From contig OZ250177.1 of assembly GCA_965238135.1 (NCBI GenBank), positions 541,744 through 605,743 on the forward strand: a stretch of 64,000 bases of DNA, in the 5' to 3' direction. The stretch's first letter is position 1, and the number at the start of each line of letters is the position of its first letter. This DNA is from Candidatus Multivorans sp. Its GTDB lineage: Bacteria; Acidobacteriota; Thermoanaerobaculia; Multivoradales; Multivoraceae. The translations under genes and the position numbers were made by a program. Positions 1 through 64,000 of this stretch are shown one piece after another. The notes below the pieces were generated by a model, which made no database searches, was not told where the DNA came from, and saw nothing but the letters and a program-made list of their open reading frames with translations.

Positions 1-921
1 GACGGCGACGGCCTGGTCGATCTCTACGTGGCGAACGACCAGGCGGTGAACCACCTGTGGCTGAACCGGGGCGACGGCACGTTCCGGGAGGACGCGCTGG
101 CGCGCGGGGCGGCGCTCAACGAACTCGGCCAGCCGGAGGCCGGCATGGGGATCGCGGTCGCGGACCCGGACGGCGACGGCGACCTGGACCTGTTCCTGAC
201 CCACCTGGCCGGTGAGACGAACACCTACTACCGGAACGACGGCCACGGTTTCTTTCAGGATGTGACCGACGAGAAGGGACTCGGCGGCGTCAGCCAGGCT
301 TACACCGGGTTCGGCACCTCCTGGTTTGACTACGACGGCGACGGCACGCTCGACCTCTTCGTCGCCAACGGCAAGGTGACGCCGGGCGACACGGCCGCCT
401 TCGACTACCGCGAGCCGAACCAGTTGCTGCGCGGCCTGCCGTCGGGCCGTTACGAGGACGTCTCGGGCCGGGCCGGCGCCGCGTTCGAGCTCCTCGAGGT
501 AAGCCGCGGCGCCGCCTTCGGCGACCTCGACAACGACGGCGATATGGACATTCTGGTGGTCAACAACGAAGGACGGGTCCGGCTGTTGCGGAACGAAGTG
601 GGGAACAGCCGCTCGTGGCTGGCCGTCGACCTCTGCGGCGGCGGCATCCTCGATCGTTCCGCCGTCGGCTCGCGCGTGACCATCAAGGCGGGGGGCAGAA
701 GCTGGACCCGGGACGTGCGGCCGGCGCGCAGCTTCGCCGTTGCCAACGATCCGCGGGTTCACTTCGCGTTCGGTGACACTTCGAGCTTGGATCATCTGAC
801 GGTGCGCTGGTCGCACGGCGGGGTTACCGAGCGTGTGGGGCTGCCGATCAACAGCGTTCTGCGGTTGCTCGCGCCGGGTGGCACCGCACCGGCTGAGGGA
901 GTGTGTCGTGACGCGCGTTGA
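1..921 (+). CDS. ASPIC/UnbV and FG-GAP repeat (CRTAC1-like) protein, 5'-truncated by window edge
   Basis: Frame 1 is open from nt 1. Repeated DxDGDGxxDL FG-GAP/VCBS motifs (DGDGLVDLYVAND, DPDGDGDLDLFL, DYDGDGTLDLFVANG, DLDNDGDMDILVVNN). The C-terminal LTVRWSHGGVTER segment is typical of the ASPIC/UnbV domain. Stop at 919-921. Confidence 0.8.
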   Translation, partial: DGDGLVDLYVANDQAVNHLWLNRGDGTFREDALARGAALNELGQPEAGMGIAVADPDGDGDLDLFLTHLAGETNTYYRNDGHGFFQDVTDEKGLGGVSQAYTGFGTSWFDYDGDGTLDLFVANGKVTPGDTAAFDYREPNQLLRGLPSGRYEDVSGRAGAAFELLEVSRGAAFGDLDNDGDMDILVVNNEGRVRLLRNEVGNSRSWLAVDLCGGGILDRSAVGSRVTIKAGGRSWTRDVRPARSFAVANDPRVHFAFGDTSSLDHLTVRWSHGGVTERVGLPINSVLRLLAPGGTAPAEGVCRDAR

Positions 922-2119
922 TTGCCGGCGACACCGCTCCGGGCGCTCGCAGCGAAAGACCGACGTTCAGAGTAGAGAGTCTCGTCGGAGCAACACCCGT
1001 GCTCTGGGTGCGCGGGCCTTCTGGCCCGCATCCGGATTCCTGGCCGCAGTGGTCGCGTTCACGGCCGCGTGCGGTGAGCCGCCTCCTCAAGCATCGGCCG
1101 CCGAAGAGATCCCCCGCATCCCGAACCTGAGCGAACTCGACCCGGGGTTCGTGACCGCGGTCCGCGACGCGTGGTCAGCCGTCGACCGCGACCCGTCGAA
1201 CGGCGCGGCGGTCGGTGCCTTGGGCCGCCTATACCAGGCGCACCTCTACCTGGACCAAGCCCGGCAGTGCTACGAGCGCGCTCAACAGTTGGATCCAACC
1301 ACCCCCGACTGGCCTTACTACCTCGGCTTCCTGGCCGCCGGCCGCGGCGCCCACGAAGAAGCGGCGGACTACTTCGAGCGCGCCCTGCAACTCCGGCCAT
1401 CGTACTGGGTGGCTCGGGTGCGGCTCGGCAACGCGCTGCTCGCGGCCGCTGACCTCGACGGCGCCGAGCAGGCCTTCCGGGCCGCGCGGTCGGCGGCGCC
1501 GGGCACGCCTTGGGGCGAGCTTGGTCTGGGCAAGACGGCACGGCGCCGGGGACGCTTCGAGGAGGCAGCGGAGCACCTGCGCGCGACCCTTGCGCTCGAC
1601 CCGGAACATCGCGAGACGAGGTATCTGCTGGCGATGACCGAGCGGGAACTCGGCAATCCGGGACGAGCCGGCGAACTGCTCGAGGGACTGGCCAACGCCG
1701 AGGTCTCCAGCCTCGAGGACCCGATGATGCAGGCGGTGTTCGCCTTGGTGCGCGACACGCAGTCGCTGATTCGCACCGCGAACGAGCGTCTGGCGGAGGG
1801 GGACCACCGGACAGCGGAGCGGCTCTACCGTGAGGTGCTGCTGCTGGACCCCGATTCCTACGATGCCCATCTCAACCTGGGCGTGCTTTTTGGGTTGGCC
1901 GACCGGAACCAGGAGGCCGCCGCGTCACTGGAACGGGCGGTCGAGATCGATCCCGAGCGGGCGGACGCGTACGCCCTGCTGACCATCGCCTACATCAAGA
2001 GCGGCCGCGCGGAGGAGGGGCTGCAACAGTTGGAGAGGGCGCTCCAAATCGACCCGGACCATCCCCGGGCCGGCGAGATTCTCTACAGCCTGGGCGGCAA
2101 CCCGGAGCAACTGCGCTAA
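908..2119 (+). CDS. TPR-repeat lipoprotein
   Basis: Multiple 34-aa TPR-like units (e.g. LGRLYQAHLYLDQARQCYERAQQLDP, ADYFERALQLRP, AHLNLGVLFGLADRNQEAAASLERAVEIDP). Lipobox-like FLAAVVAFTAAC follows a basic N-region. Start is uncertain: the most upstream candidate is 833; the GTG at 908 is the first start after the stop of the upstream gene. High GC3 codon usage. Confidence 0.72.
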   Translation: MTRVDCRRHRSGRSQRKTDVQSRESRRSNTRALGARAFWPASGFLAAVVAFTAACGEPPPQASAAEEIPRIPNLSELDPGFVTAVRDAWSAVDRDPSNGAAVGALGRLYQAHLYLDQARQCYERAQQLDPTTPDWPYYLGFLAAGRGAHEEAADYFERALQLRPSYWVARVRLGNALLAAADLDGAEQAFRAARSAAPGTPWGELGLGKTARRRGRFEEAAEHLRATLALDPEHRETRYLLAMTERELGNPGRAGELLEGLANAEVSSLEDPMMQAVFALVRDTQSLIRTANERLAEGDHRTAERLYREVLLLDPDSYDAHLNLGVLFGLADRNQEAAASLERAVEIDPERADAYALLTIAYIKSGRAEEGLQQLERALQIDPDHPRAGEILYSLGGNPEQLR

Positions 2120-2281
2120 CACTCTTGTTTGGTCCCACCGGGTTGGCCCCACCGGGATGGCTCTGCGCCGCCTGGTGGGCGGCGCGCCGGCGGTTGCGCT
2201 TTACTCGGTCTTTACAAACGAAGGGGAGGATCGCGCGCCGTGACCGGAAGTAACGGGGCGCACACCAGAACGAGGGGCACA

Positions 2282-5083
2282 ATGAGAGAAAGCAACGCGA
2301 AGCAGAGAAGCCGGTCAAGTCAGCAAGATCCAATACGGCATGGACGCCGTTTGACCATCCTCGCGCTCGTAGTAGTCATGCACCTGCCGACCCTTTTCGC
2401 GGCTGCCCACGGGCAGACGAACTCGGCACCGGTTGTTCTACTCTCGATCGACGACGTGACCCTCACGGTGGGCTACGGGGCGACACAGTTCGACCTTGCT
2501 ACGCACTTCAATGATCCTGACGGCGATAGCCTCTCGTACGGAGTTTGGCACAGCAACAACGTTGGGGTCCTGTTCTCCGGGAGCACGATGTCTCTGACCG
2601 GCAGGGCAGCCGGCATGAGTACCGTCACAGTGCGAGCCACGGATCCTTCGGACCTCTACGCCGAATTGAGCTTCGCAGCGACGGTCAGAGCGAACACTGC
2701 GCCGGTTGTCCTTCTGCCGATCCCTGACGCGACGCTGACGGTCGGCGGCCGCACCGGGACGGTGGTCCTTTCGTCCCACTTCCAGGATGCTGAGGAGGGC
2801 GACCTGACCTACGCGGCGACATCGGCCGACCCTGCGATAGCGACGGCGACGGTGGCCGAGGGTGTGCTGTCCGTGACTGCCGTTGCGGCAGGAGCGACTA
2901 CCGTCACGGTGACGGCGAGTGACCCGGCCGCGGCGACTTCGGCTCCCGATGTATTCGCGGTGACCGTCGGGTCGCCAGTGAGTGTCACGGTACCGGATGC
3001 CAATCTTCGGACCGCGGTGGAGGCCGCGTTGGCAAGACAGGCCGGCGCGACGATCAACAGTGCCGAGATGGAAGGTCTGGGTCGGCTTGAGTGTGACAGT
3101 TGTGGCATTCAGAACCTCACCGGTTTGGAGTTCGCGACTGGATTGACCGCGCTGGCACTTGGCGGCAACTCGATTACTGACCCGACACCGCTCTCGGGTC
3201 TCACCGGTCTGACGGACCTGGATCTCGGCAGCAACTCGTTGACGGACGTTTCTCCGCTCTCGGGTCTCACCGGCTTGACGGACCTGGATCTCGGCAGCAA
3301 CTCGTTGACGGACGTTTCTCCGCTCTCGGGTCTCACCGGCTTGACGGACCTGGATCTCGGCAGCAACTCGTTGACGGATGTATCTCCGCTCTCGGGTCTC
3401 ACCGGTCTGACGGACCTGGATCTCGGCAGCAACTCGCTGACGGACGTTTCTCCGCTCTCGGGTCTCACCGGCTTGACGGACCTGGATCTCGGCAGCAACT
3501 CGTTGACGGATGTATCTCCGCTTTCGGGTCTCACCGGTCTGACGGACCTGGATCTCGGCAGCAACTCGTTGACGGACGTCACTCCCCTCTCGGGTCTCAC
3601 CGGCTTGACGGACCTGGATCTCGGCGGCAACTCGTTGACGGACGTTTCTCCGCTTTCGGGTCTCACCGGCCTGACGGACCTGGATCTCGCCAGCAACTCG
3701 TTGACGGACGCTTCTCCGCTTTCGGGGCTCACTGCCCTGACCGACGTGGAACTCGACGGCAACTCGCTGACGGACATCTCTCCGCTCTCGAGCCTGACCA
3801 GCCTCAGCCGACTGTATCTGCGCCACAATTGCCTTACGGGTATTCACGCGCTGACGAGCAACACCGGCTTGGGCCAAGGCGACCACATCGCGCTCGAGTG
3901 GAACCCTCTGGTAGCGAGCGCGGTTGCCGGCGATCTTGCCGCGCTGCGGGGCCGCGGAGTGACCGTGCTGGTCTCGGAGACGGCCTCGGTTGAAGTCGTA
4001 GCCCCGCTCAACGTGAGCGCGACCCCCGGTGACGGCGAACTGACATTGACCTGGGACTCCCCTCGAGACCCGGACGACGTAACCGTCTACGAAGTGCGCT
4101 GGCGTTCGGCCACGGGGACGTTCAGCGCCTGGACGATCGTTCCTTGTTCGTCAAAGCGCCGGCACAAGCTGACCGGTCTGGACAACGGCACGGCCTACAC
4201 GGTTGAACTACGGGCCGCAGGCCATGCCGACAACGGCGTCGCGACCGTAGGCCCCACAACAGTGAGGCCGCCCAACAGGGCACCGGTTGTCTCGCTCTCG
4301 ATCCCCGACGTGAGTCTCACAGTCGGCTACGGGGCGACGCAGTTCGACCTGTCGAACCACTTCAGCGACCCGGACGGCGACGAGCTCCTGTTTACAGCCA
4401 GCCCCCCGACTATCGTCACCGCCACCGTCACCGGAAACACGATGACCGTGGCACCGGTCGCAGCGGGCACTGGCGTGGCCACTGTGCGGGCGGCGGATCC
4501 TTCGGGACTCTTCGTTGAGCAGACGTTCAACGTGACCGTAGGCGCCAACGGCGCGCCGGAGGTGTCGCTGGCCATCGACAACATGACGCTCACGGTTGGT
4601 GGCCGGTCGGAAACCGTCACATTGTCAGCGCACTTTCGGGATCCCGAACAGGGGGCGCTGACCTACTCGTCCGTTTCCGCAAGTCCCGCCGTGGCAACCG
4701 CCACGGTATCTGATGGAGTACTGACAGTGAGCGGGGTGTCGGTCGGGACCGCACGGATGACCGTCACGGCGAGTGACCAGGGCGGCGCGACATCGGCTGG
4801 CGCTGTGTTCACGGTGACGGCAAGGGCCGCCGTGAATGTCGAGATACCGGACGCCAATCTCCGCACCGCCGTGGAACAGGAGTTGGGCAAACAGGCGGGG
4901 GCGACGATCACCAGCGCCGAGATGGAACAGATCGTCAGCTTCATGTGTCAAGATTGCAACATTGAAGTCTTGAGTGGTTTGGAGTACGCGACGGGAATGA
5001 CGGACCTCGACCTTGGTGACAATGTTTCAATTGCGGATCTGGCGGCTCTCTCAGGTCTCACTAACCTAACCTTGATTCGCTAG
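2282..5083 (+). CDS. Giant surface protein, 5' portion (signal peptide, 3 cadherin-like/Ig-like DPDGD domains, ~9 LRRs with LRR C-cap, FN3, 2-3 more cadherin-like domains, LRRs); truncated by IS insertion at 5066-5069
   Basis: ATG 2282 preceded by a GAGGGG RBS. Signal peptide RLTILALVVVMHLPTLFAAAHGQ. Repeated ~95-aa domains with a xxHFxDPDGDxLxY motif. 22-aa LRRs LSGLTGLTDLDLGSNSLTDVSP. FN3 segment VYEVRWRS...TAYTVELRA. The reading frame runs straight into the IS terminal inverted repeat, which supplies the stop (LIR*). Confidence 0.85.
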   Translation: MRESNAKQRSRSSQQDPIRHGRRLTILALVVVMHLPTLFAAAHGQTNSAPVVLLSIDDVTLTVGYGATQFDLATHFNDPDGDSLSYGVWHSNNVGVLFSGSTMSLTGRAAGMSTVTVRATDPSDLYAELSFAATVRANTAPVVLLPIPDATLTVGGRTGTVVLSSHFQDAEEGDLTYAATSADPAIATATVAEGVLSVTAVAAGATTVTVTASDPAAATSAPDVFAVTVGSPVSVTVPDANLRTAVEAALARQAGATINSAEMEGLGRLECDSCGIQNLTGLEFATGLTALALGGNSITDPTPLSGLTGLTDLDLGSNSLTDVSPLSGLTGLTDLDLGSNSLTDVSPLSGLTGLTDLDLGSNSLTDVSPLSGLTGLTDLDLGSNSLTDVSPLSGLTGLTDLDLGSNSLTDVSPLSGLTGLTDLDLGSNSLTDVTPLSGLTGLTDLDLGGNSLTDVSPLSGLTGLTDLDLASNSLTDASPLSGLTALTDVELDGNSLTDISPLSSLTSLSRLYLRHNCLTGIHALTSNTGLGQGDHIALEWNPLVASAVAGDLAALRGRGVTVLVSETASVEVVAPLNVSATPGDGELTLTWDSPRDPDDVTVYEVRWRSATGTFSAWTIVPCSSKRRHKLTGLDNGTAYTVELRAAGHADNGVATVGPTTVRPPNRAPVVSLSIPDVSLTVGYGATQFDLSNHFSDPDGDELLFTASPPTIVTATVTGNTMTVAPVAAGTGVATVRAADPSGLFVEQTFNVTVGANGAPEVSLAIDNMTLTVGGRSETVTLSAHFRDPEQGALTYSSVSASPAVATATVSDGVLTVSGVSVGTARMTVTASDQGGATSAGAVFTVTARAAVNVEIPDANLRTAVEQELGKQAGATITSAEMEQIVSFMCQDCNIEVLSGLEYATGMTDLDLGDNVSIADLAALSGLTNLTLIR
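3191..3784 (+). repeat. Nine tandem 66-bp repeats encoding 22-aa leucine-rich repeats; the first eight are >=90% identical at DNA level
   Basis: Unit ctctcgggtctcaccggcttgacggacctggatctcggcagcaactcgttgacggacgtttctccg is reiterated head-to-tail with only a few substitutions per copy. The last unit (3719-3784) is more diverged. Confidence 0.9.
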
Positions 5084-6575
5084 AAACTTCACGCACAGAT
5101 GGCGTTCTGGATGGCAAGGAAATGGTTGGCGACGGCTGGCGAGGCGCCGAGATGGAGCGTCGTCTTTCCTCTCGGTCTCAGCAGGACGGCGGCTCGTCCG
5201 AGGAGCTTGTAGCGGAGGGTGTGGATGCTCTGGAATCGGCGGCGCGTGCGGCGCTTGCGGTTGGTGTTCCTGGCCGGGGCGAGGGTTTGGGCCTGGAAGG
5301 CTCGGGAGAGGTTGAAGGCGAGCACGCTGAGCATCTGCCAGGCGGCGTTGGCGTGCTCTTCGAGGCTGGGCACGCAGTCGAAGGCGAAGCCTCCCTTGAG
5401 TTCGCCGTAGACCTTCTCGTGGCTGCCCCGGCCGTTGTAGAAGTGCCACAGGGTACGGCCCTGAATGCGCTTGTTGGTGAGGATGGCCGAGTACTCGTAG
5501 TGGCCGTCGTCGGGATCGAAGAGGTCGAGCTGGAAGTTCTTCCTGGTCTCGTGCGCGACATGGCGCCGGTAGAGCACGATTCTGCGGACCCGGCCCCAGA
5601 GCGTCTGCCGGGTCTCGTAGCACCAGGTGCGGTCGTCGACGCGCTTCCAGTGCGCCCTGGCGGCGATCTGCTTGAAGTCCAGCCACGGATAGAACGGGGC
5701 CTTGATCGCGTACTCGACGCCTGCGGGGTCGAGGACATCGAGCAGGTCTTCGCGGAAGAAGGCCCCGTCCATGCGGAGTTCCAGGATGCGGCGCTTGCCC
5801 ACGGCGTCGCGGACCTGCCGGATCAGGTCGTCGATGAAGCCGACGGCGGCCTTGCCGTCGTGGATGTTGCCGGGGCGGTTCCGGAGCCGCACGATCTGCC
5901 CCTCCTGGGCCTCGCAGGCGGTAACCGGGTAGTAGCTGGGGGCCTTCCGGCGGTGGGGGTTGTAGCCCCGGAAGGCTCCCTTGACCTTCAGTCCGGTGCT
6001 GACCACCGAACCATCGACGTCGAGGGTGAGCCGGCGACCGCCGGTCCGCCGCAAGACGTTCCCGACCAGCTCCTCGTTGAGCTTCGAGAGCCGTTCCACG
6101 TCCTCGCTGCGGATGCGTTGCATCCAGGCGCTCGCCGTCCGCGGCGCCGGCAGCCTGGAGAGGCCGGCGAAGCGGGCCAGGACGGGGTCGCCCTGCTCGT
6201 GGCGCAGGTGCAGGATGCGCCTTCCTCCGACCAGGATCAGGCCGAGCAGGACCAGGATCATCGGCACGGCGCCGAAGTCGGTGGCGGGGAATCCCGAACC
6301 CACGGCGCGGCGGAGAATGGCGACGAAACCGCTTCGTTTCATGTACTCCCGGACCAGCTCGAGCCCGGCATGAGAGGTAACTTCCTGGCGCCCGGTTCTG
6401 TAATGCGCGTTGCCGTTGACACGGCGCTTCAGATCTGCTCTTCTAGATCGCACTGGGAGTGGCCTTTCGTGGAGGGCGTTCGTGATCTATTCCAACCACG
6501 AGAATACCCCATCCCGCAAGGCCCTCCCGGCCTTCACGTCAGGTCGAACTAACGCATTGTTCTAGCGAATCAAGG
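5070..6575 (-). mobile_element. Intact insertion sequence of the IS4 superfamily (IS701/IS1380-like), 1,506 bp, with 16-bp perfect terminal inverted repeats and a 4-bp target site duplication CTAA
   Basis: Left TIR ccttgattcgctagaa at 5070-5085 is the exact reverse complement of 6560-6575. Flanking direct repeat ctaa at 5066-5069 and 6576-6579. Removing the element and one ctaa restores a continuous LRR reading frame (GLTNLRSLLLFGNAITDLSPLSGLT). Contains a single 454-aa transposase ORF. Confidence 0.9.
5089..6453 (-). CDS. DDE transposase, IS4 superfamily
   Basis: 454-aa ORF occupying the IS interior. Carries the Y(2)R(3)E(6)K signature (YNGRGSHEKVYGELK) characteristic of IS4-like DDE transposases. 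Confidence 0.8.
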   Translation of the reverse strand: MRSRRADLKRRVNGNAHYRTGRQEVTSHAGLELVREYMKRSGFVAILRRAVGSGFPATDFGAVPMILVLLGLILVGGRRILHLRHEQGDPVLARFAGLSRLPAPRTASAWMQRIRSEDVERLSKLNEELVGNVLRRTGGRRLTLDVDGSVVSTGLKVKGAFRGYNPHRRKAPSYYPVTACEAQEGQIVRLRNRPGNIHDGKAAVGFIDDLIRQVRDAVGKRRILELRMDGAFFREDLLDVLDPAGVEYAIKAPFYPWLDFKQIAARAHWKRVDDRTWCYETRQTLWGRVRRIVLYRRHVAHETRKNFQLDLFDPDDGHYEYSAILTNKRIQGRTLWHFYNGRGSHEKVYGELKGGFAFDCVPSLEEHANAAWQMLSVLAFNLSRAFQAQTLAPARNTNRKRRTRRRFQSIHTLRYKLLGRAAVLLRPRGKTTLHLGASPAVANHFLAIQNAICA

Positions 6576-8051
6576 CTAAGGAGCCTGCTGCTTTTTGGCA
6601 ACGCGATCACGGACCTGTCGCCACTCTCGGGCCTCACTGCCCTCGCGGAGTTGGAACTCGACACCAACTCGATCGCGGACGTGTCGCCGCTCTCGGGTCT
6701 GACTGGACTTTCCTCGCTGGATCTCGCCGGAAACCGGATCACGAGTGTGTCGCCGCTCTCCGGTCTTTCCGGCGTTGAGGGGCTGAATCTCTCCACCAAC
6801 GGGATCACGGACGTATCGCCGTTGTCGGGGCTGACCGCCCTGAGACGTCTGTACCTTCGCAACAACGCGATCGCGGACATAGCGGCGCTCTTGGGCCTCA
6901 CGGACCTCAGGCAACTGAACCTCGATGGCAACAGGATCACGAATGTGTCTCCGCTCTCAAGTCTGACGAAGCTCGATCGGCTGGTTCTCCAGAACAACTC
7001 GATCGCGGAGATAGCGCCACTCTCAGGTCTCACCGGCCTTACGCAACTCGACCTCGACGACAACTCGCTCACGGCCCTGGGTGCGCTCTCAGGCCTGACG
7101 AATCTCAGGTGGCTGTATCTTGAAAGGAACTGCTTGACGAGCATCGACGCCTTGACGAGCAATACTGGATTGGGTGCCGGTGACCGCATCGGACTTCGGG
7201 AGAACGCCCTGGACGCTGACTCGCTCGCCAACGGCGTAACCGCACTGCGGGACCGCGGAGCGACCGTCCTAGTGACGGAGGCGCCGACGGCCAGAGTCGG
7301 CGCGCCGGCACACCTGATTGCGATGCCGGGGAACGGGGAGCTAGCTCTGACCTGGCCTGCCCCGCGAGCCGCGGTCGACATCCCGGCTTATGAGGTGCGC
7401 TGGCGTTCGGCCATCGGGACCTTCAGCGATTGGTCGACCGTTCCGTGCTCGTCGAAGGGTCGGCACCTGCTGAGTGGTCTAGTCAACGGCACGACATACA
7501 CGGTGGAACTACGGGCGGCTGGCCATGTCAGTAATGGCGTGAAGAGCGTTACCGCCACACCCACCAGCACGGCCGTTGTCGAGCCGGTGGAGACGATGTT
7601 GTGGGCAGCTTTGACGACACCGGGTGAGGTACCGTCGATATACGACGACACCTTTGAGTGGCTAGTCTCGGCGAGAGGAGCTTGGCCGATGCTGGTAGCG
7701 GAGGCGACCGTTTACCAGCCGCCGGTATACCTCCGTGAACTTGAGATTGCTCAGGGTCAGGAGCGAGGTTCCCACGTTGAGATTGCGCTCTCGACAACAT
7801 CGACGGGTTTGTCGTCGCTACCACCGTGGATGTTCGGTTGGCGAGTCCTGTTCTCGGTTCACGATGTCGGGCTGAACGAAGCGCTCCTCGACGAGGACGG
7901 CTTACCGCTTGTTCAAGCACAACTGAATGCTCGCGGGGAGGGCCGGTTCGCTGGAACGCTCGAGGGCGAGCTCGACACGTTCTGGGCCGCGATCTCGGAT
8001 AGCGGCGACTACGACTGGAGTGAGGGCCTGTACGTTGAACTGAGGCCCTGA
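6576..8051 (+). pseudogene. 3' portion of the IS-disrupted giant surface protein gene (LRRs, LRR C-cap, FN3, C-terminal domain of unknown function)
   Basis: Frame is open from the first base after the right IS end (LRSLLLFGNAITDLSPLSGLTALAELELDTNSIADVSPLS...). It continues the LRR register of the upstream fragment and has no signal peptide or start of its own. It repeats the module order of the upstream part (LRR - LYLxxNCLTxIxALTSNTGLGxGD cap - FN3 YEVRWRS...TYTVELRAAGH). Confidence 0.85.
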
Positions 8052-8090
8052 AGGTGGGGCTCCCGTCGTGTGGACGGGAAGCTGCGTCAG

Positions 8091-8240
8091 TTGGAGAAGG
8101 CGCTTGAGATCGACGCGGATCACCCGCGCGCTCTGCAGGTTCTTTTCCACAGCCTGGACGAAACTAGGAATTCCGGCTAACATTCTTTGTTTGGCCCCAC
8201 CGAGACGGCTCTTGCGCCGCCTGGTCATCGGCGCGACGGA
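8091..8240 (+). repeat. ~150-bp degenerate duplicate of the TPR-gene 3' end plus downstream leader (copy of 2030-2190)
   Basis: 8091-8180 encodes LEKALEIDADHPRALQVLFHSLDETRNSG*, paralogous to the TPR protein C-terminus LERALQIDPDHPRAGEILYSLGGNPEQLR*. It is followed by the shared motif ctaacaYtctttgtttggYcccaccg...ggctctKgcgccgcctggt in both copies. Roughly 75-80% identity. Confidence 0.75.
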
Positions 8241-8527
8241 GTTGCCTTGGTGGGACCCTGAGTCGGGCCGGTCCGGGTTGGACAAGTGCCTGACCGGGAG
8301 CGGCTTGGAGTCGAACGGGCAGTCGGAAGAATGATCGTCGCGGCCGTCGGCCGCGAGACGCCTCCGGGCTTCATCGGGTTTTTTCCATTCCCAGGGAGAA
8401 TCACCAGGGCGTGATCGGTTTTGTCCGATACGCCCGCAGGAGTATTGATCGTGTTTCCGTCCCAGGCTGTCCCGAGGGCGTGTGGATGGCTTGGTGGAAG
8501 GTCGACTAACTAAGTGGGGGGCAATAG

Positions 8528-11500
8528 ATGAGTTGGACGTTTGGTCGCGCGGCATTGCGTGTGGCGGCGGGCTGCGTGTTGGTCTTTGGGGGGACAGGGC
8601 TTGCGTTCGGGCAGATCGTGATCAACGAGTTCATCCAGGACCCGACCCAGGTCAACGACAACGCCGGAGAGTGGTTGGAGCTGTACAACGCGGGCGGTAC
8701 GCGGGTCGACATCAATGGCTGGAAGCTCGATGACGACGCCACGCTGACCGGAGACCACACGATAAACAACGGCGGAAGCCTGTGGATCGAGATCGGTGGC
8801 TACCTGGTCCTGGGAATCAACGACGACACTGGGACCAACGGCGGCGTGACGGTCCACTACGAGTGGAGCAGCTTCGGTCTGACCCAAGGCTCGGACAAGA
8901 TCATCCTGCTCAACGCCACGAACGCCGTGCAGGACCGGGTCGAGTACGACGACGGCGCCACCTTCCCGGACGCCAGCGGCGCTGCCGCGGCCCTCAGGAG
9001 CCCGGACCTGCCCAACGACGTGGGCCGCAATTGGTGCGAGGCGACGACGCCCTACGGCGACGGTGACAAGGGCACCCCCGGCGCCGCGAACGACTGTCCG
9101 CCTTTGATCCCCTCAATCGACTGTTCCGGTGGGGTTGCAATTCACGTGATTCAGGGCAGCGGCGCCGCTAGCCCCTGTACGGAGCAAGACGGGATGGCAA
9201 CCACGAACGACAACATCGTCACCGCGGTCGGTGCCGGTGGCTTCTTCATCCAGACGCCGACGGCGAGCAGCGACAACGATGTCGACACGTCGGACGGCAT
9301 CTTCGTCCTGTACGACGGTACGACGATGATCAACGTCGGCGACCAGGTAGATGTCACCGGAACGGTCGAGGAGTTCTTCGCCTTCACGCGGATCGATGCG
9401 ACTACGTCGGTTACCGACGCCTCGGTGACGATCGATGCCAGCAACCAGACGTTGCCCGCGCCGGTCGAGTTCGGCGCGACGGTGCCTTCGCCCGACCCCG
9501 CCAGTCCAAGTTGTGCGATCGAATACGAGTGCTACGAGGGCATGCGGATTCGGGTCGCGACGGGCACGACAAGCACGCCGAGCCAGTCCTTCGGGGGGAG
9601 GCAGCCGGACCCGGTGGCCGAGATGTTCGTCACCCCGACCTCGTCACGAGCTTTTCGCGAAAAGGGCGTCGAGTACCCGGGTTTGACCTCAAATCCCGGT
9701 ATTCCGGTGTGGGACGGCAATCCGGAGCTGTTCGAACTGGACCCCGACAAGCTGGGGCTGCCGAACGCGTCCTGGGTTCCGGGGACGACGTTCTCCGCCA
9801 CCGGTGTGCTTGGCTATGACTTCGGCGACTATGAGATTTGGCCGACCGAACTGAGGCGCCTCACCGCGGCGCCTCCGCTGCCGCATCCGGTGCGAGTGAG
9901 AACAGCGGGTGAGGTCTCTGTCGGCTCGCTGAACATGTTGAACCTGAATGACGAATCGTCGAACTACAACACCAAGCTCAGCAAGCTGTCGCGCTACGTC
10001 CGTCAGGTGCTCAGGTCGCCCGACATCCTCGGAGTGCAGGAGGTGAACACGATCACGGCGCTCACGGGCCTCGCCGCCAAGATCCGGGCGGACGATCCGA
10101 GCGTCAACTACGCCGCCTACCTGGAGGAAGGGCCAATAGCCGACAGAATTGACGTCGGCTTCCTCGTGCGCTCGGGGGTTACTGTCCAATCGGTGACCCA
10201 GCTCAACAAGACCGAGACCTTCCTCAACCCGACGACGAACATGAACGATATCCTGAACGACCGGCCACCGTTGCTGCTGGAGGCGGCCGTTGAGGGCATT
10301 GAATTCTCGGTCCTCGTCATCCACAACCGCTCGCTTAGAACCTTCGAGACCGAGCGAGTCCAGGCGAAGAGACTGGCGCAGGCGCAGTCCGTCGCCCGCA
10401 TCGCGCAGTCGCGCCAGAGCTCGAAGCTGGTCATCGTGGGGGACTACAACGCGTACCAGTTCACCGATGGCTACGTCGACGTTGTGGGCCAGATCTCCGG
10501 CAACGTGACGCCGAGCGAGAACCTTCGCTCAGGACCGGATCTGGTCACCCCGAATCTCGTCAATCTGATTGACCGTGTGCCCGAACCGCAGCGCTACTCC
10601 TACATCTTCGAAAACAACATGCAGGTGCTCGACCACGCTCTCGTGAACCAGGAGATGGTTGGAAGCGTCGTCGGGATCACCTATGCCCGCGGCAATGCGG
10701 ACGCCCGCCGCTCAGTGGAGGAGGACAATCCGGACTCGGCTCTATTCGCTTCCGACCACGACGGTTTCGTGGTCTATCTGTCGGCGCCGGGGAATCCCGC
10801 TCCGCCGGCCAGTATCAATCCGGACATCGGCGGTGGCGGCGAGCCCGAGCCGGATCCCGAGGCCGACCTCGACCTCGACGCGGAGAGCCAGATCGTCTCG
10901 GCGAGCAAGGTCCGGTACAGCGTCAACGTCGAGAACGCCGGGCCGGGTACCGCTCGGAACGTCGTGGTCACGAGTACCTTCTCAGGTGCGGCCGTCTCGG
11001 TCGTGGCGACGACCTCCGGCTGCGACGAGGATCCGGATGGTGTGCCCGACTGCACCTTGGGCGACATCGCGGCAGGCGACTCGGCCTCCTTCACCATCGA
11101 TGTCGATACCGGTGGGGCAAGCGAATCCTCGCTCAGGTACAACGGTTCCGCCGGCAGCGACACGACGGACCCGGCGCCCACGGACGATGACGACTCCGTC
11201 GTTCAGCCGCTTGGGCCGCCGAACGCGCCGTCCGATCTCACCGCGACCGCGATCAGCTCGACGGCGATCGAGGTCCGCTGGCGGGACAACTCGCGCGTGG
11301 AGACCCAGTTCGATGTCTTCTTGCAAGGTCCGGGCGACCCCAGGCCGCGGTTGTTCGGGTCCGTGCCGGCGAACAGGACATCTCTGGTCGTCGACGACTT
11401 GGTGCCAAGCGTCACGTACGACTTCGCGGTCGAGGCGCGGAACGGGCTGCTCCGCTCCGGGCGGACGCCGACGTCGACCGCGACCACGTGGGACGAGGCG

Positions 11501-12952
11501 GATCTGCGCATTGAGGCGGAAGGCCTGATCGTCTCGGAGGAGCTCGTCCGCTACACCGTCAGCGTCAGCAACGCAGGTCCCGAAGATGCAGCGACTGTCG
11601 TCGTGACCAGTGCTCTGATGGCGGCGGAAGGCGCTTTCGAGACTTCGACGTCCGGCTGTCGCGAGGATCCGGGTGGGGTGCCGGAGTGCAGTCTGGACGA
11701 CATCGACGTCGGAGAGTCGGAGTCGTTCACGATCGATGTCCGGATCGAGGCGGCGAGCCGGAACTCGCTCACGTACGGCGGCGCTATCGGCGACGCGGCG
11801 GATCCGAGAACTGACGCACGCATGGTCGAGATGACACTGCCTCTTGGTCGGCCCGAAGCGCCGTCCCATCTCGAGGCCTCCGCGGTCGGCGGGATGGAGG
11901 TCGAACTCCGGTGGCGGGACAACTCGGACAGAGAGACGGGATTCGGCGTCTTCCTGCAGGGACCGGGCGACTTGAAGCTGAGGATGATCGGAACGGCGCC
12001 GGCGAACACGACCTCAATGGTCGTCAACGAACTCGTACCGACCGTCACCTACAGCTTCGCCGTGGAGGCTCTGAACGGAGCGCTTCGTTCGGAGCGCACG
12101 CCCGAGGCCACGGCGACCACCTGGACCGCGGATGCGGCCCGATGCGGCGAAGAGGACGCTCTGTGCGTCGGGGCTTTTCAGGTGGAGGTCGAGTGGGACG
12201 ACGGCAAGGGCCGGATGGGGCGGGGATTCGCCGAGCGCCTGACGGCGGATGCCGGAGACTTCTGGTTCTTCCATCCCGCCAACATCGAGCTCGTGGTCAA
12301 GGTGCTGAATGGCTGCGCGATGAACGACCACTACTGGGTCTACGCCGCCGGCTTGACGGATGTTGGAGTGACGATGACGGTGCGCGATCTCCGTAACGGC
12401 GTCGAGAAGAGCTGGACGAACCCCCTCGGCAGGCGGTTCAGGCCGATCACGGATTCCTTGGCGTTCGCCACCTGCGACAGCGGACCGAGCGTGACCACTC
12501 AGAGCCGGAGCGTGCTGAGCGGCGCCCCGCGGGGCCGGGGCGAAGAGCTGTACGAGGCCAGCCTGAGCGCTGCCGACCTGATCGACTCGGCCAGCAGTGC
12601 TTGCACTGCGGGCGACGCGACCCTCTGCCTGATGGGCTCACGTTTCGAAGTGCGGGCCGACTGGGAAGTCGGTGGTCAAAGCGGCTTCGCAACCGCCATT
12701 CCGCGCACCCCGGATACGGGGATGTTCTGGTTCTTCAGCTCGGACAACGTCGAGCTGGTGGTCAAGGTGCTCGACGGCTGTCGAGAGAACGGTTACCGAT
12801 GGGTGCTCATGGGTGGCTTGACCGACGTTGGAGTGGAGGTAACGGTGACCGACAGCGAGTCGGGCAAGGCGAAGATGTACCGGAATCTCGAGGGGACGCC
12901 GTTTGCGACGATGTTCGACGTGACCGCCTTTGCCTGCAGCGCGGGGCCGTAG
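8528..12952 (+). CDS. Secreted multidomain extracellular nuclease: signal peptide, lamin-tail domain (LTD), EEP-family nuclease domain, two DUF11-like + FN3 modules, and two copies of a C-terminal Cys-containing domain of unknown function
   Basis: GGGGGG RBS then ATG. Signal peptide ALRVAAGCVLVFGGTGLAFGQ. LTD motif IVINEFIQDP...GEWLELYN...VDINGWKLDD. Endonuclease/exonuclease/phosphatase motifs (VGSLNMLNLND..., GVQEVNT, VIVGDYNAYQF, SDHDGFVV). Duplicated DUF11-like units (VRYSVNVENAGPGTARNVVVTS..., VRYTVSVSNAGPEDAATVVVTS...), each followed by an FN3 (IEVRWRDNS...TYDFAVEA). Two ~115-aa C-terminal repeats with four conserved Cys (C...LC...FWFF...VELVVKVL(N/D)GC...). Architecture resembles ExeM/NucH-type extracellular nucleases. 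Confidence 0.8.
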   Translation: MSWTFGRAALRVAAGCVLVFGGTGLAFGQIVINEFIQDPTQVNDNAGEWLELYNAGGTRVDINGWKLDDDATLTGDHTINNGGSLWIEIGGYLVLGINDDTGTNGGVTVHYEWSSFGLTQGSDKIILLNATNAVQDRVEYDDGATFPDASGAAAALRSPDLPNDVGRNWCEATTPYGDGDKGTPGAANDCPPLIPSIDCSGGVAIHVIQGSGAASPCTEQDGMATTNDNIVTAVGAGGFFIQTPTASSDNDVDTSDGIFVLYDGTTMINVGDQVDVTGTVEEFFAFTRIDATTSVTDASVTIDASNQTLPAPVEFGATVPSPDPASPSCAIEYECYEGMRIRVATGTTSTPSQSFGGRQPDPVAEMFVTPTSSRAFREKGVEYPGLTSNPGIPVWDGNPELFELDPDKLGLPNASWVPGTTFSATGVLGYDFGDYEIWPTELRRLTAAPPLPHPVRVRTAGEVSVGSLNMLNLNDESSNYNTKLSKLSRYVRQVLRSPDILGVQEVNTITALTGLAAKIRADDPSVNYAAYLEEGPIADRIDVGFLVRSGVTVQSVTQLNKTETFLNPTTNMNDILNDRPPLLLEAAVEGIEFSVLVIHNRSLRTFETERVQAKRLAQAQSVARIAQSRQSSKLVIVGDYNAYQFTDGYVDVVGQISGNVTPSENLRSGPDLVTPNLVNLIDRVPEPQRYSYIFENNMQVLDHALVNQEMVGSVVGITYARGNADARRSVEEDNPDSALFASDHDGFVVYLSAPGNPAPPASINPDIGGGGEPEPDPEADLDLDAESQIVSASKVRYSVNVENAGPGTARNVVVTSTFSGAAVSVVATTSGCDEDPDGVPDCTLGDIAAGDSASFTIDVDTGGASESSLRYNGSAGSDTTDPAPTDDDDSVVQPLGPPNAPSDLTATAISSTAIEVRWRDNSRVETQFDVFLQGPGDPRPRLFGSVPANRTSLVVDDLVPSVTYDFAVEARNGLLRSGRTPTSTATTWDEADLRIEAEGLIVSEELVRYTVSVSNAGPEDAATVVVTSALMAAEGAFETSTSGCREDPGGVPECSLDDIDVGESESFTIDVRIEAASRNSLTYGGAIGDAADPRTDARMVEMTLPLGRPEAPSHLEASAVGGMEVELRWRDNSDRETGFGVFLQGPGDLKLRMIGTAPANTTSMVVNELVPTVTYSFAVEALNGALRSERTPEATATTWTADAARCGEEDALCVGAFQVEVEWDDGKGRMGRGFAERLTADAGDFWFFHPANIELVVKVLNGCAMNDHYWVYAAGLTDVGVTMTVRDLRNGVEKSWTNPLGRRFRPITDSLAFATCDSGPSVTTQSRSVLSGAPRGRGEELYEASLSAADLIDSASSACTAGDATLCLMGSRFEVRADWEVGGQSGFATAIPRTPDTGMFWFFSSDNVELVVKVLDGCRENGYRWVLMGGLTDVGVEVTVTDSESGKAKMYRNLEGTPFATMFDVTAFACSAGP

Positions 12953-13095
12953 CCGGCGCCGCTACTCCGGCGTGTACCAGATCGGCGACGTGTAGGCGCG
13001 CTGCCGGGTGACCATGTAGCCGGGGGCCCGGTGGGCTATCGTCGGCCGGTCGAAGGCGGCGGAGTCGCGCCGCATGGAACGCGGAGGCAGGTCAC

Positions 13096-14145
13096 ATGGG
13101 TGAAGGCGGGAACGTGTTGAAGGCGGTTCAACTGGGGCGGAAGTGCGGGCTCCGGGTGTCGGAGTTGTGCCTGGGGACGATGAACTTCGGCGAGCCGGGC
13201 CGGGGTCACCAGGGTGACTGGACGCTCGACCTGGACGCTTCGCGCCCGATCTTCCAGGCGGCGATCGAGCACGGGTTGTTCTACTTCGACTGCGCCGACA
13301 TCTACGGCATCGGCGCCTGCGAGCGACTCGTGGGTTCGCTCCTGCGCGAGCTGCTGCCGCGCGACGAGTACGTCCTCTCGACCAAGGTGTCGATGCCGAT
13401 GGGCAGGTCGCCGAACCAGGGCGGCCTGTCGCGCAAGCACATCATGGAAGGGGTCGACGGCTGTCTGAAGCGTCTCGGTCTCGACTATGTGGACCAGTTG
13501 ATCATCCACCGCCATCCGCACGGGATTCCAGGTCAGGTGCGGGCGCCGATCGAGGAGACGATGGAGGCCCTGCACGACGTGGTGAAGGCCGGCAAGGCGC
13601 TGTACCTGGGCGCCTCGTCCATGTACGCGTGGCAGTTCGTGGAGCTCCAGATGACGGCGCGGCACAACGGCTGGACCGAGTTCGTCTCGATGCAGAACCA
13701 CTACAACCTGGTGTACCGCGAGGAGGAGCGGGAGATGAACCCGTACTGCGCCCGAACCGGCGTGGCGCTCACGCCGTGGTCACCGCTTGCGCGCGGCATC
13801 CTCACCGGTTCCTACAAGGGCAGCTTCGATGAGGGCGGCACCGACCGCTCGAAGGGCGGCGACCGGGTGCGCACGGAAGGCCTGTACCGCGGCGCCGCCA
13901 CGTTCGACATCGCCGACCGCGTGGTCGAGGTGGCGAAGAAGTACGGCCGCACGCCGGCGCAGATTTCGCTTGCCTGGCTGGTGAACAAACCCGAGGTCTG
14001 CGCGCCGGTGGTGGGCGTGTCGAAGGTCGGCCAGTTGGAGCAACTCGTCGAGGCGACGAAGATCGAGCTCGACGCGGAAGATGTGGCCTACATGGAGGAG
14101 CTGTACCAGCCGGTGGAGAACCTGCTGGCGCTCGGCCACTCCTGA
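13096..14145 (+). CDS. Aldo/keto reductase family oxidoreductase
   Basis: N-terminal LRVSELCLGTMNFG and ...DCADIYG...E..VG motifs; typical AKR (Kv-beta/YajO-like) length and conservation. Start may be the GTG a few codons downstream. Confidence 0.8.
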   Translation: MGEGGNVLKAVQLGRKCGLRVSELCLGTMNFGEPGRGHQGDWTLDLDASRPIFQAAIEHGLFYFDCADIYGIGACERLVGSLLRELLPRDEYVLSTKVSMPMGRSPNQGGLSRKHIMEGVDGCLKRLGLDYVDQLIIHRHPHGIPGQVRAPIEETMEALHDVVKAGKALYLGASSMYAWQFVELQMTARHNGWTEFVSMQNHYNLVYREEEREMNPYCARTGVALTPWSPLARGILTGSYKGSFDEGGTDRSKGGDRVRTEGLYRGAATFDIADRVVEVAKKYGRTPAQISLAWLVNKPEVCAPVVGVSKVGQLEQLVEATKIELDAEDVAYMEELYQPVENLLALGHS

Positions 14146-14251
14146 GGGGTTTGTGGCCGCGCGCCGCGCCCGCTGCCGCGACGACAGCACGGCGCCTCAG
14201 CCCAGGCGCTATCATCGGCACCGATCTTCGCACTCAAAGGGGGAACCCCGG

Positions 14252-16108
14252 TTGCAGCATCGCGCCCTTCCTGGATTTCGCACGGCAGCGGTGGCCGCCT
14301 GCGCGCTTTCGCTCGCGGCGCCGGCCCTCGGCGCGCCGGTCGACTCCGCGCTGCACGCCTGGATCGGCGACCTGGAACCTCTCGCTGAAGCGGAGTTCGG
14401 CTACGAGCAGGCGGCGCATCTCCTGGAACGCGCCGGTTTCGGCGGCACGCCGGCGCAGATCGAGGAACTCGTCTCCCTGGGCCTCGAGGGTGCGGTCACG
14501 AGACTCGTGGACTACGAGCAGGTAGACGACTCCGATCTTCCGCCCTTCGACGAATCGGGGATCTGGGACAGGGGGATGGACCCGTTCCCGGCCAGCCGCG
14601 CCCAGGCGGTGCGGATCGGGCGCCGGGACGGAAGGGCGCTGGGCGTCGATGTGCTGGCCGAAGGGTCCTCGCGTCCGGTGCAACCCGTGGTCGACAAGTT
14701 CTTCTACGGTCTGCGCAGCAACGTGCTGGAAACGCGGCGGCTGGCGTTGTGGTGGGGCAAGCGCATGGTCACCACACCGCGGCCGCTCGAAGAGAAGATG
14801 ACCCTCTTCTGGCACGACCACTTCGCGACCTCGGAGGTCAAGGTCCGCGACGTCCGGAAGATGGCCCTGCAGAACCGGACCCTGCGCGCCCACGCCACCG
14901 GCGACTTCCGCAGTTTGGTGCTCGCGGTCATGCGCGACCCGGCGATGCTCGTCTACCTGGACAACCGGGAGAACGTAAAGGACCACCCGAACGAGAACTT
15001 CGGCCGCGAACTGCTCGAACTGTTCACGATGGGCCTGAACAACCTGGGAAACGCGAGCAACTACACCGAGCAGGACATCCGGGAGGCTTCGCGGGCGTTC
15101 ACCGGCTGGACCAACGACGTGCTCGACTTCCGGTTCGACGCCGAACTCCACGACGACGGCGCCAAGACCTTCCTGGGTCGCGAGGGCAACCTGGGCGGCG
15201 AGGACGTGCTCGACACCATCCTCGAGCAGCCGGCAACCGGCGAGTTCATCGCCGGCAAGCTCTTCCGCTACTTGGTGCGCGCGGATTTGGCGCCCGCGCT
15301 CCAGGCGGAACTGGGGCGTCGCCTGCGGGAATCCGGATACGAGTTGAAGGCTCTGCTGCGCACGATCCTCTCGTCGCGCGACTTCTACAGTCCGCCGTCG
15401 GTCGCGACGCAGATCAAGAGTCCGGTCCAGCTTGTCGTCTCGACCTACCGGAAACTCGGCGCCCCGACCGCGCCCACAGTGCCGGACATGAACAGTCTGA
15501 CCGGCCGTCTGGGGCAACAGTTGCTCTACCCGCCGAACGTCGCCGGCTGGGCGGGCGGACGGACCTGGATCACGCCGGCGACGCTGCTCGAACGGGGCAA
15601 CGCGATGCGCTCCGTGCTCTTCCCGCCCAGTCTCGAAGAGTTCGGACACCCGGACCGGCGCATGCCGGGCATCTACCGGCAGGTCGGCGAGCGGTTGGCG
15701 CAGGGCATGACGATCACGGCGGCGACGAAGCAGGGCGATGCGGCCTCGAACGCGATGGCCGACGCCGACGAGGAGTACAACACGCGGTACGGCGGCTACC
15801 GCGGCTACGCGATGGCGTACGAACGGGTCAAGTTGGTCCCGCGTCACGTCCTCGACGTCGACCTGCGCGCCATGGTGCTGGCGGCGGGAGCGACCGACGC
15901 GGAGGGGGCGGTCGACCATCTGCTGCGCCGGTTCCTGCGCGTGCCGGTGACCGAGCCGGGCCGCCGGGCGTTGGTGGACTACCTTGCCGCGGAACTGGAT
16001 TCGATCGCGCTGGACGAAGAAGCCGAGGGAGCGCCGGGGAAGGTGGAGAAGGCGCTCCGTTCGACGCTCTACCTGGTCTTCAGTTCGCCGGAGTACCAGT
16101 TGGGCTGA
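14252..16108 (+). CDS. DUF1800 domain-containing protein (secreted)
   Basis: TTG start 7 nt after an AAGGGGGA RBS. Signal peptide FRTAAVAACALSLAAPALGAP. Conserved WHDHFATS motif typical of DUF1800. The track start at 14081 is too far upstream and has no RBS. Confidence 0.75.
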   Translation: MQHRALPGFRTAAVAACALSLAAPALGAPVDSALHAWIGDLEPLAEAEFGYEQAAHLLERAGFGGTPAQIEELVSLGLEGAVTRLVDYEQVDDSDLPPFDESGIWDRGMDPFPASRAQAVRIGRRDGRALGVDVLAEGSSRPVQPVVDKFFYGLRSNVLETRRLALWWGKRMVTTPRPLEEKMTLFWHDHFATSEVKVRDVRKMALQNRTLRAHATGDFRSLVLAVMRDPAMLVYLDNRENVKDHPNENFGRELLELFTMGLNNLGNASNYTEQDIREASRAFTGWTNDVLDFRFDAELHDDGAKTFLGREGNLGGEDVLDTILEQPATGEFIAGKLFRYLVRADLAPALQAELGRRLRESGYELKALLRTILSSRDFYSPPSVATQIKSPVQLVVSTYRKLGAPTAPTVPDMNSLTGRLGQQLLYPPNVAGWAGGRTWITPATLLERGNAMRSVLFPPSLEEFGHPDRRMPGIYRQVGERLAQGMTITAATKQGDAASNAMADADEEYNTRYGGYRGYAMAYERVKLVPRHVLDVDLRAMVLAAGATDAEGAVDHLLRRFLRVPVTEPGRRALVDYLAAELDSIALDEEAEGAPGKVEKALRSTLYLVFSSPEYQLG

Positions 16109-16139
16109 GGCGCCCGCAACCAGGAACCAAGGAGCCGAT

Positions 16140-17396
16140 ATGCCTGAACGACTACCCTGCGGCTGCTCGCGGCGCGACTTCCTGCGCCGGGGCCTCTACG
16201 GCATCGGCGTTGCCGCCGGTTTGCCCGCGGTACTGGGCCGCGCCTCCGCGGCGCTGGCGCTCGAGGAACTGCAGAGCGGCGTCTCGGACGCGTCGCGCCG
16301 CATCCTCGTCGTGGTCGAGCTGTCCGGCGGCAACGACGGCCTGAACACGGTCGTCCCGTTCCGCAACGACGAGTACTACCGGGTACGGCCGAACCTCGGC
16401 ATCCGCCCGAAGCGCGTGATCGGGCTCACCGAGGAGGCCGGGTTCCATCCGTCGCTGAGCGGCATGGAGCGCCTGTACAAGGAGGGGCAGATGGCGGTGG
16501 TCGAAGGCTGCGGCTACCCGAACCCCAGTCTCTCCCATTTCTCGTCGATGGGCTTCTGGCACACCGGCGTACCGAATGGCGGCGAGGCCCTCGGCTGGCT
16601 CGGCCGCTTCGCCGACGACCACGGTCCCGACGGCACCCCGAACTACATCATCAACGTCGCCCGTTCGCAGTCGCTCGCGGTGCGCGCCGCTCGCCATTCG
16701 CCCCTGGTGTTCGACGATCCGGGACGCTTGCGGCGTCAGGGTACGCCGCAGCAGAAGCGGGCGCTCGCGCAGCTCGGCAGCGACGAGGCGAGCGGCAACG
16801 ACGCCCTCGACTTCCTGCGCGGTACGGCCTCGAACGCCGCCACGAGCGCGGCTCTCGTGCGCGACGCCTGGTCGGGCTACAAGACACCGGTCGACTACGG
16901 CATAGGCGGGCTCGGCGCCGACCTGCGCAAGGTGGCGGCGCTGATCCAGGCCGAGTTGCCGACCCGCATCTACTACGTCAGCTTCCGGGGCAACTCCTTC
17001 GACACCCACGTCCACCAGGCCGACACCCACGCCCGGCTGCTCATGTACATGTCCGACGCGGTGGCCGGTTTCGTGCGCGACATCGAGCGCATGGGCCGCG
17101 CCGACGACGTGGCCGTGCTCATGTTCACCGAGTTCGGACGCCGGGTGGAGGAGAACGGGAGCCTCGGCACCGACCACGGCACCGCCGGTCCGATGTTCGT
17201 CGCCGGCAACGGTGTCGACGGCGGCTTCTACGGCGATACCCCCAGCCTCACCGACCTCGACGACGGCAACCTGAAGATGACCACCGACTTCCGGCGGGTC
17301 TACGCGTCGATGATCGAGGGTTGGATGGGCATGGACGACGCCTCGGCCATCCTCAAGGGCGAGTTCGCGGCGCTGCCGGTCTTCGGCGTGACGTAG
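16140..17396 (+). CDS. DUF1501 domain-containing protein (Tat-secreted, sulfatase/alkaline-phosphatase-like fold)
   Basis: ATG at 16140. Twin-arginine signal SRRDFLRRGLYGIGVAAGLPAV. Conserved DUF1501 C-terminal block (FTEFGRRVEENGSLGTDHGTAGPMFVAG). Canonical partner of DUF1800. Confidence 0.8.
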   Translation: MPERLPCGCSRRDFLRRGLYGIGVAAGLPAVLGRASAALALEELQSGVSDASRRILVVVELSGGNDGLNTVVPFRNDEYYRVRPNLGIRPKRVIGLTEEAGFHPSLSGMERLYKEGQMAVVEGCGYPNPSLSHFSSMGFWHTGVPNGGEALGWLGRFADDHGPDGTPNYIINVARSQSLAVRAARHSPLVFDDPGRLRRQGTPQQKRALAQLGSDEASGNDALDFLRGTASNAATSAALVRDAWSGYKTPVDYGIGGLGADLRKVAALIQAELPTRIYYVSFRGNSFDTHVHQADTHARLLMYMSDAVAGFVRDIERMGRADDVAVLMFTEFGRRVEENGSLGTDHGTAGPMFVAGNGVDGGFYGDTPSLTDLDDGNLKMTTDFRRVYASMIEGWMGMDDASAILKGEFAALPVFGVT

Positions 17397-17471
17397 AGTC
17401 GGCGTCTCAGGGATGTCTGGATACGACATGCCTGAAGTGACGCGGGACGCTACGGGAGGTCGCCTAACCAG

Positions 17472-19823
17472 ATGGACAAGCGAGATCTCTCAGAGCGCGA
17501 TATCTGCACGAAGTTCATCACGCCCGCCCTGCGCGGGGCCGGATGGGACGAGATGTCACAGCTTCGCGAGGAGGTGAGCTTCACCGATGGCCGCATCACC
17601 GTGCGAGGAAAGATGGTTTCGCGCGGAAAGCGGAAGCGCGCCGACTACATCCTCGACTTCAAGCCGAACATTCCGCTCGCGGTGATCGAGGCCAAGGACA
17701 ATACCCACAGCGTGGGCGACGGCATGCAGCAGGCCTTGGACTACGCCGGGACCCTGAACATCCCGTTCGCGTTCTCGTCGAACGGCGACGGCTTCGTGTT
17801 CCACGACCGCACGGGGGCCAGTACGCCCCGCGAGACGAACCTGCCGCTCGACGCGTTTCCGTCGCCGGCCGATCTGTGGGCGCGCTATCGGGCCTGGAAG
17901 GGCCTGACGCCGGAGGCCGAGAGGATCGTCCTCCAGGACTACTTCGAGGACCGTGGCGGCAAGACGCCGCGCTACTACCAGATCAACGCCGTCAACGCGA
18001 CGATCGAGGCCATCTCCAAGGGGCAGGACCGCATCCTGCTCGTCATGGCCACGGGCACGGGCAAGACGTACACCGCTTTCCAGATCATCTGGCGGCTGTG
18101 GAAGGCGCGGCGCAAGAAGCGCATCCTGTTCCTTGCCGACCGCAACGTGCTCATCGACCAGACGATCGCGAACGACTTTCGCCCGTTCGGCGGGGCCATG
18201 ACCAAGCTCTCGCGCGACATCGACGCCTCCTTCGAGGTGTATCTCGGCCTCTATCAGGCGATCACGGGGCCGGACGACCACCAGAAGGCGTTTCGGAAGT
18301 TCTCGCCGGAGTTCTTCGATCTGATCGTGATCGACGAATGCCACCGGGGAAGTGCAGCTGACGATTCGGCGTGGCGCGAGATCCTCGAGTACTTCTCCTC
18401 CGCAACCCAGATCGGCCTCACCGCCACGCCGAAGGAGACGAAGTATGTCTCCAACATCGACTACTTCGGGGAGCCCGTCTTCTCCTACTCCCTGAAACAG
18501 GGCATCCGCGACGGCTTCCTCGCGCCCTACAAGGTGGTCAAGGTCCACATCGACCGGGACGTCGAAGGCTACCGTCCGGAAAAGGGCCAGCTTGACCGCG
18601 ACGGAGAGGAGGTTGAGGACCGCATCTACAATGTCAGGGACTTCGATCGCACGCTCGTCATCGACGGGCGGACGAAGCTGGTGGCTGAGAAGGTCACGAC
18701 GTTTCTGCGGGAGAGCGGCGACCGCTTCCAGAAGGCGATCGTTTTCTGCGTCGATCAGGAGCACGCCGCCCGGATGCGCCAGGCGCTCGTCAACGAGAAT
18801 GCCGATCTTGTCGAGCGCAACGCACGGTATGTCATGCGGATCACGGGCGCGGACGAGGCTGGAAAGGCCGAACTGGGGAACTTCATCGATCCCGAATCGA
18901 GTCACCCGGTGCTCGTCACCACGTCGCGCCTGCTGTCCACCGGCGTCGATGTCCAGACGTGCCGGGTCATCGTGCTCGACCGGGAGGTAGGCTCGATGAC
19001 CGAGTTCAAGCAGATCGTCGGCCGCGGCACCCGAGTGCATGAGGACACCGGGAAGTTCTACTTCACGCTCATCGACTTCCGGAACGCGAGCGGCCACTTC
19101 GCGGACCCGGACTTCGACGGCGAGCCGGTGCAGATCTACGAACCAGGCGTGGGGGATCCGATCCTTCCTCCCGATACGCCCGAGGATGAAGACCTCGGTG
19201 AAGAGGAGATGGCCGCTATCGGGGGCGGCAACGGCCTGCCGCCCACGGAGACGCATCCCCTGAAGATCTTTGTTGATGGCATCGAGGCGACCATCGTCGC
19301 CGAGCGGGTCGAGTACCTCGACGAGCACGGCAAGCTCATCACCGAGTCGCTACGCGACTTCACGAGGAAGGCGCTGCGCAGGCGCTTCGCGAGCCTGGAC
19401 GACTTCCTGAACCGTTGGAATGCTGCGGAGCGCAAGCAGGCGATCATCGACGAGATGGCGGCCGAGGGCCTGCCACTTACTGCGATTGTCCCTGAATTGG
19501 GCAAGGATCTCGACCCCTTCGATCTCGTCTGCCACATCGCCTTCGACGTCAAGCCGCTAACCCGCCGGGAACGGGCCGAGAACGTCAGGAAACGGGACGT
19601 GTTCACGAAGTACGGAGGACAGGCCCGCGCCGTGCTCGACGCACTGCTCGACAAGTACGCCGACGAGGGCGTCATCAATCTCGACGACGCCAACGTGCTC
19701 AGGATTCCGCCGCTCGACAGTCTCGGCACCCCGGTCGAGCTCGTCCGCGCCTTCGGCGGAAAGCCCGGCTTCGAGCGGGCCGTGCGCGATCTTCAGTCGG
19801 CGCTCTACAGGGAGGTCGCCTAA
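17472..19823 (+). CDS. hsdR: Type I restriction-modification system, restriction (R) subunit HsdR
   Basis: N-terminal HsdR_N PD-(D/E)xK nuclease motif (DYILDF...IEAKD). SF2 helicase motifs I LVMATGTGKT, II DECHR, III LTATP, VI QIVGRGTR. GGGAGG RBS upstream. Confidence 0.9.
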   Translation: MDKRDLSERDICTKFITPALRGAGWDEMSQLREEVSFTDGRITVRGKMVSRGKRKRADYILDFKPNIPLAVIEAKDNTHSVGDGMQQALDYAGTLNIPFAFSSNGDGFVFHDRTGASTPRETNLPLDAFPSPADLWARYRAWKGLTPEAERIVLQDYFEDRGGKTPRYYQINAVNATIEAISKGQDRILLVMATGTGKTYTAFQIIWRLWKARRKKRILFLADRNVLIDQTIANDFRPFGGAMTKLSRDIDASFEVYLGLYQAITGPDDHQKAFRKFSPEFFDLIVIDECHRGSAADDSAWREILEYFSSATQIGLTATPKETKYVSNIDYFGEPVFSYSLKQGIRDGFLAPYKVVKVHIDRDVEGYRPEKGQLDRDGEEVEDRIYNVRDFDRTLVIDGRTKLVAEKVTTFLRESGDRFQKAIVFCVDQEHAARMRQALVNENADLVERNARYVMRITGADEAGKAELGNFIDPESSHPVLVTTSRLLSTGVDVQTCRVIVLDREVGSMTEFKQIVGRGTRVHEDTGKFYFTLIDFRNASGHFADPDFDGEPVQIYEPGVGDPILPPDTPEDEDLGEEEMAAIGGGNGLPPTETHPLKIFVDGIEATIVAERVEYLDEHGKLITESLRDFTRKALRRRFASLDDFLNRWNAAERKQAIIDEMAAEGLPLTAIVPELGKDLDPFDLVCHIAFDVKPLTRRERAENVRKRDVFTKYGGQARAVLDALLDKYADEGVINLDDANVLRIPPLDSLGTPVELVRAFGGKPGFERAVRDLQSALYREVA

Positions 19824-19826
19824 GAG

Positions 19827-21278
19827 ATGTCCGTCAGCACTCTGGTCAAGTCCATTCAGAACATCATGCGCCAGGACGCTGGGGTGGACGGCGACGCGCA
19901 GCGCATCAGCCAACTGTGCTGGATGTTCTTCCTCAAGATCATCGACGACCAGGACCAGGAACTCGAGCTCTTTGACGACGGCTACGGCTCGCCCGTCCCT
20001 GCAGATCTGCGATGGCGGAGCTGGGCGGCCGACCCGGAAGGCATCACCGGCGAAGAGCTGCTCGACTTCGTCAACGGCGATCTCTTTCCACAGCTCAAGG
20101 AACTCCCGCCCAGGGCAGGCCCTCGCGCGAACGTCGTGCGCGACGTGTTCGAGGACGCCTACAACTACATGAAGTCTGGTCAGTTGATGCGGCAGGTGGT
20201 CAACAAGATCAACAGCATCGACTTCAACAACCTGGCCGCCCGCCAGCACTTCGGCGACATCTACGAGCAGATTCTGAACGACCTGCAATCGGCCGGCAAC
20301 GCGGGTGAGTACTACACCCCGCGGGCCGTGACCACCTTCATGGCCCGGATGATCGACCCGAAGCCGGGCGAGATCCTGTTCGACCCGGCTTGCGGCACGG
20401 GCGGGTTCCTCACCTGCGCTATGCAGCACATGCGCGAGCGGTATGTGAAGCGGCCCGAGGACGAGGCGAGCATGCAGGTTTCGCTGCTCGCGGTGGAGAA
20501 GAAGCCGCTTCCCCACATGCTCGCCGTCACGAACATGCTGCTGCACGGCATCGAGGATCCGTCCTTCCTGCGCCACGACAACACCTTGGCGCGGCCCTAC
20601 ACCTCCTGGGGCCGCGACGAGCGCGTGGACATCGTGCTGACCAATCCGCCGTTCGGCGGCAAGGAGGAGGATGGCATTGAGTCGAACTTCCCACAGCACT
20701 TCCGAACGCGAGAGACGGCGGACCTGTTCCTGGCCCTGATCATCCGGCTACTCAAGCCTGGAGGCAGGGCCGCCGTCGTCCTGCCAGACGGCTCCCTGTT
20801 CGGCGAAGGCGTCAAGACGCGGCTCAAGGAGCACCTGATGAAGGAGTGCAACCTTCACACCATCGTGCGCCTGCCGAACTCGGTGTTTCGCCCCTACGCC
20901 TCGGTCGGAACGAACCTGCTGTTCTTCGAGAAGGGCGAGCCGACGAGGGACATCTGGTTCTGGGAGCATCTCGTACCCGAAGGCCAGAAGGCCTACTCCA
21001 TGACACGGCCCGTACGGGTGGAGCATCTCGACGACTGCGCCGATTGGTGGGGTGGGACGGAGCGCACCGGCCGGGAGGAGGGTGGCCGGGCCTGGAAGGT
21101 GAGCGCCGACGAGATCAAGGCGCGCGGCTACAACATCGACATCAAGAACCCTCATACCGAGGAGGAGGACCTTGGCGATCCCGAGACGCTTCTGGAGGAA
21201 CTGACGAGCGCCGAGGCTGAGGTGCTGTCGGTGCGGAGTGAGTTGAGGCGAATTCTGACTGAGGCGCTCCTACGGTGA
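19827..21278 (+). CDS. hsdM: Type I R-M N6-adenine DNA methyltransferase subunit HsdM
   Basis: Motif I FDPACGTGGFL and motif IV LTNPPFGG; HsdM N-terminal domain. Start is 4 nt after the hsdR stop. Confidence 0.92.
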   Translation: MSVSTLVKSIQNIMRQDAGVDGDAQRISQLCWMFFLKIIDDQDQELELFDDGYGSPVPADLRWRSWAADPEGITGEELLDFVNGDLFPQLKELPPRAGPRANVVRDVFEDAYNYMKSGQLMRQVVNKINSIDFNNLAARQHFGDIYEQILNDLQSAGNAGEYYTPRAVTTFMARMIDPKPGEILFDPACGTGGFLTCAMQHMRERYVKRPEDEASMQVSLLAVEKKPLPHMLAVTNMLLHGIEDPSFLRHDNTLARPYTSWGRDERVDIVLTNPPFGGKEEDGIESNFPQHFRTRETADLFLALIIRLLKPGGRAAVVLPDGSLFGEGVKTRLKEHLMKECNLHTIVRLPNSVFRPYASVGTNLLFFEKGEPTRDIWFWEHLVPEGQKAYSMTRPVRVEHLDDCADWWGGTERTGREEGGRAWKVSADEIKARGYNIDIKNPHTEEEDLGDPETLLEELTSAEAEVLSVRSELRRILTEALLR

Positions 21279-23044
21279 ACGCCGACCGCTTGCTCGCCCT
21301 CTACGACCGCGTGGCGGACGCGCCGGACGCCATCGGCCGCCTGAGCCGGTTCGTGCTTGACACCGCCGTGCGCGGCAAGCTCGTGAAGCAGGATCCGGCG
21401 GATGAACCGGCATCAGAGTTGCTGCGACGGATCGACGCCGAGAAAGCGCGAATGGTCAAGGCGGGAGAGATCAGAAAGCCCCGCAATCTGTCGACCGGTG
21501 AGGACTTGGTGGCACTCTTTGAGGTTCCGGCCAAATGGTGCTGGCGGCGCCTCGATACAATAGGAGCTATCGTTGGTGGTGGCACGCCATCGGCTGGCGA
21601 TCCTGCGAACTTCTCGGAGCCCGGAGAGGGCGTCGCGTGGTTGACACCCAAGGACCTCGGCAGCCTCGGAAGCTCATACATCGGCCGCGGTAGCCGCGAT
21701 CTCTCGGGAAAGGGCTTTCGTTCGTCATCGGCCACTCTCATGCCGACTGGGACTGTCCTCTTTTCAAGTCGAGCGCCGATCGGGTACGTCGCGATCGCTG
21801 CAAACCCGGTTGCGACGAATCAGGGGTTCAAATCCGTCGTCCCCTATGTTTCTGATTGTTCGAGGTACATAGCGCTGGTGATGCAGGCGTTTGGGCCTGC
21901 AATCGACGCCATGGCGTCAGGGACCACCTTCAAAGAGGTTTCGGGAAGGACTGTCGCCGGCGTTCCCTTCCCTCTCCCGACGCTCGCCGAGCAGCACCGC
22001 ATCGTCGCCAAGGTCGATGAACTCATGGCGCTGTGCGACCGTTTAGAGGAAGCTCGCGTCTCCCGGGAGGGCGCCCGCGACCGGCTGACGAGGGCCAGCC
22101 TGTCGCGCTTGGTTGCGGCAGAGGCAGAAGAAGCGCAGGCAGCTACGTTCCGGGTTCTTGCGCGTTTCACAGTCGATGCCCTTCCCGCGCTGACGGCCCG
22201 CGCCGACCAAGTCCAGGGCTTTCGCCAGACCATTCTCGGCCTCGCGGTCCGGGGAAGGCTGGTCGAGCAGGATCCCGCTGACAAACCGGCGTCGGAACTC
22301 CTGAAGCGGATCGCCGCCGAAAAGGCGCGAATGGTGGGGGCGGGGGCGATCCGGAAGCCACGCAGTCTGCCGAACGGTGAGGACTTGGCAGCACCGTTCG
22401 GGATTCCGGACACCTGGTGCTGGGACCGCCTCGATGCCATTGGAGCAATCGTCGGTGGTGGCACACCGTCTGCGAGCGATCACAAGAACTTTGCGCAATC
22501 GGGAGAGGGTATTCCGTGGCTCACGCCGAAAGACCTCGGCGGCCATGAAGACCTGTACATCGAACGCGGCAGCCGCGATCTGTCGACGAGTGGTCTGCGA
22601 TCGTCCTCGGCGACACTCATGCCTGCGGAAACAGTCCTTTTCAGTAGCCGTGCGCCGATAGGGTACGTGGCAATCGCGGCGAACCCAGTTGCCACCAATC
22701 AGGGCTTCAAGTCCATCGTCCCGTACGTGCCGGGCTGCTCCAGATTCATCGCCTTGGCGATGAGGGCGTTCGGGCCTGAGATCGCTGCCAGTGCTCCGGG
22801 GACGACATTCAAGGAGGTGTCAGGAAAGCTCGTCGCTGGCGTTCCCTTTCCTCTCCCGCCACTCGCCGAGCAGCACCGCATCGTCGCCAGGGTCGACGAA
22901 CTCATGGCGCTGTGCGACGGGCTGGAGGGAAGTCTTGCGACTGCGGACGACACGCGCGGCCGCCTGCTTGACTCTCTCCTCGATGAAGCGTTGGCCGCCG
23001 ACTGGGCCGCCACGGTCCAACACGTCGCGGAGTCTCAGCCATGA
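21275..23044 (+). CDS. hsdS: Type I R-M specificity subunit HsdS with two near-identical target-recognition halves
   Basis: Overlaps the hsdM stop (ATGA). Two ~290-aa halves, each with a TRD and the conserved LAEQHRIVA(K/R)VDELMALCD(R/G)LE spacer; halves are ~75-80% identical to each other. Confidence 0.88.
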   Translation: MNADRLLALYDRVADAPDAIGRLSRFVLDTAVRGKLVKQDPADEPASELLRRIDAEKARMVKAGEIRKPRNLSTGEDLVALFEVPAKWCWRRLDTIGAIVGGGTPSAGDPANFSEPGEGVAWLTPKDLGSLGSSYIGRGSRDLSGKGFRSSSATLMPTGTVLFSSRAPIGYVAIAANPVATNQGFKSVVPYVSDCSRYIALVMQAFGPAIDAMASGTTFKEVSGRTVAGVPFPLPTLAEQHRIVAKVDELMALCDRLEEARVSREGARDRLTRASLSRLVAAEAEEAQAATFRVLARFTVDALPALTARADQVQGFRQTILGLAVRGRLVEQDPADKPASELLKRIAAEKARMVGAGAIRKPRSLPNGEDLAAPFGIPDTWCWDRLDAIGAIVGGGTPSASDHKNFAQSGEGIPWLTPKDLGGHEDLYIERGSRDLSTSGLRSSSATLMPAETVLFSSRAPIGYVAIAANPVATNQGFKSIVPYVPGCSRFIALAMRAFGPEIAASAPGTTFKEVSGKLVAGVPFPLPPLAEQHRIVARVDELMALCDGLEGSLATADDTRGRLLDSLLDEALAADWAATVQHVAESQP

Positions 23045-24189
23045 CCCGCGTCCCGGTATCGTCCGAGATGCTGCGCTGGGCCTGCGAGCGCTCCGGTCGC
23101 GACGTCGCGGACCTCGCGGCCCGTGTTCCTCAGCTTCCGGCTTGGGTCCGAGGCGAGAGACAGCCGACGCTCAAACAGTTGGAGAGGCTGGCCACGGCTA
23201 CGCGGACGCCATTCGGTTATCTGTTCCTGACCGCGCCGCCGGAGGAGCGTCTTCCGGTTCCCGACTTTCGTACGGTGTGGGGTGCTTTCCGGGCGAGACC
23301 GACCCCCGACCTGCTGGACACGCTGTACAGCATGCAACGTCGCCAGGAGTGGCTCCGGGAGAGCTTGGTCGAGAGCGACGTGGGACCGCTGTCGTTCGCT
23401 GGAAGCGCCCGCCTGACGGATGACCCGGCCTCCGTGGGTCGGGAGATGCGGCGAGCACTCGGTCTCGATGACGGCTGGGCTGCGGAAGTGAGCACCTGGC
23501 AAGAGGCTGTGAGGGAGCTTCGCCGGGCCATTGAGCAGGTCGGCGTGATGGCGGTGATCAACGGAGTAGTCGGGAACAACACGAGCCGGAAGCTGAGCGT
23601 GGAGGAGTTTCGCGGCTTCGCGCTCACGGATCCTTACGCCCCGTTGATCTTCGTGAATGGCGCTGACGCCAAGTCGGCGCAGATGTTCACTCTCGCCCAC
23701 GAGTTGGCCCACATCTGGCTTGGCACGGAGGGGGTCTCCGGCTTCGAGTCCCTGTTCCCCGGCGGCTCGGACGTGGAGGACTGGTGCAACGCGGCCGCGG
23801 CTGAACTCCTCGTCCCTTCGGAGGAAGTGGCACCTCGTTGGAACGAGGTGAAGAGGGGACCAAGGCCGTTCGAGACGCTCGCCCGGGCGTTCAAGGTGAG
23901 TCCGGTTGTTGCCGCCCGCCGGGCCCTGGACCTGAGTCTTGTCGACCGCGACGCCTTTCGCGACTTCTACAAGGGGTACGTCAAGCGCGATCTCGCGAGT
24001 GGCGCGAGTTCCACCGGGGGCAACTTCTACAACAACCAGAACACCCGTGTCGGCGAGCTGTTCGCGTCCCACGTGCTCCGTGCGGCGATGGAGGGCCGAA
24101 TCGGGTTCAAGGAAGCCTACGACCTGACTGGCTTGCGTGGAGGAACCTTCCAGAAGTACGCGAGGCGACTGGGGGTGAATCTCCCATGA
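23041..24189 (+). CDS. HTH-domain plus ImmA/IrrE-family zinc metallopeptidase (COG2856-like)
   Basis: Overlaps the hsdS stop. Central HEXXH motif HELAHIWLG within an ImmA/IrrE-like region; N-terminal helix-turn-helix-like segment. Confidence 0.75.
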   Translation: MTRVPVSSEMLRWACERSGRDVADLAARVPQLPAWVRGERQPTLKQLERLATATRTPFGYLFLTAPPEERLPVPDFRTVWGAFRARPTPDLLDTLYSMQRRQEWLRESLVESDVGPLSFAGSARLTDDPASVGREMRRALGLDDGWAAEVSTWQEAVRELRRAIEQVGVMAVINGVVGNNTSRKLSVEEFRGFALTDPYAPLIFVNGADAKSAQMFTLAHELAHIWLGTEGVSGFESLFPGGSDVEDWCNAAAAELLVPSEEVAPRWNEVKRGPRPFETLARAFKVSPVVAARRALDLSLVDRDAFRDFYKGYVKRDLASGASSTGGNFYNNQNTRVGELFASHVLRAAMEGRIGFKEAYDLTGLRGGTFQKYARRLGVNLP

Positions 24190-24722
24190 CGAACGGCACG
24201 ACCTACCTCGTGGACTCGGATGTGTTCATCACGGCGAAGAACCTGTACTACGCGTTCGGCCTGTGCCCCGGGTTCTGGAAGAGCGTGCTGCACCACCATC
24301 GGAGGGGCCGGATTTTCAGCGTCGACAGGGTTCGCAGCGAACTCCTCGCGGGCACCGAGACAGAGGATCTCGTGCGGTGGGTCAAGGAAGAAGTTCCACG
24401 GGAGTTCTTTCTCCCGGTGGATGCCGACGCTGTCGTGAGTGCCTACACGGAGATCATGATGTGGGTGCAGCGCCACGGGAGGTACTTCGACCACGCCAAG
24501 GCGAAGTTCGCCACCGGAGCGGACGGCTGGTTGGTCGCCTGCGCACGGGTTCAGGGCGCCGCCGTGGTCACGAACGAACGGGAGGCGCCGGAGTCCCGGA
24601 GGGAGATCAAACTGCCCGACGTGTGCGAGGAGTTCGGTGTGGAGCACCCCAACGTCTTCGAGATGCTTCAGGCGTTGGACATCCAGTTCGACTGGACGGA
24701 GGACCGGAAGCCGGCGTCGTGA
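24186..24722 (+). CDS. DUF4411 family (PIN-like) protein, partner of the ImmA/IrrE peptidase
   Basis: ATGA overlap with the upstream gene. N-terminal YLVDSDVFITAKNLYYAFGLCPGFW motif characteristic of DUF4411. Confidence 0.7.
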   Translation: MTNGTTYLVDSDVFITAKNLYYAFGLCPGFWKSVLHHHRRGRIFSVDRVRSELLAGTETEDLVRWVKEEVPREFFLPVDADAVVSAYTEIMMWVQRHGRYFDHAKAKFATGADGWLVACARVQGAAVVTNEREAPESRREIKLPDVCEEFGVEHPNVFEMLQALDIQFDWTEDRKPAS

Positions 24723-24813
24723 GTCCGGTACGCGACGGTCGGTCCCGACCGGGCTTTGCGGAGTGGATTCGGACGTGTTCACTACGGCGAAGAACCTGCC
24801 GGCGGCTGGCTGA

Positions 24814-25095
24814 TCAGCCAGCGCGTTCGAAGCCGACCGTTAGCCGCGCGCCGGTCGCTCCCGCATAGCGCCGCAGCGTCGCGTACGACGGCGACACCCG
24901 GCCCCCTTCCAGCCGCGCGATCGCCGATTGGGTCGTGCCGAGCCGTTCGGCCAGTTCCGCCTGCGTCAGCTTCGCCGCCGTCCGGGCGCAGATCATCGCC
25001 TCGATCAGCGCATACTCGCTGTCGGCACTGGCGTACTCCTCCCGAAACGCCGGATCCTCCAGCAGGCGCGCCTTCAGATCCTTCAGCTTCGTCAT
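24814..25095 (-). CDS. XRE-family helix-turn-helix DNA-binding protein (HigA/antitoxin-like size)
   Basis: 93 aa; HTH segment LTQAELAERLGTTQSAIARLEGG. No adjacent toxin ORF recognised. Confidence 0.8.
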   Translation of the reverse strand: MTKLKDLKARLLEDPAFREEYASADSEYALIEAMICARTAAKLTQAELAERLGTTQSAIARLEGGRVSPSYATLRRYAGATGARLTVGFERAG

Positions 25096-25262
25096 GGCCT
25101 CACTTCGCGGTCCTCATAGCGTATCCGCTATGCCGACGCGCGTGGAATCCAGAGTCGGCCAACGCCCGACGCACCCGCCTGCGCCGGCCGGTATCGCAGC
25201 GGTTTGGAGGGACGTGCGCAGGGCGCCGCGTTAGCGCCTTCCGGCCTACCAACCTTGGCGGG

Positions 25263-25895
25263 CTACCGGATCTCGACGTACCGCGCCAGCCGTTCGACCT
25301 CGTCGTCGTCAACGTACTTGCCGATCTCGCGCCGGAACTGAGACATCGCCTCGTAGGGTCGGTACTCCTCGAACTCGTGCCGCATGCGTCGGCCGACGCC
25401 GGGGATGTTCAGGATGTCCTCGCCGGACGCCGTGTTCAGGTCGATGCGGGCGTACACGTACTGGGCGAGCCGCGTCACCTCATCGTCGTCGACGTACTTG
25501 CCGATTTCCCGGTGGAACTGGGCAAGCGCCGTGTAGGGGCGGTACTCCTCGAACTCGTGGGTCATCCGCCGGCCGACCCCCGGGATGAGCCCGATCTCCT
25601 CGGAGGTCGCGTCGTTCAGGTCGATGGGGACCCAGATCGCCCCGTAGACCTCGTCGTACCGGTCTTCGGTGACGTGGGCCGAGATCACGGCGTGGAGGTC
25701 GGCGGCCCGCAGGAAGGGGCGGCCGTCGAGCAACGCCTTGAGGGCGTCACCGTCGAGGCCGTCCACGTCGGCTAGCTCCTCCTCGCTGGCGAGGTTTGGG
25801 TTGAGCAGGCCGTGGTTGGCCCCGACCTGGGGTGTGATAGGTAGGGCGGCTAGGAACAGGGCTGATGTAGTCCACATTAGGGCCGAGCACTTCAT
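25263..25895 (-). CDS. Secreted ComEA-like protein with three tandem helix-hairpin-helix DNA-binding units
   Basis: Start at 25895. Signal peptide MKCSALMWTTSALFLAALPITPQVGA. Three repeated ~70-aa units containing (D/E)LN(D/T)A(S/T)xE(E/D)(I/L)xxIPGVGRRMxHEFEEYRPY. The last two units are ~85% identical at DNA level. Confidence 0.75.
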   Translation of the reverse strand: MKCSALMWTTSALFLAALPITPQVGANHGLLNPNLASEEELADVDGLDGDALKALLDGRPFLRAADLHAVISAHVTEDRYDEVYGAIWVPIDLNDATSEEIGLIPGVGRRMTHEFEEYRPYTALAQFHREIGKYVDDDEVTRLAQYVYARIDLNTASGEDILNIPGVGRRMRHEFEEYRPYEAMSQFRREIGKYVDDDEVERLARYVEIR

Positions 25896-25924
25896 CTGGA
25901 GATTCGTCCTCTTGCTGCTTCTTG

Positions 25925-26398
25925 CTAGTTGTGCGGTGTGGCGGGGTCCGCCGCGTCGCTGTCTTCTGACGTGGCGGCGGATCTGCCGGCCGCGGGGTGC
26001 TGGAGGGCGACGAGTATACCGAGCAGGCCGAGCAGGATCATGGCCCCCGGGGCCAGAGTCGGCATGGCGCCTCCCAGGCTCTCGTTGACCAGTTCGAGGC
26101 CGCTCGAGTTCGGATGAAGTTCCCGCTCGAACTCGACGTTGGACTGGAAGTGGAAGTAGACGCCGAGCAGACCGGCTGGGACGTAGGCGACTAGCAGAAT
26201 CCGGAAAGTCCGCACTGCCGCGACGGACGGACGCGCTGCCAACCACAAGCTGGCTGTGGTGCCAGCTGCCAGGAGCACGAGCGGGATCCACTGCTTGCTG
26301 TCCTCGTAGTGATCCAACAGGTACAACTCGGCAAGCAGACCGAGTGCCCCGAAGAGCAGGATGTACAACAGGTACCGTCGCCAGCCCTCGATGTTCAC
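25925..26398 (-). CDS. Small integral membrane protein (4 predicted TM helices), co-oriented upstream of the ComEA-like gene
   Basis: 157 aa with hydrophobic stretches YLLYILLFGALGLLAELYLL, WIPLVLLAAGTTASLWLAA, ILLVAYVPAGLLGVYF, AMILLGLLGILVAL. Gene-like GC3. Confidence 0.6.
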   Translation of the reverse strand: MNIEGWRRYLLYILLFGALGLLAELYLLDHYEDSKQWIPLVLLAAGTTASLWLAARPSVAAVRTFRILLVAYVPAGLLGVYFHFQSNVEFERELHPNSSGLELVNESLGGAMPTLAPGAMILLGLLGILVALQHPAAGRSAATSEDSDAADPATPHN

Positions 26399-26982
26399 GG
26401 TGTTCCGCGTCGCCCCTCGAACCGACCCTAGAGCCCGGCCGTGGATTTCCCGCTACGGCCGCGGATCCGCTTGCTGTGGTGTGACGCGTCACCCTGGTCG
26501 GACGAGGGAAGGCTCGGCCAACCGACAACGTCGAACCCGCGGAGGGGCCGGGGAACGCCACACTACCGCAGCCGTTCGGATCCATCGGAGAGGCATGTCG
26601 GGTGCTGCTGCCGGTGGCAGTTTCGGCCCCACCGGTCTGGGTGGCCTTGAAGTCTTCCCGCAGGGATCAACTCTTGACGGGAGCGACCCCGCCGGTGGAA
26701 GCCGGCGTATTGCCGGCGCGCCGCACCGGGGACCGGGGCCACGGGGTCGCTCCCGTCACGCTCTGGACGCATGTCGCGGCCGGGGCGTTTCATTCTCGGG
26801 AGGGGATCCACTGGTGAGAAGAGAAGACTCAGTTGCACGTTCCTGGAAGTCGCTCGGGCCGATTGGTGGAAGTGAGCGGCTGTTGTTGCCCTTCCGTCGC
26901 TGTACGGGGCCTGGCGCGGCTAGACTGTGGAACTGGACCGGAGCCGGGCGGCTGGGTTCTGGCGGCGAGAGGTAGACAGGGG

Positions 26983-27828
26983 ATGGACATTCGAGAGCGT
27001 CAGAATTGCCAGCGGTCGTTGGAGAGGCTGGTCGCCGTAGGTTGGCTCTATGGACGGGTCAAGAAGGTGGAAGGCTGGCGGCTGGTGTTCATAGTAGGCG
27101 TCGCGGGTCTGCTGCTGTCGGGTCTGGCCGTGGAAGCGGATGCCTACAGCCGAGTGGCGGCGATCGTCGTCGTCTTGCTCTGGTGCATAGACCAGGCGGT
27201 TCTGGTTGCATGCGCCGACAGGATGAAGGAAGAGGCGGCGGCGATTCAAGAAGACTTCGACTGTTTCGTCCTCGGCCTACCGTGGCCGGAGCACTGCGGT
27301 GTCGGGCGGCCGACGGATGACAGGGTGAGAGACTTGGCGACGATGGCAGGTGGGCGAGGCGAGCAGAGGGAGGAGCTGGCTGACTGGTACGGAAGGGACG
27401 GTATTCCCGAGGAACCGCTGTCAGCGCGGCTGTATTGCCAGAGAACCAACTGCCGGTGGGACGAACGACTGCGCAAAGAGTGGATCTGCGCCATCAGATC
27501 CTTCGCGGGCGGGTCGCTGGCTGTGGGCCTCGTTGTGGCAGCGCTGGCCGGCGTCTCGCTGCTCGGGGTGGTTCTTGCGGCGGCGGCGGGACTCAGGCTT
27601 GTTGCGTGGTTGGCGATGGAAGTCAGGGCTCAATCGGCGGCGAGGAAGCGTATGAAAGAGCTGCATGGCTTCCTGTCGCGGCCCGGCGCGCAGACCGGCA
27701 GGCTGACCCTTTGCGACTCCCGGCTCGTGCAGGCGCGACTCTTCGAGCACCGGCGGCTTAGCCCGACTGTGCCGGATTGGTTTTATCGGTTGAGGAAGAC
27801 GGATCACGAGGCGATGGAACCGGGTTGA
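26983..27828 (+). CDS. Membrane protein with 2TM + soluble linker + 2TM architecture (candidate pore-forming effector, SLATT/S-4TM-like)
   Basis: ATG at 26983. TM pairs LVFIVGVAGLLLSGLAVEA / VAAIVVVLLWCIDQAVLVACA and GGSLAVGLVVAALAGVSLLGVVLAAAAGLRLVAWLAMEV, separated by a ~90-aa soluble region; charged C-terminal tail. No catalytic motifs. Confidence 0.55.
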   Translation: MDIRERQNCQRSLERLVAVGWLYGRVKKVEGWRLVFIVGVAGLLLSGLAVEADAYSRVAAIVVVLLWCIDQAVLVACADRMKEEAAAIQEDFDCFVLGLPWPEHCGVGRPTDDRVRDLATMAGGRGEQREELADWYGRDGIPEEPLSARLYCQRTNCRWDERLRKEWICAIRSFAGGSLAVGLVVAALAGVSLLGVVLAAAAGLRLVAWLAMEVRAQSAARKRMKELHGFLSRPGAQTGRLTLCDSRLVQARLFEHRRLSPTVPDWFYRLRKTDHEAMEPG

Positions 27829-27950
27829 ATAGGCACCGTAGCCAACTGGCTGGCCGGACGTGGAAGCAGCCGTCGAGAAGGCCACGGTCTGGGCGCGGAG
27901 GGGCTTCGGATCGTGGAGCGTCCGCCGGTGTCTTCGAAGGGAAGGGTCGA

Positions 27951-28376
27951 CTACGTTCGTCGCTTGCGCAGGATGGAGTCCACGAAGCGGAGAACCGTGG
28001 CCCGTTCGTCGGCGTCGAGTTCCAGTATCTGTCGAACCAGCACGACGGTTGAGTTACGCCGCTGTGCGTCCGACGGGTCCCCGTCGGTGGGAACCCAATG
28101 TGCCCAGGCCGCTAAGGTCTGAAAGTTCAGCCCATAGAGGTCGGCTAGTTCCAGGAGCACGATCGGGTCGGGCTGTCTGATTAGGCCCCGTTCGATCTGG
28201 GACAGGTATGCGTTGGATCGCCCGATGCGTCGTTCTACCTCGCGAAGAGACAGTTGGTAGTGCAGGCGAGCGCGGCGCAGAACGCCACCCACCTGCGGAG
28301 GATCTTGGCGGTGAGTGCGATCTGGCTTAGCCGGGGACCGGGCGGTCGCTGATCTACGGGAAGCGTGATCGGTCAT
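27951..28376 (-). CDS. XRE-family HTH transcriptional regulator with C-terminal extension, divergent from the TRIP13-SMODS operon
   Basis: HTH segment LSLREVERRIGRSNAYLSQIERG followed by a ~70-aa C-terminal domain. Start uncertain (28376 or 28490). Confidence 0.65.
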   Translation of the reverse strand: MTDHASRRSATARSPAKPDRTHRQDPPQVGGVLRRARLHYQLSLREVERRIGRSNAYLSQIERGLIRQPDPIVLLELADLYGLNFQTLAAWAHWVPTDGDPSDAQRRNSTVVLVRQILELDADERATVLRFVDSILRKRRT

Positions 28377-28601
28377 GGTTCTGGGGCCGCTACGACCGAG
28401 GAGCCCGGGAGCCGCAGTGTGTGTGTGTCGAGCGACCCGGCGTTTCGGTTGTTCCGAGCGCGATCCTCTCGGTGCGAGAGGGGCTCGCATGGCTTCGCGG
28501 CTGTCCAGCGCAGGCGACGCTCGCCCTTCCGCCGCCGGGGGAGTTCCAGTCGGTGGAGCCGGGGGTTGCGGTCGATCGGAATGCGAAGTAGAGTTGCACC
28601 T

Positions 28602-29522
28602 ATGCAAACCAGAAGCGCAAATGGGCTGATGGCGGAGTCGGTACGCGTCGTGCGCGTGATGCCAGATCCGGCGTACGCGGGCCTATGGGACTCGATTGTA
28701 GTGGATGCCTCGGTAAAGGACCGGCTGCTCCGAGCGACAGTGTTGAATCTCCGGCTACGCGCCGAGCTGCCGTTCGAGACGACGGCGCTGCACGGGCTCG
28801 TCCTGCTGCATGGACCGCCAGGAACGGGCAAGACGACGTTGGCGCGCGGGCTGGCCCAGGAACTGGCGAAGATCACGGCGGACCGTAAGGCTCGACTGGT
28901 CGAGGTCAACCCGCATGGTCTCATGAGCGCCGAACATGGGGAGAGCCAACGAGCGGTAACGCAACTGCTTACAGAGTACGTGCCGAGCCTTGTTGACGAC
29001 GGGATGGCAACGGTGGTTCTCCTCGACGAGGTCGAGTCGATGGCCATCGCGAGGAGTGAAGCGTCGCTGGGCGCGAATCCAGCAGACGTGCATCGAGCGA
29101 CGGATGCAGTGCTGGCGGCGCTCGACTTGAATACGACGGAGGTCCCCAATTTGGTCTTCGTGGCGACGAGCAACTTCGTCGACGCGCTGGACGAGGCATT
29201 CTTGTCGCGGGCAGACGTCCATATCTGCGTCCCGGCGCCGGATTCTGCGGGGATCGTGGAGATTCTGAAGCACGCGTTTCGGTCGATGGCGCCGGCTTTT
29301 TCCTGCCTCGGCGAGTTGGCCTCCGACCCTCGACTCAAAGAGGTCGCAGGGCGTCTGGCGGGCGCGGACGGCCGACGAGTCCGCAAGACGATCATGGAAG
29401 CGATGTTAGGGCGCCAGGAGACGGTACTGGATCCGGGAAGCACAACGATCGATGATCTGCTCGCGGCGGCGACGCGGGTTATGGAGAACAGCGACATCGA
29501 GCATGGAAGCTCGGAGGGCTGA
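28602..29522 (+). CDS. TRIP13/Pch2-like AAA+ ATPase (CBASS Cap6-like)
   Basis: Walker A [23 protein letters not shown]. The blocks [69 protein letters not shown] align closely with conserved TRIP13 blocks ([22 protein letters not shown] / [21 protein letters not shown] / VLIDEVESL / [30 protein letters not shown]). Start could be 28581-28629. Confidence 0.8.
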   Translation: [306 protein letters not shown]

Positions 29523-29523
29523 A

Positions 29524-30018
29524 ATGGAGCGACAGAGGACAATCGCCGCGTCACCGGTTCGGAGCGCCGCCGAAGCGTGGGACGTTGTAACTACACTGAT
29601 CGCAGAGACGCTTGAGCGCAGCCCTGAGGTCCCGGATGGGAGCGTAGCCGAGGAGTTTGCGGCGCTGGAGGGGCTGGGCCCGGCTCTCATCGCGGCCGGG
29701 CATTTGGAATCGGACGGCCTGGTGCTCTGCGACGATGGCCTGCATGTGACGATTCGGGTCTTGACCGCGGATGCGGCACTCGCAGTCAAGGAGAATCTCA
29801 ATCCCGTGCCCGGTGGCGGGCGTGCTTCGGGTGCGTGGATCCTCTATCTACCTTCGCCCGGAGCACTCGAAACGAGCGTGGCCGGCGCGGCGAAGCGGTC
29901 TGCGCATCTATCTGTAGACGCACCGCCGAAGTCGGCGCCGTTGGCAAAGGGGAAGAAACGGGAGGCAGGTTCGGTCATTGATCTGGGCGCACTCCGCAAG
30001 GCGACATCGAAATGGTGA
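29524..30018 (+). CDS. Small protein of unknown function (164 aa), translationally coupled between TRIP13-like ATPase and SMODS; candidate HORMA-domain protein
   Basis: GGAGGG RBS overlapping the TRIP13 stop. No recognisable motifs; basic disordered C-terminal tail (PPKSAPLAKGKKREAGSVIDLGALRKATSKW). HORMA assignment is inferred from context only. Confidence 0.5.
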   Translation: MERQRTIAASPVRSAAEAWDVVTTLIAETLERSPEVPDGSVAEEFAALEGLGPALIAAGHLESDGLVLCDDGLHVTIRVLTADAALAVKENLNPVPGGGRASGAWILYLPSPGALETSVAGAAKRSAHLSVDAPPKSAPLAKGKKREAGSVIDLGALRKATSKW

Positions 30019-30518
30019 CATCGACCTCGGTCTCGACCTATACGCGCACTCATACGGCTACGCACTTGGCGGACGTCATTCTGGGCTCGATTGCCGACAT
30101 CTTGGGAACGCTTCGCATTGATCCCACGCGGCTGTTTGCGGATTGGGAGACGGATCAGGCGGCCATCTCGAACTGGATTGCGGAAGGCTCGCTCAAGTGC
30201 GTCGCACTCGAATGCCACCGCCCGGACGGAACGGTGAACCCGATCTTCGAGTTCCCGCTGTCGTACACGGGCACGGGGCCGGGGAATCGGAAGTTCACGG
30301 CTGATCGGGCCGCGCTGGCACGCTATCTGGCGAAGCTGCAGCTAGTGCCGGCTGGAACTACATATCGCCTCTTCTGCAGCTTCAATGGACCCCATTCGGT
30401 GCAGGCGGGATGGTCCCCTGGGACAAGGGCGTCCGTTGGGGGCCTGCGCTCGGTGAGCTTTGGGACCCTCGCTGCCGGACCGCACGCCGGCGCGGGAATG
30501 CGCTACTACCGAAAGTAG
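30012..30518 (+). CDS. Small protein of unknown function (168 aa), translationally coupled (ATGGTGA overlap); candidate HORMA-domain protein (Cap7-like size)
   Basis: Overlaps the previous ORF's stop by 7 nt. Gene-like codon usage. No sequence motif recognised. Confidence 0.5.
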   Translation: MVTSTSVSTYTRTHTATHLADVILGSIADILGTLRIDPTRLFADWETDQAAISNWIAEGSLKCVALECHRPDGTVNPIFEFPLSYTGTGPGNRKFTADRAALARYLAKLQLVPAGTTYRLFCSFNGPHSVQAGWSPGTRASVGGLRSVSFGTLAAGPHAGAGMRYYRK

Positions 30519-30526
30519 GTGAGAGG

Positions 30527-31384
30527 ATGAGCTACGTCGACGACGCGTTCGATAAGTTGAAGTCGAATCTCGAGATTACGAAGACCGAGAGCCACCAGGC
30601 GCAGATTCGGCACCAGTTGGTGCGCGAGCACATCGAGGCCTCGTGGGAGTTGGTGGAGCATTTTCTCACCGGCAGCTACAAGCGACACACCAAGACGAAG
30701 AAGCTGAAGGACGTCGACATATTCGTCGTCGTCGATCCAGAGGGGCCGCAGGCCGCATTGGCTGACGGTACGGGAACGGCGGCTGTGCTTGCGTTGCACG
30801 ACTTACTGGCCGAACGCTGGAACGATCTGGGCGCCGACGACAACGTGGTGACGATCCACTATGGCGACGAAGACGTCGCGTCGTACGAGGTCGCTCCGGT
30901 CTTCCCGCGAAGCGGTGGCGGCTATTCGATGCCCAACGGCGTGGCGTGGATGGACACCGACCCGCAGGAGCAAGCGGAGCTCGTGACGGTGAAGAACAAG
31001 GAGTGCGACGCGAAGTTCGTGCCCTTTGTGAAGATGGTCAAGGGAATCAACCGCGAGGCAGGAGACCCAATCGAGCCCGCGTTTCTGATGGAGGTGATGG
31101 CGCTGGACCTTGTGGTAGAGCCGTTTGGCCGGTACAGGGACGAGATCAGGTTCTACCTGGCTTCGGTCGCGGACCAGATTACCGACGACTGGCGGGATCC
31201 AGTCGGGCTTGGTCCGGACGTGAATGCCCGGATGGGGGCCCGCCGTCGGAAAGAGCTGTCGGAGATTGTGCGCGGGTGGCTGGGTGTCGCCGAGGAGGCG
31301 TTGCAGCTTGAATACGAAGGCAAAGAACGGGCGGCGGTAGAGGCGTGGCGCGAGCTGTTCGGCTGGCGCATGCCGAGGCCATGA
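30527..31384 (+). CDS. SMODS / CD-NTase-family nucleotidyltransferase (cGAS/DncV-like cyclic-oligonucleotide synthase)
   Basis: Hallmark pol-beta NTase active site GSYKRHTKTKKLKDVDIFVVVD (GS...[DE]h[DE]h) plus a downstream acidic triad residue in VTIHYGDEDVASYEVAPV. 285 aa. GGTGAGAGG RBS 8 nt after the preceding stop. Confidence 0.8.
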   Translation: MSYVDDAFDKLKSNLEITKTESHQAQIRHQLVREHIEASWELVEHFLTGSYKRHTKTKKLKDVDIFVVVDPEGPQAALADGTGTAAVLALHDLLAERWNDLGADDNVVTIHYGDEDVASYEVAPVFPRSGGGYSMPNGVAWMDTDPQEQAELVTVKNKECDAKFVPFVKMVKGINREAGDPIEPAFLMEVMALDLVVEPFGRYRDEIRFYLASVADQITDDWRDPVGLGPDVNARMGARRRKELSEIVRGWLGVAEEALQLEYEGKERAAVEAWRELFGWRMPRP

Positions 31385-31573
31385 GTTTCGAGTGCCTTCT
31401 ACAGACGCCCGGCCCCGACCGACCGTCATGTCCCACAAGTGCTTACATTGTCTGTTACTTCGCCAACTCCGAGCGGGAAGAAGTGAGCGCTCCCGTCCCA
31501 CCAACCCAGCAAAGCGAACGGCCGATGGGGACCTCTCCGCGGGCCCACCGCTGGCGGGTGCGCTGTACGGCGC

Positions 31574-33041
31574 TCACGGCGCCTCGCCCGCTACCGCCGC
31601 CTGTTCGTCGGCGAGCATGTTGCGGCGGTGGAGGACGTACGCCTTGATCAGCGCGACATCATCGCCGTCGAGGACCGGGGAGAAGTCGGGCATGCCGAGG
31701 TCGACAAGAGCGCCCTCGATCAGGGCGGCCTCGTAGGAGTCGAAGACGCGCTGCGACGACTCGCGCAGGTCGGGCGTGACGCCGCCGGAGACCGCGCCGT
31801 AGCCGTGGCAGACCAGGCAGTACTGGTTGAACAGCCGCCGCCCGGCGTCGATGTCCCTGGTCGAGGCGCCGTGCTCGACGCGGGTGACGCGCACCTCACG
31901 TCGCTCCTGCCGTTCGATCGGCTGGCCGGTGGCGCCCAGGGCATAAACGACGATGCGGCCCTCGCTTTCGACCGCCTGCCGGGCCGAGCGGGTGCCGACG
32001 GTGCCGAAGGCGCCGCCCCAGCCGGACATCACCGCGATGTACTGCGTGCCGCCGCTCTCGAAGGTGATCGGCGGCGCGTCCTCGGCCAGCATCTGACCCG
32101 AGAGGCCGGTGGCGTCGACGACTGCTTGAGGGATGTCCTCGGGTGCCGCGGGGCGCACGCCGAGGTTCCACTGGCCGGGGGTGTACTTGAAGTTCGGGTC
32201 CGGCACGTAGAAGTTCGCCATCTCCATCGCCGGGATGTAGACCAGCCCCGTTTGCGGGCTGAACGACATCGGATGCCAGTTGTGCCCGCCGAGTGGCCCG
32301 GGCGAGACGGCGACTGCCTGGTCGGTGTAGCGGGCGCCGGCCAGTTCGACCGGGCGGCCGGTGGCGAGGTCGACGTGACTGGCCCAGGTCACGGTGACGA
32401 ACTCCTCGGCCGAGATCAGCTCGCCGGTGCGGCGGTCGAGGACGTAGAAGAAGCCGTTCTTGGGCGCCTGCATCAGCACCTGGCGCACCCGGCCGTCAAT
32501 CGGCAGCTCGGCAAGCATGATCGGTTGGGTGGCGGTGTAGTCCCAGGTGTCGCCCGGCGTCGTCTGGTAGTGCCAGACGTGCTCGCCGGTGTCGGGGCGC
32601 AGCGCCACGATCGAGGACAGGAACAGGTTGTCGCCACCGCCGGGGCTGCGGATGTTCCGGTCCCACGGCGAGCCGTTGCCGACGCCGATGTAGAGCAGGT
32701 CGAGTTCGGGGTCGTAGACGATCGAGTCCCACACGGTGCCGCCGCCACCTGCGGTCCACCATTCGCCGGTCCAGGTCTCGGCGGCCATGCGCATCGCCTC
32801 GTTCTCGAAGCCGTCGGCCGGGTTGCCGGGCACGGTGTAGAAGCGCCACGCCAGCTCGCCGGTCTCGGCGTCGTAGGCGTCGACGTAGCCGCGCCCGCGG
32901 CACCGACCAGGGCCGCGTCGTCGACTCCGTAGGCGGCCTCCGCGCGACGGGCCGGCGGCTGGGAGAAGACGGAGGTTATACGACCAGAAACGCCGTGGCT
33001 GCCAAGCCGGCATGGGCGAGAAAGGTGCGCGATGGTCTCAT
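31574..33041 (-). pseudogene. PQQ-dependent quinohemoprotein alcohol dehydrogenase pseudogene (signal peptide joined to distal propeller + cytochrome c domain; internal deletion and at least two frameshifts)
   Basis: ATG at 33041 encodes MRPSRTFLAHAGLAATAFLVV then a stop. The frame then shifts to ...SQPPARRAEAAYGVDDAALVGAAGA, and again near 32887 to GYVDAYDAETGELAWRFYTVPG... through to a C-terminal CLVCH heme-binding cytochrome c domain. About 250 aa of the N-terminal propeller are absent relative to intact paralogs in this window. Confidence 0.7.
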
Positions 33042-33080
33042 CGTGCGAGATCTCCTGCGGTGCGGCGCCGGCCTTCGGCG

Positions 33081-35111
33081 CTACTCGCCGGGGTCGTCGC
33101 CCGCGGCGCTTGCGGGCAGCGCCAGGACGACGAGCTCGGGAGGCGTACCGCCGCCGCCGATGGCGAAGCGGCCGCCGCCGGTGGCGACGGCGAGGTACTG
33201 CCGGCCGCCGTGTTCGTAGCTGATGACGTTCGAGTTCGGTGTCTTCGGCAACTCGATGCCGCCGAGGTATTCGCCGGTCGCCTTGTCGTAGACGCTGATC
33301 TCGGCCGGTATGTCGCGCTGTTCGGCTTTCGGGTCGCCCGAGTGTTCCGGGTTCGCGGTGACGAACAGCAGCGTGGGCGTGACCAGGGGCGCCGCGGTGT
33401 GGTTGACCTGGCCGAGCCGGCCGAGTTCCAGGTGGGCGATGGCTGGATGGTTCACCGGCCCTACGCCGTGCGGCACCATCCACAGGTGCTCGCCGGTGTT
33501 CAGATCGATCGCCGTGATCCGCCCGTACGGCGGCTTCACCAGCGGCAGGCCCCGGGGTCCTTCGACCGTCTGGTACCAGCGATCCGGCACGAAGTTCAGG
33601 TCGGAGCGGTTCGGATCGGGCTTGGTCAGGGACACGCTGGCCGAACGGGTATGCGAGACGACGTAGAGGATCCCGGCTTCGGGATCGACCGCGGCGCCGG
33701 TCCAGTTCGCGCCGCCGCCGTCGGCCGGCAACTGGATCGTCGGCTTGCCCGACTTCCCGAAGCGTGGCGGCGTGTAGAGCGGTACCAGGTCGTAGTCGGC
33801 TGCGATCTCGAGGGCCTCGGCGCGGAGTTCGGGAGTCCAGTCGATCAGGTCGTCTTCGGTGATGCCCTGGCGATCGAAAGCGGCCGGCCGGGTCGGGAAC
33901 GGCTGGGTCGGCGCGGCGCGTTCGCCGGGCACGTCGCTGGGCGGCGCCTCCCGTTCCTCGATCTCCCACACCGGCTCGCCGTTCGTCCGATCGAAGACGA
34001 AGGCGAAGGCCTGCTTGGTGACCTGAGCCACGCCGAGCACCTGCTTGCCGTCCACCGTGGCCTCGAACAGGTTCGGGGCGGTCGGCGGGTCGTAGTCCCA
34101 CAGGCCGTGGTGGACGAACTGGTAGTGCCACTGGCGCTCCCCGGTCTCGCAGTCGACCGCCACGATGCTCTCGGCGTACAGGTTGTCGCCGAGGCGGTGG
34201 CCGCCGTACAAGTCGTTGGTCGGCGTGCCGATCGGCAGGTAGGCGACGCCCGCCTCCTCGTCTACCGCGATCATCGACCAGACGTTCGTGTTGCCGCTGT
34301 AGCGCCAGGAGTCGTCCTCCCAGGTTTCGACACCGAGTTCGTCGTCCTGGGGAATCGTGTGGAACACCCAGGCGAGCTCGCCGGTGGGGATGTCGTAGGC
34401 GCGCACGAAGCCGGGCGGTGCCTCCTTGTGGGTGGCGAAGTCGGCGACGATCGAGCCCACGATCACCGTGTTGCCGCAGATTGCGGGCGGCGAGCTGTGG
34501 GTCGTCAGGCGCTCCATCACCTCGCGGCCGAGGTGGGGGGTCATCTCGACCGCGCCGCCGTCGCCGAAGGCTGGGTCGGGGTCGCCGGTCGCGGCGTCGA
34601 GGGACACGAGCCGGCGGTCGTGGGTCGGAATGAGCACCCGTTCGCGTTCGCCGTCCGTCCAGTAGGCCACCCCGCGGTGCTGGAAGCCCAGGTTTGCCGG
34701 CCGGCCGGCGCGCCAGCTTTCGGGATCGTAGCTCCAGAGCGTCTCGCCGCTGTCCGCATCGATCGCGGCGACCTGGCTGAGCGATGTGGACACGAAGATC
34801 CGGCCCGCGACCTCGAGCGGAATCGCCTTGAACTGGCTGCGCCGTACGGTGCTCGGGACCTCCGTGTCGGCGGCGATCGACCGCCAGCGCCAGACGACCT
34901 CGACGTCCTGGAAGTTGTCGCGGTCGATCTCGTCGAGCGTCGAGTACTTGCTGTTGCCGGGATCGCCGCCGAAAGCCGGCCAGTCGCCGGAGGCGCCGGT
35001 CTGAGCCGGGAGGGGTGGGCTCGCCAGAGCGGCGGCGAGTGCCAGGGCCGCCGCAGCCAGGAGAGGAGTGGAGTGCGGGGTCAGGACAGCAGGCCGATCA
35101 GGCGGGCCCAT
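33081..35111 (-). CDS. PQQ-dependent dehydrogenase (quinoprotein, 8-bladed beta-propeller), secreted
   Basis: Signal-like N-terminus then W-rich propeller repeats (GELAWVFHTIPQDD..., GERQWHYQFVHHGLWDYD...). No cytochrome c domain. Start at 35111 overlaps the upstream membrane-protein gene by ~30 nt; start uncertain. Confidence 0.75.
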   Translation of the reverse strand: MGPPDRPAVLTPHSTPLLAAAALALAAALASPPLPAQTGASGDWPAFGGDPGNSKYSTLDEIDRDNFQDVEVVWRWRSIAADTEVPSTVRRSQFKAIPLEVAGRIFVSTSLSQVAAIDADSGETLWSYDPESWRAGRPANLGFQHRGVAYWTDGERERVLIPTHDRRLVSLDAATGDPDPAFGDGGAVEMTPHLGREVMERLTTHSSPPAICGNTVIVGSIVADFATHKEAPPGFVRAYDIPTGELAWVFHTIPQDDELGVETWEDDSWRYSGNTNVWSMIAVDEEAGVAYLPIGTPTNDLYGGHRLGDNLYAESIVAVDCETGERQWHYQFVHHGLWDYDPPTAPNLFEATVDGKQVLGVAQVTKQAFAFVFDRTNGEPVWEIEEREAPPSDVPGERAAPTQPFPTRPAAFDRQGITEDDLIDWTPELRAEALEIAADYDLVPLYTPPRFGKSGKPTIQLPADGGGANWTGAAVDPEAGILYVVSHTRSASVSLTKPDPNRSDLNFVPDRWYQTVEGPRGLPLVKPPYGRITAIDLNTGEHLWMVPHGVGPVNHPAIAHLELGRLGQVNHTAAPLVTPTLLFVTANPEHSGDPKAEQRDIPAEISVYDKATGEYLGGIELPKTPNSNVISYEHGGRQYLAVATGGGRFAIGGGGTPPELVVLALPASAAGDDPGE

Positions 35112-35554
35112 ACCGAGACGCTGGTCCAGATGCCGATCGACAGCGCACCGACCACCTTGGGCCAGTGTCCCAGCGTTCCTTCTTCGGCGAACGCGACGCG
35201 GCGTCGGATGGTGAAGTTGAAGAGCAGCCCGATGACGATGATCTGCATCTTCCACCAGAAGAACGGGCTGTAGTACTGCTTGAGCGCCGTGGACAGGACC
35301 TGCGGCGCGCCGGTGACGAACAGGGCCACGAAGCTCCAGATCATCCAGCGGTCGGCCTCGCGGGCGAGCCGGGCGGTCGATGTCTTGATCAGACCGCGAC
35401 CGAGCAGCCGCATGTCGACCAGCAGCACGGCACCGGCAAACGCCACCAGGGCGACGAGGTGCACGCACTGGATGATCGGCGATGCCCAGGTCTCCTCCAG
35501 CATCCAGGCGCTGAAGGACAGACCCTGCATCCACTCGAAGAAGGACTGCATCAC
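35081..35554 (-). CDS. Small integral membrane protein (4 TM), paralog of the next gene
   Basis: 157 aa, FEWMQGLSFSAWMLE... N-terminus; shares motifs with 35577-36107 (FEWxxxL...S...; W...L..M..G.N; M.Y.GL). Confidence 0.6.
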   Translation of the reverse strand: MMQSFFEWMQGLSFSAWMLEETWASPIIQCVHLVALVAFAGAVLLVDMRLLGRGLIKTSTARLAREADRWMIWSFVALFVTGAPQVLSTALKQYYSPFFWWKMQIIVIGLLFNFTIRRRVAFAEEGTLGHWPKVVGALSIGIWTSVSVWARLIGLLS

Positions 35555-35576
35555 TGATCGATCCTCCGTTGTCGGC

Positions 35577-36107
35577 TCACGCGCCGATGTTCAGGTTGTC
35601 CCACCAGTCGGGCATCAGGCCGGCGTAGGCCATCATGCGGCCGGTCACCACGACCGCCGCCCACAGCAGCAGGGAGACAACGCCGGCGACCCGGGCGTTG
35701 AACGGGATCTCCCGGCCCTGGTCCCAGGCCTGGACGGACTTGTAGGTCGCGTAGTGGAACCAGAACATGTTGATGCCGGCGACCACCATCAGCAGCATCT
35801 TGGCCCAGAAGTAGAAGTTGCCGTAGTAGCGCATCGGCTGGCTGTAGAGCAGCAAGCCGCCGGTGATCAGGTTGATCGCGTATCCGGTCAGCGCCCACGG
35901 GAAGAGACGGGTCGGGATGTTCGACACCGGCACCTTCTTGAGCGTCAGCCCGACCAGCCGCATGTCCCAGAAGGCGATCAGGCCGGCGAACAGGCACATG
36001 CTGACCACGTGGGTCGTCAGCAGTGTCGGGTACGCGTTCAGCGATTCCCGCAGCGCGACGCTGCTGGGAAGCGCATCGACCCACTCGAAGGCGCTACGGA
36101 TGAACAT
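35577..36107 (-). CDS. Small integral membrane protein (4 TM), tandem paralog
   Basis: 176 aa, MFIRSAFEWVDALPSSVALRESLNAYPTLLTTHVVSMCLFAGLIAFWDMRLVG...; similar topology and motifs to 35081-35554. Confidence 0.6.
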   Translation of the reverse strand: MFIRSAFEWVDALPSSVALRESLNAYPTLLTTHVVSMCLFAGLIAFWDMRLVGLTLKKVPVSNIPTRLFPWALTGYAINLITGGLLLYSQPMRYYGNFYFWAKMLLMVVAGINMFWFHYATYKSVQAWDQGREIPFNARVAGVVSLLLWAAVVVTGRMMAYAGLMPDWWDNLNIGA

Positions 36108-36153
36108 CGGAAGGTGACCCTGTTCGGCTCAGACCGGCAGGAGCCGGAACGGC

Positions 36154-36687
36154 CTACTTGCGGCAGCGGTCCTGGTACTTCCGGTAGATCGCGTGGCAGT
36201 CTTCGCAGGCGCCCGCGAGTTCGTTGGTCAGGTCGCTGACCTTCTCCTGATCCTCTTCGTGCGCCGCGGCGTAGATCTGCTTGGCGACGGAGGTCAACTG
36301 CTTGGCGTACTTCTGGAAGTCCTCGTTGCCGACCGGCGCGGGCTTGCCGTTCTCGCACTTGCGGTCGGCATTCATGATCAGCGGCTCGACCTCGGCCAGG
36401 GCGAGGGCTGCCTGCTGCGGCACCTGCCAGCCGGTGTAGATGCCGGAGAAGAGGGACGATGCGGAGCGGTCGTCTTCGCTGCCGGCCTCGGGCGGGGCGC
36501 CCGGGTCCGTGGTCTGGACGTCGAACAGGAAGTTCGAGTTCGGGAACAGGATGGCGCGCATCAGTTCGGCCAGGTTGCCGACCGGTTCCTCGTGCTCCGA
36601 GGCGGCGAGTGGCGTCGCGGCGATCGTCGTGCAGGCAGCGAGAAGCACTGCCGTGGCGAGGAGCGGCGCAAGTCTGGTCAAGCGCAT
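36154..36687 (-). CDS. Class II c-type cytochrome (cytochrome c'/c556-like), lipoprotein
   Basis: Lipobox LLAAC; single C-terminal heme-binding motif CEDCH in a ~150-aa helical protein. Confidence 0.7.
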   Translation of the reverse strand: MRLTRLAPLLATAVLLAACTTIAATPLAASEHEEPVGNLAELMRAILFPNSNFLFDVQTTDPGAPPEAGSEDDRSASSLFSGIYTGWQVPQQAALALAEVEPLIMNADRKCENGKPAPVGNEDFQKYAKQLTSVAKQIYAAAHEEDQEKVSDLTNELAGACEDCHAIYRKYQDRCRK

Positions 36688-36763
36688 TTGCGGGATCTCC
36701 TTACCCCTGAGGGAACAGTCGTTAGTTGACTTGGGTCGCGGGCTCGCGAGCCGGGAGTGTAAC

Positions 36764-37270
36764 TCAGTCGTTCGACGCCTCGTCCGGTGAGTTTGCGACC
36801 AGTTCGGCCGCAGTCGTCGACGCGATCAGCCACTGCATCTCCAGGCCGGCGGTGCGGTGAACCGAGTACTCGGCCACCCGCGGATCGCCGACGATGCGCA
36901 GGAACTCCGCGCGCGACGGGTACTCGACCAGGGCGATCGTGTCGAAGCGTTCTTCCGTGTCGCCGATCACCATCGAGTCGACCCGGCCCGACCAGATCAG
37001 GCGGCCGCCCTGGGACGTGATCCACTGGATCATCTGGGCGCCGTAGCGCTGGTAGGCCTCGGCCCCGCTCAGGCCCTCGTCGGCCGCGTCGGCCTGGTCC
37101 TTGAACCGCAGCAGGTTGACCATGACGACCGGCGTATCGGCCGGTCCCTTCATGAGTTCTTCGATCTGTTCGGGTCTGGGCCCGATCTGTCCCATGGCGG
37201 CGCCGCCGGTAGCGAGAGCGGCGACGGCGAAGAAGAGAATGCACGTTGCGACGGAGAGCTTGCGGTTCAT
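36764..37270 (-). CDS. DUF1330 domain-containing secreted protein
   Basis: Signal peptide ILFFAVAALATGGAAMG; core VVMVNLLRFKD...AEYSVHR typical of DUF1330. Confidence 0.65.
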   Translation of the reverse strand: MNRKLSVATCILFFAVAALATGGAAMGQIGPRPEQIEELMKGPADTPVVMVNLLRFKDQADAADEGLSGAEAYQRYGAQMIQWITSQGGRLIWSGRVDSMVIGDTEERFDTIALVEYPSRAEFLRIVGDPRVAEYSVHRTAGLEMQWLIASTTAAELVANSPDEASND

Positions 37271-37360
37271 GGGGGTTCCTTTCGGTGGGGTTGCTTGCGC
37301 GGCAGAACTACCGGATGCCGGCGGGGACGCCGCCGCACCCAGTTTGTGCCGCGCAAGTTG

Positions 37361-38626
37361 CTAGGCAGGTGTGCCCACGGTCATCGGTTGGAGTCTCAGG
37401 TAGGTGAGGGAGCGCCACAGCCACTCCAGCGGTCCGAAGCGGAAGCGGGCCAGCCACCAGGGCGACCAGATCAGTTGCAGAGCCCAGATCAGGGCGACGA
37501 TCGCGGTCTGGGCGAGGCGGTCGACCTGCTCGAACAGGCCGAGGCCATGGCCGTAGAAGATCAGGGTGCAGATGAGGCTCTGGCTCACGTAGTTCGTGAG
37601 CGCCATCCGTCCCGCGGCCTGGAGTCGCCGTTGCACGGCGGGGAGCCAGCCGCTCCGGACCGCCAGCATGACCAGGGCGACGTAGCCGAGGAAGACGCCG
37701 ATCGAACCGACGTAGTTGACCATCTGGCCCTGGAACATCGAGAACTCGAAGGCGAAGTCGTGCTGAGTGTTGTAGATCACTCCGGCGACCACGATCGGCA
37801 GGCCGAGCGCGAGTCCGGCCGCGGCCATACGCCGGTAGAACGCGGACGAGCGCCGCGCCGAGAGCACACCGAGCTTGTAGAGCCCCATGCCGACAAGCAT
37901 CAGGCCGCCGGAACGCCAGAGGAACAGGAGCAGGAAGACGGTGGTCTCCAGGCCAATGGCGGTGGCGCTGCGCTCCGGCATCTGGGTCAGCCAGCCCGAT
38001 TGGTAGGTCGCGATCTCGGCCTCCACTTCGGCCGCCGCCGGCGCCCAGCCCCGCTCCAGGCCGTCGCGGGCCTCGGCGGGCATGTTCGGTATCGACGATG
38101 CGGCCAGGAGGAAGAAAACCGGGGTCACCGCGGTCATGGCGAACCCGGCGATCACCAGCTTCCTCGGCTTGAGACCGCGCAGGCTGTAGAGCAGGAATCC
38201 GCACAGCGCGTACGGCACCAGGATGTCGCCGTACCAGATCAGATGAGCGTGGGCGAGGCCCAGGAGCAGCAGCCAGAACTGCCGCCGGTAGTGGACGCCG
38301 GTGGCCGAGACGCCGCGGGAGGCGGCGCGCTCGGCCATCAGGGCCATGCCGGCACCGAACAGCGTCGAGAAGATCGACATGAACTTGGTATCGGCGAACA
38401 CGTGGGTCAGCAGCCAGACCGAGAAACCGGCGCCCGCCAGCTTGTCGTTCGCGGCCGGGTTCAGGTACGCCGCCGAGATCATCGAGTAGCTCTGCACGTT
38501 CATCACCAGGATGCCCAGCACGGCGAAGCCGCGCAGGACGTCGATGGCGGCGATCCGCTCGCCGGCCTGGACCGGGGCCGCCCTCGGCGCGGCGGCGGTC
38601 TCGATGGGCGATTCGGCTGTTGTCAC
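37361..38626 (-). CDS. DUF418 (YeiB-like) multi-pass membrane protein
   Basis: N-terminal ERIAAIDVLRGFAVLGILVMN and C-terminal FRFGPLEWLWRSLTY motifs are diagnostic of DUF418. Confidence 0.8.
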   Translation of the reverse strand: MTTAESPIETAAAPRAAPVQAGERIAAIDVLRGFAVLGILVMNVQSYSMISAAYLNPAANDKLAGAGFSVWLLTHVFADTKFMSIFSTLFGAGMALMAERAASRGVSATGVHYRRQFWLLLLGLAHAHLIWYGDILVPYALCGFLLYSLRGLKPRKLVIAGFAMTAVTPVFFLLAASSIPNMPAEARDGLERGWAPAAAEVEAEIATYQSGWLTQMPERSATAIGLETTVFLLLFLWRSGGLMLVGMGLYKLGVLSARRSSAFYRRMAAAGLALGLPIVVAGVIYNTQHDFAFEFSMFQGQMVNYVGSIGVFLGYVALVMLAVRSGWLPAVQRRLQAAGRMALTNYVSQSLICTLIFYGHGLGLFEQVDRLAQTAIVALIWALQLIWSPWWLARFRFGPLEWLWRSLTYLRLQPMTVGTPA

Positions 38627-38717
38627 GACGGTCGTTGCGCTAGCGCGCCAAACCTGTCGCAGGCTCCATGTTTGGCCCCAGCCCCCACCTCACCAGGTCT
38701 TTGCCCCGCAGAACTCA

Positions 38718-39650
38718 CTACGTCTCGTTCCGCGGCGCAAGCTCCTGGTCGGCGAGGAAAGCTCGGGTTGTGGCCACGAACTCGTCGAGTTGGTCGTGGT
38801 GGACCCAGTGCCCGGCGCCCTGGAAGTTGCGCAACTCCGCGTTCTGGAACGCGTCGATGCGGCCGTCCTCGGCCGGGTCGCTGGCCCAGCTCTCCGTGCC
38901 CCGCACCAGCAGGGTGGGGCAGGTGATCCGGCCCCAGATGCTGCGCAGTTCCTCCTCGTCGTAGCGGTAGGGCGGGAAGGAGCGGACGTAGTTGTCGAAT
39001 TTCCAGGTGTAGGTGCCGTCCTCGTTGCGCGCCATGCCGTTGACCGTGAGGTGCCGGGCCTGCTCGGGGCTCAGGAAGCTGTTCACCTCCTGCATCCGCT
39101 CGGCCGCGGCGTCGAGCGACGGGTAGCGCCGCGGCTGCCGACCGGCGAGCTTCTGCATGTTGCCGATCCAGTCCCGCATTCGTTCGTCGACGGCGGCGGT
39201 GATCCGGCCGCTGAGGATTTGAGGGGGCGGCCCCATGCCCTCGATCGCCACCAGCTTGTGGACGTTGTCGGGGTAGAAGCCGGTGTAGTGGAGCGCGATG
39301 TTCGCGCCCAGGGAGTGGGCCACGATGCGCACCGGAAAGCGGTCGAGCGCCTCGAGCAGTTGCGCGATGTCGAGCACGAAGTCGGTGATCGCGTACATGC
39401 CGCCGATTGCCCACTCGCTGTCCCCGTGGCCGCGCAGGTCCGGGGCCACGATGTGGTAGTCGGAGCGCAGCGCGTTCGCCACCCAGTCCCAGTTGTGCGC
39501 GTGGTCCCGGCCGCCGTGGATCAGCACCAGGGGCGGCTTGTCCTCGTTGCCCCAGCTCAGGTAGTGAAGCCGGAGGCGCTGCGAGATGTAGAACTGCGAC
39601 GACGGGCCGACAATGTCCCGGAAGGGACTGTCGCTGAAGGCGGTGCTCAT
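38718..39650 (-). CDS. Alpha/beta-hydrolase fold protein
   Basis: HGG oxyanion motif LVLIHGGRDHAHNW, nucleophile elbow AHSLGAN (GxSxG), C-terminal His region. Confidence 0.8.
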   Translation of the reverse strand: MSTAFSDSPFRDIVGPSSQFYISQRLRLHYLSWGNEDKPPLVLIHGGRDHAHNWDWVANALRSDYHIVAPDLRGHGDSEWAIGGMYAITDFVLDIAQLLEALDRFPVRIVAHSLGANIALHYTGFYPDNVHKLVAIEGMGPPPQILSGRITAAVDERMRDWIGNMQKLAGRQPRRYPSLDAAAERMQEVNSFLSPEQARHLTVNGMARNEDGTYTWKFDNYVRSFPPYRYDEEELRSIWGRITCPTLLVRGTESWASDPAEDGRIDAFQNAELRNFQGAGHWVHHDQLDEFVATTRAFLADQELAPRNET

Positions 39651-39678
39651 CGATCCTTGGGCGCGGTTGGAGCCGTGA

Positions 39679-40254
39679 TCACTGTTGGTCCGGGCGCGGC
39701 GGATTGATCATCACGTGAGCGCCTGCAGTGCCCGGCGCCATGAGCCAGGGCGCTCCGGGGACCGGTCGGGTCGTGAGGCCGGTCGACTCCGGAGTGGCGT
39801 AGGGCGTGTAGATGACCCACCGCAGGTAGGGATCGATCACCTTGCCGCTCTCCGCGTCGAATCCGCTGCCGTGAAGCACATACAGCGTGCGCGGCTCGCG
39901 CGGCATGGGCAGGCTGCCCTCCGCGATCTCGTTTTCGCGCATCGCTACCCTTTCCTCACCGGTGATCCCCTGGGCCAGAAGCTCGCGGCCGCGCGCCATG
40001 AACGGCTCGAGCGACTCGTGGTAGCAGGCGACGCTCCAGCGCTCCTCGCCGGGCCGCGCGGCCAGGCAGACCAGGTCGTTGCTGCCCGCACGCAACTCGA
40101 CGACCTTGCCGTCGCCGTCCCAGCCGAGCACGCGCGCGCCGTCCCGGCGGTCGTCGGGTGCGGCCTGGATGGCGGCGGCAAGCTGCGCCGCGGCGTCGGG
40201 GGGCTCGGCGGCGCGGGAAGTGGCGCCCGGAAAAGCGAGAGCGAGCACGCCCAT
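39679..40254 (-). CDS. Secreted hypothetical protein
   Basis: Signal peptide MGVLALAFPGATSRAAEP; gene-like codon bias; start uncertain. Confidence 0.45.
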   Translation of the reverse strand: MGVLALAFPGATSRAAEPPDAAAQLAAAIQAAPDDRRDGARVLGWDGDGKVVELRAGSNDLVCLAARPGEERWSVACYHESLEPFMARGRELLAQGITGEERVAMRENEIAEGSLPMPREPRTLYVLHGSGFDAESGKVIDPYLRWVIYTPYATPESTGLTTRPVPGAPWLMAPGTAGAHVMINPPRPDQQ

Positions 40255-40358
40255 GGTTGCTGCGAGAGTGGTCGTCCTGTTGTGCACGTCGTACCTCCTG
40301 TTGCGCCCACCGGGTGTTGGGCAGGCCGGCGACAGCGTATCGCGGTGCTGATCCTGTT

Positions 40359-42206
40359 CTAGTGCTTGGAAGCTGCGCTTCGTCGGCGTGTCCGTTTGAG
40401 CCCTTGGAGCAAGCGAAGTGTCTTCTGGACATCGGTCGGCACAACCTTCATGTTCTCGACGATTGCCTCTGGAGTCAGGTGCGACGGGAACTCCTTCGTC
40501 TGCAGCCAACCTCTCAAGCCGCTCAGAACCTTCTTCGCGTCGCCCCACCTTGGCAATTGCTCGTCGTCGAGTGGCACCTGCTTTCGGGCTTGCTCCATCG
40601 CTGTTGCGAGGGCTAAGCGACGGTCTTCTTGGTGGATTCGCTCGGCGACTCTCTCCCAGATTCGCTGCCGCTGATCGCCTAACAGGCGATCCCATTCACG
40701 CGCGAAGCGACCCCGCAGCCTTCTCCAGACGCCTTTCTTGTTGGCTGCGGCGGCCTGGGAGTCGAGCAGTCGCAGAACAGCATCGCGGTCGAGCAAGTAG
40801 TTCTCTAGCTCGTTCTTCTCCCAGAGCACGAGCCGGAAGTCGAGTTTGTAGGCTTCGCTCTTGGAGCGCTTGTTGCGATCAAGTAGGGCCCCCCGCCTCG
40901 CCCTGTCGGTTCGGTAGTCGCGATCACCGATAGCGACGAACTTCATCGGTGCAGGGCTGTCCAGCACCGGGCTGCTAGCGATGTCGCGGACCTGACGCGC
41001 CAAGTCGAGGACCCGGGCCTCAATCGGGCCTTGGTAGGTGTACAAGAACGTCAGGTCTCGCCAGATGGCCTGTTGTTTCTTGGTGCCCCAGTGCTTGCGT
41101 GCGAACGCCTCGATCAGCTTGCGGTCGCTCTTGTTCTCGACGAAGACCACCGCGCGATTCACGAGCAGGGGCACCAGTTCCATCTGGTCCATAGCGCCGA
41201 GATCACCTAGCAGTTGGAGTTGCTCGGGTTGTACCGACAATGGCACGGCTCGGCCGTCCATGCAGACCCGAACAGAGCCTGCCGGCGCCGAGTTCAGGAG
41301 TTGGGGCGAGTGGGTGGCGAGAACGAACTGCTCCTCTTCCTCGACTGCCAGACGCTGCAGGATGCCCATCAACTGCCCCTGAAGGCGCGCGTGGAGGTGA
41401 GCGTCCGGTTCATCCAGGAGGAACATCGCTGCCCCTGGCGCTAGGACGGAAGCCAGGATCTGGAGAGCTTGGTGGAATCCGGATCCGGCAGTGATCACGT
41501 CTCGCTTGCGTCGCAGTGCCTTGTCGCGATAGCTAGCTTTCAGGAAGCGGTCGATGTCAAGGTTGAAGTCGACCTCGATGCTGCTCTCGGGAAACAGCTC
41601 AGCCAATAGCGCCTGGAGTTTCTTCCACTGGTGCGGTTCGTCCTGCTGGAGATGCCAAAGCTGGTTGCGGACCATTTCGCCGTGCCGCTGTAGACGTAGG
41701 CGGTCCTGCCGTGCTGGCGGCGTCAGGTACTCCTCCTGCGGCAGGAAGCCGGCGAAGATGGGAATCAGTCGGATCTCGCGACGGTGGATAGCTTCTTGCC
41801 AGGCCCCCTTTGTGCTCGGCTGGATGCTGAAACGGTTGTAGCTGATGCGAATCTGAAACGCGATCTCAGCGCCGCTTGCGAACATAGCCTTGAGCGAAAT
41901 GGGTCTCGGTTTCGACTGGTGGGTGATCAGCCCGTCGGGCCAGAGATCGCCTGGATGAGCGGCCGGCAACGCGCCGAACTCGTCGAAACCAACGGTTCGG
42001 CTGGAGAGTGCGAGATCGGCGGAGTCTCGCCCGTTGCCGTTGAGTTTGCGAGTTGTCTCGATGCAGTACTGGAACAGCGTCAGGGCCTGGAGGATGGTCG
42101 ACTTGCCGCTGTTGTTGGCACCGACGAGCAACGTGATGTCCTCAAAGTCGACGCTCGTCGCGTCGCGGAAGCGCTTGAAGCCCTTGATCGTGAATCTGCG
42201 GAGCAT
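40359..42206 (-). CDS. OLD-family ATP-dependent endonuclease (AAA_21/ABC ATPase + Toprim), stand-alone (class 1 OLD / fused PARIS-like)
   Basis: Walker A LLVGANNSGKSTIL, Walker B MFLLDEPDAHLH, C-terminal Toprim-like segment VVFVENKSDRKLIEAF...FVAIGDRDYR. 615 aa. No adjacent UvrD-like helicase. Confidence 0.72.
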   Translation of the reverse strand: MLRRFTIKGFKRFRDATSVDFEDITLLVGANNSGKSTILQALTLFQYCIETTRKLNGNGRDSADLALSSRTVGFDEFGALPAAHPGDLWPDGLITHQSKPRPISLKAMFASGAEIAFQIRISYNRFSIQPSTKGAWQEAIHRREIRLIPIFAGFLPQEEYLTPPARQDRLRLQRHGEMVRNQLWHLQQDEPHQWKKLQALLAELFPESSIEVDFNLDIDRFLKASYRDKALRRKRDVITAGSGFHQALQILASVLAPGAAMFLLDEPDAHLHARLQGQLMGILQRLAVEEEEQFVLATHSPQLLNSAPAGSVRVCMDGRAVPLSVQPEQLQLLGDLGAMDQMELVPLLVNRAVVFVENKSDRKLIEAFARKHWGTKKQQAIWRDLTFLYTYQGPIEARVLDLARQVRDIASSPVLDSPAPMKFVAIGDRDYRTDRARRGALLDRNKRSKSEAYKLDFRLVLWEKNELENYLLDRDAVLRLLDSQAAAANKKGVWRRLRGRFAREWDRLLGDQRQRIWERVAERIHQEDRRLALATAMEQARKQVPLDDEQLPRWGDAKKVLSGLRGWLQTKEFPSHLTPEAIVENMKVVPTDVQKTLRLLQGLKRTRRRSAASKH

Positions 42207-42493
42207 CTTCTTTGTCTATTGGCGGTTGTCAGCGGGGCGCCCGGGTCAGTTGCTCGAGGCTCTGCGCTGACGACCGAGAGTTCCCCAGCGCAGAGCCAGA
42301 GCCGGTCACTGGCCGGTGCGTCTCTGGCGAGTGAATCCTACGGCAACTCGTAGCTTCATGGAGCCTCCGGAGGTCGGGCACGGCTCCGTTTCCGCTATCG
42401 TCGTCGCAGACGTATGGAAGCGGGCGACGGAGTTCTTCGCGTGCCATCGGAAGGCCGGCGGTTGAACCCGGCGTCGATACAGGAGCCAAGCTC

Positions 42494-43228
42494 ATGATCG
42501 ATCTGCACTACTGGCCTACGCCGAACGGCAAGAAGGTCACGATCCTGCTGGAGGAGTGCGGGCTGCCCTACCGCATCGTGCCCTGCCGGATCGGCTTCGG
42601 CGATCAGTTCAAGGACGAGTTCCTCGAGATCTCGCCCAACAACCGGATGCCGGCGATGGTCGACCACGAGCCGGCCGACGGCGGTGAGCGGGTCGCGCTG
42701 TTCGAGTCCGGCTCGATCATGATCTACATCGCGGAGAAGGCCGGACAGTTCTATCCGGAGGAGCTGCGGGCACGCCACGAAGTGAACCAGTGGCTCATCT
42801 GGCAGATGGCGAACCAGGGGCCGAAGTCGGGCGAGTGCGGCCACTTCCGGCGCCTCGGCGACACCGAGGGCGACCAGAGCTACGCCGTGCGACGCTTCAC
42901 CGACGAGGTGAACCGCCTCTACGGGGTGATGAACAACCGCCTCTACGACCGCCGCTATCTGATCGGCGACGAGTACACGATCGCCGACATGATCTGCTAC
43001 CCGTGGACGGTCCGCTGGCAGGACCAGGAGCAGGATCTCGCCGACTTCCAGTACTTCAAGCGCTGGTTCCACGAAGTCGGCGCGCGCCCGGGAGTGCAAC
43101 GGGGCATGGAGGTCCAGAGCGACCTCGCCATCGACTACGCGAACCTCTCCGACGAAGAGCGCGCGCGGTTGAAGAAGATGCTCTACAACCAGCGCGCCCG
43201 CCCTGCGCCCGAGGGCGGCCTGCTGTAG
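42494..43228 (+). CDS. Glutathione S-transferase (Nu-class, YfcG/YghU-like)
   Basis: N-terminal thioredoxin-like HYWPTPNGKKVTILLEE, ESGSIMIYIAEK, C-terminal helical domain ICYPWTV. Confidence 0.8.
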   Translation: MIDLHYWPTPNGKKVTILLEECGLPYRIVPCRIGFGDQFKDEFLEISPNNRMPAMVDHEPADGGERVALFESGSIMIYIAEKAGQFYPEELRARHEVNQWLIWQMANQGPKSGECGHFRRLGDTEGDQSYAVRRFTDEVNRLYGVMNNRLYDRRYLIGDEYTIADMICYPWTVRWQDQEQDLADFQYFKRWFHEVGARPGVQRGMEVQSDLAIDYANLSDEERARLKKMLYNQRARPAPEGGLL

Positions 43229-43234
43229 CAGCCC

Positions 43235-44152
43235 TCAGCGGTCGAGAAGAGCTGCCGCCTTCGCGCGGAGCTCCCCGTACGAGGCGCATCCGGTCGCCGG
43301 TTCGACGACGTTTTTCCATTCGCGGCGCCAAACTTCGGCGACCCTGGCCGGCAGCTCCCGCTTGCTGTCGCCGACGCGGCCCTTGCGGACCTTCGTGCTG
43401 CTGGCGTCTGCGGGCAGGCCGCACGCGGCGTTGCGGGTGCGGCGGACCAGGTTGTCGTCGAACTTCGATCCGTGCTGGCGCATGAAGTCGATCGACGCCT
43501 GACGGGTCGCGATCTCGACGTTCGGGCGCTCCGGGTCGAGGCCCAGGAATCGGGCCACGCGAACGGTGGCGGCGGGCAGGTCGGCAACGATGTCCTCGAA
43601 GGACAGCCAAAGCGTGTCGGGGTCGAGGCGGCGGGGCCACCAGGACACGAGGTGGTCCCAGTACCGGCCGCTGCGCGAGCCGCGGTGCACGTACTCGAGA
43701 GCGAAGTCCTCGATCGAGACGCTGCCGGCCTCGAACACCCAGCCGTTGAAGAAGTGGAAGAAGGAGACCAGGGAGTCGGCCGGGTCGCGGACGACGTAGA
43801 TCGTGCGGCCGCCCTTCGGCGCTTCGTTCCAGTCGAAGTGGGTCTTGAAGGCCCTCGGTTCGGCGCGCTGCGGGGCGTCGAGGTCGAGGCCGAGGTCGTG
43901 GGCGAGTTCGAGCCAGGGCACGACCTCCGTGATCTCGCCGAAGTCCATGTCGCCGCCGGTGCGCAGCCCGTGGACGATCTGCTGCATCAGGGTGGTGCCG
44001 GCCTTGGGGTAAGTGGCGATCAGGATGTCGGTCGGCCGCAGCCGGAAGCTCCGTCCCCGCGCCAGGCCCTCCGGCGTCGCGAAGCCGGCCATGCGCCGCC
44101 GGATTCCCTTCGCTGTGGTCGCCCGGCTCGGCGCGGAGGCCGCGTCGCTCAC
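43235..44152 (-). CDS. Sulfotransferase-domain protein (PAPS-dependent)
   Basis: 5'-PSB loop TYPKAGTTLMQQI and 3'-PB motif region RDPADSLVSFFHF. Confidence 0.75.
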   Translation of the reverse strand: MSDAASAPSRATTAKGIRRRMAGFATPEGLARGRSFRLRPTDILIATYPKAGTTLMQQIVHGLRTGGDMDFGEITEVVPWLELAHDLGLDLDAPQRAEPRAFKTHFDWNEAPKGGRTIYVVRDPADSLVSFFHFFNGWVFEAGSVSIEDFALEYVHRGSRSGRYWDHLVSWWPRRLDPDTLWLSFEDIVADLPAATVRVARFLGLDPERPNVEIATRQASIDFMRQHGSKFDDNLVRRTRNAACGLPADASSTKVRKGRVGDSKRELPARVAEVWRREWKNVVEPATGCASYGELRAKAAALLDR

Positions 44153-44958
44153 GACAGAACCTCAGCCGACAGGTCGACGCCCACCGGACAGTGATCGGAG
44201 CCGGTGACGTCTGTCGCGAGGAAGGCGCGATCGACGAAGCGCATCGCGGTCTCTGAGGCCAGCACGAGGTCGATCCGCCAGCCCACGTTGCGCTCGCGCG
44301 CATTGAAGGCCTGCCGCCACCAGCTATAGCGCACCGTGTCCGGGTGCAGGTGGCGGAAGGTGTCGATCCAGCCGGCGTCGAGCCATCGCTGGAGTTCCTC
44401 GCGCTCTTCCGGCAGGAAGCCCGAGTTGCGGACGTTCTGCTTCGGCCGCGCCAGGTCGATCGGCTGCGGCGCGGTGTTGAAGTCGCCCATCACGAGGACG
44501 CGATAGCCGGCCTCACGCGCCTGGTCGACCTGCTCGAACAGCGCCCGGTAGAAGTCCAGCTTGTACGGCACCCGGCTGTTGTCGCGCTTGCTGCCGCTGC
44601 CCTTGGGGAAGTAGACGTTGGCCACCAGCAGCTTGCCGAACAGGGCCAGTTGCAGTCTGCCCTCCGCGTCGAAGCGATGCTCGCCCAGCGAGGTCTGGAC
44701 CCAAGCGGGTTCCAGGCGCGAATAGAGGCCGACGCCCGAGTAGCCGGGCCGTTCAGCGCTCGAGAACGCCGTGTACCAGCGGCTCGGCCGGCGCAGTTCA
44801 GGAACCAGTTGCTCGGCGCGGGCCTTGGTCTCCTGCAGACCCACGATCTGCACCCGGCTGGTCCCGAGCCAGTCGAGGAAGCCCTTGCGCGCGCAGGCGC
44901 GCAGGCCGTTCACGTTCCAGGAGACGACGCGGATGCGGCGCCGCGCTCGCTGACTCAG
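44149..44958 (-). CDS. xthA: Exodeoxyribonuclease III (Xth/EEP family)
   Basis: IRVVSWNVNGLRA, LQETK, GDFNTAP, WRIDL and SDHCPV motifs. The 5' end has no ATG/GTG: the frame begins right at the stop of the upstream GNAT gene (CTGA overlap), so the start is uncertain. Confidence 0.82.
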   Translation of the reverse strand: MSQRARRRIRVVSWNVNGLRACARKGFLDWLGTSRVQIVGLQETKARAEQLVPELRRPSRWYTAFSSAERPGYSGVGLYSRLEPAWVQTSLGEHRFDAEGRLQLALFGKLLVANVYFPKGSGSKRDNSRVPYKLDFYRALFEQVDQAREAGYRVLVMGDFNTAPQPIDLARPKQNVRNSGFLPEEREELQRWLDAGWIDTFRHLHPDTVRYSWWRQAFNARERNVGWRIDLVLASETAMRFVDRAFLATDVTGSDHCPVGVDLSAEVLS

Positions 44959-45596
44959 GTGCCGCTCCGGTTCTCCGCGTCCACGTCGAAGGACATGATC
45001 ATCATGTCGCGCGTGCGCCCGGAGCGGTCGATCACCCAGTCCGTGAGCAGGGCCTCGGCCGAGAAGCCGAGCCGTTCGAAGAGCCGGCGGGCGCCGATCT
45101 GCTCGCGCGTCATCTGCGCCACGAGCTTGAGCAGGCCCAGGTCGTGCGCCGTGTCGAACACGCGCTGGGTCAGGACGCGGCCTAGACCGGAACGTCGGTG
45201 GCCTTCCGCGATGATCACGCGGATCTCGCCTAGGTGGCTCATCCACTGCAGGTCCCTCAGATTCAGGCTTCCATAGCCCACCAGCTCGTCCTCGTAGTAG
45301 GCAAGGGTCGTGAAACGGCTGCCGGAACTGGCGTCGCGGATCCAGCCCTCGACCACGTCCGGATCGGTGAGGTCGGAGCGCAGGAACTGCAGATCGATCT
45401 CGGGCAGGGCGCGGGCGAGGCTCACGATGTCGTCACGGTCTTCGGGCCGCAGGCGGCGCAACGCGTAGACGCGGTCGCCGCATTGGACCCGCTCGCCGAC
45501 GTCGTTGTTTTCGCTGCGCTGAGTCGAACCGTCGGCGCCGGGATCGGTTCCCGGCAGCAGGACAGAGGCAGTCAGGGCACTGCGGAGGTCGGACAT
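44955..45596 (-). CDS. GNAT-family N-acetyltransferase
   Basis: Acetyl-CoA binding motif HRRSGLGRVL... and GNAT fold motifs (LVGYGSL, RLFERLGF). Confidence 0.8.
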   Translation of the reverse strand: MSDLRSALTASVLLPGTDPGADGSTQRSENNDVGERVQCGDRVYALRRLRPEDRDDIVSLARALPEIDLQFLRSDLTDPDVVEGWIRDASSGSRFTTLAYYEDELVGYGSLNLRDLQWMSHLGEIRVIIAEGHRRSGLGRVLTQRVFDTAHDLGLLKLVAQMTREQIGARRLFERLGFSAEALLTDWVIDRSGRTRDMMIMSFDVDAENRSGT

Positions 45597-45751
45597 GCGC
45601 GAAGCGAACGCGTTGACGGCAGGGCCTTTCGAAGAGGCGCCCAGTGGGCCAACCAGCCAACGCTAGCACCATGCGCCGCTCCGCACCACACGCGCGTTGC
45701 CGCATCCCGGTCGGGTATCGTCGCGCGAACCAAACCGAAGGAGAAAGCGAG

Positions 45752-46831
45752 ATGGCTCCGATACCGAAGGGCGGCACGGTCGCGGTCACGGGCAGCGCCG
45801 GTTTCGTCGGCGGCTGGGCGGTCCGCCTGCTGCTGGACAAGGGCTACCGGGTGCGCGCCTGTGTGCGGGACGCGAACGACCCGGAGAAGACGACCTTTCT
45901 GCGCGAGATGCCGGGGTACGCCTCGGGCCGGCTGACCATCCACTCCGCGAACCTGGACGAAGCGGGCTGCTTCGACGACATCTTCGCCGGTTGCCACGGC
46001 GTCGCACACATCGCGCACGTCAGCGACTACAACGACTTCGACTACGTCAAGAACGTGTGCGACCACATCGTCGCGAGCATCGAGAAGTCGGGATCGGTGA
46101 CGCGCGTCGTCGTCACCTCGAGCATCGCCGCGGTGATCATGGAGGCCGACATCTACGAGTTCGTCCGGCGGCCCGTCCTGTACGAGGACCGCTATCCGGA
46201 CGAGCAGAACCCGAAGCGCACGCCGGAGCGCGGCCACGGATACTCGATGAGCAAGGTGTACGCGCAGCGAGCGTTCACGGACGCGGCGGAGAAGAGCGGC
46301 CGCTGGGACGCGATCACCTGTTGCCCGGGCGACAACGTCGGCCCCATCCTGTCGGCGCACCAGAAGGACAAGGGGCCCTGGCAGCACAACATCGAGTTGA
46401 TGCTGAGCGGCTCGTGCACGCAGACCCAGGCCTACCGGCCTTGGATGACGGTCGATGTCCGCGACGACGCGGAGTGCCACATCCGGCTGCTCGAGAGTGT
46501 CGACGTACACAACGGCGAACGCTTCATCGCCTGGTCGACGGACGCCGTGCCGGTGGAGGAGATCAACGCGGGCATCGATCGCCTGCTGCCGGAGATCCGC
46601 CACGCCACGCCGGAGGTGGCGGACAACCATCCCGAGCACGTGCAGAAACGGGAGGAGGAGCTGCGCGGGATCTGGGCCGGCTGCGAACTGCGCAACGACC
46701 GGATGCGGGCGGCCACGGGCATCGCCTTCCGGCCCTTCGACGAATCGCTGCGCGACTGCGTGGAGTCGCTGCTCGCGGTGGCCGGGGTGGAACCGAAGCG
46801 ACGGCCGGAGACGGAGGGCGGTGGGGAGTAG
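45752..46831 (+). CDS. NAD(P)-dependent epimerase/dehydratase-family oxidoreductase (extended SDR, cinnamoyl-CoA/dihydroflavonol reductase-like)
   Basis: AAGGAGAAAG RBS. Rossmann motif VTGSAGFVGGWAVRLLLDKGYRV; catalytic YxxxK (YSMSKVYAQRA). Confidence 0.8.
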   Translation: MAPIPKGGTVAVTGSAGFVGGWAVRLLLDKGYRVRACVRDANDPEKTTFLREMPGYASGRLTIHSANLDEAGCFDDIFAGCHGVAHIAHVSDYNDFDYVKNVCDHIVASIEKSGSVTRVVVTSSIAAVIMEADIYEFVRRPVLYEDRYPDEQNPKRTPERGHGYSMSKVYAQRAFTDAAEKSGRWDAITCCPGDNVGPILSAHQKDKGPWQHNIELMLSGSCTQTQAYRPWMTVDVRDDAECHIRLLESVDVHNGERFIAWSTDAVPVEEINAGIDRLLPEIRHATPEVADNHPEHVQKREEELRGIWAGCELRNDRMRAATGIAFRPFDESLRDCVESLLAVAGVEPKRRPETEGGGE

Positions 46832-46834
46832 CAG

Positions 46835-47637
46835 TGGCTGGCCGCAGCCAAGCCCGCTTTGCTGGCGTAGCGGTCGCGCTGTTGCTTTTCCTGCCGGCCG
46901 CAGCCATCGGGCAAACCGCGGAGGGACCGGAGAACCCGTACACCAGCAGCGTCGACGCCCGGATGGGAGCACGGCAGTACGGGTTGAGATGCGTCAGTTG
47001 CCACGGGCTGCTCGGCACCGGGGGAGAGGAGGGCGACGGCCCGGACCTCACGACCGGGCGATTCCGGCACGCGACGACGGACGCCGGGCTCTACCGGGTC
47101 ATCCGGAATGGCGTCGAGGGCACCTCGATGCGGGGCTTGCGGCGCGCCAAGGACCAGGTGATCTGGCAGTTGGTCACCTACCTTGGTTCGCTCTCGGATG
47201 CCGTCGATCTTGCCTCCCTTCCCGGGTCGGTGGAGGCCGGCAGGGAAGCGTTCGAGCGTTTCGACTGCGGCCGCTGCCACATGGTTCACGGCCGCGGCGG
47301 CCGTCTCGGTCCCGATCTGTCGAGGGTCGGCGAGCGGCGCAACCCCACAGAGTTGGTTGAGGACCTGACGGAACCGAATGCCGAGGTCGCGCCGCGCTGG
47401 TGGACGCTGCGGGTCACGCGCGCCGACGGCGCCGTGATCGAGGGCCTGAGAATGGGCGAGGACACCTTCAACCTGCGGATCATGGACGGTGACGACGAGC
47501 TCCGATCCTTCTCGAAGGCGGCGGTTGGCAAGGTCGAGCGGATAGAGGAATCGTCGATGCCGGTGGAGCCGCTTTCGGACGAAGAGCGCGACGACCTGGT
47601 CGCCTATCTGTCCTCGCTTCGGAGGAGCGAATCGTGA
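46835..47637 (+). CDS. Diheme c-type cytochrome (likely electron acceptor for the downstream PQQ dehydrogenase)
   Basis: GTG start 3 nt after the SDR stop. Signal peptide FAGVAVALLLFLPAAAIGQ. Two CxxCH motifs (CVSCH, CGRCH). Confidence 0.75.
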
Positions 47638-49271
47638 GGTGGCTCATCGCGGCGCCGGCCATCCTGCTGCTGGCCTCCGCGCCGGTCCTCCTGGCCCAGG
47701 AAGGGGTGGGTGAGGGAGGACCGGTGCTGTCGCCGGTGACCTGGGATCGGCTGTTGAACTCGGACGACGAGCCGCACAACTGGCTGATGTACCACGGCGC
47801 CTTGCATGGGCAGCGTTTCAGCCGCCTCGACCAGATCGACCGCGAGAACGTCGGTCGGCTCGAACTGAAGTGGGCCCACCAGATCCGGCAGCTCGACCGG
47901 AACGAGACGACGCCCCTGGTGGTCGACGGCGTGATGTTCATCACCGAGTCGCCCAGCAACGTGACCGCCGTCGATGCGGCGACGGGGCGCCCCTACTGGC
48001 GCTACGAACACCCGGTGCCGGATGACATCCGGGTCTGCTGCGGTCGCAACAACCGGGGTGTCGCGATCCTGGGCGAGACGCTCTACATGAGCACGAACGA
48101 CGCCCACCTGGTGGCGATCGACGCGCGCTCCGGCTCCCTGCTGTGGGAAACGGAGGTCGAAGAGCACACGAAGGGCTACAGCAAGACCTCGGCGCCGCTC
48201 GTCGTCGGCGACACGGTCGTTACCGGCATCGCCGGTGGCGAGTACGGCATCCGCGGCTTCATCGACGGCTACGACGCCGCGACCGGCGAACGTAGGTGGC
48301 GTACCTACACGGTCCCGGGCCCTGGCGAGCCGCACAACGACACCTGGGCGGGTGACTCCTGGCGTACGGGCGGCGCGCCGACTTGGCTCACCGGCGTCTA
48401 CGACCTGGATCTCGACCTCATCTACTGGGGCACAGGCAACCCGGCGCCGGACTGGAACGGCGACCTGCGGCTCGGCGACAATCTGTACTCGTCGTCGGTG
48501 CTGGCGCTCGACGGGAAGACCGGGAAGATCGTCTGGCACTTTCAGTTCACGCCCCACGACGTCTGGGACTGGGACGCGATCCAGGTGCCGGTGCTGGCTG
48601 AGGTTGAAGTCTCCGGCGAGCCGATGAAGGCGATGCTGTGGGCCAACCGGAACGCCTTCTACTACCTGCTGAACCGGCAGAACGGCAAGTTCGTGCTCGG
48701 GGAGGCGTTCGCCATGCAGAACTGGGCCGACGGACTCGACGAGGAAGGGCGGCCGCTGCTGCGCGAGAACGTGTTTCCGACCGAGGAGGGCACCCTCATC
48801 GCGCCGATGGCCGGCGGCGCCACGAACTGGTGGTCGCCGGCCTACAGTCCGCAAACGGGGCTGCTCTACGTGAACGCCTTCGACGGCGAGGCCATCTACT
48901 ACCAGCGTGACGACGAGTACGTGGAGGGCAGCAACTTCCTCGGCGGCGGCATGCGAATGGCAAAACCGACCGAGCACTACCAGAGCGCCATCCGGGCGGT
49001 CGAGGCTGTGACCGGCGAGGTGCGCTGGGAGTTCCCGATCACGCCGAGAACCCGCAGCGGCGTCCTGGCCACGGCCGGCGGCCTGGTCTGGAGCGCCAGC
49101 GTCGACGGCTACTTCTTCGCCCTGGACGAGGAGACCGGGGAGCCGCTGTGGCGGATCTCGCTCGGCGCCGCGCCGCACGCCTCGCCGATGACCTACGCGG
49201 TCGGCGGCGAGCAGCGGGTCGTGGTGGCGATGGGCAACGTCGTCTTCGTGTTCGGGCTCGCGGACGAGTAG
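47634..49271 (+). CDS. PQQ-dependent alcohol/methanol dehydrogenase family quinoprotein (type I, XoxF/PedH/ExaA-like)
   Basis: GTGA overlap with the cytochrome stop. Signal peptide. Vicinal disulfide CC (DIRVCCGRNNRG). Propeller W-motifs. Active-site region TPHDVWDWDAIQ with D-x-D. Confidence 0.85.
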   Translation: MRWLIAAPAILLLASAPVLLAQEGVGEGGPVLSPVTWDRLLNSDDEPHNWLMYHGALHGQRFSRLDQIDRENVGRLELKWAHQIRQLDRNETTPLVVDGVMFITESPSNVTAVDAATGRPYWRYEHPVPDDIRVCCGRNNRGVAILGETLYMSTNDAHLVAIDARSGSLLWETEVEEHTKGYSKTSAPLVVGDTVVTGIAGGEYGIRGFIDGYDAATGERRWRTYTVPGPGEPHNDTWAGDSWRTGGAPTWLTGVYDLDLDLIYWGTGNPAPDWNGDLRLGDNLYSSSVLALDGKTGKIVWHFQFTPHDVWDWDAIQVPVLAEVEVSGEPMKAMLWANRNAFYYLLNRQNGKFVLGEAFAMQNWADGLDEEGRPLLRENVFPTEEGTLIAPMAGGATNWWSPAYSPQTGLLYVNAFDGEAIYYQRDDEYVEGSNFLGGGMRMAKPTEHYQSAIRAVEAVTGEVRWEFPITPRTRSGVLATAGGLVWSASVDGYFFALDEETGEPLWRISLGAAPHASPMTYAVGGEQRVVVAMGNVVFVFGLADE

Positions 49272-49353
49272 CACGGCGACCCTGCTCATCGGCGACGCGC
49301 TGGACGCGGCCGACGGCGTTGTCGACGGGTCGGCCGGCTGTCCCACCGTCTCG

Positions 49354-49746
49354 GTGACGAACGGTTTGCCCGACCAGGACGCGCTCGCCCGCGTGTTCGC
49401 CGATCCGAACTGCTTCAGCTTCCAGGAGATGTTCCCGGGCGGCTTCCAGCCCGTGTTCGGCGGCGAACGAACCGACGCTTCCCTGGTCGGCGGCGTGCGC
49501 GGGTACACCGCCTCGGGGACGATCTGGGACGTGAGCGTCAGCGCCCATCTGGTCGACCTGGAAGCCGCGGCCACGCTCGACGCCTCGACCCGGCTCGTGA
49601 TCGGAGGCCGCAATGCGCTGGACGAAGCCGCGGACCGCAATCCGAATCCGACTGTGATCGGCAACCTCTACAGCACGCGTGCTCCGTTCGACATCAACGG
49701 CGGCTTCTACTACGCCCGGTTGCAGTACCGCTGGGGCGGGGGCTAG
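49354..49746 (+). CDS. Hypothetical protein (possible gene remnant), no signal peptide
   Basis: 130-aa ORF with strongly gene-like GC3. The frame is open upstream into the PQQ-ADH 3' end with no better start. Ends ...FYYARLQYRWGGG. Confidence 0.3.
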   Translation: MTNGLPDQDALARVFADPNCFSFQEMFPGGFQPVFGGERTDASLVGGVRGYTASGTIWDVSVSAHLVDLEAAATLDASTRLVIGGRNALDEAADRNPNPTVIGNLYSTRAPFDINGGFYYARLQYRWGGG

Positions 49747-49832
49747 CAACCAGCGGTTGTCGCTCCGACCCTGGGAACGCGGGCGTCTCGCCCGCATCCG
49801 GCGTGAAGCGCTGGCTCGGTTGGCGCTAGCTG

Positions 49833-50840
49833 CTACAAGTCAGCGCCTTCAGGCCGGGGTCCGCGTTCGTTTGCGGCGCAGAGTTCCAGGAACTCCGCTT
49901 CGCTCCGGCACCTGAGCGCGGCGCGAATCAACTCGGCCACCGGTACCTCCCCGAGTTCCAGGAGCCGGACCTTCAGGGCGGGCGTGGTCGGGATGCCGCG
50001 CTCCCTGAGGACTGCCGTCACCGTCTCGTAGCCTGTCTCGGATCGTATCTCGGCCCGGCCCTCGTCGCGGTGGCGGCGAAGCCATCGATCGTCGTCCGGA
50101 CCGGTGCCTTCCGCGGCGCCAAGGGCTCTCCCGACGCGATGCAGTGCGGCCTCCGTCGAGGCCGACATCGTGTGCTCGTTCAGCGCTCGGTGGATCTCCT
50201 TCGCGGTCCAACTGGGGAAGGCGCGGCTGGTTCGCGCGGTGCGGAAGCGGCCTCCTTCGAGAACATGGATCATAAGTCCCGAGACACGAGACTTCGGCCG
50301 GCTCGGCGACGGCGCGTCGGGCACGTCGACCCAGACCTCGGGGAAGCCACACGCTTCGTACAGCGGCAGCTTGCGTACCCTGACATCGGTCGAGTAGTCG
50401 ACCTCCAGGATCACGTCCGGCAGAGCATCGCCGTCCACGTCAACCTTCGGGGTCAGTTCATCGGCTGGCGGTGGGTGCAGGTAGAGGATCTGGTCGGCCT
50501 GCATCAGGACATGAGGTCTACCGCCAGCATCGAACCGTACGAGGTCTGTCGTCCCGTACGCCTCGATCGGCGATCCGCGTTCCGCAGCCAGTCGTTCCGA
50601 CAGCTTGGCGAGCCGGTGTGACGGGCCTTCGTGGAACCGCGTGGTCGGTTCGCCGACGACCATCGCCGTTTCGGTGCGCGCCTCCCAGTACTCGAGGCGG
50701 CCCTCGTAGTCCTCGATGTCTTCGAGTGGAATGTGAACCGGCCGGCAACCGGGGAAGTCGGCCGGATCGAGCGGCGCCGCTTCCGGGTCGCGCTCTTCCT
50801 CCGACGGCGACAGCGTCGCCGTGTGCGCGGGCTCAGCCAT
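49833..50840 (-). CDS. Uma2-family (DUF820) PD-(D/E)xK endonuclease-like protein with C-terminal extension
   Basis: Core DVILEVDYSTDVRVRKLPLYEACGFPEVWVVD (D...E.K region) typical of Uma2/DUF820. Start at 50840 (alternative 50870). Confidence 0.65.
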   Translation of the reverse strand: MAEPAHTATLSPSEEERDPEAAPLDPADFPGCRPVHIPLEDIEDYEGRLEYWEARTETAMVVGEPTTRFHEGPSHRLAKLSERLAAERGSPIEAYGTTDLVRFDAGGRPHVLMQADQILYLHPPPADELTPKVDVDGDALPDVILEVDYSTDVRVRKLPLYEACGFPEVWVDVPDAPSPSRPKSRVSGLMIHVLEGGRFRTARTSRAFPSWTAKEIHRALNEHTMSASTEAALHRVGRALGAAEGTGPDDDRWLRRHRDEGRAEIRSETGYETVTAVLRERGIPTTPALKVRLLELGEVPVAELIRAALRCRSEAEFLELCAANERGPRPEGADL

Positions 50841-50937
50841 GGCGGTGATCCTATCGGGCCCGAGGACCATGGCTGAACCACTACACCTCCATCTTCGCCT
50901 GTCCGTGACGGGAGAGCTGCTGGGATCCTGCTTGGCC

Positions 50938-51600
50938 CTATGCTGCGATTCTCGGCTCCTCCGCCGAGAACGCCTTGTCGGCTGACTCAAAGCGCGTATG
51001 GAGCTCATCGAGACGGTGGGTGAAGTCCATGGTGCCCGTCGTCTTACGGTCCGTCCAGTACTTCCCCGTGAGAGTGGTTGGTCGAAGCCGCGGCCCATGC
51101 GTCCCGACGACGATGGCTCCATGATGCATCTCGCTGATCCGCTCGTTACGCAGATGAATGTTGGGCTCGTTGGCGTAGACACCGATCACTTGGAAGCCCT
51201 CTCCGTTGGGTGACGGTTGCACATGGCTGGCGATGAAGGACGACTCCGACTCAGGTGTCATGAGGTGCATCTGAAGAGTCGACAGCGTCTGCTTCACCCC
51301 CATGTAGCAGAGGATCGTTGGGATTGTCTCGCCCGTGTCGGGATCAATGTAGCTGGACTGAAGTTCGACTCGCCAAGTGCCTCGTAGATCCGGTCTGTTG
51401 ACAAGCCAGCCTTGCAGAAAGGACTGCCGCCAAGCGTAGCGCTCGAAGAGAAAGCCAAGCGAGACCAAAACTCCCACGACGCTGGAGAAGGGCGCGGCGT
51501 GATCCCAAGAAACAGGGGTGCCGCGAGCCACCAACACGGTGGACCATACGATCGCGGAGATTCCGACAAAAACGGTGATGTGGAGGCGCTCAAGCCTCAC
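50938..51600 (-). CDS. N-terminal 2-TM + C-terminal beta-rich domain protein; candidate membrane effector of the adjacent SMODS gene (Cap15/S-2TMbeta or SLATT-like)
   Basis: GTG at 51600, 3 nt after the SMODS stop (translational coupling); alternative ATG at 51666 overlaps SMODS. TM helices ITVFVGISAIVWSTVLVA and FSSVVGVLVSLGFLF, then a ~150-aa region rich in alternating hydrophobic residues. Lies in a lower-GC islet. Confidence 0.55.
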   Translation of the reverse strand: MRLERLHITVFVGISAIVWSTVLVARGTPVSWDHAAPFSSVVGVLVSLGFLFERYAWRQSFLQGWLVNRPDLRGTWRVELQSSYIDPDTGETIPTILCYMGVKQTLSTLQMHLMTPESESSFIASHVQPSPNGEGFQVIGVYANEPNIHLRNERISEMHHGAIVVGTHGPRLRPTTLTGKYWTDRKTTGTMDFTHRLDELHTRFESADKAFSAEEPRIAA

Positions 51601-51602
51601 GA

Positions 51603-52258
51603 CTAGCGTGCTCCCAGGTAGGCCCACGCGGCATTGATGAAGGCGCGTGCCTGGACCGGTGTCCACGGTTGAGACTGTGCAAAGAGGAGCTTAACTTTGT
51701 CGACCTCACGCCACGTCTGCCAACTCGATCCGCTGTCGATCTGGGTCCCGAGATACCCCAACACGGCTCCGAGTCGGGCATACCAGCCGTAGCGATCGAA
51801 ACAGGTGTCGGGAGCGTTCCAGGTCAAGCACTCGAGGAGGTATCCTGGGATCGACTGAGCGGCAGGATGGCCGGCGTCGTCCAGTTCGCTGCGGAGATTC
51901 TTCAGGATGCGCACCAAACCACGGTAGCGCCGATGTGTGCGATCGTTCTTGTCGCGTCCGTTCTCATAGTGCTCCTTTGGCCACGAAGCGAAGAGTGCCT
52001 CCGGGTACTGTCCAACGCCGAGAAGGCGTCCGTGTAGAGCACGCCGACGTCTACATCACTATCGGCCCGGACGTTTACACGGTTGCGATAGGAACCCTGA
52101 ACGAAGACACGGACAGAGTGCGAGCGCAGCTTCGGACCAAGTACAGCGTGGCGGTCTATCGCGTTCCTGATGATCCCAACAGCGTTGTCGCAGCGAGTCT
52201 GCTCAGTCGAGCCTGGCGACTGAGCAGACTGCGTGAAGGTAGTTTCCCAGTCCGGCAT
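51603..52258 (-). pseudogene. SMODS/CD-NTase nucleotidyltransferase with an apparent +/-1 frameshift near 51990
   Basis: N-terminal frame encodes ...VRVFVQGSYRNRVNVRADSDVDVGVLYTDAFSALDS (GS...DxDh NTase motif) then runs into non-protein-like sequence and a stop. A second frame continues ...PEALFASWPKEHYENGRDKNDRTHRRYRGLVRILKNLRSELDD...AWAYLGAR* to 51603. Either a genuine pseudogene or an assembly/sequencing indel. Confidence 0.65.
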
Positions 52259-52560
52259 TCTTCGGGGCCTCTATAGATGCACTGGCAAGGTATCGTCGGT
52301 CCGGCTAGCGTGATCCGTACGTCCGAGAGAATCCTCTGGAGGTGACCTGCGTTGGTCATAGCCCGGTGGGCGCAAGGAGTATGGTCGCCGCTGCACGACA
52401 TCGAGCCGGCGCTCGGCGCTGGAGACTATGGTCGCTGCTGAACGTGGTCAAGCGAGTTGGCCCACCGCCGTGGCGATCCGACTTTCGTGTCTCGTCCGCA
52501 TGGATGTCGTTGAAGAGAGGTCCCGGTTCGCCGGACGGCAGTTGGTCTGACTGGCCGCGT

Positions 52561-55500
52561 TCACGAACCCCGCAGCGCCGGAGCGCCGTGTGGGATGTTC
52601 AGGCCGGCGCTCCGCGACGCTTTCCGGCGCGCACGCATCGCCCGGCGGCGTTCGCGTCCGCGCTCGACCAGCAGGTAGAGCGAGGGCACGAAGATCAGCG
52701 TGATCAACGTCGAGGCGAGCAGGCCGCCGACCACGACCCGCGCCAGGGGCGCCTGCAGTTCGGCCCCCTCGCCGATTCCGAGGGTAAGCGGCAGCAGGCC
52801 GAGCGCGGTGGTCAGCGTCGTCATCAGGATCGGCCGCAGGCGGCGCCGGGAGCCGCGGATCAGCGCCTCGTGGAGGGTGCAGCCGACCTCCCGGCGCATC
52901 CGGTTCACGTTGTCCACCAGCACGATCGCGTTGTTGACCACGATGCCGACCAGAACGACGAGGCCGAGGAAGGAGTTCATGTTCAGGGTGGTGCCGGTGA
53001 TAGCGAGCGTCAGGAGCACACCGAGAAGGGAGAACGGCACCGCGGTCATGATCACCAAGGGCTGGACCAGGGACTCGAACTGGACCGCCATCACGGTGTA
53101 GACGAGGAAGACCGCAAGCAGCACGCCGATCACGAGTTCCAGGAACACCTGGCGTTGCTCCTCGAGTTCGCCGCCCATGTCGATGGTGAAGCCGTAGGGT
53201 GTCTCGACCCGCGCCAGCGCGGCCTCGACGTCGTTCGCCACGTCGCTGAAACGGCGGCCGTCGATGCCGGCCAGGACCTGCATGATGCGCTGCTGGTTCT
53301 CACGGTTGATGGACAGCGGCCCCTCCCCGGGTTCGATGCTCACGATCGAGCCCAGGCGCACCACGTCGCCGTACGGGGTGACGATGGGCAGTTGCGGTAG
53401 CTGCTCGAGGCGCAGCCGGTCCTCCGGCTGGAGCTGGACCCGGATGTCGAACTCGTCGCCCTGGTCGCGGAACCGCGTCGCCACGCGCCCGAGGATGTAG
53501 TGCTCGACCGCGTCGGCGACCTGGCTGCCGTTCAGACCCAGTTCGGCCAGCCGGGCGCGATCGACCCGCAGCGTGCGTTCGAGCTGGCCGGCCTCGCGGT
53601 CGAGGCGGGGGTGGACGACTCCCGGAACTGTCGCCATCGCGTCGACCACGCGCTGGGCGAGCTCGTTGCCCTGGTCCAGGTCGTGGCCGCGGATCTCGAC
53701 CACCAGGCGGGCGTCCTGGCCGCCGCGCATCATGCGCATCATCATGTTGCTGGAGGAGGCGTAGAGTTCGATGTCGGCTGCCGGCACGTCGGCGATCGCG
53801 CGGCGGATCGACGCCACGATCTCGTCCTGGCCGCGACTCCGCTCGGTGATGGGGGTGAGCAGGATCTCCATCGTGCCCTGGTTGGACTGGGCGGGCCGCC
53901 ACCAGCTCTCGGGCCCGGCGGTGGTGAGCAGATTGTCGAGTTCTTCAGGCTGCACGGCGCCGCGGACCCGCGCCTCGATCTCAGCCATGGTGGAGGTGGT
54001 GACGTCGAGCGGCGAGCCGACCGGCATCTCGACCTGCATGTTGAGGCGGCCCTCGTCGCTTTCGGGCATCAACTCGAGCCCGATCACCGGCACCAGGGTG
54101 AAGGACCCGAAGAGCAGCACGACGGCCGTGGCCAGGACCAGGCCGGGCCGGCCGAGGGCCCACTTGATCATGCGGCCGTAGGCGAGGTCGACCGGACCGA
54201 GGGCGGCTACGCGTTCGTCGTCGGTTCGGCGGCTTGCCGGCACCTTGCGCAGCCACCTCGCGGCCGCCGCGGGAATCAGGGTCAGGGCGACGAATAGTGC
54301 GCACAGCAGCGAGAAACTGACCGTGATCGCCAACTGGTTGAAGAAGATGCCGGCGAACCCGGAGATGAAGACCACGGGCAGGAACACGGCCACGGTGGTC
54401 AGGGTGCCGGCGGCGATCGCCATCGCCACCTCGTTGCTGCCGGCGATCGCCGCGGCGGTGGGGCGTTCGCCCTCGTGGAGCCGGCGGTAGATGCTCTCGA
54501 GCACCACGATCGAGCCGTCGACGAGCATGCCGATCCCGAGTGCGATGCCGGCCAGGGAGATGACGTTCAGCGTGAAGCCGTTGAAGTACATCAGGGCGAT
54601 CGTGGCCAGCACCGAGATCGGGATGGCGGCGCCGACGATCAGGGTCGCCCGCAGGTCACGGAGGAAGAAGAAGAGCACCAGGACTGCCAGCGTGGCGCCG
54701 AACATCGCCCCCACCTGGACGTTGTTCACGGCTTGACGGATGAAGGCGGCGCTGTCCATGAGGATCGAGATCTCGGCTCGGCCGGCGTAGTCGCGATTGA
54801 TCGCGTCGATCTCCCGCTTCAGCCGGTCCACGACCTCGACCGTGTTCGAGCCGGACTGCTTCTGCACGAACATCCGCATGCCGGGCGCGCCGTTGATCCA
54901 GAGCTCGTTCGTCAACTCGCGGATGCCGTCTTCGACCCGCCCGACGTCGCGCACGAGGATCGGGCGCCCGTCACGGATCGCGACGATCGTGTTCTCGACA
55001 TCGACCTTGCGCTCGAATTCACCGATCGTACGGATGAGGACCTCGCGCCCCGTCTCGAGCATGTCGCCGGCCGAGACGTTGCGGTTCTCCCGTGACAGGG
55101 CCATCGTGACCTCGCTGGGTGTGATGCCGAGCGCGGCCATCCGGTCGGCGGCGAGCTGGACCTGGATCTCCCGCACCCGGCCGCCCTGGATGTCGACGGC
55201 GGCGACCCCTTGCAGGCGCTCGAGGCGGCGGCTGATCGTCTCCTCGGCCAGGTGGCGGATCTGGCGGGCGTCTCCTGCGCCGGAGAGGCCTAGGAAGACG
55301 ACGGGCATGTCCGAGAGATTGAACTTGAACAGGGTCGGCGCGGAGGCGTCTTCCGGCAGCGTGCCGCGTACGAAGTCGAGCTGCTCGCGGATGTCGTTCA
55401 CGACCTCGTTCAGGTCGACTCCCCAGTCGAACTGGGCCTGAATGCTGCTCATGCCCTCCGCGGACATGGAGCTCAGTTGGTCGAGGCCGGTGACGGTGGC

Positions 55501-55713
55501 GAGGGCCTGCTCGACCGGCCGCGTGATCAGGGTCTCCATCTCCTCGGGCGCCACGCCCTCGTAGGTGGTGGTGACCGAGATCCGGGGCATGTCGACCTCG
55601 GGCATCAGGTCGACGGCGAGTTGGCGAGCGGCGACCAGGCCCAGCACGGCGATGCAGACGTAGAGCATGCCGACGCCGACCGGACGGTTGGCGGAGAGAC
55701 GGGGGAGGTTCAT
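52561..55713 (-). CDS. RND-family efflux transporter permease (AcrB/CzcA-like, 12 TM)
   Basis: 1,050 aa. N-terminal MNLPRLSANRPVGVGMLYVCIAVLG; duplicated 6-TM + periplasmic loop structure; conserved RND motifs. Confidence 0.92.
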   Translation of the reverse strand: MNLPRLSANRPVGVGMLYVCIAVLGLVAARQLAVDLMPEVDMPRISVTTTYEGVAPEEMETLITRPVEQALATVTGLDQLSSMSAEGMSSIQAQFDWGVDLNEVVNDIREQLDFVRGTLPEDASAPTLFKFNLSDMPVVFLGLSGAGDARQIRHLAEETISRRLERLQGVAAVDIQGGRVREIQVQLAADRMAALGITPSEVTMALSRENRNVSAGDMLETGREVLIRTIGEFERKVDVENTIVAIRDGRPILVRDVGRVEDGIRELTNELWINGAPGMRMFVQKQSGSNTVEVVDRLKREIDAINRDYAGRAEISILMDSAAFIRQAVNNVQVGAMFGATLAVLVLFFFLRDLRATLIVGAAIPISVLATIALMYFNGFTLNVISLAGIALGIGMLVDGSIVVLESIYRRLHEGERPTAAAIAGSNEVAMAIAAGTLTTVAVFLPVVFISGFAGIFFNQLAITVSFSLLCALFVALTLIPAAAARWLRKVPASRRTDDERVAALGPVDLAYGRMIKWALGRPGLVLATAVVLLFGSFTLVPVIGLELMPESDEGRLNMQVEMPVGSPLDVTTSTMAEIEARVRGAVQPEELDNLLTTAGPESWWRPAQSNQGTMEILLTPITERSRGQDEIVASIRRAIADVPAADIELYASSSNMMMRMMRGGQDARLVVEIRGHDLDQGNELAQRVVDAMATVPGVVHPRLDREAGQLERTLRVDRARLAELGLNGSQVADAVEHYILGRVATRFRDQGDEFDIRVQLQPEDRLRLEQLPQLPIVTPYGDVVRLGSIVSIEPGEGPLSINRENQQRIMQVLAGIDGRRFSDVANDVEAALARVETPYGFTIDMGGELEEQRQVFLELVIGVLLAVFLVYTVMAVQFESLVQPLVIMTAVPFSLLGVLLTLAITGTTLNMNSFLGLVVLVGIVVNNAIVLVDNVNRMRREVGCTLHEALIRGSRRRLRPILMTTLTTALGLLPLTLGIGEGAELQAPLARVVVGGLLASTLITLIFVPSLYLLVERGRERRRAMRARRKASRSAGLNIPHGAPALRGS

Positions 55714-55723
55714 CTGCTAGTCC

Positions 55724-57118
55724 TCAAGGCCCGGCAGCGCCGGCGGGGGAGGCTCCGCCCGGCGCCTCGTTCGCGTTGACCACCCGTACCGGAGCGCCGT
55801 TGCCGAGCTGCGCGTGTCCCAGCGTCAGCACCAGGTCGCCGGCCTCGAGGCGACCGTCCACCGCGCTGAACTCGCCGGAGCGCCCCGCGACGGTAACGGC
55901 CCGCCACTCGGCCAGGCCGTCGACCGGCACCAGGACGCCGACCGAGCGGGCGCCATCCATTGCCACCCGCTCGAGCAGGGCGGCGCCGGGGATGATCAGC
56001 GCGTCGTCCAGGTCGCGCAGGCTGACGGAAACATCCGCGTACATGCCGGGCCGCAGTAGTTCGTCGGTGTCCGCGAGTTCGCCCTCGACCAGGACGGTGC
56101 GATCGTTGCGGCGAACCTCGCCGGCTACCCGCCGCACGAATCCAGAGAAGATCTGCTCGCCCGTGGCCTCGGTCGAGACGTCGAAGGCCGCGCCGGCCTG
56201 AACAGCGGCCAGATCGCGTTCGGGCACCCGGAACTGGACCATCAGCGGCGCCTCCTCGACCAGGCGGAGGATCGGGGTTCCTGGCTGCACCAAGGCGCCC
56301 CGGTCGAGGTAGCGGTCGGCGACCACGGCGTTGAACGGGGCGCGCACGCGGGTGTTGGCGAGCTGCTCCGCGAGCTGCGCCTCGCGCGCCGCGGACTGCC
56401 GGACCTGGGCTTCGGCGGCGGCCAGGTTCGCCTTCGCCGTCCCGTACTTGGAAGTGACCTGCTGCTGTTCCTGCTCCGAGAGCAGGCTCTGGTCGTAGAG
56501 CTCCATCGCCCGTTGGTAGTCCGCCTCGACGCCGATCAGCTCGGCAGCCGCGCGGTCGCGGTTCGCCTGGGCGACGCCAAGCTGACCGCTGGCCTCCTGG
56601 AACTGACTCTTCAGGTCGATGTCCTCGATCACGGCGAGCACGGAGCCGGCCGCTACCCGCTGGCCGATTCGGGTGGGCATTTCGACCAGCAGACCCGAGA
56701 CCTGGGGCGAGATGTCGGCGACCTCGCCGACCAGTTCGCCGGAGTAGGCGGTGCGCACCGAGAGGTGTCCCCGGCGGGCGGCCTCGGCGCGCACCGGCAC
56801 CGCCTGGGCCAGCGCGGCGTCGGCGCCGGACAACGCCGACCCGGACTGCGGCGAACGGCCCAGGGCGATGACGGCAGCCGCGGCCAGAACCACTGTTCCG
56901 GCCACGCCAACGGCGACCCAGGGGCCGCTGATACGGCGCCGGGGCCTTGCGGGGGGGCGGGCGCCGGCCGGGACAAAGCCGCCCGCGGCGGGGTCGAAGC
57001 GCTCGGCGCCGCCGGCGTGCCCCGACTGACGGGGCGCGTTGGCTGTCGGTCCAGCGGCTGCTCGGGAGCGGGGCGGCACGGGGCCGGTTCCAGCTCCTCC
57101 GGGTCTGACTATCGCCAT
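55724..57118 (-). CDS. RND efflux periplasmic adaptor (membrane fusion protein, HlyD family)
   Basis: N-terminal TM anchor WVAVGVAGTVVLAAAAVIAL, coiled-coil region, biotinyl/lipoyl-like and beta-barrel segments (VTVAGRSGEFSAVDGRLEAGDLVL...). Confidence 0.85.
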   Translation of the reverse strand: MAIVRPGGAGTGPVPPRSRAAAGPTANAPRQSGHAGGAERFDPAAGGFVPAGARPPARPRRRISGPWVAVGVAGTVVLAAAAVIALGRSPQSGSALSGADAALAQAVPVRAEAARRGHLSVRTAYSGELVGEVADISPQVSGLLVEMPTRIGQRVAAGSVLAVIEDIDLKSQFQEASGQLGVAQANRDRAAAELIGVEADYQRAMELYDQSLLSEQEQQQVTSKYGTAKANLAAAEAQVRQSAAREAQLAEQLANTRVRAPFNAVVADRYLDRGALVQPGTPILRLVEEAPLMVQFRVPERDLAAVQAGAAFDVSTEATGEQIFSGFVRRVAGEVRRNDRTVLVEGELADTDELLRPGMYADVSVSLRDLDDALIIPGAALLERVAMDGARSVGVLVPVDGLAEWRAVTVAGRSGEFSAVDGRLEAGDLVLTLGHAQLGNGAPVRVVNANEAPGGASPAGAAGP

Positions 57119-57176
57119 GGTTGTCGTTCTCTCTGGTTGGTTGTGCTGCCGTTCGGATCGTCTACGCGGTTCCAGG

Positions 57177-57704
57177 TCAGGAGTTGCCGTCGCCGTCCTC
57201 CATCGCGGCGAGCACGGAGTGGAGGCTGTCGGCGAGGATGGCGTAGAAGCGGACGAAGCCGTCCAGGCGGTTAACGACGACGCTGCCGCCGCCGCCGGGA
57301 AGGAGCGCCTGCTTCATCTCTTCGGCCATGGCCTGCCGGTCGCGGAAGCGGTCCGCGACCCGTTGCAGCAGGCCGGGCTGCTCGTTGATCTGGAAGTAGT
57401 CGCGGCGGTCGCCCGGGCGAGTGACCCGTTCGATGACGCCCATGTTCTCCAGCAGACGGGTGTTCGTGCTGATGCTGCCGCGGCTCACGCGCAGGCGCTC
57501 GGCCAGGCGGTCGAAGCGAAGTGGCTGCGGCGACAGGATGAGCAGGCCGACCAGGCGGCCCGCGATGCGGGGTAGACGGTCCTCTTCGAGCGCCAGGCCC
57601 ATGCCCTCGATGAAGCGTTCCTCCGCGGCGTCGGGGCTGAAGTCGGCCGCGGCGGAGGGCTCGGCGGATCGATCCAGAACGGAAACTGGCTCGGAGACAG
57701 TCAT
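57177..57704 (-). CDS. MarR-family transcriptional regulator (first gene of the efflux operon)
   Basis: Winged-helix segment RFDRLAERLRVSRGSISTNTRLLENMGVIERVTRPGDRRDYFQI. Confidence 0.8.
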   Translation of the reverse strand: MTVSEPVSVLDRSAEPSAAADFSPDAAEERFIEGMGLALEEDRLPRIAGRLVGLLILSPQPLRFDRLAERLRVSRGSISTNTRLLENMGVIERVTRPGDRRDYFQINEQPGLLQRVADRFRDRQAMAEEMKQALLPGGGGSVVVNRLDGFVRFYAILADSLHSVLAAMEDGDGNS

Positions 57705-57881
57705 GAGTCAGAGATGTTGGAACATCCGGTTTGTTTTGTCAACACTGAACAAGATGAACGGCATGAACAGGCTGGTCCTTGCAGAGAGCCGGTGCCGGTC
57801 CTAGGAGCTTGCGCGGCAGAGACTGGGTGGGCCGGCGTCCCCGCCGGCCTCCGGGAGTTCTGCCGCGCTAGGCTCGCGGCG

Positions 57882-58274
57882 ATGCAGTCCTCAAGGCGTC
57901 GCCCGAGCCCCGGGCTCCTGCCGCTGGTCATGGGCCTGGTCATGCTGGTCTTCGCCCTGCTGCAGCTCAACGACCCGGACCCCCTGGTCTGGGTCGCCTA
58001 CTACGCGGCGGTAGCCTGCGCCTGTACGGTCGCCGCCTACCGGCCGCTGCCCACGGTCGCGTTCCTGGGCTTGGCCGCGGTGACCTTGGCAGGCGCTGTG
58101 CTCACCCTGCCGGGCTTTGCCGACTGGGTGCTGAACCGCCCGACCAGCGATCTATGGGCACCGATGTCGGCCGACCGGATGTACATCGAGCACAGCCGGG
58201 AACTTCTGGGTCTGGCGATCGCCGGCGCCTTCCTGGTAACCGCGCACCGGCTCTCGCATCGGCGGCGACGCTAG
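57882..58274 (+). CDS. Small integral membrane protein (hypothetical)
   Basis: 130 aa, 3-4 hydrophobic helices (LLPLVMGLVMLVFALLQL, LVWVAYYAAVACACTVAAY, VAFLGLAAVTLAGAVLTL). Confidence 0.5.
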   Translation: MQSSRRRPSPGLLPLVMGLVMLVFALLQLNDPDPLVWVAYYAAVACACTVAAYRPLPTVAFLGLAAVTLAGAVLTLPGFADWVLNRPTSDLWAPMSADRMYIEHSRELLGLAIAGAFLVTAHRLSHRRRR

Positions 58275-58394
58275 AGCGGTCGCCGCTCCGCGGCGCGCTG
58301 TTGCCCGCGGGTCAGAACCCGGGTGGCGCGATCCGCGCCACTCGTGAACCAGTCCGTGCGCCCGTCATCGGGCGCACGGATGGCAGACCCGCGG

Positions 58395-59699
58395 TTACGG
58401 CTCGTTCTCCGGCGTGGCCGCGCTCATCATGAAGCCCATCATCATCTCGTCCGTCGACGGCTGGCCGAAGCGGACGGTGCGGCCGGAGTTGAAGCCGTAG
58501 CGCTGGGCCTTCTCGGCCGAGTTGTCGTACCAGGCCGTGTACTCGACCCGGGTGCCCTCGGGGATCCGTTTCAACTGGTCGTAGTAGTAGACCGTCTGCC
58601 ACGAGAAGTCGAACTGGGGCACATCCAGCAGCACCTCGGTGGTGCCGTCGGGGTAGAAGGCCTCGAAACGGGCCGCCTTGCCGCGCATGTGCATGTGCGG
58701 CATCAGGGCGATGATGTCGGTGTCTTTCCGGGCCACGGTGGAGTAGGGGCCGACCTGGTGGTTGCCGTCGTTCGGCGGAATCGCGAAGGTGAAGTTCATG
58801 ATCGGGCGGAGCCCGGAGCCCAGCGACCGGGTCACCGGCTTGTCGGCGAAGACGAAGCCGATCGACGACTGGTCCCACACGCCGGTGCCGTCGCCGGCTT
58901 CCTTGTGGTAGTGGATGTCGAAGGTCACCCGGGAACCCTTCTTGAGCAGGAAGCCGTAGCCCTCCGGATAGCGGTTGGCGTCGCTGCCGGAGGAGACGCC
59001 GCCCATGTAGTTGCCGGCGTTCTCAGGCGACGGGGCGATCTGATCCTGGTTCGGGAACTCCGGCGGCGGCGGCAGTTCGCCGTTCTCGTTTGGTTCCAGG
59101 AGATGGAGGTTGAAGTGGTGGATGATGTCGCTGTCCGGCTTGCACTGGAAGGCGACGACCCAGCGGTCCTCCGGCAGATCCTCCTCGGTGAGGACGTAGG
59201 AGAAGGCGGCGTAGAGGTCGTTGACCGTGTCCTCGACGAAGTAGGGCTCGGGCATCGTCACCACCAGGTTGGGCTCGCCCACGACCCATCCTCCAAAGCT
59301 GGGGAACTCGCGCGGGGGCGGGGCGTCGGCGGCGTTGCCGGCCGCGGCGCCGGTCGCGGCCCAGCTCACCAGGGTTTCGATCTCGGCCGTGCTGAGCACG
59401 CGCTCGTTGGCGAAGGTCCCGTCGTGTTGGGGGTGCGCGTCCCACGGCGGCATCTCGCGGGCGGCCACGGTGCGGGCGATCGATTTGGCCCAGGGCCGCA
59501 CGTCGGCGTAGCTGGTCAGCGCCATCGGCGCCCGCATGCCGCCATAGTTCGCGCCCGCCGGCCGGTGGCAGTCCTGGCAGTGCACCTGGAGCACCGGCAG
59601 CACGTCGGCGTAGAAGGTCGGCGCGTCGCGGTCGGCCGCGGCGGCCGGCCCGGCGAAAGAAGCGAAAAGGACGGCGGCGGGCAGGGCTGAGCGCTTCAT
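58395..59699 (-). CDS. Secreted cytochrome c domain fused to a copper type-II ascorbate-dependent monooxygenase-like (PHM/DBH-like) domain
   Basis: Signal peptide AAVLFASFAGPAAAA. Heme motif CQDCH. His clusters IIHHFNLHL, HYH and HMHMRG with spacing resembling the CuH (HH...H) and CuM (HxH...M) sites of PHM/DBH. Confidence 0.55.
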   Translation of the reverse strand: MKRSALPAAVLFASFAGPAAAADRDAPTFYADVLPVLQVHCQDCHRPAGANYGGMRAPMALTSYADVRPWAKSIARTVAAREMPPWDAHPQHDGTFANERVLSTAEIETLVSWAATGAAAGNAADAPPPREFPSFGGWVVGEPNLVVTMPEPYFVEDTVNDLYAAFSYVLTEEDLPEDRWVVAFQCKPDSDIIHHFNLHLLEPNENGELPPPPEFPNQDQIAPSPENAGNYMGGVSSGSDANRYPEGYGFLLKKGSRVTFDIHYHKEAGDGTGVWDQSSIGFVFADKPVTRSLGSGLRPIMNFTFAIPPNDGNHQVGPYSTVARKDTDIIALMPHMHMRGKAARFEAFYPDGTTEVLLDVPQFDFSWQTVYYYDQLKRIPEGTRVEYTAWYDNSAEKAQRYGFNSGRTVRFGQPSTDEMMMGFMMSAATPENEP

Positions 59700-59725
59700 G
59701 GCGTCAGCGTAGCAGCGGTCGCTGT

Positions 59726-62700
59726 TCAGGCGGTCGCCAACTGCTGCTCCGGGTGCATCTCGTCGACATCGACGCCGACGATCTTCGACACGCCCTGTTC
59801 CTCCATCGTGACGCCGTAGAGCGTGCTCGCGGCCTGCATCGTCAGCTTGTTGTGGGTGATGACGAGGAACTGGGTGTCCGCCGACATCCGCTTCAGCATG
59901 TCGACGAAGCGCAGGATGTTCGCGTCGTCGAGCGGCGCGTCGACTTCGTCGAGGATGCAGAAGGGCGAAGGCTTGGTCTGGAACAGGGCGAACAGCAGAG
60001 CGATCGCGGCCAGCGCCTTCTCGCCGCCCGACAGCAGCATGATGTTCTGCGCCCGTTTGCCGGGTGGCCTGGCGGTGATCTCGATGCCGCAGTCCAGCGG
60101 GTCGTCCTCGTCCATCAGGCGCATCTCCGCTTGGCCGCCGCGGAACAGCTCCGTGAAGATGTGGCCGAAGCTCTCGTTGACCTCGCGGAAGGTGGTAACG
60201 AAGCGCTCGGAAGAGGTCTTGTCGATGTCGCGGATCGTGCGCTTCAGACTCTCGATGGACTCGGTGACGTCGTTGCGCTGTGCGGTCAGGAATTCGTGAC
60301 GCTCCTGGTGCTCGTCGTATTCGTCGGCGGCGAGAACGTTGACCGGCCCCATCCGCTCCAGCAGAGCGCGCCGGCGTTCCAGTTCCCCGGTCATCGCTTC
60401 CAGGTCGGGCGCCTCGTCGGCCCCGGCTGCCCGGAACTCCTGCCCGACCAGCTCGCGCCCGAACTCCTGGTTGTAGTCCTGGCCCAGATGCTCCGACTCC
60501 TGTTGCAGGCCGGCCTGGCGCACGCGCAGTTCCTCGATCCGGCCGCGCAGTTCGTCGCGGCGCACGTTGAGTTCCCGGAGTTGCGCCTCGAGCGTCCGGC
60601 CCCGTTCCCGTTCGTCGTCGAGGGCGCGCTGGGCGCCGGCGGCTTCGTCCTGGGCATTCGTGCGCTCGGCGAGCGCCTCGTCCAGCTCGCGCCGGGCGGT
60701 AGCCGTGGCCGCTTCATGCTCGCTGATCCGCCCGCGCAGCCGGTCCGTTTCGGCGGCCCAGGCTGCGTCGGCCTCCCGCAGCGAGGCGATCTGGCCTTCG
60801 ACGCGCTCCCGCTCGCTCCGTTCCGAGGCCGCGCGTTCTTCGATCAGGTCGAGTTGCCCCTGGAGCCCGGCGCCCGCGGTGATGCGCTCTTCGCGCTCCT
60901 CGCGGGCGCGCTCGACCGCGGCGCTCGCGTCGTCGGCGGCCTGTTCCAGGGTCGCAAGCCGGGTCTCGGAGTCCGCGATGTCCGTCTCGACCTTGGACCG
61001 CCTTGCCCCTCTCGTCTTGATTTCGCTCTCCAGCTCGTCGTGCTCTGACTGCGCCGTTCTGTGCTCGTGATGCAGAGCGGCACGTCGCTCGCCGATGTCC
61101 TGGAGACGGGCCTTGGCCACCGCCAGTTGCTGGCGAAGTTCCGCGGCTGCCCGCTCCAGACGCTGGCCCTCGGCGGCGGCCTGGCGAACACGCTCGCCGG
61201 CCGCTTCGATCTCCTTGGTGAGGGCCGCACGCTGTTGTTCCAGTTCGGCGATAGAGCGCTCCAGCTCGTCCATCTCGCGCTGGCGGCCCAGGGCGCCCAG
61301 CGCCGCCTCTTCGCCGCGTACCGTGACGCGGCCGGCCTCGATCCAGAGACGGTCCCGGCACAGGAAGGCCACGCCTGGATGGTCGGGCGCCAGACGCTCG
61401 GCATCCTCCGGACTCTCGACCAGGTAGGCGGGAGGAAGGGCGCTGCGAGCTTCCTCGGGGAGCCCGAGCGCCGCGGCGAGGTCGCCGACGATTGCCGGAT
61501 CTTCGACCACCGGCAGCAGCTTCGCGCCCTTGCCGGCGCGCAGCAGAGTGGCCTCGAAGTCGGAACCGCCGATGGAGCGGGCGATGGCCAGGGCGTCTTC
61601 GTCGTCCGGTGTCATGACGGCGTTGCGCAGCGGGCCGAGGAACAGATCGAGGCTGTGCTCCCAGCCCTCGGGCACCGTCACTTCATCGCCCAGGAAGCGC
61701 GGCGCCGGAAGACCCAGTTCGAGCAGAGCCTGGCGAATCTCGCCCCTTTCTTCGGCGTCGCGCTGGCCCAGTTCACCGAGCACGGCAGCCCTCTTCTGCG
61801 CCTCGACCAGCTCCTCGCGACAGGTTTCGAGTTCGACTTGGGCCTCCTGTCGCCGACTTCGGCTCGCTTCGAGATCGGCCGCCACCCGTTGGGCGGTCCT
61901 GGTCTCGGCGGTCAGGGCGACTTCCAGGGATTCGATCTTGGTTCGGACCGCCTCGACTTCGACATCGATGGCCTTGAGGGCATCCCGGCTGCGGTCGAGG
62001 ATCTCTTCGGCGCGGTCGCGGCGGTCGACGGCCTTCTCGCTGCCGATGCGCTCGGCGACTAGGCGGCTGCGCAGCTCGCCCTGCCGCGCCCGGCAGGTGG
62101 CGAGCTCGCCAAGGAGCAGGCGCTGCCGCTTGCGGGCTTCCGCAATCGCGGCGTCGGCGTTGCCGATGCGCCGACGGTCCTCCTGCACGTCGGCCAGGGC
62201 CTGCTCGCGCTTGGATTGGAGCATCTGGCGCCGGCCGAGGAGACTGGCAAGCCGCTCTTCGGCCGCGGCGAGGTCGCGGCGGCGCCGCTCAGCGCTCACG
62301 CCGCCGGATTCGAGCCGCCCGGCGATCTCCGCGAGGGTGGTGCGGGCGCCCTTGATCAGTTCCTGGCGGCCCTCGATCACGGCGAGCAGATTCGCCTGGT
62401 GCTCGTGGGAGCGCACGGCGTCCTCGGTGCGGGCGTCGATCACCTGCCGGCAGGCGGCGAGCTGCGCATTGGCGCGCGCGAGTTCGGCCAGTAGATCGGC
62501 TTCGCGGTCGGTGTCCTGCTTCAGGGTCGAGGCCAGATCGTCCAGGTCTGCATGGAGCAGGACCCAGCGCTCCTTGAGCACGGCGTCGAACAGCTCGCGG
62601 TAGGCCTGCCGGCGTTCCCCGTAGCGGCGGGCGGCGTTCGCCTGCCGCTTCAGGGAGCGCAGCCGGCGCTCCACCTCGGCGATGATGTCGTCCAGACGAA

Positions 62701-63268
62701 GCAGGTCGGCGGTCGCGTCCTCGAGCTTCAGCATGGCGAGCCGCTTACGGTTCTTGTAGCGGGTGATGCCTGCCGCCTCTTCGATCAGCTTGCGACGGTC
62801 CTGGGGCTTGCCGGACAGGATCATTCCGATCCGCCCCTGCTCGATCACGGAGTAGGCGCGGATACCAAGACCCGTGTCCATCAGGATGTCGCGAACGTCC
62901 TTGAGCCGGACAACCCGGTCGTTCAACCGGTACTGGCCCTCGCCGCCGCGGAAGAAGCGGCGCCCGATCGTGATCCGGCCGTCCTCGGCCTGCTCGATGC
63001 TGCCGTCGGTGAGAAAGGAGAGGCTGACCTCGGCGAGCCCTGAGGGCTTGCGCTGGTGGGTGCCGTTGAAGATGACCTCCTCCATGGAGCTGCCGCGGAG
63101 CGACTTGGCGCTCTGCTCGCCCAGCACCCAGGTGATCGCCTCGGCCAGGTTGCTCTTGCCGCAGCCGTTCGGCCCGACGATCGCCGTGATTCCGGGCGCG
63201 AAGTGACTCACAACCGGCTCCACGAAGGTCTTGAAGCCGTTAACCTCGAGGCGTTCCAGTTTGAGCAT
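59726..63268 (-). CDS. smc: Chromosome segregation protein SMC
   Basis: N-terminal Walker A AIVGPNGCGKSNLAEAI, long coiled coils, hinge, C-terminal signature LSGGEKALAAIALLFA and Walker B ILDEVDAPLD. 1,180 aa. Confidence 0.95.
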   Translation of the reverse strand: MLKLERLEVNGFKTFVEPVVSHFAPGITAIVGPNGCGKSNLAEAITWVLGEQSAKSLRGSSMEEVIFNGTHQRKPSGLAEVSLSFLTDGSIEQAEDGRITIGRRFFRGGEGQYRLNDRVVRLKDVRDILMDTGLGIRAYSVIEQGRIGMILSGKPQDRRKLIEEAAGITRYKNRKRLAMLKLEDATADLLRLDDIIAEVERRLRSLKRQANAARRYGERRQAYRELFDAVLKERWVLLHADLDDLASTLKQDTDREADLLAELARANAQLAACRQVIDARTEDAVRSHEHQANLLAVIEGRQELIKGARTTLAEIAGRLESGGVSAERRRRDLAAAEERLASLLGRRQMLQSKREQALADVQEDRRRIGNADAAIAEARKRQRLLLGELATCRARQGELRSRLVAERIGSEKAVDRRDRAEEILDRSRDALKAIDVEVEAVRTKIESLEVALTAETRTAQRVAADLEASRSRRQEAQVELETCREELVEAQKRAAVLGELGQRDAEERGEIRQALLELGLPAPRFLGDEVTVPEGWEHSLDLFLGPLRNAVMTPDDEDALAIARSIGGSDFEATLLRAGKGAKLLPVVEDPAIVGDLAAALGLPEEARSALPPAYLVESPEDAERLAPDHPGVAFLCRDRLWIEAGRVTVRGEEAALGALGRQREMDELERSIAELEQQRAALTKEIEAAGERVRQAAAEGQRLERAAAELRQQLAVAKARLQDIGERRAALHHEHRTAQSEHDELESEIKTRGARRSKVETDIADSETRLATLEQAADDASAAVERAREEREERITAGAGLQGQLDLIEERAASERSERERVEGQIASLREADAAWAAETDRLRGRISEHEAATATARRELDEALAERTNAQDEAAGAQRALDDERERGRTLEAQLRELNVRRDELRGRIEELRVRQAGLQQESEHLGQDYNQEFGRELVGQEFRAAGADEAPDLEAMTGELERRRALLERMGPVNVLAADEYDEHQERHEFLTAQRNDVTESIESLKRTIRDIDKTSSERFVTTFREVNESFGHIFTELFRGGQAEMRLMDEDDPLDCGIEITARPPGKRAQNIMLLSGGEKALAAIALLFALFQTKPSPFCILDEVDAPLDDANILRFVDMLKRMSADTQFLVITHNKLTMQAASTLYGVTMEEQGVSKIVGVDVDEMHPEQQLATA

Positions 63269-63453
63269 GGCGTGGTTGTTTCAGGAGTGGCCGCGGTCGT
63301 TTCAGTATGAGGCACGGTCGGCAGCGAAGGGGATCGACTGCCATGGAGGAACTTAGCAGCTTTCGCGCATAGGTCACAACTCGTTGTGCCTGTCCGGGCC
63401 TGGGTCCACAACATGTAGCAGTGACGCCGGCCGGCTGATACGCTGCCGCGCCA

Positions 63454-64000
63454 GTGGCCACCCTGACCGTCAAGAGGACGCTGTTCGACGCCCGCCAGAT
63501 GGCGCGCATGATGCGCCGGATGGCAGCCGAACTCGTCGAGCGCGCCGGGGGCACGGAGGCGCTGATGCTGGTCGGCGTGCGCACCCGCGGCGTTCCGCTG
63601 GCGGATTTCGTCGCTGCCGAGATCGTCCGCACCGAGGGTGTCGACGTGCCGGTCGGCGTGCTGGACATCACGCTCTACCGCGACGACCTGTCGACGATCG
63701 CGCCGCAACCGGTGGTCAAGGAGAGCGTGCTGCCGGTGTCGCTCGACGACAAGATCGTCGTACTCTGCGACGACGTGCTCTACAGTGGCCGGACGATCCG
63801 CGCGGCGATGGACGCGTTGATGGACTATGGCCGGCCGCTGGCGATCCGGCTCGCCGTGCTGATCGACCGCGGTCACCGCGAGTTGCCGATTCACGCCGAC
63901 TGTGTCGGTGAGAACGTCCAGACGACGGACACCGAAGTGATCAAGGTCTCCTACGCCGCGACCGACGACGGCAAGGAGATGGTCCAGCTTCTCGAGCGCG
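63454..64000 (+). CDS. pyrR: Bifunctional pyrimidine operon regulator / uracil phosphoribosyltransferase PyrR (3' end beyond window)
   Basis: GTG start. LVGVRTRGVPLADFVAAEI...VGVLDITLYRDDLS...VVLCDDVLYSGRTIRAAMDAL closely matches PyrR conserved blocks including the PRPP-binding motif. Open to the window end. Confidence 0.85.
   Translation, partial: MATLTVKRTLFDARQMARMMRRMAAELVERAGGTEALMLVGVRTRGVPLADFVAAEIVRTEGVDVPVGVLDITLYRDDLSTIAPQPVVKESVLPVSLDDKIVVLCDDVLYSGRTIRAAMDALMDYGRPLAIRLAVLIDRGHRELPIHADCVGENVQTTDTEVIKVSYAATDDGKEMVQLLER

Follow-up and report, generated by a model that had tools for sequence, protein, structure and literature searches.

Polymorphic toxin genes at CDI (cdsA-CT) and Rhs loci are followed by displaced 3' fragments, the so-called 'orphans'. 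The e14 prophage in the icd gene of E. coli leaves a 163-bp pseudo-icd' (PMC6379469). A displaced gene end was analysed here in a 64-kb stretch of DNA from Ca. Multivorans (the whole of this stretch is referred to as the window), in which the last codons of a TPR lipoprotein gene and the sequence after its stop codon occur twice, once at the end of the TPR gene (copy A) and once ahead of an LTD nuclease gene (copy B). In our judgement it is likely that copy B is the ancestral TPR end with its leader, which was stranded when an LRR module carrying a duplicate of both came between, and that it represents an ordinary rearrangement scar. The locus is very variable and belongs to a sponge-associated lineage of Acidobacteriota; no publication dealing specifically with Ca. 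Multivorans was found in a literature search.

Genes and insertion sequence of the locus

The features of the locus are collected in Table 1. The ASPIC gene was the upstream neighbour of the TPR gene in all of the 39 related loci, and orthologs of the TPR gene formed about 60 clusters with 70-80% identity and lengths of 360-430 aa. A preliminary description of the window had placed a surface-protein gene split by an insertion sequence (IS) before copy B and an LTD-nuclease gene after it, and both assignments were borne out. The segments 2282-5069 and 6580-8051 are in frame after removal of the IS1380 element (frame arithmetic) and thus form a single split LRR/fn3 gene, which stands unbroken at the same site in L044 and is 88-92% identical to the copy there. 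The C-terminus of its product (...SEGLYVELRP*) was common to the window, L003 and L006, and an internalin-like match of this product stayed below the cut-off. The gene after copy B encodes a protein with LTD and endonuclease/exonuclease/phosphatase domains, whose match to NCBIfam ExeM_NucH_DNase was also below the cut-off. The IS1380 element is bounded by a 4-bp target duplication (CTAA, 5066-5069 and 6576-6579) inside the LRR gene; its transposase matched Pfam DDE_Tnp_1_4 and NCBIfam transpos_IS1380 (226 bits, cut-off 180), and copies 99.7% identical to it were found in L002. The GC content was reduced across 2-13 kb of the window and amounted to 62-68% in the region. No sigma-70-like promoter was found in 1900-8700.

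Table 1 Features of the TPR-LRR-LTD locus (positions in the window)
Feature	Position	Strand	Basis or details
FG-GAP / ASPIC-UnbV gene, 3' part	28..921	+	Pfam FG-GAP_3, UnbV_ASPIC
TPR lipoprotein gene, intact	908..2119	+	putative GTG start 908; stop TAA 2117-2119; many Pfam TPR families
Copy A, coding part: working last ~33 codons of TPR gene	2020..2119	+	local alignment; 70-82% identical to orthologous tails
Copy A leader, shortened, before LRR gene	2120..2281	+	5' ~80 nt homologous to B leader
A leader hairpin	2165-2185		perfect 8-bp GC hairpin
A leader RBS	~2268-2273		GAGGGG
LRR / Ig-like / fn3 giant secreted protein gene, 5' part to IS	2282..5069	+	Pfam LRR_4, LRR_8, He_PIG, Big_9, fn3
IS1380-family insertion sequence	5070..6575	-	transposase 6453-5089; 16-bp terminal inverted repeats
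LRR gene, 3' part	6580..8051	+	Pfam LRR, fn3; stop TGA 8049-8051
Copy B, coding relic: last ~33-38 TPR codons, bodiless	8066..8180	+	stop TAA 8178-8180
Copy B leader, full native TPR-to-LTD	8181..8527	+	aligns end to end with relatives' intergenic region
B leader hairpin 1	8196-8254		inner GCGCCG/CGGCGC stem 8214-8234
B leader hairpin 3	8337-8355
B leader weak terminator-like site	8363-8388
B leader RBS	about 8513-8518		GGGGGG
LTD / ExeM-NucH-like extracellular nuclease gene	8528..12952	+	Pfam LTD, Exo_endo_phos, DUF11, fn3; synteny

Two copies of the TPR gene end

Gapped local alignment of 2020-2201 with 8081-8248 gave a score of 96, about 30 standard deviations over 500 dinucleotide-preserving shuffles (20.5 +/- 2.5, maximum 31). 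The repeat reported in the preliminary description is thus real and does not fall to background when gaps are scored. The identity of 75-80% given there was too high: 68% was measured for the coding tail of about 100 nt and 76% for the first ~80 nt past the stop, and blastn gave 70% in an alignment of 177 gapped columns. The longest exact run was about 12-13 nt, without any long identical core. The TAA stops of both copies fall at the same aligned position (2117-2119 and 8178-8180), and the match runs on for about 80 nt beyond them into non-coding DNA, so that, as had been proposed, the similarity is not confined to the coding remnant. Copy A also carries a 14-nt tandem duplication, TTTGGTCCCACCGGG / GTTGGCCCCACCGGG, at 2128-2156. 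No third copy of the repeat was found within the 64-kb window. Since the repeats of about 180 nt do not adjoin any inverted repeats, they do not have the form of a transposon target-site duplication.

Copy B reads ...LRQLEKALEIDADHPRALQVLFHSLDETRNSG* and, in agreement with the earlier claim, is a TPR remnant lacking a gene body. Its homology is clear from 8081 and weak from about 8066, and the translation 5' of 8081 showed no TPR homology and reaches the LRR stop codon. Readthrough of this stop (TGA 8049-8051), which is in frame with the relic, would give ...ELRP-X-RWGSRRVDGKLRQLEK, but is not expected. An ORF at 8068-8334 (88 aa) in a frame other than that of the relic had no Pfam hit and was regarded as spurious. 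Among 18 TPR tails compared, the tail of copy B was the most diverged (68-76% to all others), and the divergence between A and B was as large as that between alleles of different species.

Ancestral gene order and stranded tails in relatives

In about 30 related Thermoanaerobaculia / Ca. Multivorans genomes, the order was ASPIC-TPR-(~350 nt)-LTD nuclease-AKR without an LRR gene; in L001, L002 and L003/L004, for example, it was ASPIC-TPR-352 nt-LTD-AKR-DUF1800. The LTD gene directly followed the TPR gene in about 31 of 39 genome loci, and TPR, leader and LTD gene were joined without an insert in L001, L002, L008, L009, L015, L021, L022, L042 and others. Positions 8061-8540 of the window aligned with the TPR tail of these relatives and with their entire intergenic region up to the LTD ATG, and the distance from stop to ATG was 347 nt in the window as against 352 nt in L001. 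Because of this alignment, copy B was assigned as the native TPR 3' end with the TPR-to-LTD leader. Synteny thus establishes ASPIC-TPR-leader-LTD nuclease-AKR as the order ancestral to the Thermoanaerobaculia / Ca. Multivorans relatives, and identifies window positions 8081-8527, at the level of sequence, as the ancestral TPR 3' end and the leader of about 350 nt, still joined to the LTD gene. By the same comparison, the TPR body and the old tail are now separated by an LRR gene, ahead of which stand a second copy of the TPR tail and a shortened leader.

Stranded TPR tails with leaders were also present in L003, L005, L006 and L044, with differing module orders. Positions 1-3790 of the window (TPR into LRR) are collinear with L006, and 7086-8690 (LRR end into relic, leader and LTD) with L003, where the junction from LRR gene to relic is as in the window and the relic, L003_2, is frameshifted. 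L005 contains a 523-nt repeat of tail, leader and LTD start around an IS, and the same IS splits an 81-codon TPR relic in L006. In L044, the order is TPR::B-leader-LTD, followed by a tail relic of about 50 nt, an A-type leader and the LRR gene, with an IS between the LRR body and the A leader. The relics thus differ in length among genomes (about 50 nt, about 105 nt and 245 nt). Because stranded tails with leaders occur in these four other genomes in different orders, the unit that is reshuffled appears to be [TPR tail]-[leader]-[giant secreted gene]; it should be kept in mind that the relic-bearing genomes number only about 4-5 and that some share ancestry. The duplicated cassette of the preliminary description is to this extent supported, as the unit recurs in either order (L003, L005, L006, L044). 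What it does not contain in the sampled relatives is a second complete TPR gene at this place: the relic is a displaced end, of which L006 retains 81 codons. L017 and L029 have the order TPR-LRR-LTD without relic and without leader, so the LRR gene may have entered the slot repeatedly, or the relics may have been lost.

Sequence and predicted structure of the leader

The sequence after the stop proved to be a conserved leader and no random spacer, since at least 12 related genomes have it where the TPR gene meets the LTD gene, and the view that the two giant genes share a leader was upheld in that both stand behind homologous ones. The B leader was 80-89% identical to its orthologs over the first ~80 nt and 64-82% over the full length; the A leader reached 63-78% over the first ~80 nt, and its decay, present in the window, was greater in L006 and L044, which carry orthologous leader copies upstream of their LRR genes. 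Copy B, which had been called degenerate, is so in its coding tail, but in the leader B is the ancestral copy and A the decaying one. The middle of the A leader (2197-2257) matched the L009-type leader: an A-type profile hit the L009 leader at 173-238 (E 1e-6), with a pairwise z-score of 8.5. The 3' part of the A-side intergenic region gave background scores against B-type leaders in all genomes except L009. From this one significant match and from collinearity, we regard A as a whole shortened leader, which, given an internal deletion of about 100 nt, probably matches down to the LRR start codon.

In the predicted structure of the leader, 94% of cells pair, compared with 38-48% with slid partners. 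The covariation score was 0.259, compared with 0.226 for shuffles (0/500 reach it) and 0.08-0.13 for slid partners, and both-sided changes occurred in 14/80 pairs, where the structure was predicted on the same alignment of 13 related sequences from which the pairs were counted. In hairpin 3, three different Watson-Crick pairs were seen at one position. The leader is probably a structured 5' UTR of the LTD mRNA, as predicted from the fold with modest covariation. Strong hairpins follow both stops (2165-2185 and 8196-8254) without a T run, and leader hairpin 1 may, on its predicted fold, also be the 3' end of the TPR transcript. The only terminator-like site was a weak 5-bp stem (8363-8378) followed by TTTTTT, in a scan whose site count equalled the shuffle expectation.

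There is a weak indication that UUUGGCCCC (8190-8198, just after the TPR stop) would pair with the GGGG ribosome-binding site about 330 nt downstream: the predicted helix was compensated in one case (L003_2) and broken in another, the dead copy L005_1. GAGGGG stands ahead of all LTD genes, whether the leader is present or absent, and this universal occurrence of the GGGG ribosome-binding site in these genomes weakens the idea of RBS sequestration.

The Rfam search was negative, both for 1900-8700 (nothing at E <= 1) and for the window as a whole (nothing reaching the gathering score). The hairpin-1 motif TTGGCCYCAC N8-16 GCCGCYTGGTYAWCG was absent from JGI metagenome contigs and viral contigs. 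Among 44 related loci the leader motif was found only at the TPR-LTD/LRR locus, and in L017 and L029 it is missing from the LTD and LRR genes alike. The suggestion that it generally marks large secreted-protein genes did not hold in these loci; the leader is apparently a previously undescribed RNA-like element limited to one genus-level group. The cargo behind tail and leader so far comprises an internalin-like LRR protein, an ExeM-like nuclease and an M12-like peptidase. It would be an improbable extension of these findings that TPR tail and leader act as a portable docking and regulatory module, marking a slot in which giant secreted host-interaction genes are added, swapped and reordered via homologous recombination under a common post-transcriptional control such as RBS sequestration.

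Origin of the displaced tail

The TPR gene now ends in copy A, and the coding part of copy B is, judged by its divergence, a non-functional relic. Compared with the orthologs, each half of the duplicate has decayed where it was redundant, namely the tail in B and the leader in A. All three signs of a segmental duplication with a pseudogenised remnant were present: a bodiless copy, relaxed constraint, and one copy that is orthologous and syntenic. The duplicate would have arisen by segmental duplication or by recombination among arrayed [TPR tail]-[leader]-[giant secreted-protein gene] modules, with no site-specific element involved in making it. Recombination between tails in a three-module array, of the kind present in L044 or L003, could yield the order of the window; the event which first brought an LRR gene together with a copy of tail and leader was not seen.

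A match by chance or composition between GC-rich, TPR-repeat-like sequences was also considered, since TPR repeats are degenerate and common and the GC content of the region is high. This explanation is refuted by the shuffle test and the homologs in relatives, and its probability is negligible: the score stands far above the shuffles, the similarity extends past the stop, and orthologs of either copy occupy the corresponding places in other genomes. It is very improbable, too, that the repeats are attL/attR-like ends of an island which integrated site-specifically in the TPR 3' end and brought a replacement end. The geometry is that of e14, with directly repeated gene 3' ends of which the proximal completes the gene and the distal is a relic, and the empty site exists in relatives. 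However, no integrase, recombinase or phage gene was detected between or next to the repeats (Pfam, ORFs >=200 aa, 2.1-8.5 kb), the interval consists of one LRR gene and an IS1380 element with its own 4-bp target duplication, and in place of an identical core there are exact runs of at most ~13 nt at 68-76% identity. The boundaries of the relic vary among genomes, the motif is missing from viral contigs, and no tRNA was found as integration target.

That the relic is kept as functional DNA, for example as an LTD promoter or operator in the last ~100 nt of the TPR gene, is unlikely; the tail would then have to accompany the LTD gene in every rearrangement that leaves this gene expressed. A TPR tail of at least ~50 nt is attached to all stranded leaders seen (window B, L003_2, L005_2, L006_2 and the L044 A module), CAGTTGGAG and CTAACAT hardly vary, whether the tail is intact or a relic, and the relics of L005 and L006 keep an open frame with conservative changes. 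Set against this are the strong divergence of the window relic, the frameshift in L003_2, the variable relic lengths and the lack of a sigma-70-like promoter in 1900-8700; the sample is small and partly non-independent, and the LTD genes of L017 and L029 do without tail or leader. A possible, though doubtful, origin of the A module (TPR 3' end, L009-type leader and LRR gene) is import by homology-facilitated illegitimate recombination instead of duplication in place, with a crossover within the TPR gene and an illegitimate join behind the LRR gene. As the A/B divergence matches that between alleles of different species, in-place duplication and recombinational import look alike. Import is favoured by the middle of the A leader, which matches the leader of L009 type alone, found in a more distant group, and not the B-type leaders of the closest relatives, by the identity of the LRR gene to that of L044, where the flanking TPR gene is only 79% identical, and by the lower GC content. 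Moreover, the IS is shared almost unchanged with L002 despite a TPR protein identity of 78%, which points to recent DNA exchange between lineages. However, no donor with TPR-leader-LRR and no relic was found, and the A tail bears no distinct likeness to that of L009. The TPR gene shows no visible breakpoint; its sliding-window identity to 16 relatives gave a mosaic pattern without a clean one. Because the LRR body of L044 is cut off from the A leader by an IS, recent exchange of the LRR gene need not have involved tail or leader.

Meaning of the locus and comparison with known systems

The displaced tail, read as a rearrangement scar, illustrates the remodelling of the repertoire of very large secreted proteins in a host-associated bacterium: one slot between the genes of a TPR lipoprotein and an extracellular nuclease repeatedly gains, loses and reorders cargo, and the gene tails and leaders left stranded are the record of these events. 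An annotation should treat 8081-8180 as a fragment of a pseudogene and, instead of calling a small ORF, enter 8181-8527 as a conserved non-coding leader. Such a scar leaves the known mechanisms unchallenged.

Like e14 (and phage 21) in icd, the locus has a gene 3' end twice, in direct orientation, around inserted DNA, and the proximal copy completes the gene with slightly changed sequence while the distal one is a bodiless relic, which in icd measures about 160 bp (PMC6379469). Unlike e14/icd, it has no integrase, phage genes or identical crossover core and its insert is a single LRR gene; the repeat enters a long regulatory leader, the copies are only ~70-76% identical, and the relic boundaries vary. 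Ordinary segmental or tandem duplication likewise gives direct repeats, one of them orthologous to the single copy of relatives, with complementary decay; here, in contrast, the unit spans the end of a gene together with a regulatory region and recurs at the bounds of modules with different cargo.

With the orphans of CDI/Rhs loci the locus would share a full gene followed in tandem by bodiless 3' fragments, made and reshuffled by homologous recombination, and both the orphan fragments and the stranded tails begin with a stretch homologous to the main gene. In contrast to CDI/Rhs, the repeated piece is a non-variable TPR end with an intergenic leader, and what varies as cargo is the separate gene behind it (LRR, nuclease) instead of a toxin tip and immunity gene. 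The leader itself resembles, by analogy only, 5' UTRs that occlude the RBS, such as riboswitch expression platforms and RNA thermometers, as it is a conserved multi-hairpin region of about 350 nt with some compensatory changes and a predicted helix over the SD and start codon. It differs from these in having no Rfam family and no identifiable ligand pocket, and in its genus-level range.

Two homologous copies of a gene end and the adjoining leader

The repeat pair is a rearrangement scar at a hypervariable secreted-protein locus, where one gene end has been displaced and a leader duplicated. A gapped local alignment of copy A (2020-2201, the working 3' end of the TPR gene and what follows) with copy B (8081-8248) scored 96, against 20.5 ± 2.5 and a maximum of 31 in 500 dinucleotide-preserving shuffles. 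The copies are thus truly homologous, and the repetition of the TPR tail and its downstream stretch claimed in the preliminary description is real. The identity of 75-80% given there was somewhat too high, the values being 68% in the coding tail of about 100 nt and 76% in the ~80 non-coding nt directly after it. The TAA stops at 2117-2119 (A) and 8178-8180 (B) share one MAFFT column, similarity runs ~80 nt past them, and a 14-nt stretch is duplicated in tandem inside copy A (2128-2156). Copy B translates as ...LRQLEKALEIDADHPRALQVLFHSLDETRNSG followed by the stop, with no TPR sequence upstream, so it indeed has no gene body. No third copy was found within the window.

Genes around the repeats and additional repeat copies in related loci
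Locus	Feature	Coordinates	Remark
Window	FG-GAP / ASPIC-UnbV protein gene	28-921	
Window	TPR lipoprotein gene	908-2119	
Window	LRR / Ig-like / fn3 gene	2282-5069 and 6580-8051	two parts of one gene, split in frame by IS
Window	IS1380-family element	5070-6575	16-bp terminal inverted repeats, CTAA target duplication
Window	LTD + endonuclease/exonuclease/phosphatase protein gene, ExeM/NucH-like	8528-12952	followed by AKR and DUF1800 genes
L003/L010	extra tail + leader copies	11117-11338 and 20485-20702	
L005	repeat of 523 nt, 80% identity, flanking an IS	10997-11519 vs 13447-13969	tail + leader + 53 nt of LTD gene

The LRR gene of the related locus L044, which was located via its 92%-identical LRR N-terminus, is unbroken at exactly the insertion point of the window's IS. 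In the window this gene contains about 10 near-identical 66-nt (22-residue) repeats at 3137-3830 (87-100% identity; region 3005-3900) and a second, more diverged block beyond the IS (6570-7130); L044 and L006 have different numbers of these repeats, suggesting that they were recently gained or lost. The LRR and LTD genes (2001-13000) have a GC content of 60-67% (mostly 62-66%), compared with 66-72% (mostly 67-72%) for the ASPIC, TPR and AKR/DUF1800 genes on either side. The TPR relic of copy B is in frame with the LRR gene and separated from it solely by the TGA stop at 8049-8051 (...ELRP, stop, RWGSRRVDGKLRQLEK...; region 8049-8180), probably a coincidence with one chance in three.

Ancestral gene order and identity of the two copies

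TPR orthologs with 70-80% identity were found in Acidobacteriota metagenome-assembled genomes. The genome loci bear the titles Ca. Multivorans, Thermoanaerobaculia or Holophagales; for several isolates we infer an association with marine sponges from names resembling published sponge metagenome bins. Loci L001, L002 and L003/L004 have the order YHS-ASPIC-TPR-(352 nt)-LTD-AKR-DUF1800-DUF1501, without an LRR gene, and an LTD nuclease gene, long or short, directly follows the TPR gene in about 31 of 39 loci. About a dozen genomes have the short, LTD-less nuclease form in this place, and several have two LTD-nuclease genes, one often fragmented (L003 11568-13964; L013, L023, L044).

Window 8061-8540 aligns to the relatives' TPR tail and entire TPR-to-LTD intergenic region as far as the ATG. 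A 347-position profile built on this region covers window 8178-8530 from end to end (E 6e-88), but its match to window 2117-2191 is confined to positions 1-64 (E 4e-4). Copy B is therefore the native TPR 3' end and native LTD leader, with the LRR gene lying in between. Its tail is the most diverged among 18 tails (68-76% identity to all others; A tail 70-82% to orthologs), while the first ~80 nt of its leader are 80-89% identical to orthologs, compared with only 63-78% for A; at full length the B leader is 82% identical to that of L008 and 64-73% to others. The B relic keeps residues of the family consensus (LRQLEKALEID, FHSL), and its indels are codon-sized, so it once belonged to a working gene rather than being a degraded copy of A. 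The earlier reading of a duplicated cassette or shared regulatory leader thus holds in part, with the polarity of the leader reversed, since B's leader is the better conserved and A's has decayed.

Copy A probably represents the whole leader in shortened form. Window 2197-2257, which lies beyond the shared 5' ~80 nt, is similar to the middle part of the L009 leader (score 36 vs 16.2 ± 2.3, z 8.5), and a profile of three A-type copies (window, L006, L044) matches L009 173-238 collinearly (E 1e-6). The RBS context of the LRR gene, ACCAGAACGAGGGGCACAATG, is similar to that of LTD genes, ACCAAAAGAGGGGCAACAAATG. From the collinear match and this similarity, the LRR start codon occupies the place that the LTD start codon would have.

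Conservation and predicted structure of the leader

Between genomes that share only 70-80% identity in their TPR proteins, the leader can still be aligned at 58-93% pairwise identity, an argument for selection on it. RNAalifold predicted several hairpins: 94% of cells pair, against 38-48% with partners slid, and the covariation score of 0.259, which none of 500 shuffles reached, falls to 0.08-0.13 after sliding. At one position of hairpin 3 (8337-8355) the pair is A-U, G-C or U-A, and at a second it is C-G or A-U. These counts are supportive rather than decisive, because the structure came from the same alignment. Hairpin 1 has an invariant inner stem (GCGCCG...CGGCGC), which could just as well be a DNA operator. 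A long-range helix is predicted to join UUUGGCCCC, directly behind the TPR stop, to the GGGG RBS; there is one compensatory case for it, but LTD genes without the leader carry the same RBS upstream, which counts against it. No Rfam family matched the leader, an undescribed RNA-like element that is apparently confined to this genus-level group of relatives.

A separate ~72-nt GC-rich, internally palindromic intergenic sequence (GCGCGGCAGAACT.CCGGA.GCCGGCGGGGACGCC...TGCCGCGC) lies at 37294-37365 and 57800-57871, on opposite strands, 20 kb apart and with 88% identity. It has no Rfam match, is absent from the 44 related loci, and could be a REP- or MITE-like repeat or a small RNA.

Recurrence and origin of the arrangement

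Window 1-3790 is collinear with L006 through the TPR-to-LRR junction, and window 7086-8690 with L003 through the LRR end, relic, leader and LTD gene, so both junctions are inherited or exchanged rather than window-only. The L006 relic has 81 codons and is interrupted by the same IS as lies in the L005 repeat; the window and L003 relics are shortened forms of the L006 type. L044 has the reversed order, an intact TPR gene joined to the full leader and LTD gene coming first, then a ~50-nt TPR-tail relic, an A-type leader, the LRR gene and a second LTD gene. Together with the extra copies in L003/L010 and L005, these arrangements show a recurring unit of TPR tail, leader and giant secreted gene, in one to three copies and either order.

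In L031 (11078-14290) the TPR-LTD slot is occupied by an M12-like protein of 1070 aa, whose similarity to M12/reprolysin is weak; in L017 and L029 (about 11250-13440) it contains LRR genes with neither relic nor leader. L043 (10001-10576; OX638294.1, about 4.36 Mb), elsewhere in the L031 genome and close to a Metallophos gene, holds another, incomplete TPR copy (192 C-terminal residues, 72% identity) and represents a partial duplication of the wider locus.

The best-supported origin is duplication and recombination among tail/leader repeats within a module array, with IS elements introducing further breaks. Two L002 copies (11791-13305, 20272-21173) share 99.7% identity with the window's IS, whereas the TPR protein of L002 is only 78% identical; this shows recent exchange of DNA between lineages and points to a recently active element common to different species. 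In L002 the element splits the LTD gene, and there as in the window the insertion has duplicated a 4-bp CTAA/TTAG target. The A module may have arisen at this site or may have been imported; neither a clean breakpoint in the TPR gene nor a donor arrangement was found. Integration of the att type was rejected: the interval and its borders contain no integrase or other site-specific recombinase, the two repeats have no long identical core, neither a tRNA target nor a viral match was found, and relic boundaries vary among genomes. For these reasons the likeness to e14 in icd (PMC6379469) is one of geometry only.

Follow-up and report, generated by a model that had tools for sequence, protein, structure and literature searches.

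Insertion of an IS1380-family element at a CTAA site in a gene predicted to encode a secreted modular LRR protein of Candidatus Multivorans

The DNA analysed here (the window) comprises 64,000 nucleotides of contig OZ250177.1 from Candidatus Multivorans sp., in which two ORFs containing LRR sequences lie on either side of an oppositely oriented transposase gene. The source annotation records a 933-aa product (P0004) for the first of these ORFs, a 466-aa ORF starting from TTG at 6651 for the second, and a transposase of 417 aa starting from ATG. This arrangement raises the question of whether the flanking ORFs are two genes or the divided remains of one and, if the latter, how recently the division occurred and what product it would leave. 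We propose that an active element of the IS1380 family recently inserted at CTAA within a gene whose predicted product is a secreted modular protein of 1,419 aa, a reading to which we assign a probability of about 0.93; no evidence was found that contradicts the insertion itself.

Reconstruction of the interrupted gene

The initial annotation described a 1,506-bp insertion sequence (IS) with perfect 16-bp terminal inverted repeats and a 4-bp direct repeat, CTAA, and all of these features were found as described (Table 1). The two ends start with CC and match at 16/16 positions; CCTTGATTCGCTAGAA occurs only twice in the 64-kb window, even with as many as two mismatches allowed, where shuffled sequences lead to an expectation of 0. 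When the IS and one copy of CTAA are removed in silico, the remaining segments join in 4,260 nt, or 1,419 codons and a stop, with no internal stop codon. The junction reads ...LSGLTNL-RSLLLFGNAITDLSPLSGLT... (hyphen at the junction), which is the uninterrupted LRR frame first given for this locus.

Table 1. Coordinates of the insertion sequence and of the gene that it divides, numbered from the first nucleotide of the window
Feature	Position	Strand	Remarks
5' part of surface-protein gene	2282..5069	+	codons 1-929 and first base of codon 930
Target-site duplication, left copy, CTAA	5066..5069	.	
Complete IS1380-family insertion sequence	5070..6575	-	strand set by transposase; antisense to interrupted gene
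IRR, CCTTGATTCGCTAGAA	5070..5085	.	terminal inverted repeat, 3' end of transposase gene
Transposase gene, 454 aa	5089..6453	-	GTG start at 6453; intact
IRL	6560..6575	.	terminal inverted repeat upstream of transposase gene; exact reverse complement of 5070-5085
Target-site duplication, right copy, CTAA	6576..6579	.	
3' part of surface-protein gene	6580..8051	+	remainder of codon 930 to stop
C-terminal domain, ~150 aa	7551..8048	+	no known family; predicted lost from exported product

A search for the uninterrupted allele, suggested with that first description, located it in a related organism (locus L004; 86-92% nucleotide identity, not the same strain). The orthologous site, at L004 9361-9420, carries a single CTAA and reads GGTCTCACTAACCTAAGGAGACTGCTG; across the junction 165/179 are aligned without gaps, and L004 aligns with the reconstructed sequence for 3.3 kb without a break, at 86.5%. 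Three homologous proteins are likewise uninterrupted across the junction, two of them (P0005 and P0121) reading ...ALSGLT(N/S)LRRLLLFGNAITD... and the third, more distant, being encoded at locus L005. JGI metagenome contigs scanned for the same-strain empty-site junction and for the left end of the IS yielded 0 matches in each case.

The source sequence is a metagenome-assembled consensus, and the IS is present in multiple copies in the genome, circumstances under which a long-read assembler could misplace a repeated element or merge two strains. We regard such an artefact as very improbable, as a mis-join would not yield a perfect 4-bp YTAR duplication together with exact restoration of the frame; moreover, long-read coverage is about 24x and the contig is on record in two deposits.

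Upstream of the ATG, GAGGGG is located at a distance of 6-11 nt and is conserved in L005. Between 1900 and 8600, a simple scan revealed no sigma-70-like promoter and terminator-like sites occurred at chance level; no Rfam RNA family was found in the whole window. A plus-strand ORF opposite the transposase (5122-6552, 476 aa) matched no family and was set aside as a shadow ORF of GC-rich DNA.

Architecture of the protein and predicted fate of its halves

The reconstructed protein is predicted to comprise a signal peptide, two successive modules, each of two Ig-like domains, an internalin-type LRR domain and FN3, and a rare C-terminal beta domain. Its 5' part encodes a signal-peptide-like N-terminus and a pair of Ig-like domains, followed by the first LRR domain (an internalin-type N-cap, 11 repeats of 22 aa and a C-cap) and FN3; after these come two further Ig-like domains and the start of the second LRR domain, namely its N-cap and repeat 1. 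The 3' part encodes repeats 2-10 of that domain and its C-cap, then the second FN3 and, last, the C-terminal beta domain. Repeats are spaced at exactly 22 aa in both LRR domains (11 in the first and 10 in the second), a Cys-containing cap and FN3 follow the LRR, and residues 227-502 align to residues 3-279 of an InlA chain with E = 1e-89. The Ig-like regions were matched in Pfam by Big_9 (33 bits), He_PIG (24.5 bits) and, below the cut-off, Big_2, with weak sequence matches in the PDB to the Big_2 domains of lambda gpV and intimin; Pfam Cadherin gave no match in the protein. The duplicated order of LRR, cap and FN3 in the initial annotation is retained, whereas its cadherin-like domains, counted as three and two to three, are Ig-like by Pfam and number two and two. 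A DPDGD motif is visible in these Ig-like domains, and from this motif it is possible that they bind Ca.

For the C-terminal domain, which ends ...LYVELRP, neither Pfam nor NCBIfam gave a match to an anchor family. An exhaustive HMMER search detected 8 representatives among 1.84 billion sequences, and a word-indexed search with the domain alone returned nothing, a limitation of the index given that close homologues exist. AlphaFold2 modelled it with pLDDT 82 from 11 sequences and 52 (unusable) from 7, and the all-beta domain has no recognisable relative among solved structures. It lies at the C-terminus, or within 20 residues of it, in the window protein and in P0005, P0121, P0122 and P0123.

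The IS lies between repeats 1 and 2 of the second LRR domain, and the interrupted ORF stops at 5083, at a TAG (5081-5083) within the IS end that confirms the terminal LIR-stop proposed earlier; the product, of 933 aa, ends in ...GLTNLTLIR. Translation would halt at this TAG, and the fragment exported would retain module 1 and the second pair of Ig-like domains but not the 490 C-terminal residues. The 3' part is severed from the sequence that holds the start codon and encodes the signal peptide, and the downstream 466-aa ORF could not substitute for the missing portion because it has no signal peptide.

With its signal peptide and first module intact, a secreted N-terminal product is plausibly still made, and it might act as a shorter functional adhesin, so that the insertion would remodel rather than inactivate the protein. 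What precedes the stop includes the start codon, the signal-peptide-like N-terminus, a complete first module (two Ig-like domains, 11 LRRs, cap and FN3) and both Ig-like domains of the second; module number, moreover, varies naturally, since homologues with one, two or three modules occur. Nonetheless, the second LRR domain is left as an uncapped stub of N-cap and one repeat, in which the hydrophobic core would be exposed, and without the C-terminal domain anchoring or export may fail; we therefore consider a functional remnant unlikely, if still worth entertaining. In our preferred reading of a disruptive insertion, the gene would have been functional beforehand, as its intact frame suggests, and the net effect would most likely be that an accessory surface protein has lost its function or has had it severely altered. 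In annotation terms, 2282-5083 and 6651-8051 represent two halves of one pseudogene, not two LRR proteins.

Related loci bear on whether such disruption is selected. In two other assemblies the same IS splits a homologue that shares 62% aa identity with residues 978-1392; there it lies elsewhere, in the second FN3, and its excision restores a 472-aa frame. In the L004 orthologue the first 52 nt and the upstream region are replaced by a DDE_Tnp_1 fragment, and the gene is absent from the syntenic locus of another genome (L008). Three independent disruptions by IS elements were counted in four loci examined. These occurrences could reflect adaptive inactivation: if the surface protein were harmful to its bearer, for example by serving as a phage receptor, by causing aggregation or as a costly adhesin, its disruption by IS elements would be selected in the lineage. 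Against this, all relatives examined have many IS elements at this locus (IS21, IS3, ISL3 and IS5-like), so that repeated insertions may represent mere tolerance in a dispensable, variable region; the gene contains 6 YTAR sites, about the window average, with neither target enrichment nor evidence of selection. Adaptive inactivation accordingly seems improbable to us. We are comparably doubtful of a broader proposal, of a narrow family of giant modular internalin-like proteins repeatedly disrupted by IS elements, perhaps through selection, whose ~150-aa domain might have a fold not seen before or serve as a novel module for anchoring or binding. We regard the change as probably neutral or mildly deleterious, tolerated at an IS-rich, variable locus.

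The element, its target and its other copies

A single transposase ORF of 454 aa fills the 1,506-bp element. Its product scored 226.4 bits with NCBIfam NF033539 transpos_IS1380 (cut-off 180), over model positions 5-418 of 419, and 121.6 bits with Pfam DDE_Tnp_1_4 (cut-off 34.7; 3e-35), the former bearing out the designation of the element as an insertion sequence. The motifs LDVDGS (D145/D147), RMDGAF (D229) and Y339-x2-R-x3-E346-x6-K353 are present, and by this pattern the DDE triad, with K downstream of E, is assigned as the predicted catalytic residues. By these sequence criteria the element is an unnamed member of the IS1380 family, a family already known.

The 417-aa ATG call for the transposase is too short, because the 37 N-terminal residues are kept in relatives, in which residue 38 is Leu; the start is GTG at 6453, giving 454 aa. 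Both IS copies of this genome have M38 and all other copies have L38, and this substitution, L38M, gave the gene caller an ATG at that position; for this reason an exact-sequence look-up of the 454-aa form found no match, whether it was started with V or with M, while the 417-aa form was matched. An outward promoter of the ISEcp1 type was considered and rejected: the transposase stop is just 19 bp from the end of the IS, which leaves no room for such a promoter.

A second copy, identical at 1506/1506 positions and flanked by CTAG (L007 2768-4273), lies ~3 Mb away on the same 4.45-Mb contig, and 10 further copies of 1,506 bp, 99.7-99.9% identical and with the same 16-bp ends, occur in three other assemblies. 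Two ~90% relatives are present in a Candidatus Multivorans MAG (Acidobacteriota, Thermoanaerobaculia) and share the end sequence CCTTGATTCGC. The length of 1,506 bp is constant in all 13 copies of the element and in one of the two ~90% relatives, the other being interrupted by an ISL3 element. The boundaries and 4-bp duplication proposed from the window alone were seen again in 12 other copies, with the same ends and with 4-bp duplications present.

Flanks match over 4 bp in 12/14 copies examined. Among independent sites with matching flanks the duplicated target is YTAR at 10/11, a sequence that accounts for 0.10% of window positions (P = 1.5e-29 for 10/11 sites). The transposase would cut at YTAR with a stagger of 4 bp, and repair of the staggered cuts would duplicate the target.

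Near-identical copies occupy at least 11 different loci in four assemblies, and by this distribution, with a separate duplication at each locus, the element appears to be active. The proposal that the insertion is recent, made at first from the undecayed state of the IS, gains support because the second copy in the genome is identical and both halves of the gene are still open. From the two identical copies and the lineage-specific L38M common to both, we infer that the event was recent and took place within this genome. Copies of the element are 99.7-100% identical across genomes in which the genes next to them share only about 70-84% identity, and near-identical elements amid diverged neighbours point to recent horizontal spread.

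The insertion is an event of an ordinary kind and leaves views of transposition and of surface proteins unchanged. What the locus provides is the definition of an IS1380-family element, unnamed and apparently active, whose ends are exact and whose target is strictly YTAR, and, on the host side, documentation of turnover at an accessory adhesin-like locus.

Comparison with known systems

In the ISfinder description, members of the IS1380 family range from 1.55 to 2.0 kb and have inverted repeats of ~15 bp beginning with CC. The element resembles family members (IS1380, IS1247, ISEcp1/ISEc9 and ISPme1) in its single DDE transposase, which scores above the family cut-off, in its inverted repeats of ~15-16 bp from CC and direct repeats of 4-5 bp, and in its multiple genomic copies and inactivation of genes by insertion; its 1,506 bp fall slightly below the family range, IS1247 being 1,672 bp. 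IS5 duplicates a 4-bp target of the YTAR/CTAG type, a likeness between the IS5 group and the present element, but size and ends differ and, in the NCBIfam scan, the transposase matches no IS5-family model. Published accounts give direct repeats of 4-5 bp for the IS1380 family (PMC12116815) and inverted repeats of 16/13 bp for its member IS1247 (PMC3281130). Unlike ISEcp1, which uses AT-rich 5-bp sites, the element has a strict 4-bp YTAR target and gives no sign of one-ended mobilisation of flanking DNA.

The host protein shares with the Listeria internalins (InlA, InlB and InlH) 22-residue LRRs behind an internalin-type N-terminal cap and a predicted secreted or surface location. It differs in that the LRR domain occurs twice, each time after two Big_9/He_PIG Ig-like domains, and is followed by a different C-cap and FN3; the C-terminal domain is unrelated, and by sequence there is no inter-repeat Ig domain, LPXTG or GW anchor. 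Its LRR is predicted to be a binding module of internalin type, yet the protein itself falls outside the Listeria internalin family.

Boundaries of the insertion and the restored gene

Precise boundaries can be assigned to the 1,506-bp insertion sequence (IS) within the surface-protein gene. Its 16-bp terminal inverted repeat, CCTTGATTCGCTAGAA, does not extend further in either direction, and with up to two mismatches allowed this 16-mer matches the 64-kb window only at the two IS ends, and not at all in 100 shuffles. Excision of the IS with one copy of the flanking CTAA joins the two host-gene segments as 4,260 nt, comprising 1,419 codons plus stop with no internal stops, and the protein reads ...LAALSGLTNL/RSLLLFGNAITDLSPLSGLT... 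across the reconstructed junction. The interrupted ORF enters the IS end and stops there at a TAG, yielding a 933-aa product ending ...GLTNL-TLIR*, as also given in the source annotation (P0004). What the initial annotation had observed of the insertion (the ends, the CTAA repeat, the length, the uninterrupted joined frame and the stop contributed by the left end) is confirmed in every detail.

Features of the window (nucleotide positions)
Feature	Position	Strand	Remarks
Host gene, two segments	2282-5069; 6580-8051		
66-bp tandem array	3188-3804		9.3 copies, 90% matches
Target duplication CTAA	5066-5069; 6576-6579		directly outside each IS end
IS	5070-6575		1,506 bp
Terminal inverted repeat	5070-5085		exact reverse complement at 6560-6575
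TAG ending interrupted host ORF	5081-5083		
Transposase gene	5089-6453	minus	454 aa, GTG start; sole long IS ORF with a family match
476-aa ORF	5122-6552	opposite to transposase	
Weak terminator-like site	8363-8378		
ExeM/NucH-like nuclease gene	8528-12952	plus	1,474 aa, extracellular
HsdR	17472-19823		type I restriction-modification
HsdM	19827-21278		type I restriction-modification
HsdS	21275-23044		type I restriction-modification
IrrE/M78 peptidase-domain protein	23041-24189		
S_4TM SMODS-associated effector	26833-27828		
AAA ATPase	28365-29522		
AAA_15/AAA_21 ATPase	40359-42206		weak PtuA/MADS3 similarity

The uninterrupted allele, a search for which had been proposed, was found in a relative. 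The closest homologue spanning the junction, P0005 (82% amino acid identity), reads ...ALSGLTNLRRLLLFGNAITD... across it, and its contig (L004; ERZ25766727, 2.03 Mb) aligns continuously with the reconstructed gene over 3.3 kb at 86.5%. At the junction this contig carries GGTCTCACTAACCTAAGGAGACTGCTG, with a single CTAA, in an ungapped alignment of 179 nt with 165 identities, the 74 nt through CTAA being all identical. A second relative without the interruption (L005, 2x coverage) is diverged at the target, and P0121 is a third uninterrupted homologue; a scan of JGI metagenome contigs for a same-strain empty site returned no matches.

The insertion point lies at residue 929/930 and separates the first repeat of the second LRR domain from the second repeat. 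An exported product, if made, would retain the first module and the second Ig pair and end in an uncapped LRR stub followed by TLIR, having lost 490 residues that include nine LRRs, the second FN3 and the C-terminal domain. The downstream ORF of 466 aa has no signal peptide.

Family, copies and probable recent movement of the element

The transposase matches Pfam DDE_Tnp_1_4 (3e-35) and DDE_Tnp_1, and scores 226 bits with NCBIfam NF033539, "IS1380 family transposase" (model positions 5-418 of 419; curated cut-off 180). Its motifs LDVDGS, RMDGAF and Y339-x2-R-x3-E346-x6-K353 correspond to the D, D, E/K signature by which IS4-related DDE transposases are recognised. The IS1380 family is also fitted by the single ORF, the 4-bp duplication and the 16-bp ends, which start with CC. 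Comparison with relatives shows the GTG at 6453 to be the real start of the gene. They conserve the 37 residues upstream of the internal ATG chosen in the source annotation (417 aa), and every copy outside this genome has Leu as residue 38 and is called as 454 aa from GTG. The internal ATG exists only through L38M, a lineage-specific change common to both copies in this genome. The 476-aa ORF on the opposite strand has no family match and is most likely a shadow ORF of GC-rich DNA.

The IS occurs once in the window. Exact look-up of the 417-aa product located a second copy (L007), identical at 1506/1506 positions, elsewhere on the 4.45-Mb source contig (ENA ERZ26167216 ctg495886) at a distance of ~3 Mb. 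Three other assemblies (ERZ28669063, ERZ21829562 and ERZ25071132) together contain ten more loci encoding P0128, a 454-aa transposase with L38 that is identical to that of the window at 453/454 residues; the IS copies at these loci are all 1,506 bp long, 99.7-99.9% identical and bounded by the same 16-bp ends. Two relatives of ~90% identity occur in a Candidatus Multivorans sp. MAG (Acidobacteriota, Thermoanaerobaculia), one intact (L001) and one broken by an ISL3-family element (L002). The latter element, a nested insertion at ~IS position 111 with a 421-aa transposase, occupies L002 5275-6619. Outside the window, the source contig also encodes two diverged IS1380-family transposases, P0131 and P0154 (87% and 74% identical; 439 and 365 aa), and the genome therefore holds several lineages of the family.

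Target-site duplications comprised CTAA (window, L013), CTAG (L007, L017), TTAG (L002, L008, L011, L016 and the single site shared by L009 and L012), TTAA (L015) and TACG (L001). The pattern YTAR accounts for 10 of 11 independent sites (P = 1.5e-29, with a background of 66 of ~64,000 window positions), and the proposed ends and 4-bp duplications recur in copies elsewhere, so that the refuting condition named initially does not apply. Non-matching flanks in two otherwise intact copies, L010 (TTAG/CTAA) and L014 (TTAG/CTCT), suggest recombination between copies or adjacent deletion.

The initial view that the insertion was recent is supported by the perfect ends and duplication, by the open frames that persist in both gene halves, and by the 100% identity of this genome's two copies, which also carry the lineage-specific L38M. 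This common L38M indicates that transposition took place within this genome. Recent horizontal spread of the IS among related taxa is indicated by its identity of 99.7-99.9% across assemblies (L008-L017), against only ~70-84% identity to the window for the chromosomal genes beside it.

The host protein and its variable locus

In Pfam searches the host protein matches LRR_4/LRR_8 (6e-77 and 4e-57), LRR_EndoS, two fn3, Big_9, He_PIG and Big_2. An alignment of residues 227-502 with internalin A (E = 1e-89) begins at the third residue of the latter, which shows that the LRR domains include an internalin-type N-cap. By motif spacing the repeats are exactly 22 aa, with 11 belonging to the first LRR domain and 10 to the second. 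The N-terminus, judged by eye, is signal-peptide-like (a basic n-region and a hydrophobic stretch ending AHG), and is followed by [2 Ig-like, N-cap, LRR, C-cap, FN3] x2, the two modules being 56% identical, and a C-terminal domain, an uncharacterised beta domain. The duplicated order of LRR, cap and FN3 preceding that domain stands as initially described, with Ig-like domains (starting at residues 49, 140, 667 and 758) counted as 2 + 2 rather than 3 + 2-3. Their initial naming as cadherin-like is not supported by sequence: no cadherin model in Pfam matched, Big_9, He_PIG and Big_2 did, and the weak PDB matches are Big_2 domains of lambda gpV and intimin. The 66-bp tandem array accounts for nine near-identical repeats in the first LRR domain. 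Arrays of this kind readily change in copy number and invite frameshifts during long-read assembly, as in the split orthologues of L004 and L005.

The same gene family has been struck elsewhere. In L009 (ERZ28669063 ctg2043) and L012 (ERZ21829562 ctg258086l), both at 4875-6388, the same 1,506-bp IS (99.7-99.9%) lies in a homologue with 62% amino acid identity to host residues 978-1392, at a different site and in opposite orientation, within the second FN3 at ...HLIAMPGNGE/LTLTWP...; excision with one duplication copy gives a 472-aa open frame. IS21-family genes lie upstream of this homologue, and a frameshift occurs near its 3' end. In L004, sequence with a DDE_Tnp_1 fragment (6267-6696) replaces the first 52 nt and upstream region of the orthologue, remnants of ISL3 and IS3 (rve) elements are found a short way downstream (11048-13758), and gene calling divides the orthologue within its LRR repeats into ORFs of 336 and 956 aa, which may be an assembly error, contig coverage being only 10x. 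L008 (ERZ28669063 ctg2043, 2960144-2971508) is a syntenic FG-GAP/ASPIC - TPR - nuclease locus (79-82% nucleotide identity to the window) in which no LRR gene separates the TPR and nuclease genes, and the IS has entered the ExeM/NucH-like nuclease gene, in the part encoding its lamin-tail domain (Pfam LTD). Taken together, these loci show a region that varies across the lineage and is rich in IS elements, which is consistent with a weakly constrained accessory gene; selection for gene loss is possible.

The window's own nuclease gene (LTD, Exo_endo_phos, CLIPPER/DUF11 and FN3 parts), which has paralogous copies in related loci, is separated from the host gene by a 477-bp gap containing the terminator-like site. 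An apparent defence island spans 17472-42206.

Comparison with known elements and internalins

Both the mechanism, disruption of a gene by an IS, and the family, IS1380, are known; as far as can be told, this particular element is unnamed. Target specificity, repeated hits on one gene family and the uncharacterised beta domain are modest extras. Members of the IS1380 family have ends beginning CC and lengths of 1.55-2.0 kb (ISfinder), the present element being slightly shorter. Direct repeats of 4-5 bp are described for the family (PMC12116815), of which IS1247 has 1,672 bp, 16/13-bp inverted repeats and 5-bp direct repeats (PMC3281130). The strict YTAR target is similar to that of IS5 and unlike that of ISEcp1. 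The host protein may work like an internalin-type binding protein, but the lack of an inter-repeat domain and of an LPXTG or GW anchor places it outside the Listeria internalin family.

Follow-up and report, generated by a model that had tools for sequence, protein, structure and literature searches.

The window, by which we mean the whole analysed stretch of 64,000 nucleotides, contains a gene for a modular leucine-rich repeat (LRR) protein that is split by an insertion sequence (IS; Table 1). As the sequence stands, the 5' part is read from ORF 2129-5083, which ends at a stop codon at 5081-5083 inside the end of the IS, and the gene caller's product of this part is 933 aa long (P0001). Pfam finds LRR_4 (2e-52), LRR_8 (2.5e-38), fn3, Big_9, He_PIG and Big_2 in it, with He_PIG at residues 102-186 and Big_2 at residues 210-265 of the ORF. 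There are also two antisense ORFs over the repeats (2438-3886 and 3109-3828, minus strand), which we regard as by-products of the GC-rich repeat because the plus frame has the Pfam domains and a GC3 of 0.75 and agrees with the gene call made on the source contig. When the IS is excised in silico, the frame is restored and a 1470-codon ORF results. The reconstructed protein consists of a signal-peptide-like segment, a module of two Ig-like domains, an LRR domain and a fibronectin type III (FN3) domain that occurs twice (modules A and B), and a C-terminal domain without family assignment (approximately 163 aa, 7560-8048), for which no NCBIfam match was found. Self-BLAST aligns 2412-3204 with 4266-5061 at 66.3%, and module B is the product of an old duplication of module A within the gene, at approximately 66% nucleotide identity. 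The module B FN3 domain lies at about 7332-7547, and its LRR array is made of nine diverged 66-bp units (5048-5069 together with 6580-7151). The N-terminal segment is invariant from M33 on in four orthologues. Judging from its signal-peptide-like character, the protein is probably secreted, and from this one segment we infer that the LRR solenoid would be surface-exposed; the protein may serve to bind a host or particles.

Table 1. Features of the LRR gene and of the insertion sequence within it, in order of position.
Feature	Position	Strand	Basis and remarks
5' part of LRR gene, up to the IS	2282..5069	+	ORF list, Pfam, exact protein match on source contig
Signal-peptide-like N-terminal segment	2282..2413	+	Read from translation: basic stretch, hydrophobic LTILALVVVMHLPTLFAAAHG, then QT
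Two Ig-like domains, module A (cadherin-like, DPDGD-containing)	2432..2923	+	Pfam He_PIG, Big_2
LRR N-terminal cap and two irregular first repeats (3056-3121, 3122-3187)	2993..3187	+	Pfam LRR_EndoS, residues 289-413
LRR core array (variable part)	3188..3715	+	Eight near-identical 66-bp units, 22-aa LRRs
Diverged 'anchor' units 9 and 10	3716..3847	+	Unit identity matrix, anchor identities to relatives
LRR C-terminal cap, module A	3848..3990 (approximate)	+	Translation; helices after last LRR strand
Fibronectin type III domain, module A	4001..4219	+	Pfam fn3, residues 625-697, E 1.1e-8
Module B: two Ig-like domains and LRR N-cap	4274..5047	+	Pfam Big_9, residues 716-803; self-BLAST
First regular LRR of module B (start; cut by IS)	5048..5069	+	Reconstruction, unit table
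Left target-site duplication CTAA, 4 bp	5066..5069	.	Sequence
IS1380-family insertion sequence, 1506 bp	5070..6575	-	Inverted repeats, Pfam, NCBIfam
Transposase ORF	5089-6453	-	Pfam DDE_Tnp_1_4, 3.3e-35
Right target-site duplication CTAA	6576..6579	.	Sequence
Remaining module B LRR array	6580..7151	+	Pfam LRR_4, 2.7e-38; Tandem Repeats Finder 6657-6837, 6861-7106
Module B C-cap, FN3, C-terminal domain, stop	7152..8051	+	Pfam fn3, residues 228-299 of ORF 6651-8051

The IS is a member of the IS1380 family. Its transposase scores 226.4 bits against the NCBIfam model NF033539 (IS1380 family transposase; cut-off 180), with a match that spans positions 5-418 of the 419 in the model. The element is bounded by perfect terminal inverted repeats of 16 bp (CCTTGATTCGCTAGAA, starting CC) at 5070-5085 and 6560-6575, the target site is duplicated on both sides, and empty target sites are found in relatives, as uninterrupted CTCACTAACCTAAGGAGACTG in L005 and as a similar sequence in L004. 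With 1506 bp, it is among the shorter elements of the IS1380 family. No other copies of the IS were found within the window. An intact orthologue of 1431 aa (P0122) was obtained via cluster look-up; however, the gene is damaged or inactivated in most relatives, and four lineages have independent IS insertions, each at a site of its own. In the window the gene yields a truncated 933-aa protein at most, and the locus should be annotated as one IS-disrupted gene, not as a pair of LRR proteins. Because of the disruption here and the damage in most relatives, any functional importance of repeat number is at most putative.

In the module A array, the core units start at 3188+66n, in frame with ORF 2129-5083 (22 codons per unit), and each encodes the peptide PLSGLTGLTDLDLGSNSLTDVS or a near variant of it. 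Over the whole array (3188-3804), Tandem Repeats Finder reports a period of 66, 9.3 copies, 90% matches, no indels and a score of 982. An earlier note on this DNA had placed the start of the array at 3191, within 3 bases of the start found here, and had described eight consecutive 66-bp units that are at least 90% identical. This is almost exact: pairwise nucleotide identity among the eight core units ranges from 89.4% in the lowest pair to 100%, with a mean of 93.8%. Core units 3 and 5, which are 132 bp apart, are identical, and variation is confined to 11 of the 66 columns, six of them synonymous. The interior of the array is composed of two unit types in the order a b b a b a b c, and these two types match units 1-3 of L003 and unit 1 of L084. 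Exact direct repeats within the array extend up to 103 bp at an offset of 66, 85 bp at 132 and 73 bp at 198. The anchor units that follow are approximately 80% (unit 9, from 3716) and approximately 58% (unit 10, from 3782) identical to the core units.

As a null model for this uniformity, we ran 2000 simulations in which the 22-aa sequence was held identical and synonymous codons were drawn from the gene's own usage. Simulated mean pairwise identity was 71.9% (sd 1.5, maximum 77.3) as compared to 93.8% observed, which bears out the earlier claim that the units are far more alike than conservation of a 22-aa LRR needs. In the module B array of the same reconstructed gene, pairwise identity is 61.4% at the nucleotide level and 51.5% at the amino-acid level. 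The distal LRRs are thus far more diverged, as had been noted; however, the statement that they belong to the same gene is true only after removal of the IS, since in the interrupted sequence they are part of another ORF (6651-8051).

Residues 8-18 of the core unit (LTDLDLGSNSL) fit the LxxLxLxxNxL consensus, and the closest solved structures by sequence are the LRR domain of Chlorobium Roco (5il7, 7e-93), internalin A (2omx, 4e-86) and SDS22/PPP1R7 (3e-27). In the AlphaFold model, 12 beta-strands recur at intervals of exactly 22 residues, and pLDDT is approximately 77-93 in the LRR region; the strands of the irregular first repeats are at residues 42-44 and 64-66, and the last LRR strand is followed by helices at residues 316-331. 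Taken together, the period, the consensus, the PDB matches and the predicted solenoid identify the repeats as 22-residue internalin/SDS22-type LRRs.

Among syntenic orthologues, the number of core units between the same anchors is 1 in L004 (from a metagenome of the sponge Sarcotragus foetidus), 6 in L003, 7 in L005 (a count taken from a region with many 1-nt indels), 8 in L084 and L002, and 9 in L006, in a copy-number series of six lineages. In every related locus the anchor units are orthologous by position; they are 93.2-93.9% identical to those of L084, L003, L004 and L006, and within-array identity is lower in the orthologues (84-90%) than in the window. The earlier note had proposed that the array was recently expanded or homogenised and can change in copy number, with equal numbers of comparably diverged units in relatives as the sign of a stable array. 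We did not see a stable array, because the counts differ and the orthologous arrays are less uniform, and the series of 1, 6, 7, 8 and 9 core units supports the proposal. Searches for further orthologues gave little more: alignment with the N-cap in JGI metagenomes returned the L004 contig alone, and a protein search with the non-LRR N-terminus returned the known loci and one decayed copy (L085).

L006 equals L084 plus one 66-bp unit and is otherwise 100% identical to it from unit 3 on, for a length of over 1 kb. In the additional unit, the body comes from unit 5 and the 3' end from unit 4, a junction that fits what unequal exchange would be predicted to leave. L084 has the same number of core units as the window, but its units are positionally orthologous to those of the window only at the array edges, where the first unit of the window matches unit 1 of L084 at 64/66 positions. 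Best unit matches between genomes reach 97-98% as compared to flank identities of 86-93%, so part of the array's uniformity may be older than the lineage split or may reflect constraint on the unit. Module B also varies among the relatives: L005 has a homogenised mini-array there (3.8 copies, 90%), and the L003 product P0015 has approximately twice the number of module B repeats, counted on the translation.

We consider it likely, with a probability of roughly three in four, that this is an in-frame array of 22-residue LRRs whose interior evolves in concert by gain and loss of whole units while its edge units remain orthologous, and that the IS1380-family insertion is separate from it. Variants would be spread, and whole 66-bp units added or removed, by misaligned homologous exchange or by replication slippage between units with long exact stretches in common, and each such unit-level event would preserve the reading frame. 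Unequal exchange or slippage is thus the putative molecular mechanism. RecA-dependent exchange in E. coli requires a minimum of roughly 25 bp, and the direct repeats of 103, 85 and 73 bp are a recombination substrate well above that length. In the window lineage, the interior would have been rebuilt recently from the two unit types, giving eight near-identical repeats in a predicted 12-strand solenoid with a uniform concave face, where the solenoids of related lineages have 5 to 13 strands. The insertion into the second LRR domain would be a separate and probably recent event.

One alternative is that copy number stayed constant, with eight units being ancestral and gene conversion only making them uniform in the window lineage. 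The eight core units that L084 and L002 likewise have between the same anchors are in keeping with this, as are the first unit and the last 'DAS' unit, which look positionally conserved. We nevertheless find it unlikely, because the 1, 6, 7 and 9 units of other lineages indicate that the number changes at this locus, and block duplication accounts at least equally well for the alternation of a and b units and for the two identical units at a distance of 132 bp.

It is more improbable still that the array is a programmed high-frequency contingency locus, in which repeat number switches within the population and varies a host-exposed surface. The long perfect direct repeats, the signal-peptide-like N-terminus, the location of variable residues at LRR 'x' positions (unit residues 10 and 15) and the relatives from sponge hosts could all be accommodated by such a locus; however, 66-bp in-frame units alter length and give no on/off switching, no dedicated recombinase or cassette store was found nearby, and the gene is inactivated in most lineages. 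Moreover, L084 and L002, which come from two different samples, have identical arrays, so that the array is not hypermutable on that time scale.

We attach very little probability to an old, stable array in which nucleotide identity is held by selection on codon usage or on mRNA or DNA structure. The between-species unit matches, which exceed flank identity, are what such selection could produce, but codon usage alone predicts only approximately 72% identity, copy number differs between lineages, and an orthologous array is far less uniform (84%) although its gene is intact. Least probable of all is an assembly artefact, in which collapse, expansion or consensus polishing would have set the length or uniformity of the array: repeats are error-prone in assembly and the L005 array has many 1-nt indels, but collapse of a 0.6-kb array is unlikely in a single 4.45-Mb source contig whose name suggests approximately 24x coverage and circularity, implying reads far longer than 0.6 kb, and the array keeps the reading frame and has synonymous variants specific to single units. 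The relatives' arrays are in frame as well, and one of them was recovered identically from two samples.

With concerted evolution and whole-unit gain and loss as the preferred reading, the locus is a well-delimited case of a bacterial LRR domain whose repeats evolve in concert and change in number. The conserved anchor units make unit counting unambiguous, a one-unit duplication is caught between near-identical strains, and the array could be used as a strain marker. A eukaryotic-like protein with a solenoid of 5 to 13 repeats that is often knocked out by mobile elements also bears on the question of changing as opposed to relaxed selection.

The closest syntenic genome is recorded as Candidatus Multivorans sp., Acidobacteriota, and the nearest relatives, likewise Acidobacteriota, come from metagenomes of sponges. 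Paralogues occur in many MAGs of Gemmatimonadota, Poribacteria and Acidobacteriota, some of which are named after sponge hosts. A further reading, which we regard as doubtful, is that this is a fast-evolving host-interaction gene of sponge-associated Acidobacteriota, in which gain and loss of units, recombination between lineages with its breakpoint in the array, and repeated IS insertions would tune or remove an LRR ligand at the surface. If true, it would be the symbiont counterpart of surface-antigen variation in pathogens, with the pressure coming from host recognition or phagocytosis.

Among known systems, LRR eukaryotic-like proteins are a topic in the sponge-symbiont literature. The protein resembles the eukaryotic-like proteins of sponge symbionts in its Pfam repertoire of LRR, FN3 and cadherin-like domains, although these form a loose descriptive class rather than a defined family. 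Simple-sequence phase variation was considered and set aside, because that class requires short units that shift the frame or promoter spacing and 66-bp units keep the frame. With the Listeria internalins (InlA, InlB, InlH) and the SDS22 class the protein shares the 22-residue period and an LxxLxLxxNxIxDIxPL-type consensus, and with the internalins also an N-cap before the repeats and one strand per 22 residues in the predicted solenoid. The likeness of P0122 to NCBIfam internalins is limited to the LRRs, and membership in the Listeria class 1 internalins (NCBIfam internalin_A, H, K, J) was rejected, because its scores are far below the curated cut-offs: 341 bits for internalin_A, where 1600 are required, and 285 bits for internalin_H, where 1050 are required. 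In contrast to internalins, the protein has a duplicated Ig-Ig-LRR-FN3 architecture and belongs to a Gram-negative, Acidobacteriota-like host; no LPXTG near the C-terminus and no GW anchor is visible in the reconstructed translation, which ends ...SEGLYVELRP. In Yersinia YopM, the number of tandem LRRs differs among strain isoforms while the flanks are conserved (PMC4161239). Both are bacterial LRR proteins with in-frame gain and loss of whole repeats; however, the repeats of YopM are 20/22 residues long and belong to the bacterial short LRR class, and YopM, a type III secreted effector, has neither Ig nor FN3 modules. Variable LRR number is therefore already known in bacteria, YopM being one example, and the variation at this locus is real but ordinary.

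When we searched for tandem repeats with Tandem Repeats Finder, we found a single strong array, which spans 3188-3804 (score 982, period 66, 9.3 copies, 90% matches, 0 indels) and whose units start at 3188 + 66n and are read in the frame of a long plus-strand ORF. Every array unit encodes PLSGLTGLTDLDLGSNSLTDVS or a close variant. The eight core units (3188-3715) are 89.4-100% identical in pairwise comparison, with a mean of 93.8%, and there is no difference between units 3 and 5; identity falls to ~80% in unit 9 (3716) and ~58% in unit 10 (3782). The earlier note had described near-identical 66-bp units here, and this is confirmed, with a start that was off by at most 3 bases and a lowest pair of 89.4%. 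Among the core units, 11 of the 66 columns vary and 6 of the 11 changes are synonymous. We simulated arrays in which the 22-residue sequence was held constant and synonymous codons were sampled from the gene's own usage (2000 trials), and found a mean pairwise identity of 71.9% (sd 1.5, maximum 77.3) as compared to the 93.8% observed. The array is therefore genuine, and its units are more alike than coding constraint demands, as had been claimed; the accompanying claim that the distal LRRs are more diverged also holds, as units of the second LRR array of the same gene share 61.4% nucleotide and 51.5% amino-acid identity. A minus-strand 482-aa ORF also crosses the array (2438-3886); its translation is repetitive, and in all likelihood it is a by-product of the GC-rich repeat rather than a gene.

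The array-bearing ORF spans 2129-5083, and the product called on the source contig has 933 aa and starts at ATG 2282. The ORF reaches its stop five codons past position 5069, and a transposase ORF lies directly downstream. The transposase matches the NCBIfam IS1380-family model with 226 bits (cut-off 180) over nearly the entire model, and the element has perfect terminal inverted repeats flanked by a target-site duplication (see table). When we removed the 1506-bp element and one CTAA in silico, 2129-5069 was fused in frame to 6580-8051, giving a single 1470-codon ORF whose junction falls within a regular LRR (…LSGLTNLRSLLLFGNAITD…). The target sequence is uninterrupted in two orthologues (L005 and L004), and an intact orthologue of 1431 aa (P0122) is encoded at the syntenic locus on a 4.94-Mb contig. 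Thus, the diverged LRRs were once the distal part of the array-bearing gene, as the earlier note described them, since the frame is restored without the element; in this genome, however, the gene is IS-disrupted and split in two.

In the restored protein, the N-terminus is, in our reading, predicted to be signal peptide-like and is followed by two Ig/cadherin-like domains, an LRR domain and an FN3 domain. This four-domain module occurs twice, as module A with the core array and module B with the diverged array, and the copies are ~66% identical at the DNA level. The C-terminal ~163 residues (7560-8048) have no match in Pfam or NCBIfam and are conserved in the orthologues P0004, P0031 and P0122.

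Features of the window and syntenic loci with their core-unit counts
Feature or locus	Location	Strand	Description
Transposase ORF	5089-6453	minus	Directly downstream of array-bearing ORF; Pfam DDE_Tnp_1_4 match
Terminal inverted repeats	5070-5085 and 6560-6575		CCTTGATTCGCTAGAA; perfect, 16 bp
Target-site direct duplication	5066-5069 and 6576-6579		CTAA, 4 bp; flanks inverted repeats
LTD-nuclease neighbour	8528-12952		1474 aa: lamin-tail, endonuclease/exonuclease/phosphatase, two DUF11-FN3 pairs
Type I restriction-modification system	17472-24189		R, M, S subunits, then IrrE-like M78 peptidase gene
180-bp tandem repeat	25297-25626		1.8 copies, 80% identity; in minus-strand ORF 25263-26585 with helix-hairpin-helix motifs
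S_4TM effector	26866-27828		
SMODS nucleotidyltransferase	30410-31384		
L004	Sarcotragus foetidus sponge metagenome (LXNI)		1 core unit
L003	ENA ERZ25067264, 74.5-kb contig		6 core units
L005	ENA ERZ25766727, 2.03-Mb contig		7 core units; several 1-nt indels in region
L084	ENA/NCBI ERZ28763718, 4.94-Mb contig		8 core units
L002	ENA ERZ25068833		8 core units; near-identical to L084, different sample
L006	Recorded as Candidatus Multivorans sp.		9 core units

The earlier note had proposed that repeat number may vary, and comparison with orthologues bears this out, with 1, 6, 7, 8, 8 and 9 core units in six loci. At the syntenic loci, an FG-GAP/ASPIC gene and a TPR gene lie upstream of the LRR gene, and the LTD-nuclease gene lies downstream in those that reach far enough; this 1474-aa neighbour adjoins the LRR gene in L003, L004, L084 and L005 as well. 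An N-cap unit and the two anchor units (window units 9 and 10) are common to all syntenic loci, and the anchor units of relatives are 93-94% identical to the window's. These data show that copy number varies among lineages and that the array edges are conserved. The array contains exact direct repeats offset by one unit (103 bp), two units (85 bp) and three units (73 bp), which offer plenty of substrate for homologous exchange or slippage, and unit number probably changes through unequal exchange or slippage. The window array is the most uniform (within-array identity 93.8%, compared to 89.6% in L003, 84% in L084 and 83.5% in L006). Its units are of two types, in the order a b b a b a b c. Both types match units at the start of the L003 and L084 arrays, which suggests that the array interior was rebuilt via duplication of leading units.

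From unit 3 on, L006 and L084 are 100% identical for >1 kb save one extra L006 unit, so that a single-unit gain separates near-identical strains. The extra unit is made of the unit 5 body and the unit 4 3' end, as would be expected of one misaligned exchange. In the comparison of L084 6001-8592 with L006 10001-12660, the 5' part of the gene is 86.5% identical and units 1-2 are 87.9% identical, although the two loci are otherwise near-identical, and identity jumps to 100% at unit 3, which points to a between-lineage recombination breakpoint within the LRR array. Hypermutability of the array is unlikely, because the L084 and L002 arrays are identical although the samples differ. The same unit-changing process acts on the second LRR array in other lineages: module B of L005 (9527-9776) has a 66-bp mini-array (3.8 copies, 90% identity), and the L003 product P0015 (8878-11469) has ~2x the module-B repeats, counted from translation, as compared to ten in the window.

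Among the compared loci, the gene is intact only in L084. Relative to L084, L002 shows one difference, a 1-nt gap, and its contig name suggests 2x coverage; L003 carries a frameshift, and its contig name suggests 4x coverage. The IS1380-family insertion of the window gene lies in module B, and L004 (1727-3243) has a related IS, 78% identical and with a broken transposase, at another module B site. In L006 (12660-15907), we found two other transposase-encoding insertions and a 316-bp deletion. In L005 (6267-6700), there is a transposase fragment at ~codon 17, and the array is also frameshifted. Mobile elements are thus found in the same gene at different sites in four lineages including the window, and in a fifth (the decayed copy L085, 8491-11693) the gene is left as scattered fragments among IS3-type elements. 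This pattern of damage is consistent with a genome rich in ISs and a gene that is dispensable or counter-selected. In L005, the seven core units (7553-8102) contain 1-nt insertions, with GACGG changed to GACGGG in three units, and the 2.9 kb 3' of them are frame-intact; the insertions may be consensus errors limited to the repeat or, alternatively, a frameshift that has spread among the units of a pseudogene.

The repeats are 22 residues long with the core LxxLxLxxNxL. The solved structures closest in sequence are those of the Chlorobium Roco LRR domain (5il7, E 7e-93) and Listeria internalin A (2omx, 4e-86), together with other internalins and SDS22/PPP1R7. An AlphaFold model of 2960-4300, made with no alignment, has pLDDT ~77-93 across the LRR region and places twelve three-residue beta-strands at exact 22-residue spacing, followed by a helical cap; its FN3 part is poorly modelled. 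The protein is probably secreted or surface-located, and repeat number may affect binding.

The closest species-representative genome with a syntenic gene is recorded as Candidatus Multivorans sp. (Acidobacteriota, Thermoanaerobaculia), and one orthologue (L004) is of sponge metagenome origin. More distantly related Ig-like N-termini occur in Gemmatimonadota, Poribacteria, Chloroflexi and Acidobacteriota MAGs, several with sponge-host names. Elsewhere in the window, the SMODS and S_4TM pair, with an ORF without family match between them (26866-31384), looks like a CBASS-type defence system, and there are an AAA_15 ATPase, PQQ dehydrogenases and an RND efflux pump.

It is textbook knowledge that tandem repeats evolve in concert, and 'eukaryotic-like' proteins with LRR, FN3 and cadherin-like domains are a recognised trait of sponge symbionts. 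The protein resembles Listeria internalin A in its 22-residue LRRs; however, no LPXTG signal is visible in it, and membership of the Listeria internalin families was rejected, as the score of 341 bits (orthologue P0122) falls far short of the 1600 required. In Yersinia YopM, LRR number depends on the strain (PMC4161239). The repeat observation is confirmed and its copy-number interpretation supported, and the fact added is the IS1380-family interruption. Because YopM LRR variation, concerted evolution and eukaryotic-like proteins of sponge symbionts are already known, the LRR array is a well-documented new example, not a new kind of system; its somewhat less ordinary aspects are the between-lineage breakpoint within the array and the repeated independent IS insertions.

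Follow-up and report, generated by a model that had tools for sequence, protein, structure and literature searches.

The stretch of DNA analyzed here, a window of 64,000 nucleotides from Candidatus Multivorans sp., carries a gene for a predicted secreted nuclease whose parts follow one another in the order signal peptide, lamin-tail domain (LTD), OB-like region, EEP catalytic domain, two modules of DUF11 plus FN3, and two copies of a four-Cys tail (Table 1). The open reading frame begins with ATG, and a G-rich, Shine-Dalgarno-like run lies 7 to 12 nt 5′ of the start. The source contig (ENA ERZ26167216; 4.45 Mb) has an identical 1,474-aa gene call, and a syntenic orthologue of 1,483 aa, 66% identical, is found at Ca. 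Multivorans locus L001. The gene is intact, and its host is an uncultured member of the Acidobacteriota whose lineage is Thermoanaerobaculia, near Ca. Multivorans. An initial annotation had described a 1,474-aa LTD-EEP protein with DUF11-FN3 modules and a duplicated Cys-rich C terminus; the ORF and the Pfam search agree with this description, with LTD, EEP (Exo_endo_phos), and DUF11 all scoring above their Pfam cutoffs.

Table 1. Parts of the nuclease gene, with positions counted from the first nucleotide of the window
Feature	Residues (aa)	Position	Strand	Basis
Whole gene, secreted multidomain nuclease	1,474 in all	8528..12952, including stop codon	+	ORF list and translation
Predicted Sec signal peptide, cleavage after AFG	1-28	8528..8611	+	Read from sequence
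Lamin-tail domain, LTD (PF00932)	27-140	8606..8947	+	Pfam, E 4.6e-17
Putative OB-like (YhcR/SpnA OB3-OB4-like) nucleic-acid-binding region	~200-455	9125..9892	+	NF033681 match and SpnA alignment
EEP (DNase I-like) catalytic domain	~456-755	9893..10792	+	PF03372 at aa 467-744
Stalk module 1, DUF11 (CLIPPER) + FN3	780-990	10865..11497	+	Pfam
Stalk module 2, DUF11 (CLIPPER) + FN3	991-1200	11498..12127	+	56% identity to module 1
Tail copy 1, unnamed four-Cys beta-sandwich	1201-1320	12128..12487	+	HMM envelope, aa 1192-1318
Low-confidence linker between tail copies	1321-1355	12488..12592	+	pLDDT 47-55, tandem model
Tail copy 2, reaching the last residue	1356-1474	12593..12949	+	AlphaFold2 pLDDT 90.5

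The N terminus, MSWTFGRAALRVAAGCVLVFGGTGLAFG followed by Q, reads as a Sec signal peptide, with a basic n-region, a hydrophobic core (VAAGCVLVFGGTGLAF), and then AFG before the Q. This putative signal is kept in the L001 orthologue and would export the nuclease from the cytoplasm. Next comes the LTD (62.8 bits against a Pfam cutoff of 34.3), a domain needed for the full activity of ExeM (PMC6085458). The region directly before the EEP domain appears OB-like, as in ExeM, whose activity requires its own OB-like (YhcR-like) region. Two alignments cover it: a match to the ExeM_NucH_DNase model NF033681, spanning aa 232 to 751, and an alignment of SpnA chain 9sf8, residues 4 to 306 (OB3/OB4 plus nuclease), with aa 205 to 507 at an E value of 1.5e-7. 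For the EEP domain itself, PF03372 scores 31.6 bits against a cutoff of 24.5, and PF19580 falls below its Pfam cutoff. The catalytic set, including the His and Asp residues whose absence would have spoken against a working enzyme, is intact in an alignment of 22 sequences: N469, E505, H599, D639, N641, and D702 are invariant, and H703, D743, and H744 are kept in at least 90%. These positions correspond to E521/H642/N699/D822/H823 of ExeM and to E592/H716/D767/N769/D810 of SpnA, with D639/N641 and D702 aligning with SpnA D767/N769 and D810.

The head had also been called ExeM/NucH type. The order of LTD, OB-like region, and EEP bears this out, as does NF033681, which aligns along positions 12 to 544 of its 546 (E 1.2e-35). 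The score of 123.4 bits, though, is far under the curated cutoff of 300 bits, and no GlyGly-CTERM is present; we therefore regard the head as a relative of ExeM and not as a curated member of the family. ExeM proper was rejected, the corresponding model NF033680 (exonuc_ExeM-GG) giving 61.2 bits against a cutoff of 1,300. Given the shortfall on NF033681, any substrate preference among DNA, RNA, and other phosphoesters is extrapolated. The same shortfall, together with the modest EEP scores in Pfam, could suggest that the head is a different EEP-superfamily phosphoesterase, such as a phosphatase or a phospholipase/sphingomyelinase-like enzyme. We consider this very unlikely; the NF033681 alignment spans the whole model including the OB-like region, the homology to SpnA runs through OB3/OB4, the LTD stands ahead of the EEP domain as it does in ExeM, the Asp-x-Asn motif keeps its substrate-binding Asn, and the source annotations of head homologues read “predicted extracellular nuclease.” By homology, the LTD, OB-like region, and EEP domain would bind and cut extracellular nucleic acid, presumably through the same two-metal (Mg2+/Ca2+) chemistry as ExeM and SpnA.

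Both characterized relatives of the head bear a C-terminal cell anchor. ExeM of Shewanella oneidensis (grouped with Xds/NucH; NF033681/NF033680) has the same order of signal peptide, LTD, OB-like region, and EEP, shares its metal- and phosphate-binding residues with the nuclease described here, and likewise has a C-terminal element behind the nuclease domain. It is 871 aa long and ends in a proline-rich linker and a GlyGly-CTERM transmembrane anchor, whereas the protein here lacks a transmembrane helix and continues instead with a CLIPPER-FN3 stalk of about 420 aa and tandem four-Cys domains that add up to about 275 aa. Among solved structures, the nearest in sequence is SpnA, the cell-wall-anchored nuclease A of Streptococcus pyogenes (PDB 9SF8/9SF9), although overall identity is low; as here, OB domains are joined to a DNase I-like nuclease, which in SpnA is Mg2+ dependent, and the catalytic E/H/D-x-N/D positions match. 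SpnA is tethered to the cell surface via its C terminus, by an LPXTG sortase motif in the Gram-positive cell wall, but it has no LTD, CLIPPER/FN3 stalk, or four-Cys domains.

A ComEA-like (HhH) gene 12 kb away had been taken, along with the nuclease, as a sign of joint handling of extracellular DNA. This link is weak, because the two genes are on opposite strands and are kept apart by a type I restriction-modification island that a relative lacks.

Behind the head, DUF11 (PF01345) and fn3 each occur twice (66.5 bits for DUF11 against a cutoff of 24.6; 66.2 bits for fn3), and TIGR01451 in NCBIfam also scores on the DUF11 region (31.5 bits against a cutoff of 24). In module 1, DUF11 covers aa 788 to 891 and fn3 covers aa 900 to 978, with a Cys pair at C832/C842. 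The two modules are 56% identical across 209 aa (E 3e-76). Two modules are found in L001 and L002 and one in L003; besides the query protein, only 1 of the 119 best head homologues has two. These comparisons indicate that the second module, and it alone, is a lineage-local tandem duplication of the first. The protein had been called unusually elaborated, and this holds for the second DUF11-FN3 module. It does not hold for the layout as a whole; the commonest architecture among the best head homologues is a single module with two tails (41 of 119), and the gene is therefore unexceptional for its lineage. The enzyme part is ordinary; the duplicated tail is the interesting part.

Only a subset of the CLIPPER family has the Lys-Asn intramolecular isopeptide bond. 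At what we take to be the first-strand isopeptide Lys position, both copies here have Ala by eye (DLDLDA and DLRIEA). DUF11 now bears the name CLIPPER; surface proteins are described as using it as a stalk domain, and its Cys pairs are reported to occur often in Acidobacteriota (PMC12617251). In the stalk proteins of that study, as here, CLIPPER domains separate a functional head at the N terminus from an element for sorting or anchoring at the C terminus. The head is an adhesin there and an enzyme here, where there are just two CLIPPER domains, each alternating with FN3, and where the anchor would be an unnamed domain. By analogy with the roles of these domains elsewhere, the two modules may form a rigid spacer.

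The two tail copies, each of about 120 aa, are 45% identical (E 2e-27), and both contain the FWFF ... (I/V)ELVVKVL(N/D)GC core and four cysteines (1206/1213/1263/1316 in copy 1; 1359/1367/1418/1470 in copy 2). A six-frame HMM scan of the window found these two copies only. AlphaFold2 predicts an all-beta fold of about 10 strands for copy 2; in the tandem model, the copy 1 region reaches a pLDDT of ~96, and the two copies take up a defined arrangement relative to each other (pTM 0.85) although the linker is disordered. At the C terminus of the nuclease, a folded four-Cys domain runs up to the final ...FACSAGP, and neither a hydrophobic helix nor a basic tail is present. The tail had been said to match no commonly named family, and the searches bear this out. 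It has no match in Pfam even at E ≤ 10, none in NCBIfam, and none among PDB sequences at E ≤ 10 in a profile search, and Foldseek returned nothing below E 0.4 for the predicted structure. No known carbohydrate-binding or sorting domain was among the matches.

Family searches with copy 2 (aa 1356 to 1474) as the query placed the domain in 10,423 protein clusters at 50% identity. Judged from source names in the best 80 of at least 590 genome matches, 79 of the 80 loci come from Acidobacteriota MAGs, mostly Thermoanaerobaculia. The passengers are diverse (Sortilin/BNR, LRR, PKD, M4 and S8 peptidases, LVIVD, and others); most lack a recognizable catalytic domain, and the N-terminal parts of 98 tail ORFs fall into 33 unrelated groups. 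Cysteine losses among 624 distinct domain sequences are paired: 90 lack both C3 and C4, 41 lack both C1 and C2, and single loss inside the C3-C4 pair is rare. C1 alone is missing in 48 of the 624, possibly as an alignment-edge effect. This co-loss pattern implies that the domain would hold two disulfides. Together with the hydrophobic N termini of 96 of the 127 family proteins that start with Met, it suggests an extracytoplasmic location. Many polar residues (R, T, D, N, E, K, D, Y, N, and D) are kept in at least 90% of the 624 sequences, as expected for a specific ligand site. The ligand site, the disulfide geometry, and the interface between copies are putative.

Could the tail be no more than a structural cap, dimerizing or stabilizing its carrier by intramolecular pairing where there are two copies and intermolecular pairing where there is one, with no external ligand? 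The packing of the two copies in the AlphaFold2 model is consistent with this. Single-copy and double-copy proteins are both common (68 and 36 of 104 ORFs in the genome loci, with a family median of 28.5 aa between copies), single-copy genes stand in adjacent runs of three to five at L008, L009, L011, L013, and L068, and SpnA occurs as monomer and dimer. Yet the invariant polar and charged residues exceed the needs of a dimer interface, and a cap leaves unexplained why a single lineage has equipped dozens of unrelated secreted proteins with this module. We give a cap little chance.

The position of the tail raises a different question. No residue follows the last copy in the median genome ORF (of 104), and in 128 of 150 top representatives (85%) the protein stops no more than 5 residues past the domain, with ATCP as the commonest ending. 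Such a C-terminal bias, in a tail common to unrelated passengers of one lineage and comparable in size and all-beta fold to the T9SS CTD of Bacteroidota, might mark a secretion or sorting signal, read and possibly cleaved by lineage-specific export or attachment machinery. But in about 12 of the 150 a pair lies right behind the N-terminal signal peptide, and in about 5 it is internal; a C-terminal signal should not tolerate such pairs. Tandem tails are common, whereas known sorting domains are single, and we identified no candidate machinery. The T9SS CTD (Por_Secre_tail) and CTERM models were rejected as identities for the tail, with no Pfam or NCBIfam match even at permissive thresholds. On balance, a sorting signal seems quite improbable.

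Tandem copies at a terminal site are also typical of carbohydrate-binding modules (CBMs), and the tail has conserved aromatics (YFWFF, W, and F) and some hydrolases among its passengers (the M4 and S8 peptidases and the nuclease here). A CBM-like module would aim enzymes at a polymer or surface in the environment (polysaccharide, detritus, or mineral, for instance) and not at the producer's own envelope. Against this, many passengers are not enzymes (LRR, BNR/sortilin, PKD, and LVIVD), and CBM families usually span several phyla, whereas the tail seems confined to Acidobacteriota in the matches seen. A known CBM was rejected, as no CBM family is similar in sequence or convincingly so in fold. 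We regard this reading as unlikely, if deserving of some weight.

Functional analogues of the tail may be sought in SLH domains and the T9SS CTD, which are likewise terminal, lineage typical, and borne by many unrelated secreted proteins; neither has any sequence or fold relationship to it. Like the tail, SLH domains are arranged in tandem, combine into one pseudo-symmetric unit, and may be placed at either end of a protein; unlike it, they are helical and occur in sets of three. The T9SS CTD is present once per protein, always at the C terminus, and is removed by cleavage.

The explanation we favor, at somewhat better than even odds (roughly 0.55), is a secreted, metal-dependent surface DNase with a head-stalk-anchor layout, in which the tail is a lineage-specific tether. 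In the modeled arrangement, the two four-Cys beta-sandwiches would pack into one pseudo-dimeric unit, and this unit would keep the enzyme in place by binding a conserved ligand in the envelope or matrix of the producer itself. The tail, which probably acts as a tether, would by analogy take the place of the GlyGly-CTERM anchor of ExeM and the LPXTG anchor of SpnA. A head so held would likely serve to scavenge phosphate and nucleotides or to turn over matrix DNA.

The tail itself is a member of a very large family, unnamed and lineage restricted, whose copies sit on thousands of unrelated secreted proteins, usually at the extreme C terminus. It is a generic module of secreted proteins in the Thermoanaerobaculia and not specific to the nuclease; these bacteria attach it to secreted proteins of many kinds.

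The nuclease in the window is ordinary within its lineage and belongs to a known kind; the repeat at its C-terminus, a four-cysteine domain here called the tail, represents a domain family that is genuine, very large and without a name in the Pfam and NCBIfam copies we searched. The open reading frame proposed in the initial annotation, 8528-12952 on the forward strand, is present at exactly those coordinates, with an ATG start and 1,474 codons. A ribosome-binding-like, G-rich run lies directly upstream, and the gene calls on the public source contig (4.45 Mb, ENA assembly ERZ26167216) include an identical 1,474-aa gene. Scans of 7800-13300, uninformative for this phylum, gave no sigma-70-like promoter and terminator-like sites only at or below the chance level. 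The features discussed here are collected in the table.

Coordinates of domains, neighbouring genes and tail-gene runs (nucleotide positions unless marked aa; L008 to L068 are genome loci found with the tail profile)
Feature	Position	Strand	Detail
LTD	aa 27-140		Pfam, 62.8 bits
Exo_endo_phos (EEP)	aa 467-744		Pfam, 31.6 bits
DUF11			two copies in the nuclease, Pfam
fn3			two copies in the nuclease, Pfam
[DUF11+FN3] modules	aa 780-990 and 991-1200		56% identical, E 3e-76
Tails (C-terminal repeats)	about aa 1201-1320 and 1356-1474		45% identical, E 2e-27
FG-GAP/ASPIC-UnbV repeat protein	28-921
TPR protein	833-2119
LRR/FN3/Big_9 surface-protein gene	2129-8051		interrupted
Insertion sequence	5067-6578
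DDE_Tnp_1_4 transposase gene	5089-6453	-
Terminal inverted repeats	5067-5085 and 6560-6578		19 nt, 95% complementary
hsdR	17472-19823		complete type I restriction-modification system with hsdM, hsdS
hsdM	19827-21278
hsdS	21275-23044
M78/IrrE-like peptidase gene	23041-24189
HhH ("ComEA-like") ORF	25263-26585	-	440 aa, C-terminal HHH_3 match
Tail-gene run, L008	3877-10765
Tail-gene run, L009	3310-10666
Tail-gene run, L011	1439-10930
Tail-gene run, L013	3877-9775
Tail-gene run, L068	1886-9344

An ExeM/NucH-type architecture had been assigned from the sequence, and the kind stands, with its LTD, OB-like and EEP parts, but curated membership does not. The NCBIfam model NF033681 (ExeM_NucH_DNase) aligns with residues 232-751 over model positions 12-544 of 546 (E = 1.2e-35), but at 123 bits it stays well under the curated cut-off of 300; for the ExeM-specific NCBIfam model the score is 61 bits and the cut-off 1,300. 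Judged by these scores, the protein does not qualify as a curated ExeM/NucH member. The proposed EEP core does keep its canonical catalytic positions: in a 22-sequence alignment with homologues down to about 33% identity, N469, E505, H599, D639, N641 and D702 are invariant, and conservation is at least 90% at H703, D743 and H744. The catalytic positions of the head correspond to E521/H642/N699/D822/H823 of ExeM (PMC6085458), and aligning the GD(F/Y)N and LD(N/H) motifs directly matches them to D767/N769/D810 of SpnA. SpnA, nuclease A of Streptococcus pyogenes, is also the nearest solved structure by sequence (9SF8/9SF9); its OB domains accompany a Mg2+-dependent, DNase I-like nuclease, and an LPXTG motif anchors it to the cell wall. 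For full activity, ExeM depends on the LTD, the OB-like region and the EEP domain together, and it has a strict need for Ca2+ plus Mg2+ or Mn2+ (PMC6085458). Given the conserved EEP residues and these domain and metal requirements, we accept the protein as a putative secreted metal-dependent nuclease of the ExeM/NucH/SpnA kind.

A genome scan with the tail profile, covering one genome per GTDB species, found a syntenic orthologue in a Candidatus Multivorans MAG (Acidobacteriota; Thermoanaerobaculia; locus L001). It is 1,483 aa long and 66% identical, and in both genomes an aldo-keto reductase gene comes next. Compared with L001 (1924-6372) and two further loci, L002 and L003, the nuclease gene (8528-12949) is a mosaic of divergence. 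The LTD, OB and EEP regions share 53-63% protein and 64-68% DNA identity with those of L001, and synonymous substitutions in them are saturated; identity to L001 is 92% in the tail and 97% in the aldo-keto reductase that follows. For L002 the values are 71-86% in the head and 86-88% in the tail. This pattern suggests that the enzyme head may have been swapped, by recombination or allele replacement, on a conserved tail and flank, or that it may be under diversifying selection.

The stalk between head and tails bears on how unusual the protein is. A search with the head (aa 1-760) gave 1,048 matches at E <= 1e-5 among 8,000 candidates scored, and we examined the best 119; source names, where given, are "lamin tail domain-containing protein" or "predicted extracellular nuclease." One DUF11-FN3 module and two tails occur in 41 of the 119, in about 1,250-1,290 aa, and LTD-OB-EEP-[DUF11-FN3]-tail-tail is therefore the commonest architecture among them. 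The description of the protein as unusually elaborated thus fits the second stalk module, which only one other of these relatives has, but not the remainder of the plan. The second module, common to L001 and L002 and absent from L003, is a recent local duplication. DUF11 was renamed CLIPPER in 2025, and acidobacterial examples often have disulfides (PMC12617251). Each copy here has a cysteine pair (832/842 and 1044/1054). The copies begin DLDLDA (aa 780-785, nt 10865-10882) and DLRIEA (aa 991-996, nt 11498-11515); by eye, both have Ala at what we take to be the place of the isopeptide-forming Lys in the first-strand motif. They may be disulfide-stabilized variants without the isopeptide bond.

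The initial annotation also tied the nuclease to a ComEA-like gene 12 kb away. In the HhH ORF, the first 230 aa, rich in Arg and Pro, look like an artefact of high GC content; the true gene probably encodes 210 aa (about 25263-25895, minus strand), starting MKCSALMW and comprising a signal peptide and two HhH repeats. Its orthologue in L001 (10816-11445, minus strand) is 87% identical. Between the two genes in the window lie the aldo-keto reductase, a DUF1800 protein, the type I restriction-modification system and the M78/IrrE-like peptidase. The restriction-modification and M78 block (about 17396-25262) is missing from L001, and synteny shows it to be an insertion in the window genome; it looks like a defence island. 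A functional nuclease-ComEA locus is not borne out: the genes are convergent, and even in L001, which lacks the island, three unrelated genes and a distance of 4.4 kb separate the nuclease from the HhH gene on the other strand. This amounts to proximity with no sign of co-regulation.

On its other side, the nuclease gene adjoins a surface-protein gene interrupted by an insertion sequence; LRR repeats start again at 6599, right after the element, and the flanking ORFs (2129-5083 and 6651-8051) are 59% identical over their LRR-FN3 parts. This block (~2139-8082) is absent from L001 and L002, where the TPR gene adjoins the nuclease gene, and is therefore a strain-specific insertion. The FG-GAP/TPR pair upstream is kept beside the nuclease in both, at 78-83% DNA identity. 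Further along the window, 40359-42206 (-), 52561-57118 (-), 59726-63268 (-) and 45697-47637 (+) encode an AAA_15/AAA_21 ATPase, an RND efflux pump with an HlyD-type adaptor, an SMC protein and a multi-haem-type cytochrome c protein. ATPases of the AAA_15/AAA_21 type are often found in defence systems. The long ORFs 33012-35273, 36857-38926, 47604-49664 and 49833-51182 have no Pfam match.

That leaves the tail. A word-seeded search with one repeat yielded 14 short hypothetical proteins, whose profile was used in an exhaustive HMMER search; this returned 10,423 cluster representatives (50% identity) at E <= 1e-3 and 5,479 at E <= 1e-30. Members are named for their passenger domain only or as "hypothetical." In 67 members scanned, no Pfam family falls on the tail, no NCBIfam model covers it in six, the alignment profile matched no PDB sequence at E <= 10, and we found no description of the domain in the literature. 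A precomputed PF27099 label on two tail-only members proved to be a "faint" chance match to Rv1733c. The claim that the nuclease's repeats match no named family thus holds (no Pfam match at E <= 10, no NCBIfam model), and both show the four Cys and the FWFF...ELVVKVL(N/D)GC core described for them; they are the only tail copies in the window. The taxonomic range is apparently narrow: 79 of the best 80 genome loci, from at least 590 genome matches, are Acidobacteriota MAGs, labelled Thermoanaerobaculia, Holophagales or "Acidobacteria bacterium." Identity to the query stays flat at 45-57% from about rank 15 onward, and the ranking therefore reflects more than near relatives alone. A single Ca. 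Multivorans MAG has at least five tail genes (L001 and L008).

AlphaFold2 gives a confident all-beta model of the single tail (pLDDT 90.5), with about ten strands and one short helix, a beta-sandwich for which no close solved relative was found in PDB libraries. The tandem model (pLDDT 88) has a pTM of 0.85 in spite of a disordered 35-aa linker, so the two copies are predicted to pack as one unit. Of 624 distinct tail sequences, 90 lack both the third and the fourth Cys and 41 both the first and the second; loss of just one member of the C3-C4 pair is rare, and 48 lack only C1, which may be an effect of the alignment edge. The paired losses indicate likely C1-C2 and C3-C4 disulfides, which would place the tail outside the cytoplasm. 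In this set, many polar residues (R, T, D, N, E, K, D, Y, N, D) reach at least 90% conservation, which suggests a specific ligand or metal site. A tail serving purely as a dimerization cap is compatible with the packed tandem model, but that role would leave the invariant polar residues unexplained.

Placement and copy number bear on whether the tail might instead be a sorting signal that is cleaved off. The best 80 loci hold 104 tail-bearing ORFs, 68 with one copy and 36 with two, and in the median ORF no residue follows the last copy; likewise, in 128 of the 150 top representatives the protein stops no more than 5 residues past the tail, most often in ...ATCP. However, about 12 of the 150 carry a tandem pair directly behind an N-terminal signal peptide, with passengers downstream, and in about 5 the pair is internal (P0054, P0059, P0061, P0101, P0115, P0157, P0159 and others have such non-C-terminal tails). 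These placements look genuine, so the tail is biased toward a terminus and not strictly C-terminal. They downgrade a strict C-terminal sorting signal, and together with the frequency of tandem copies they weaken the idea of cleavage.

The passengers are diverse (Sortilin/BNR, LRR, FN3, PKD, M4 and S8 peptidases, LVIVD, Calx-beta and others), and in most of them Pfam finds no domain; when 98 genome ORFs were grouped by their N-terminal parts, 33 unrelated groups emerged. One can imagine a CBM-like module for environmental polymers, but so many non-enzymatic passengers and the apparent restriction to one lineage weaken this explanation. Some loci have runs of three to five adjacent same-strand genes, each ending in a tail, typically a two-copy gene followed by single-copy genes, which suggests that a gene family expanded locally or that sets of surface proteins are regulated together.

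The best-supported picture is of an exoenzyme built as head, stalk and anchor. Homology shows the head to be an EEP nuclease whose LTD and OB regions are accessory; the CLIPPER-FN3 modules, from the literature on these domains, may be a spacer; and the tandem tail would be a tether that binds a conserved envelope or matrix component, as its distribution, position, copy number, disulfides and analogy suggest. The tail fills the position at which ExeM is anchored by GlyGly-CTERM and SpnA by LPXTG. More tentatively, at perhaps three chances in ten, the tail is the recognition element of an undescribed, Thermoanaerobaculia-specific surface-display system directed at one conserved envelope or matrix ligand. 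Such a system would parallel in function the SLH domains, which bind secondary cell-wall polymer, and the T9SS CTD, which is attached to A-LPS, though built on a beta-sandwich that lacks a close solved relative. If this is true, dozens of secreted proteins per genome would be attached in this way, among them nucleases, peptidases and LRR, BNR and PKD proteins.

Sediments, soils and wastewater contain Thermoanaerobaculia and related Acidobacteriota in abundance, and to our knowledge almost none of these bacteria has been cultured. With this nuclease, the LTD-OB-EEP DNases, which are linked to foraging for extracellular DNA, gain a further member. The tail weighs more, with over 10,000 protein clusters outside the Pfam and NCBIfam copies searched and no solved structural relative. 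Naming the family would give immediate annotation to thousands of "hypothetical" proteins, and its definition would flag the secreted or surface proteome of this lineage. If the tail is a tether, it would lead to the envelope component that it binds.
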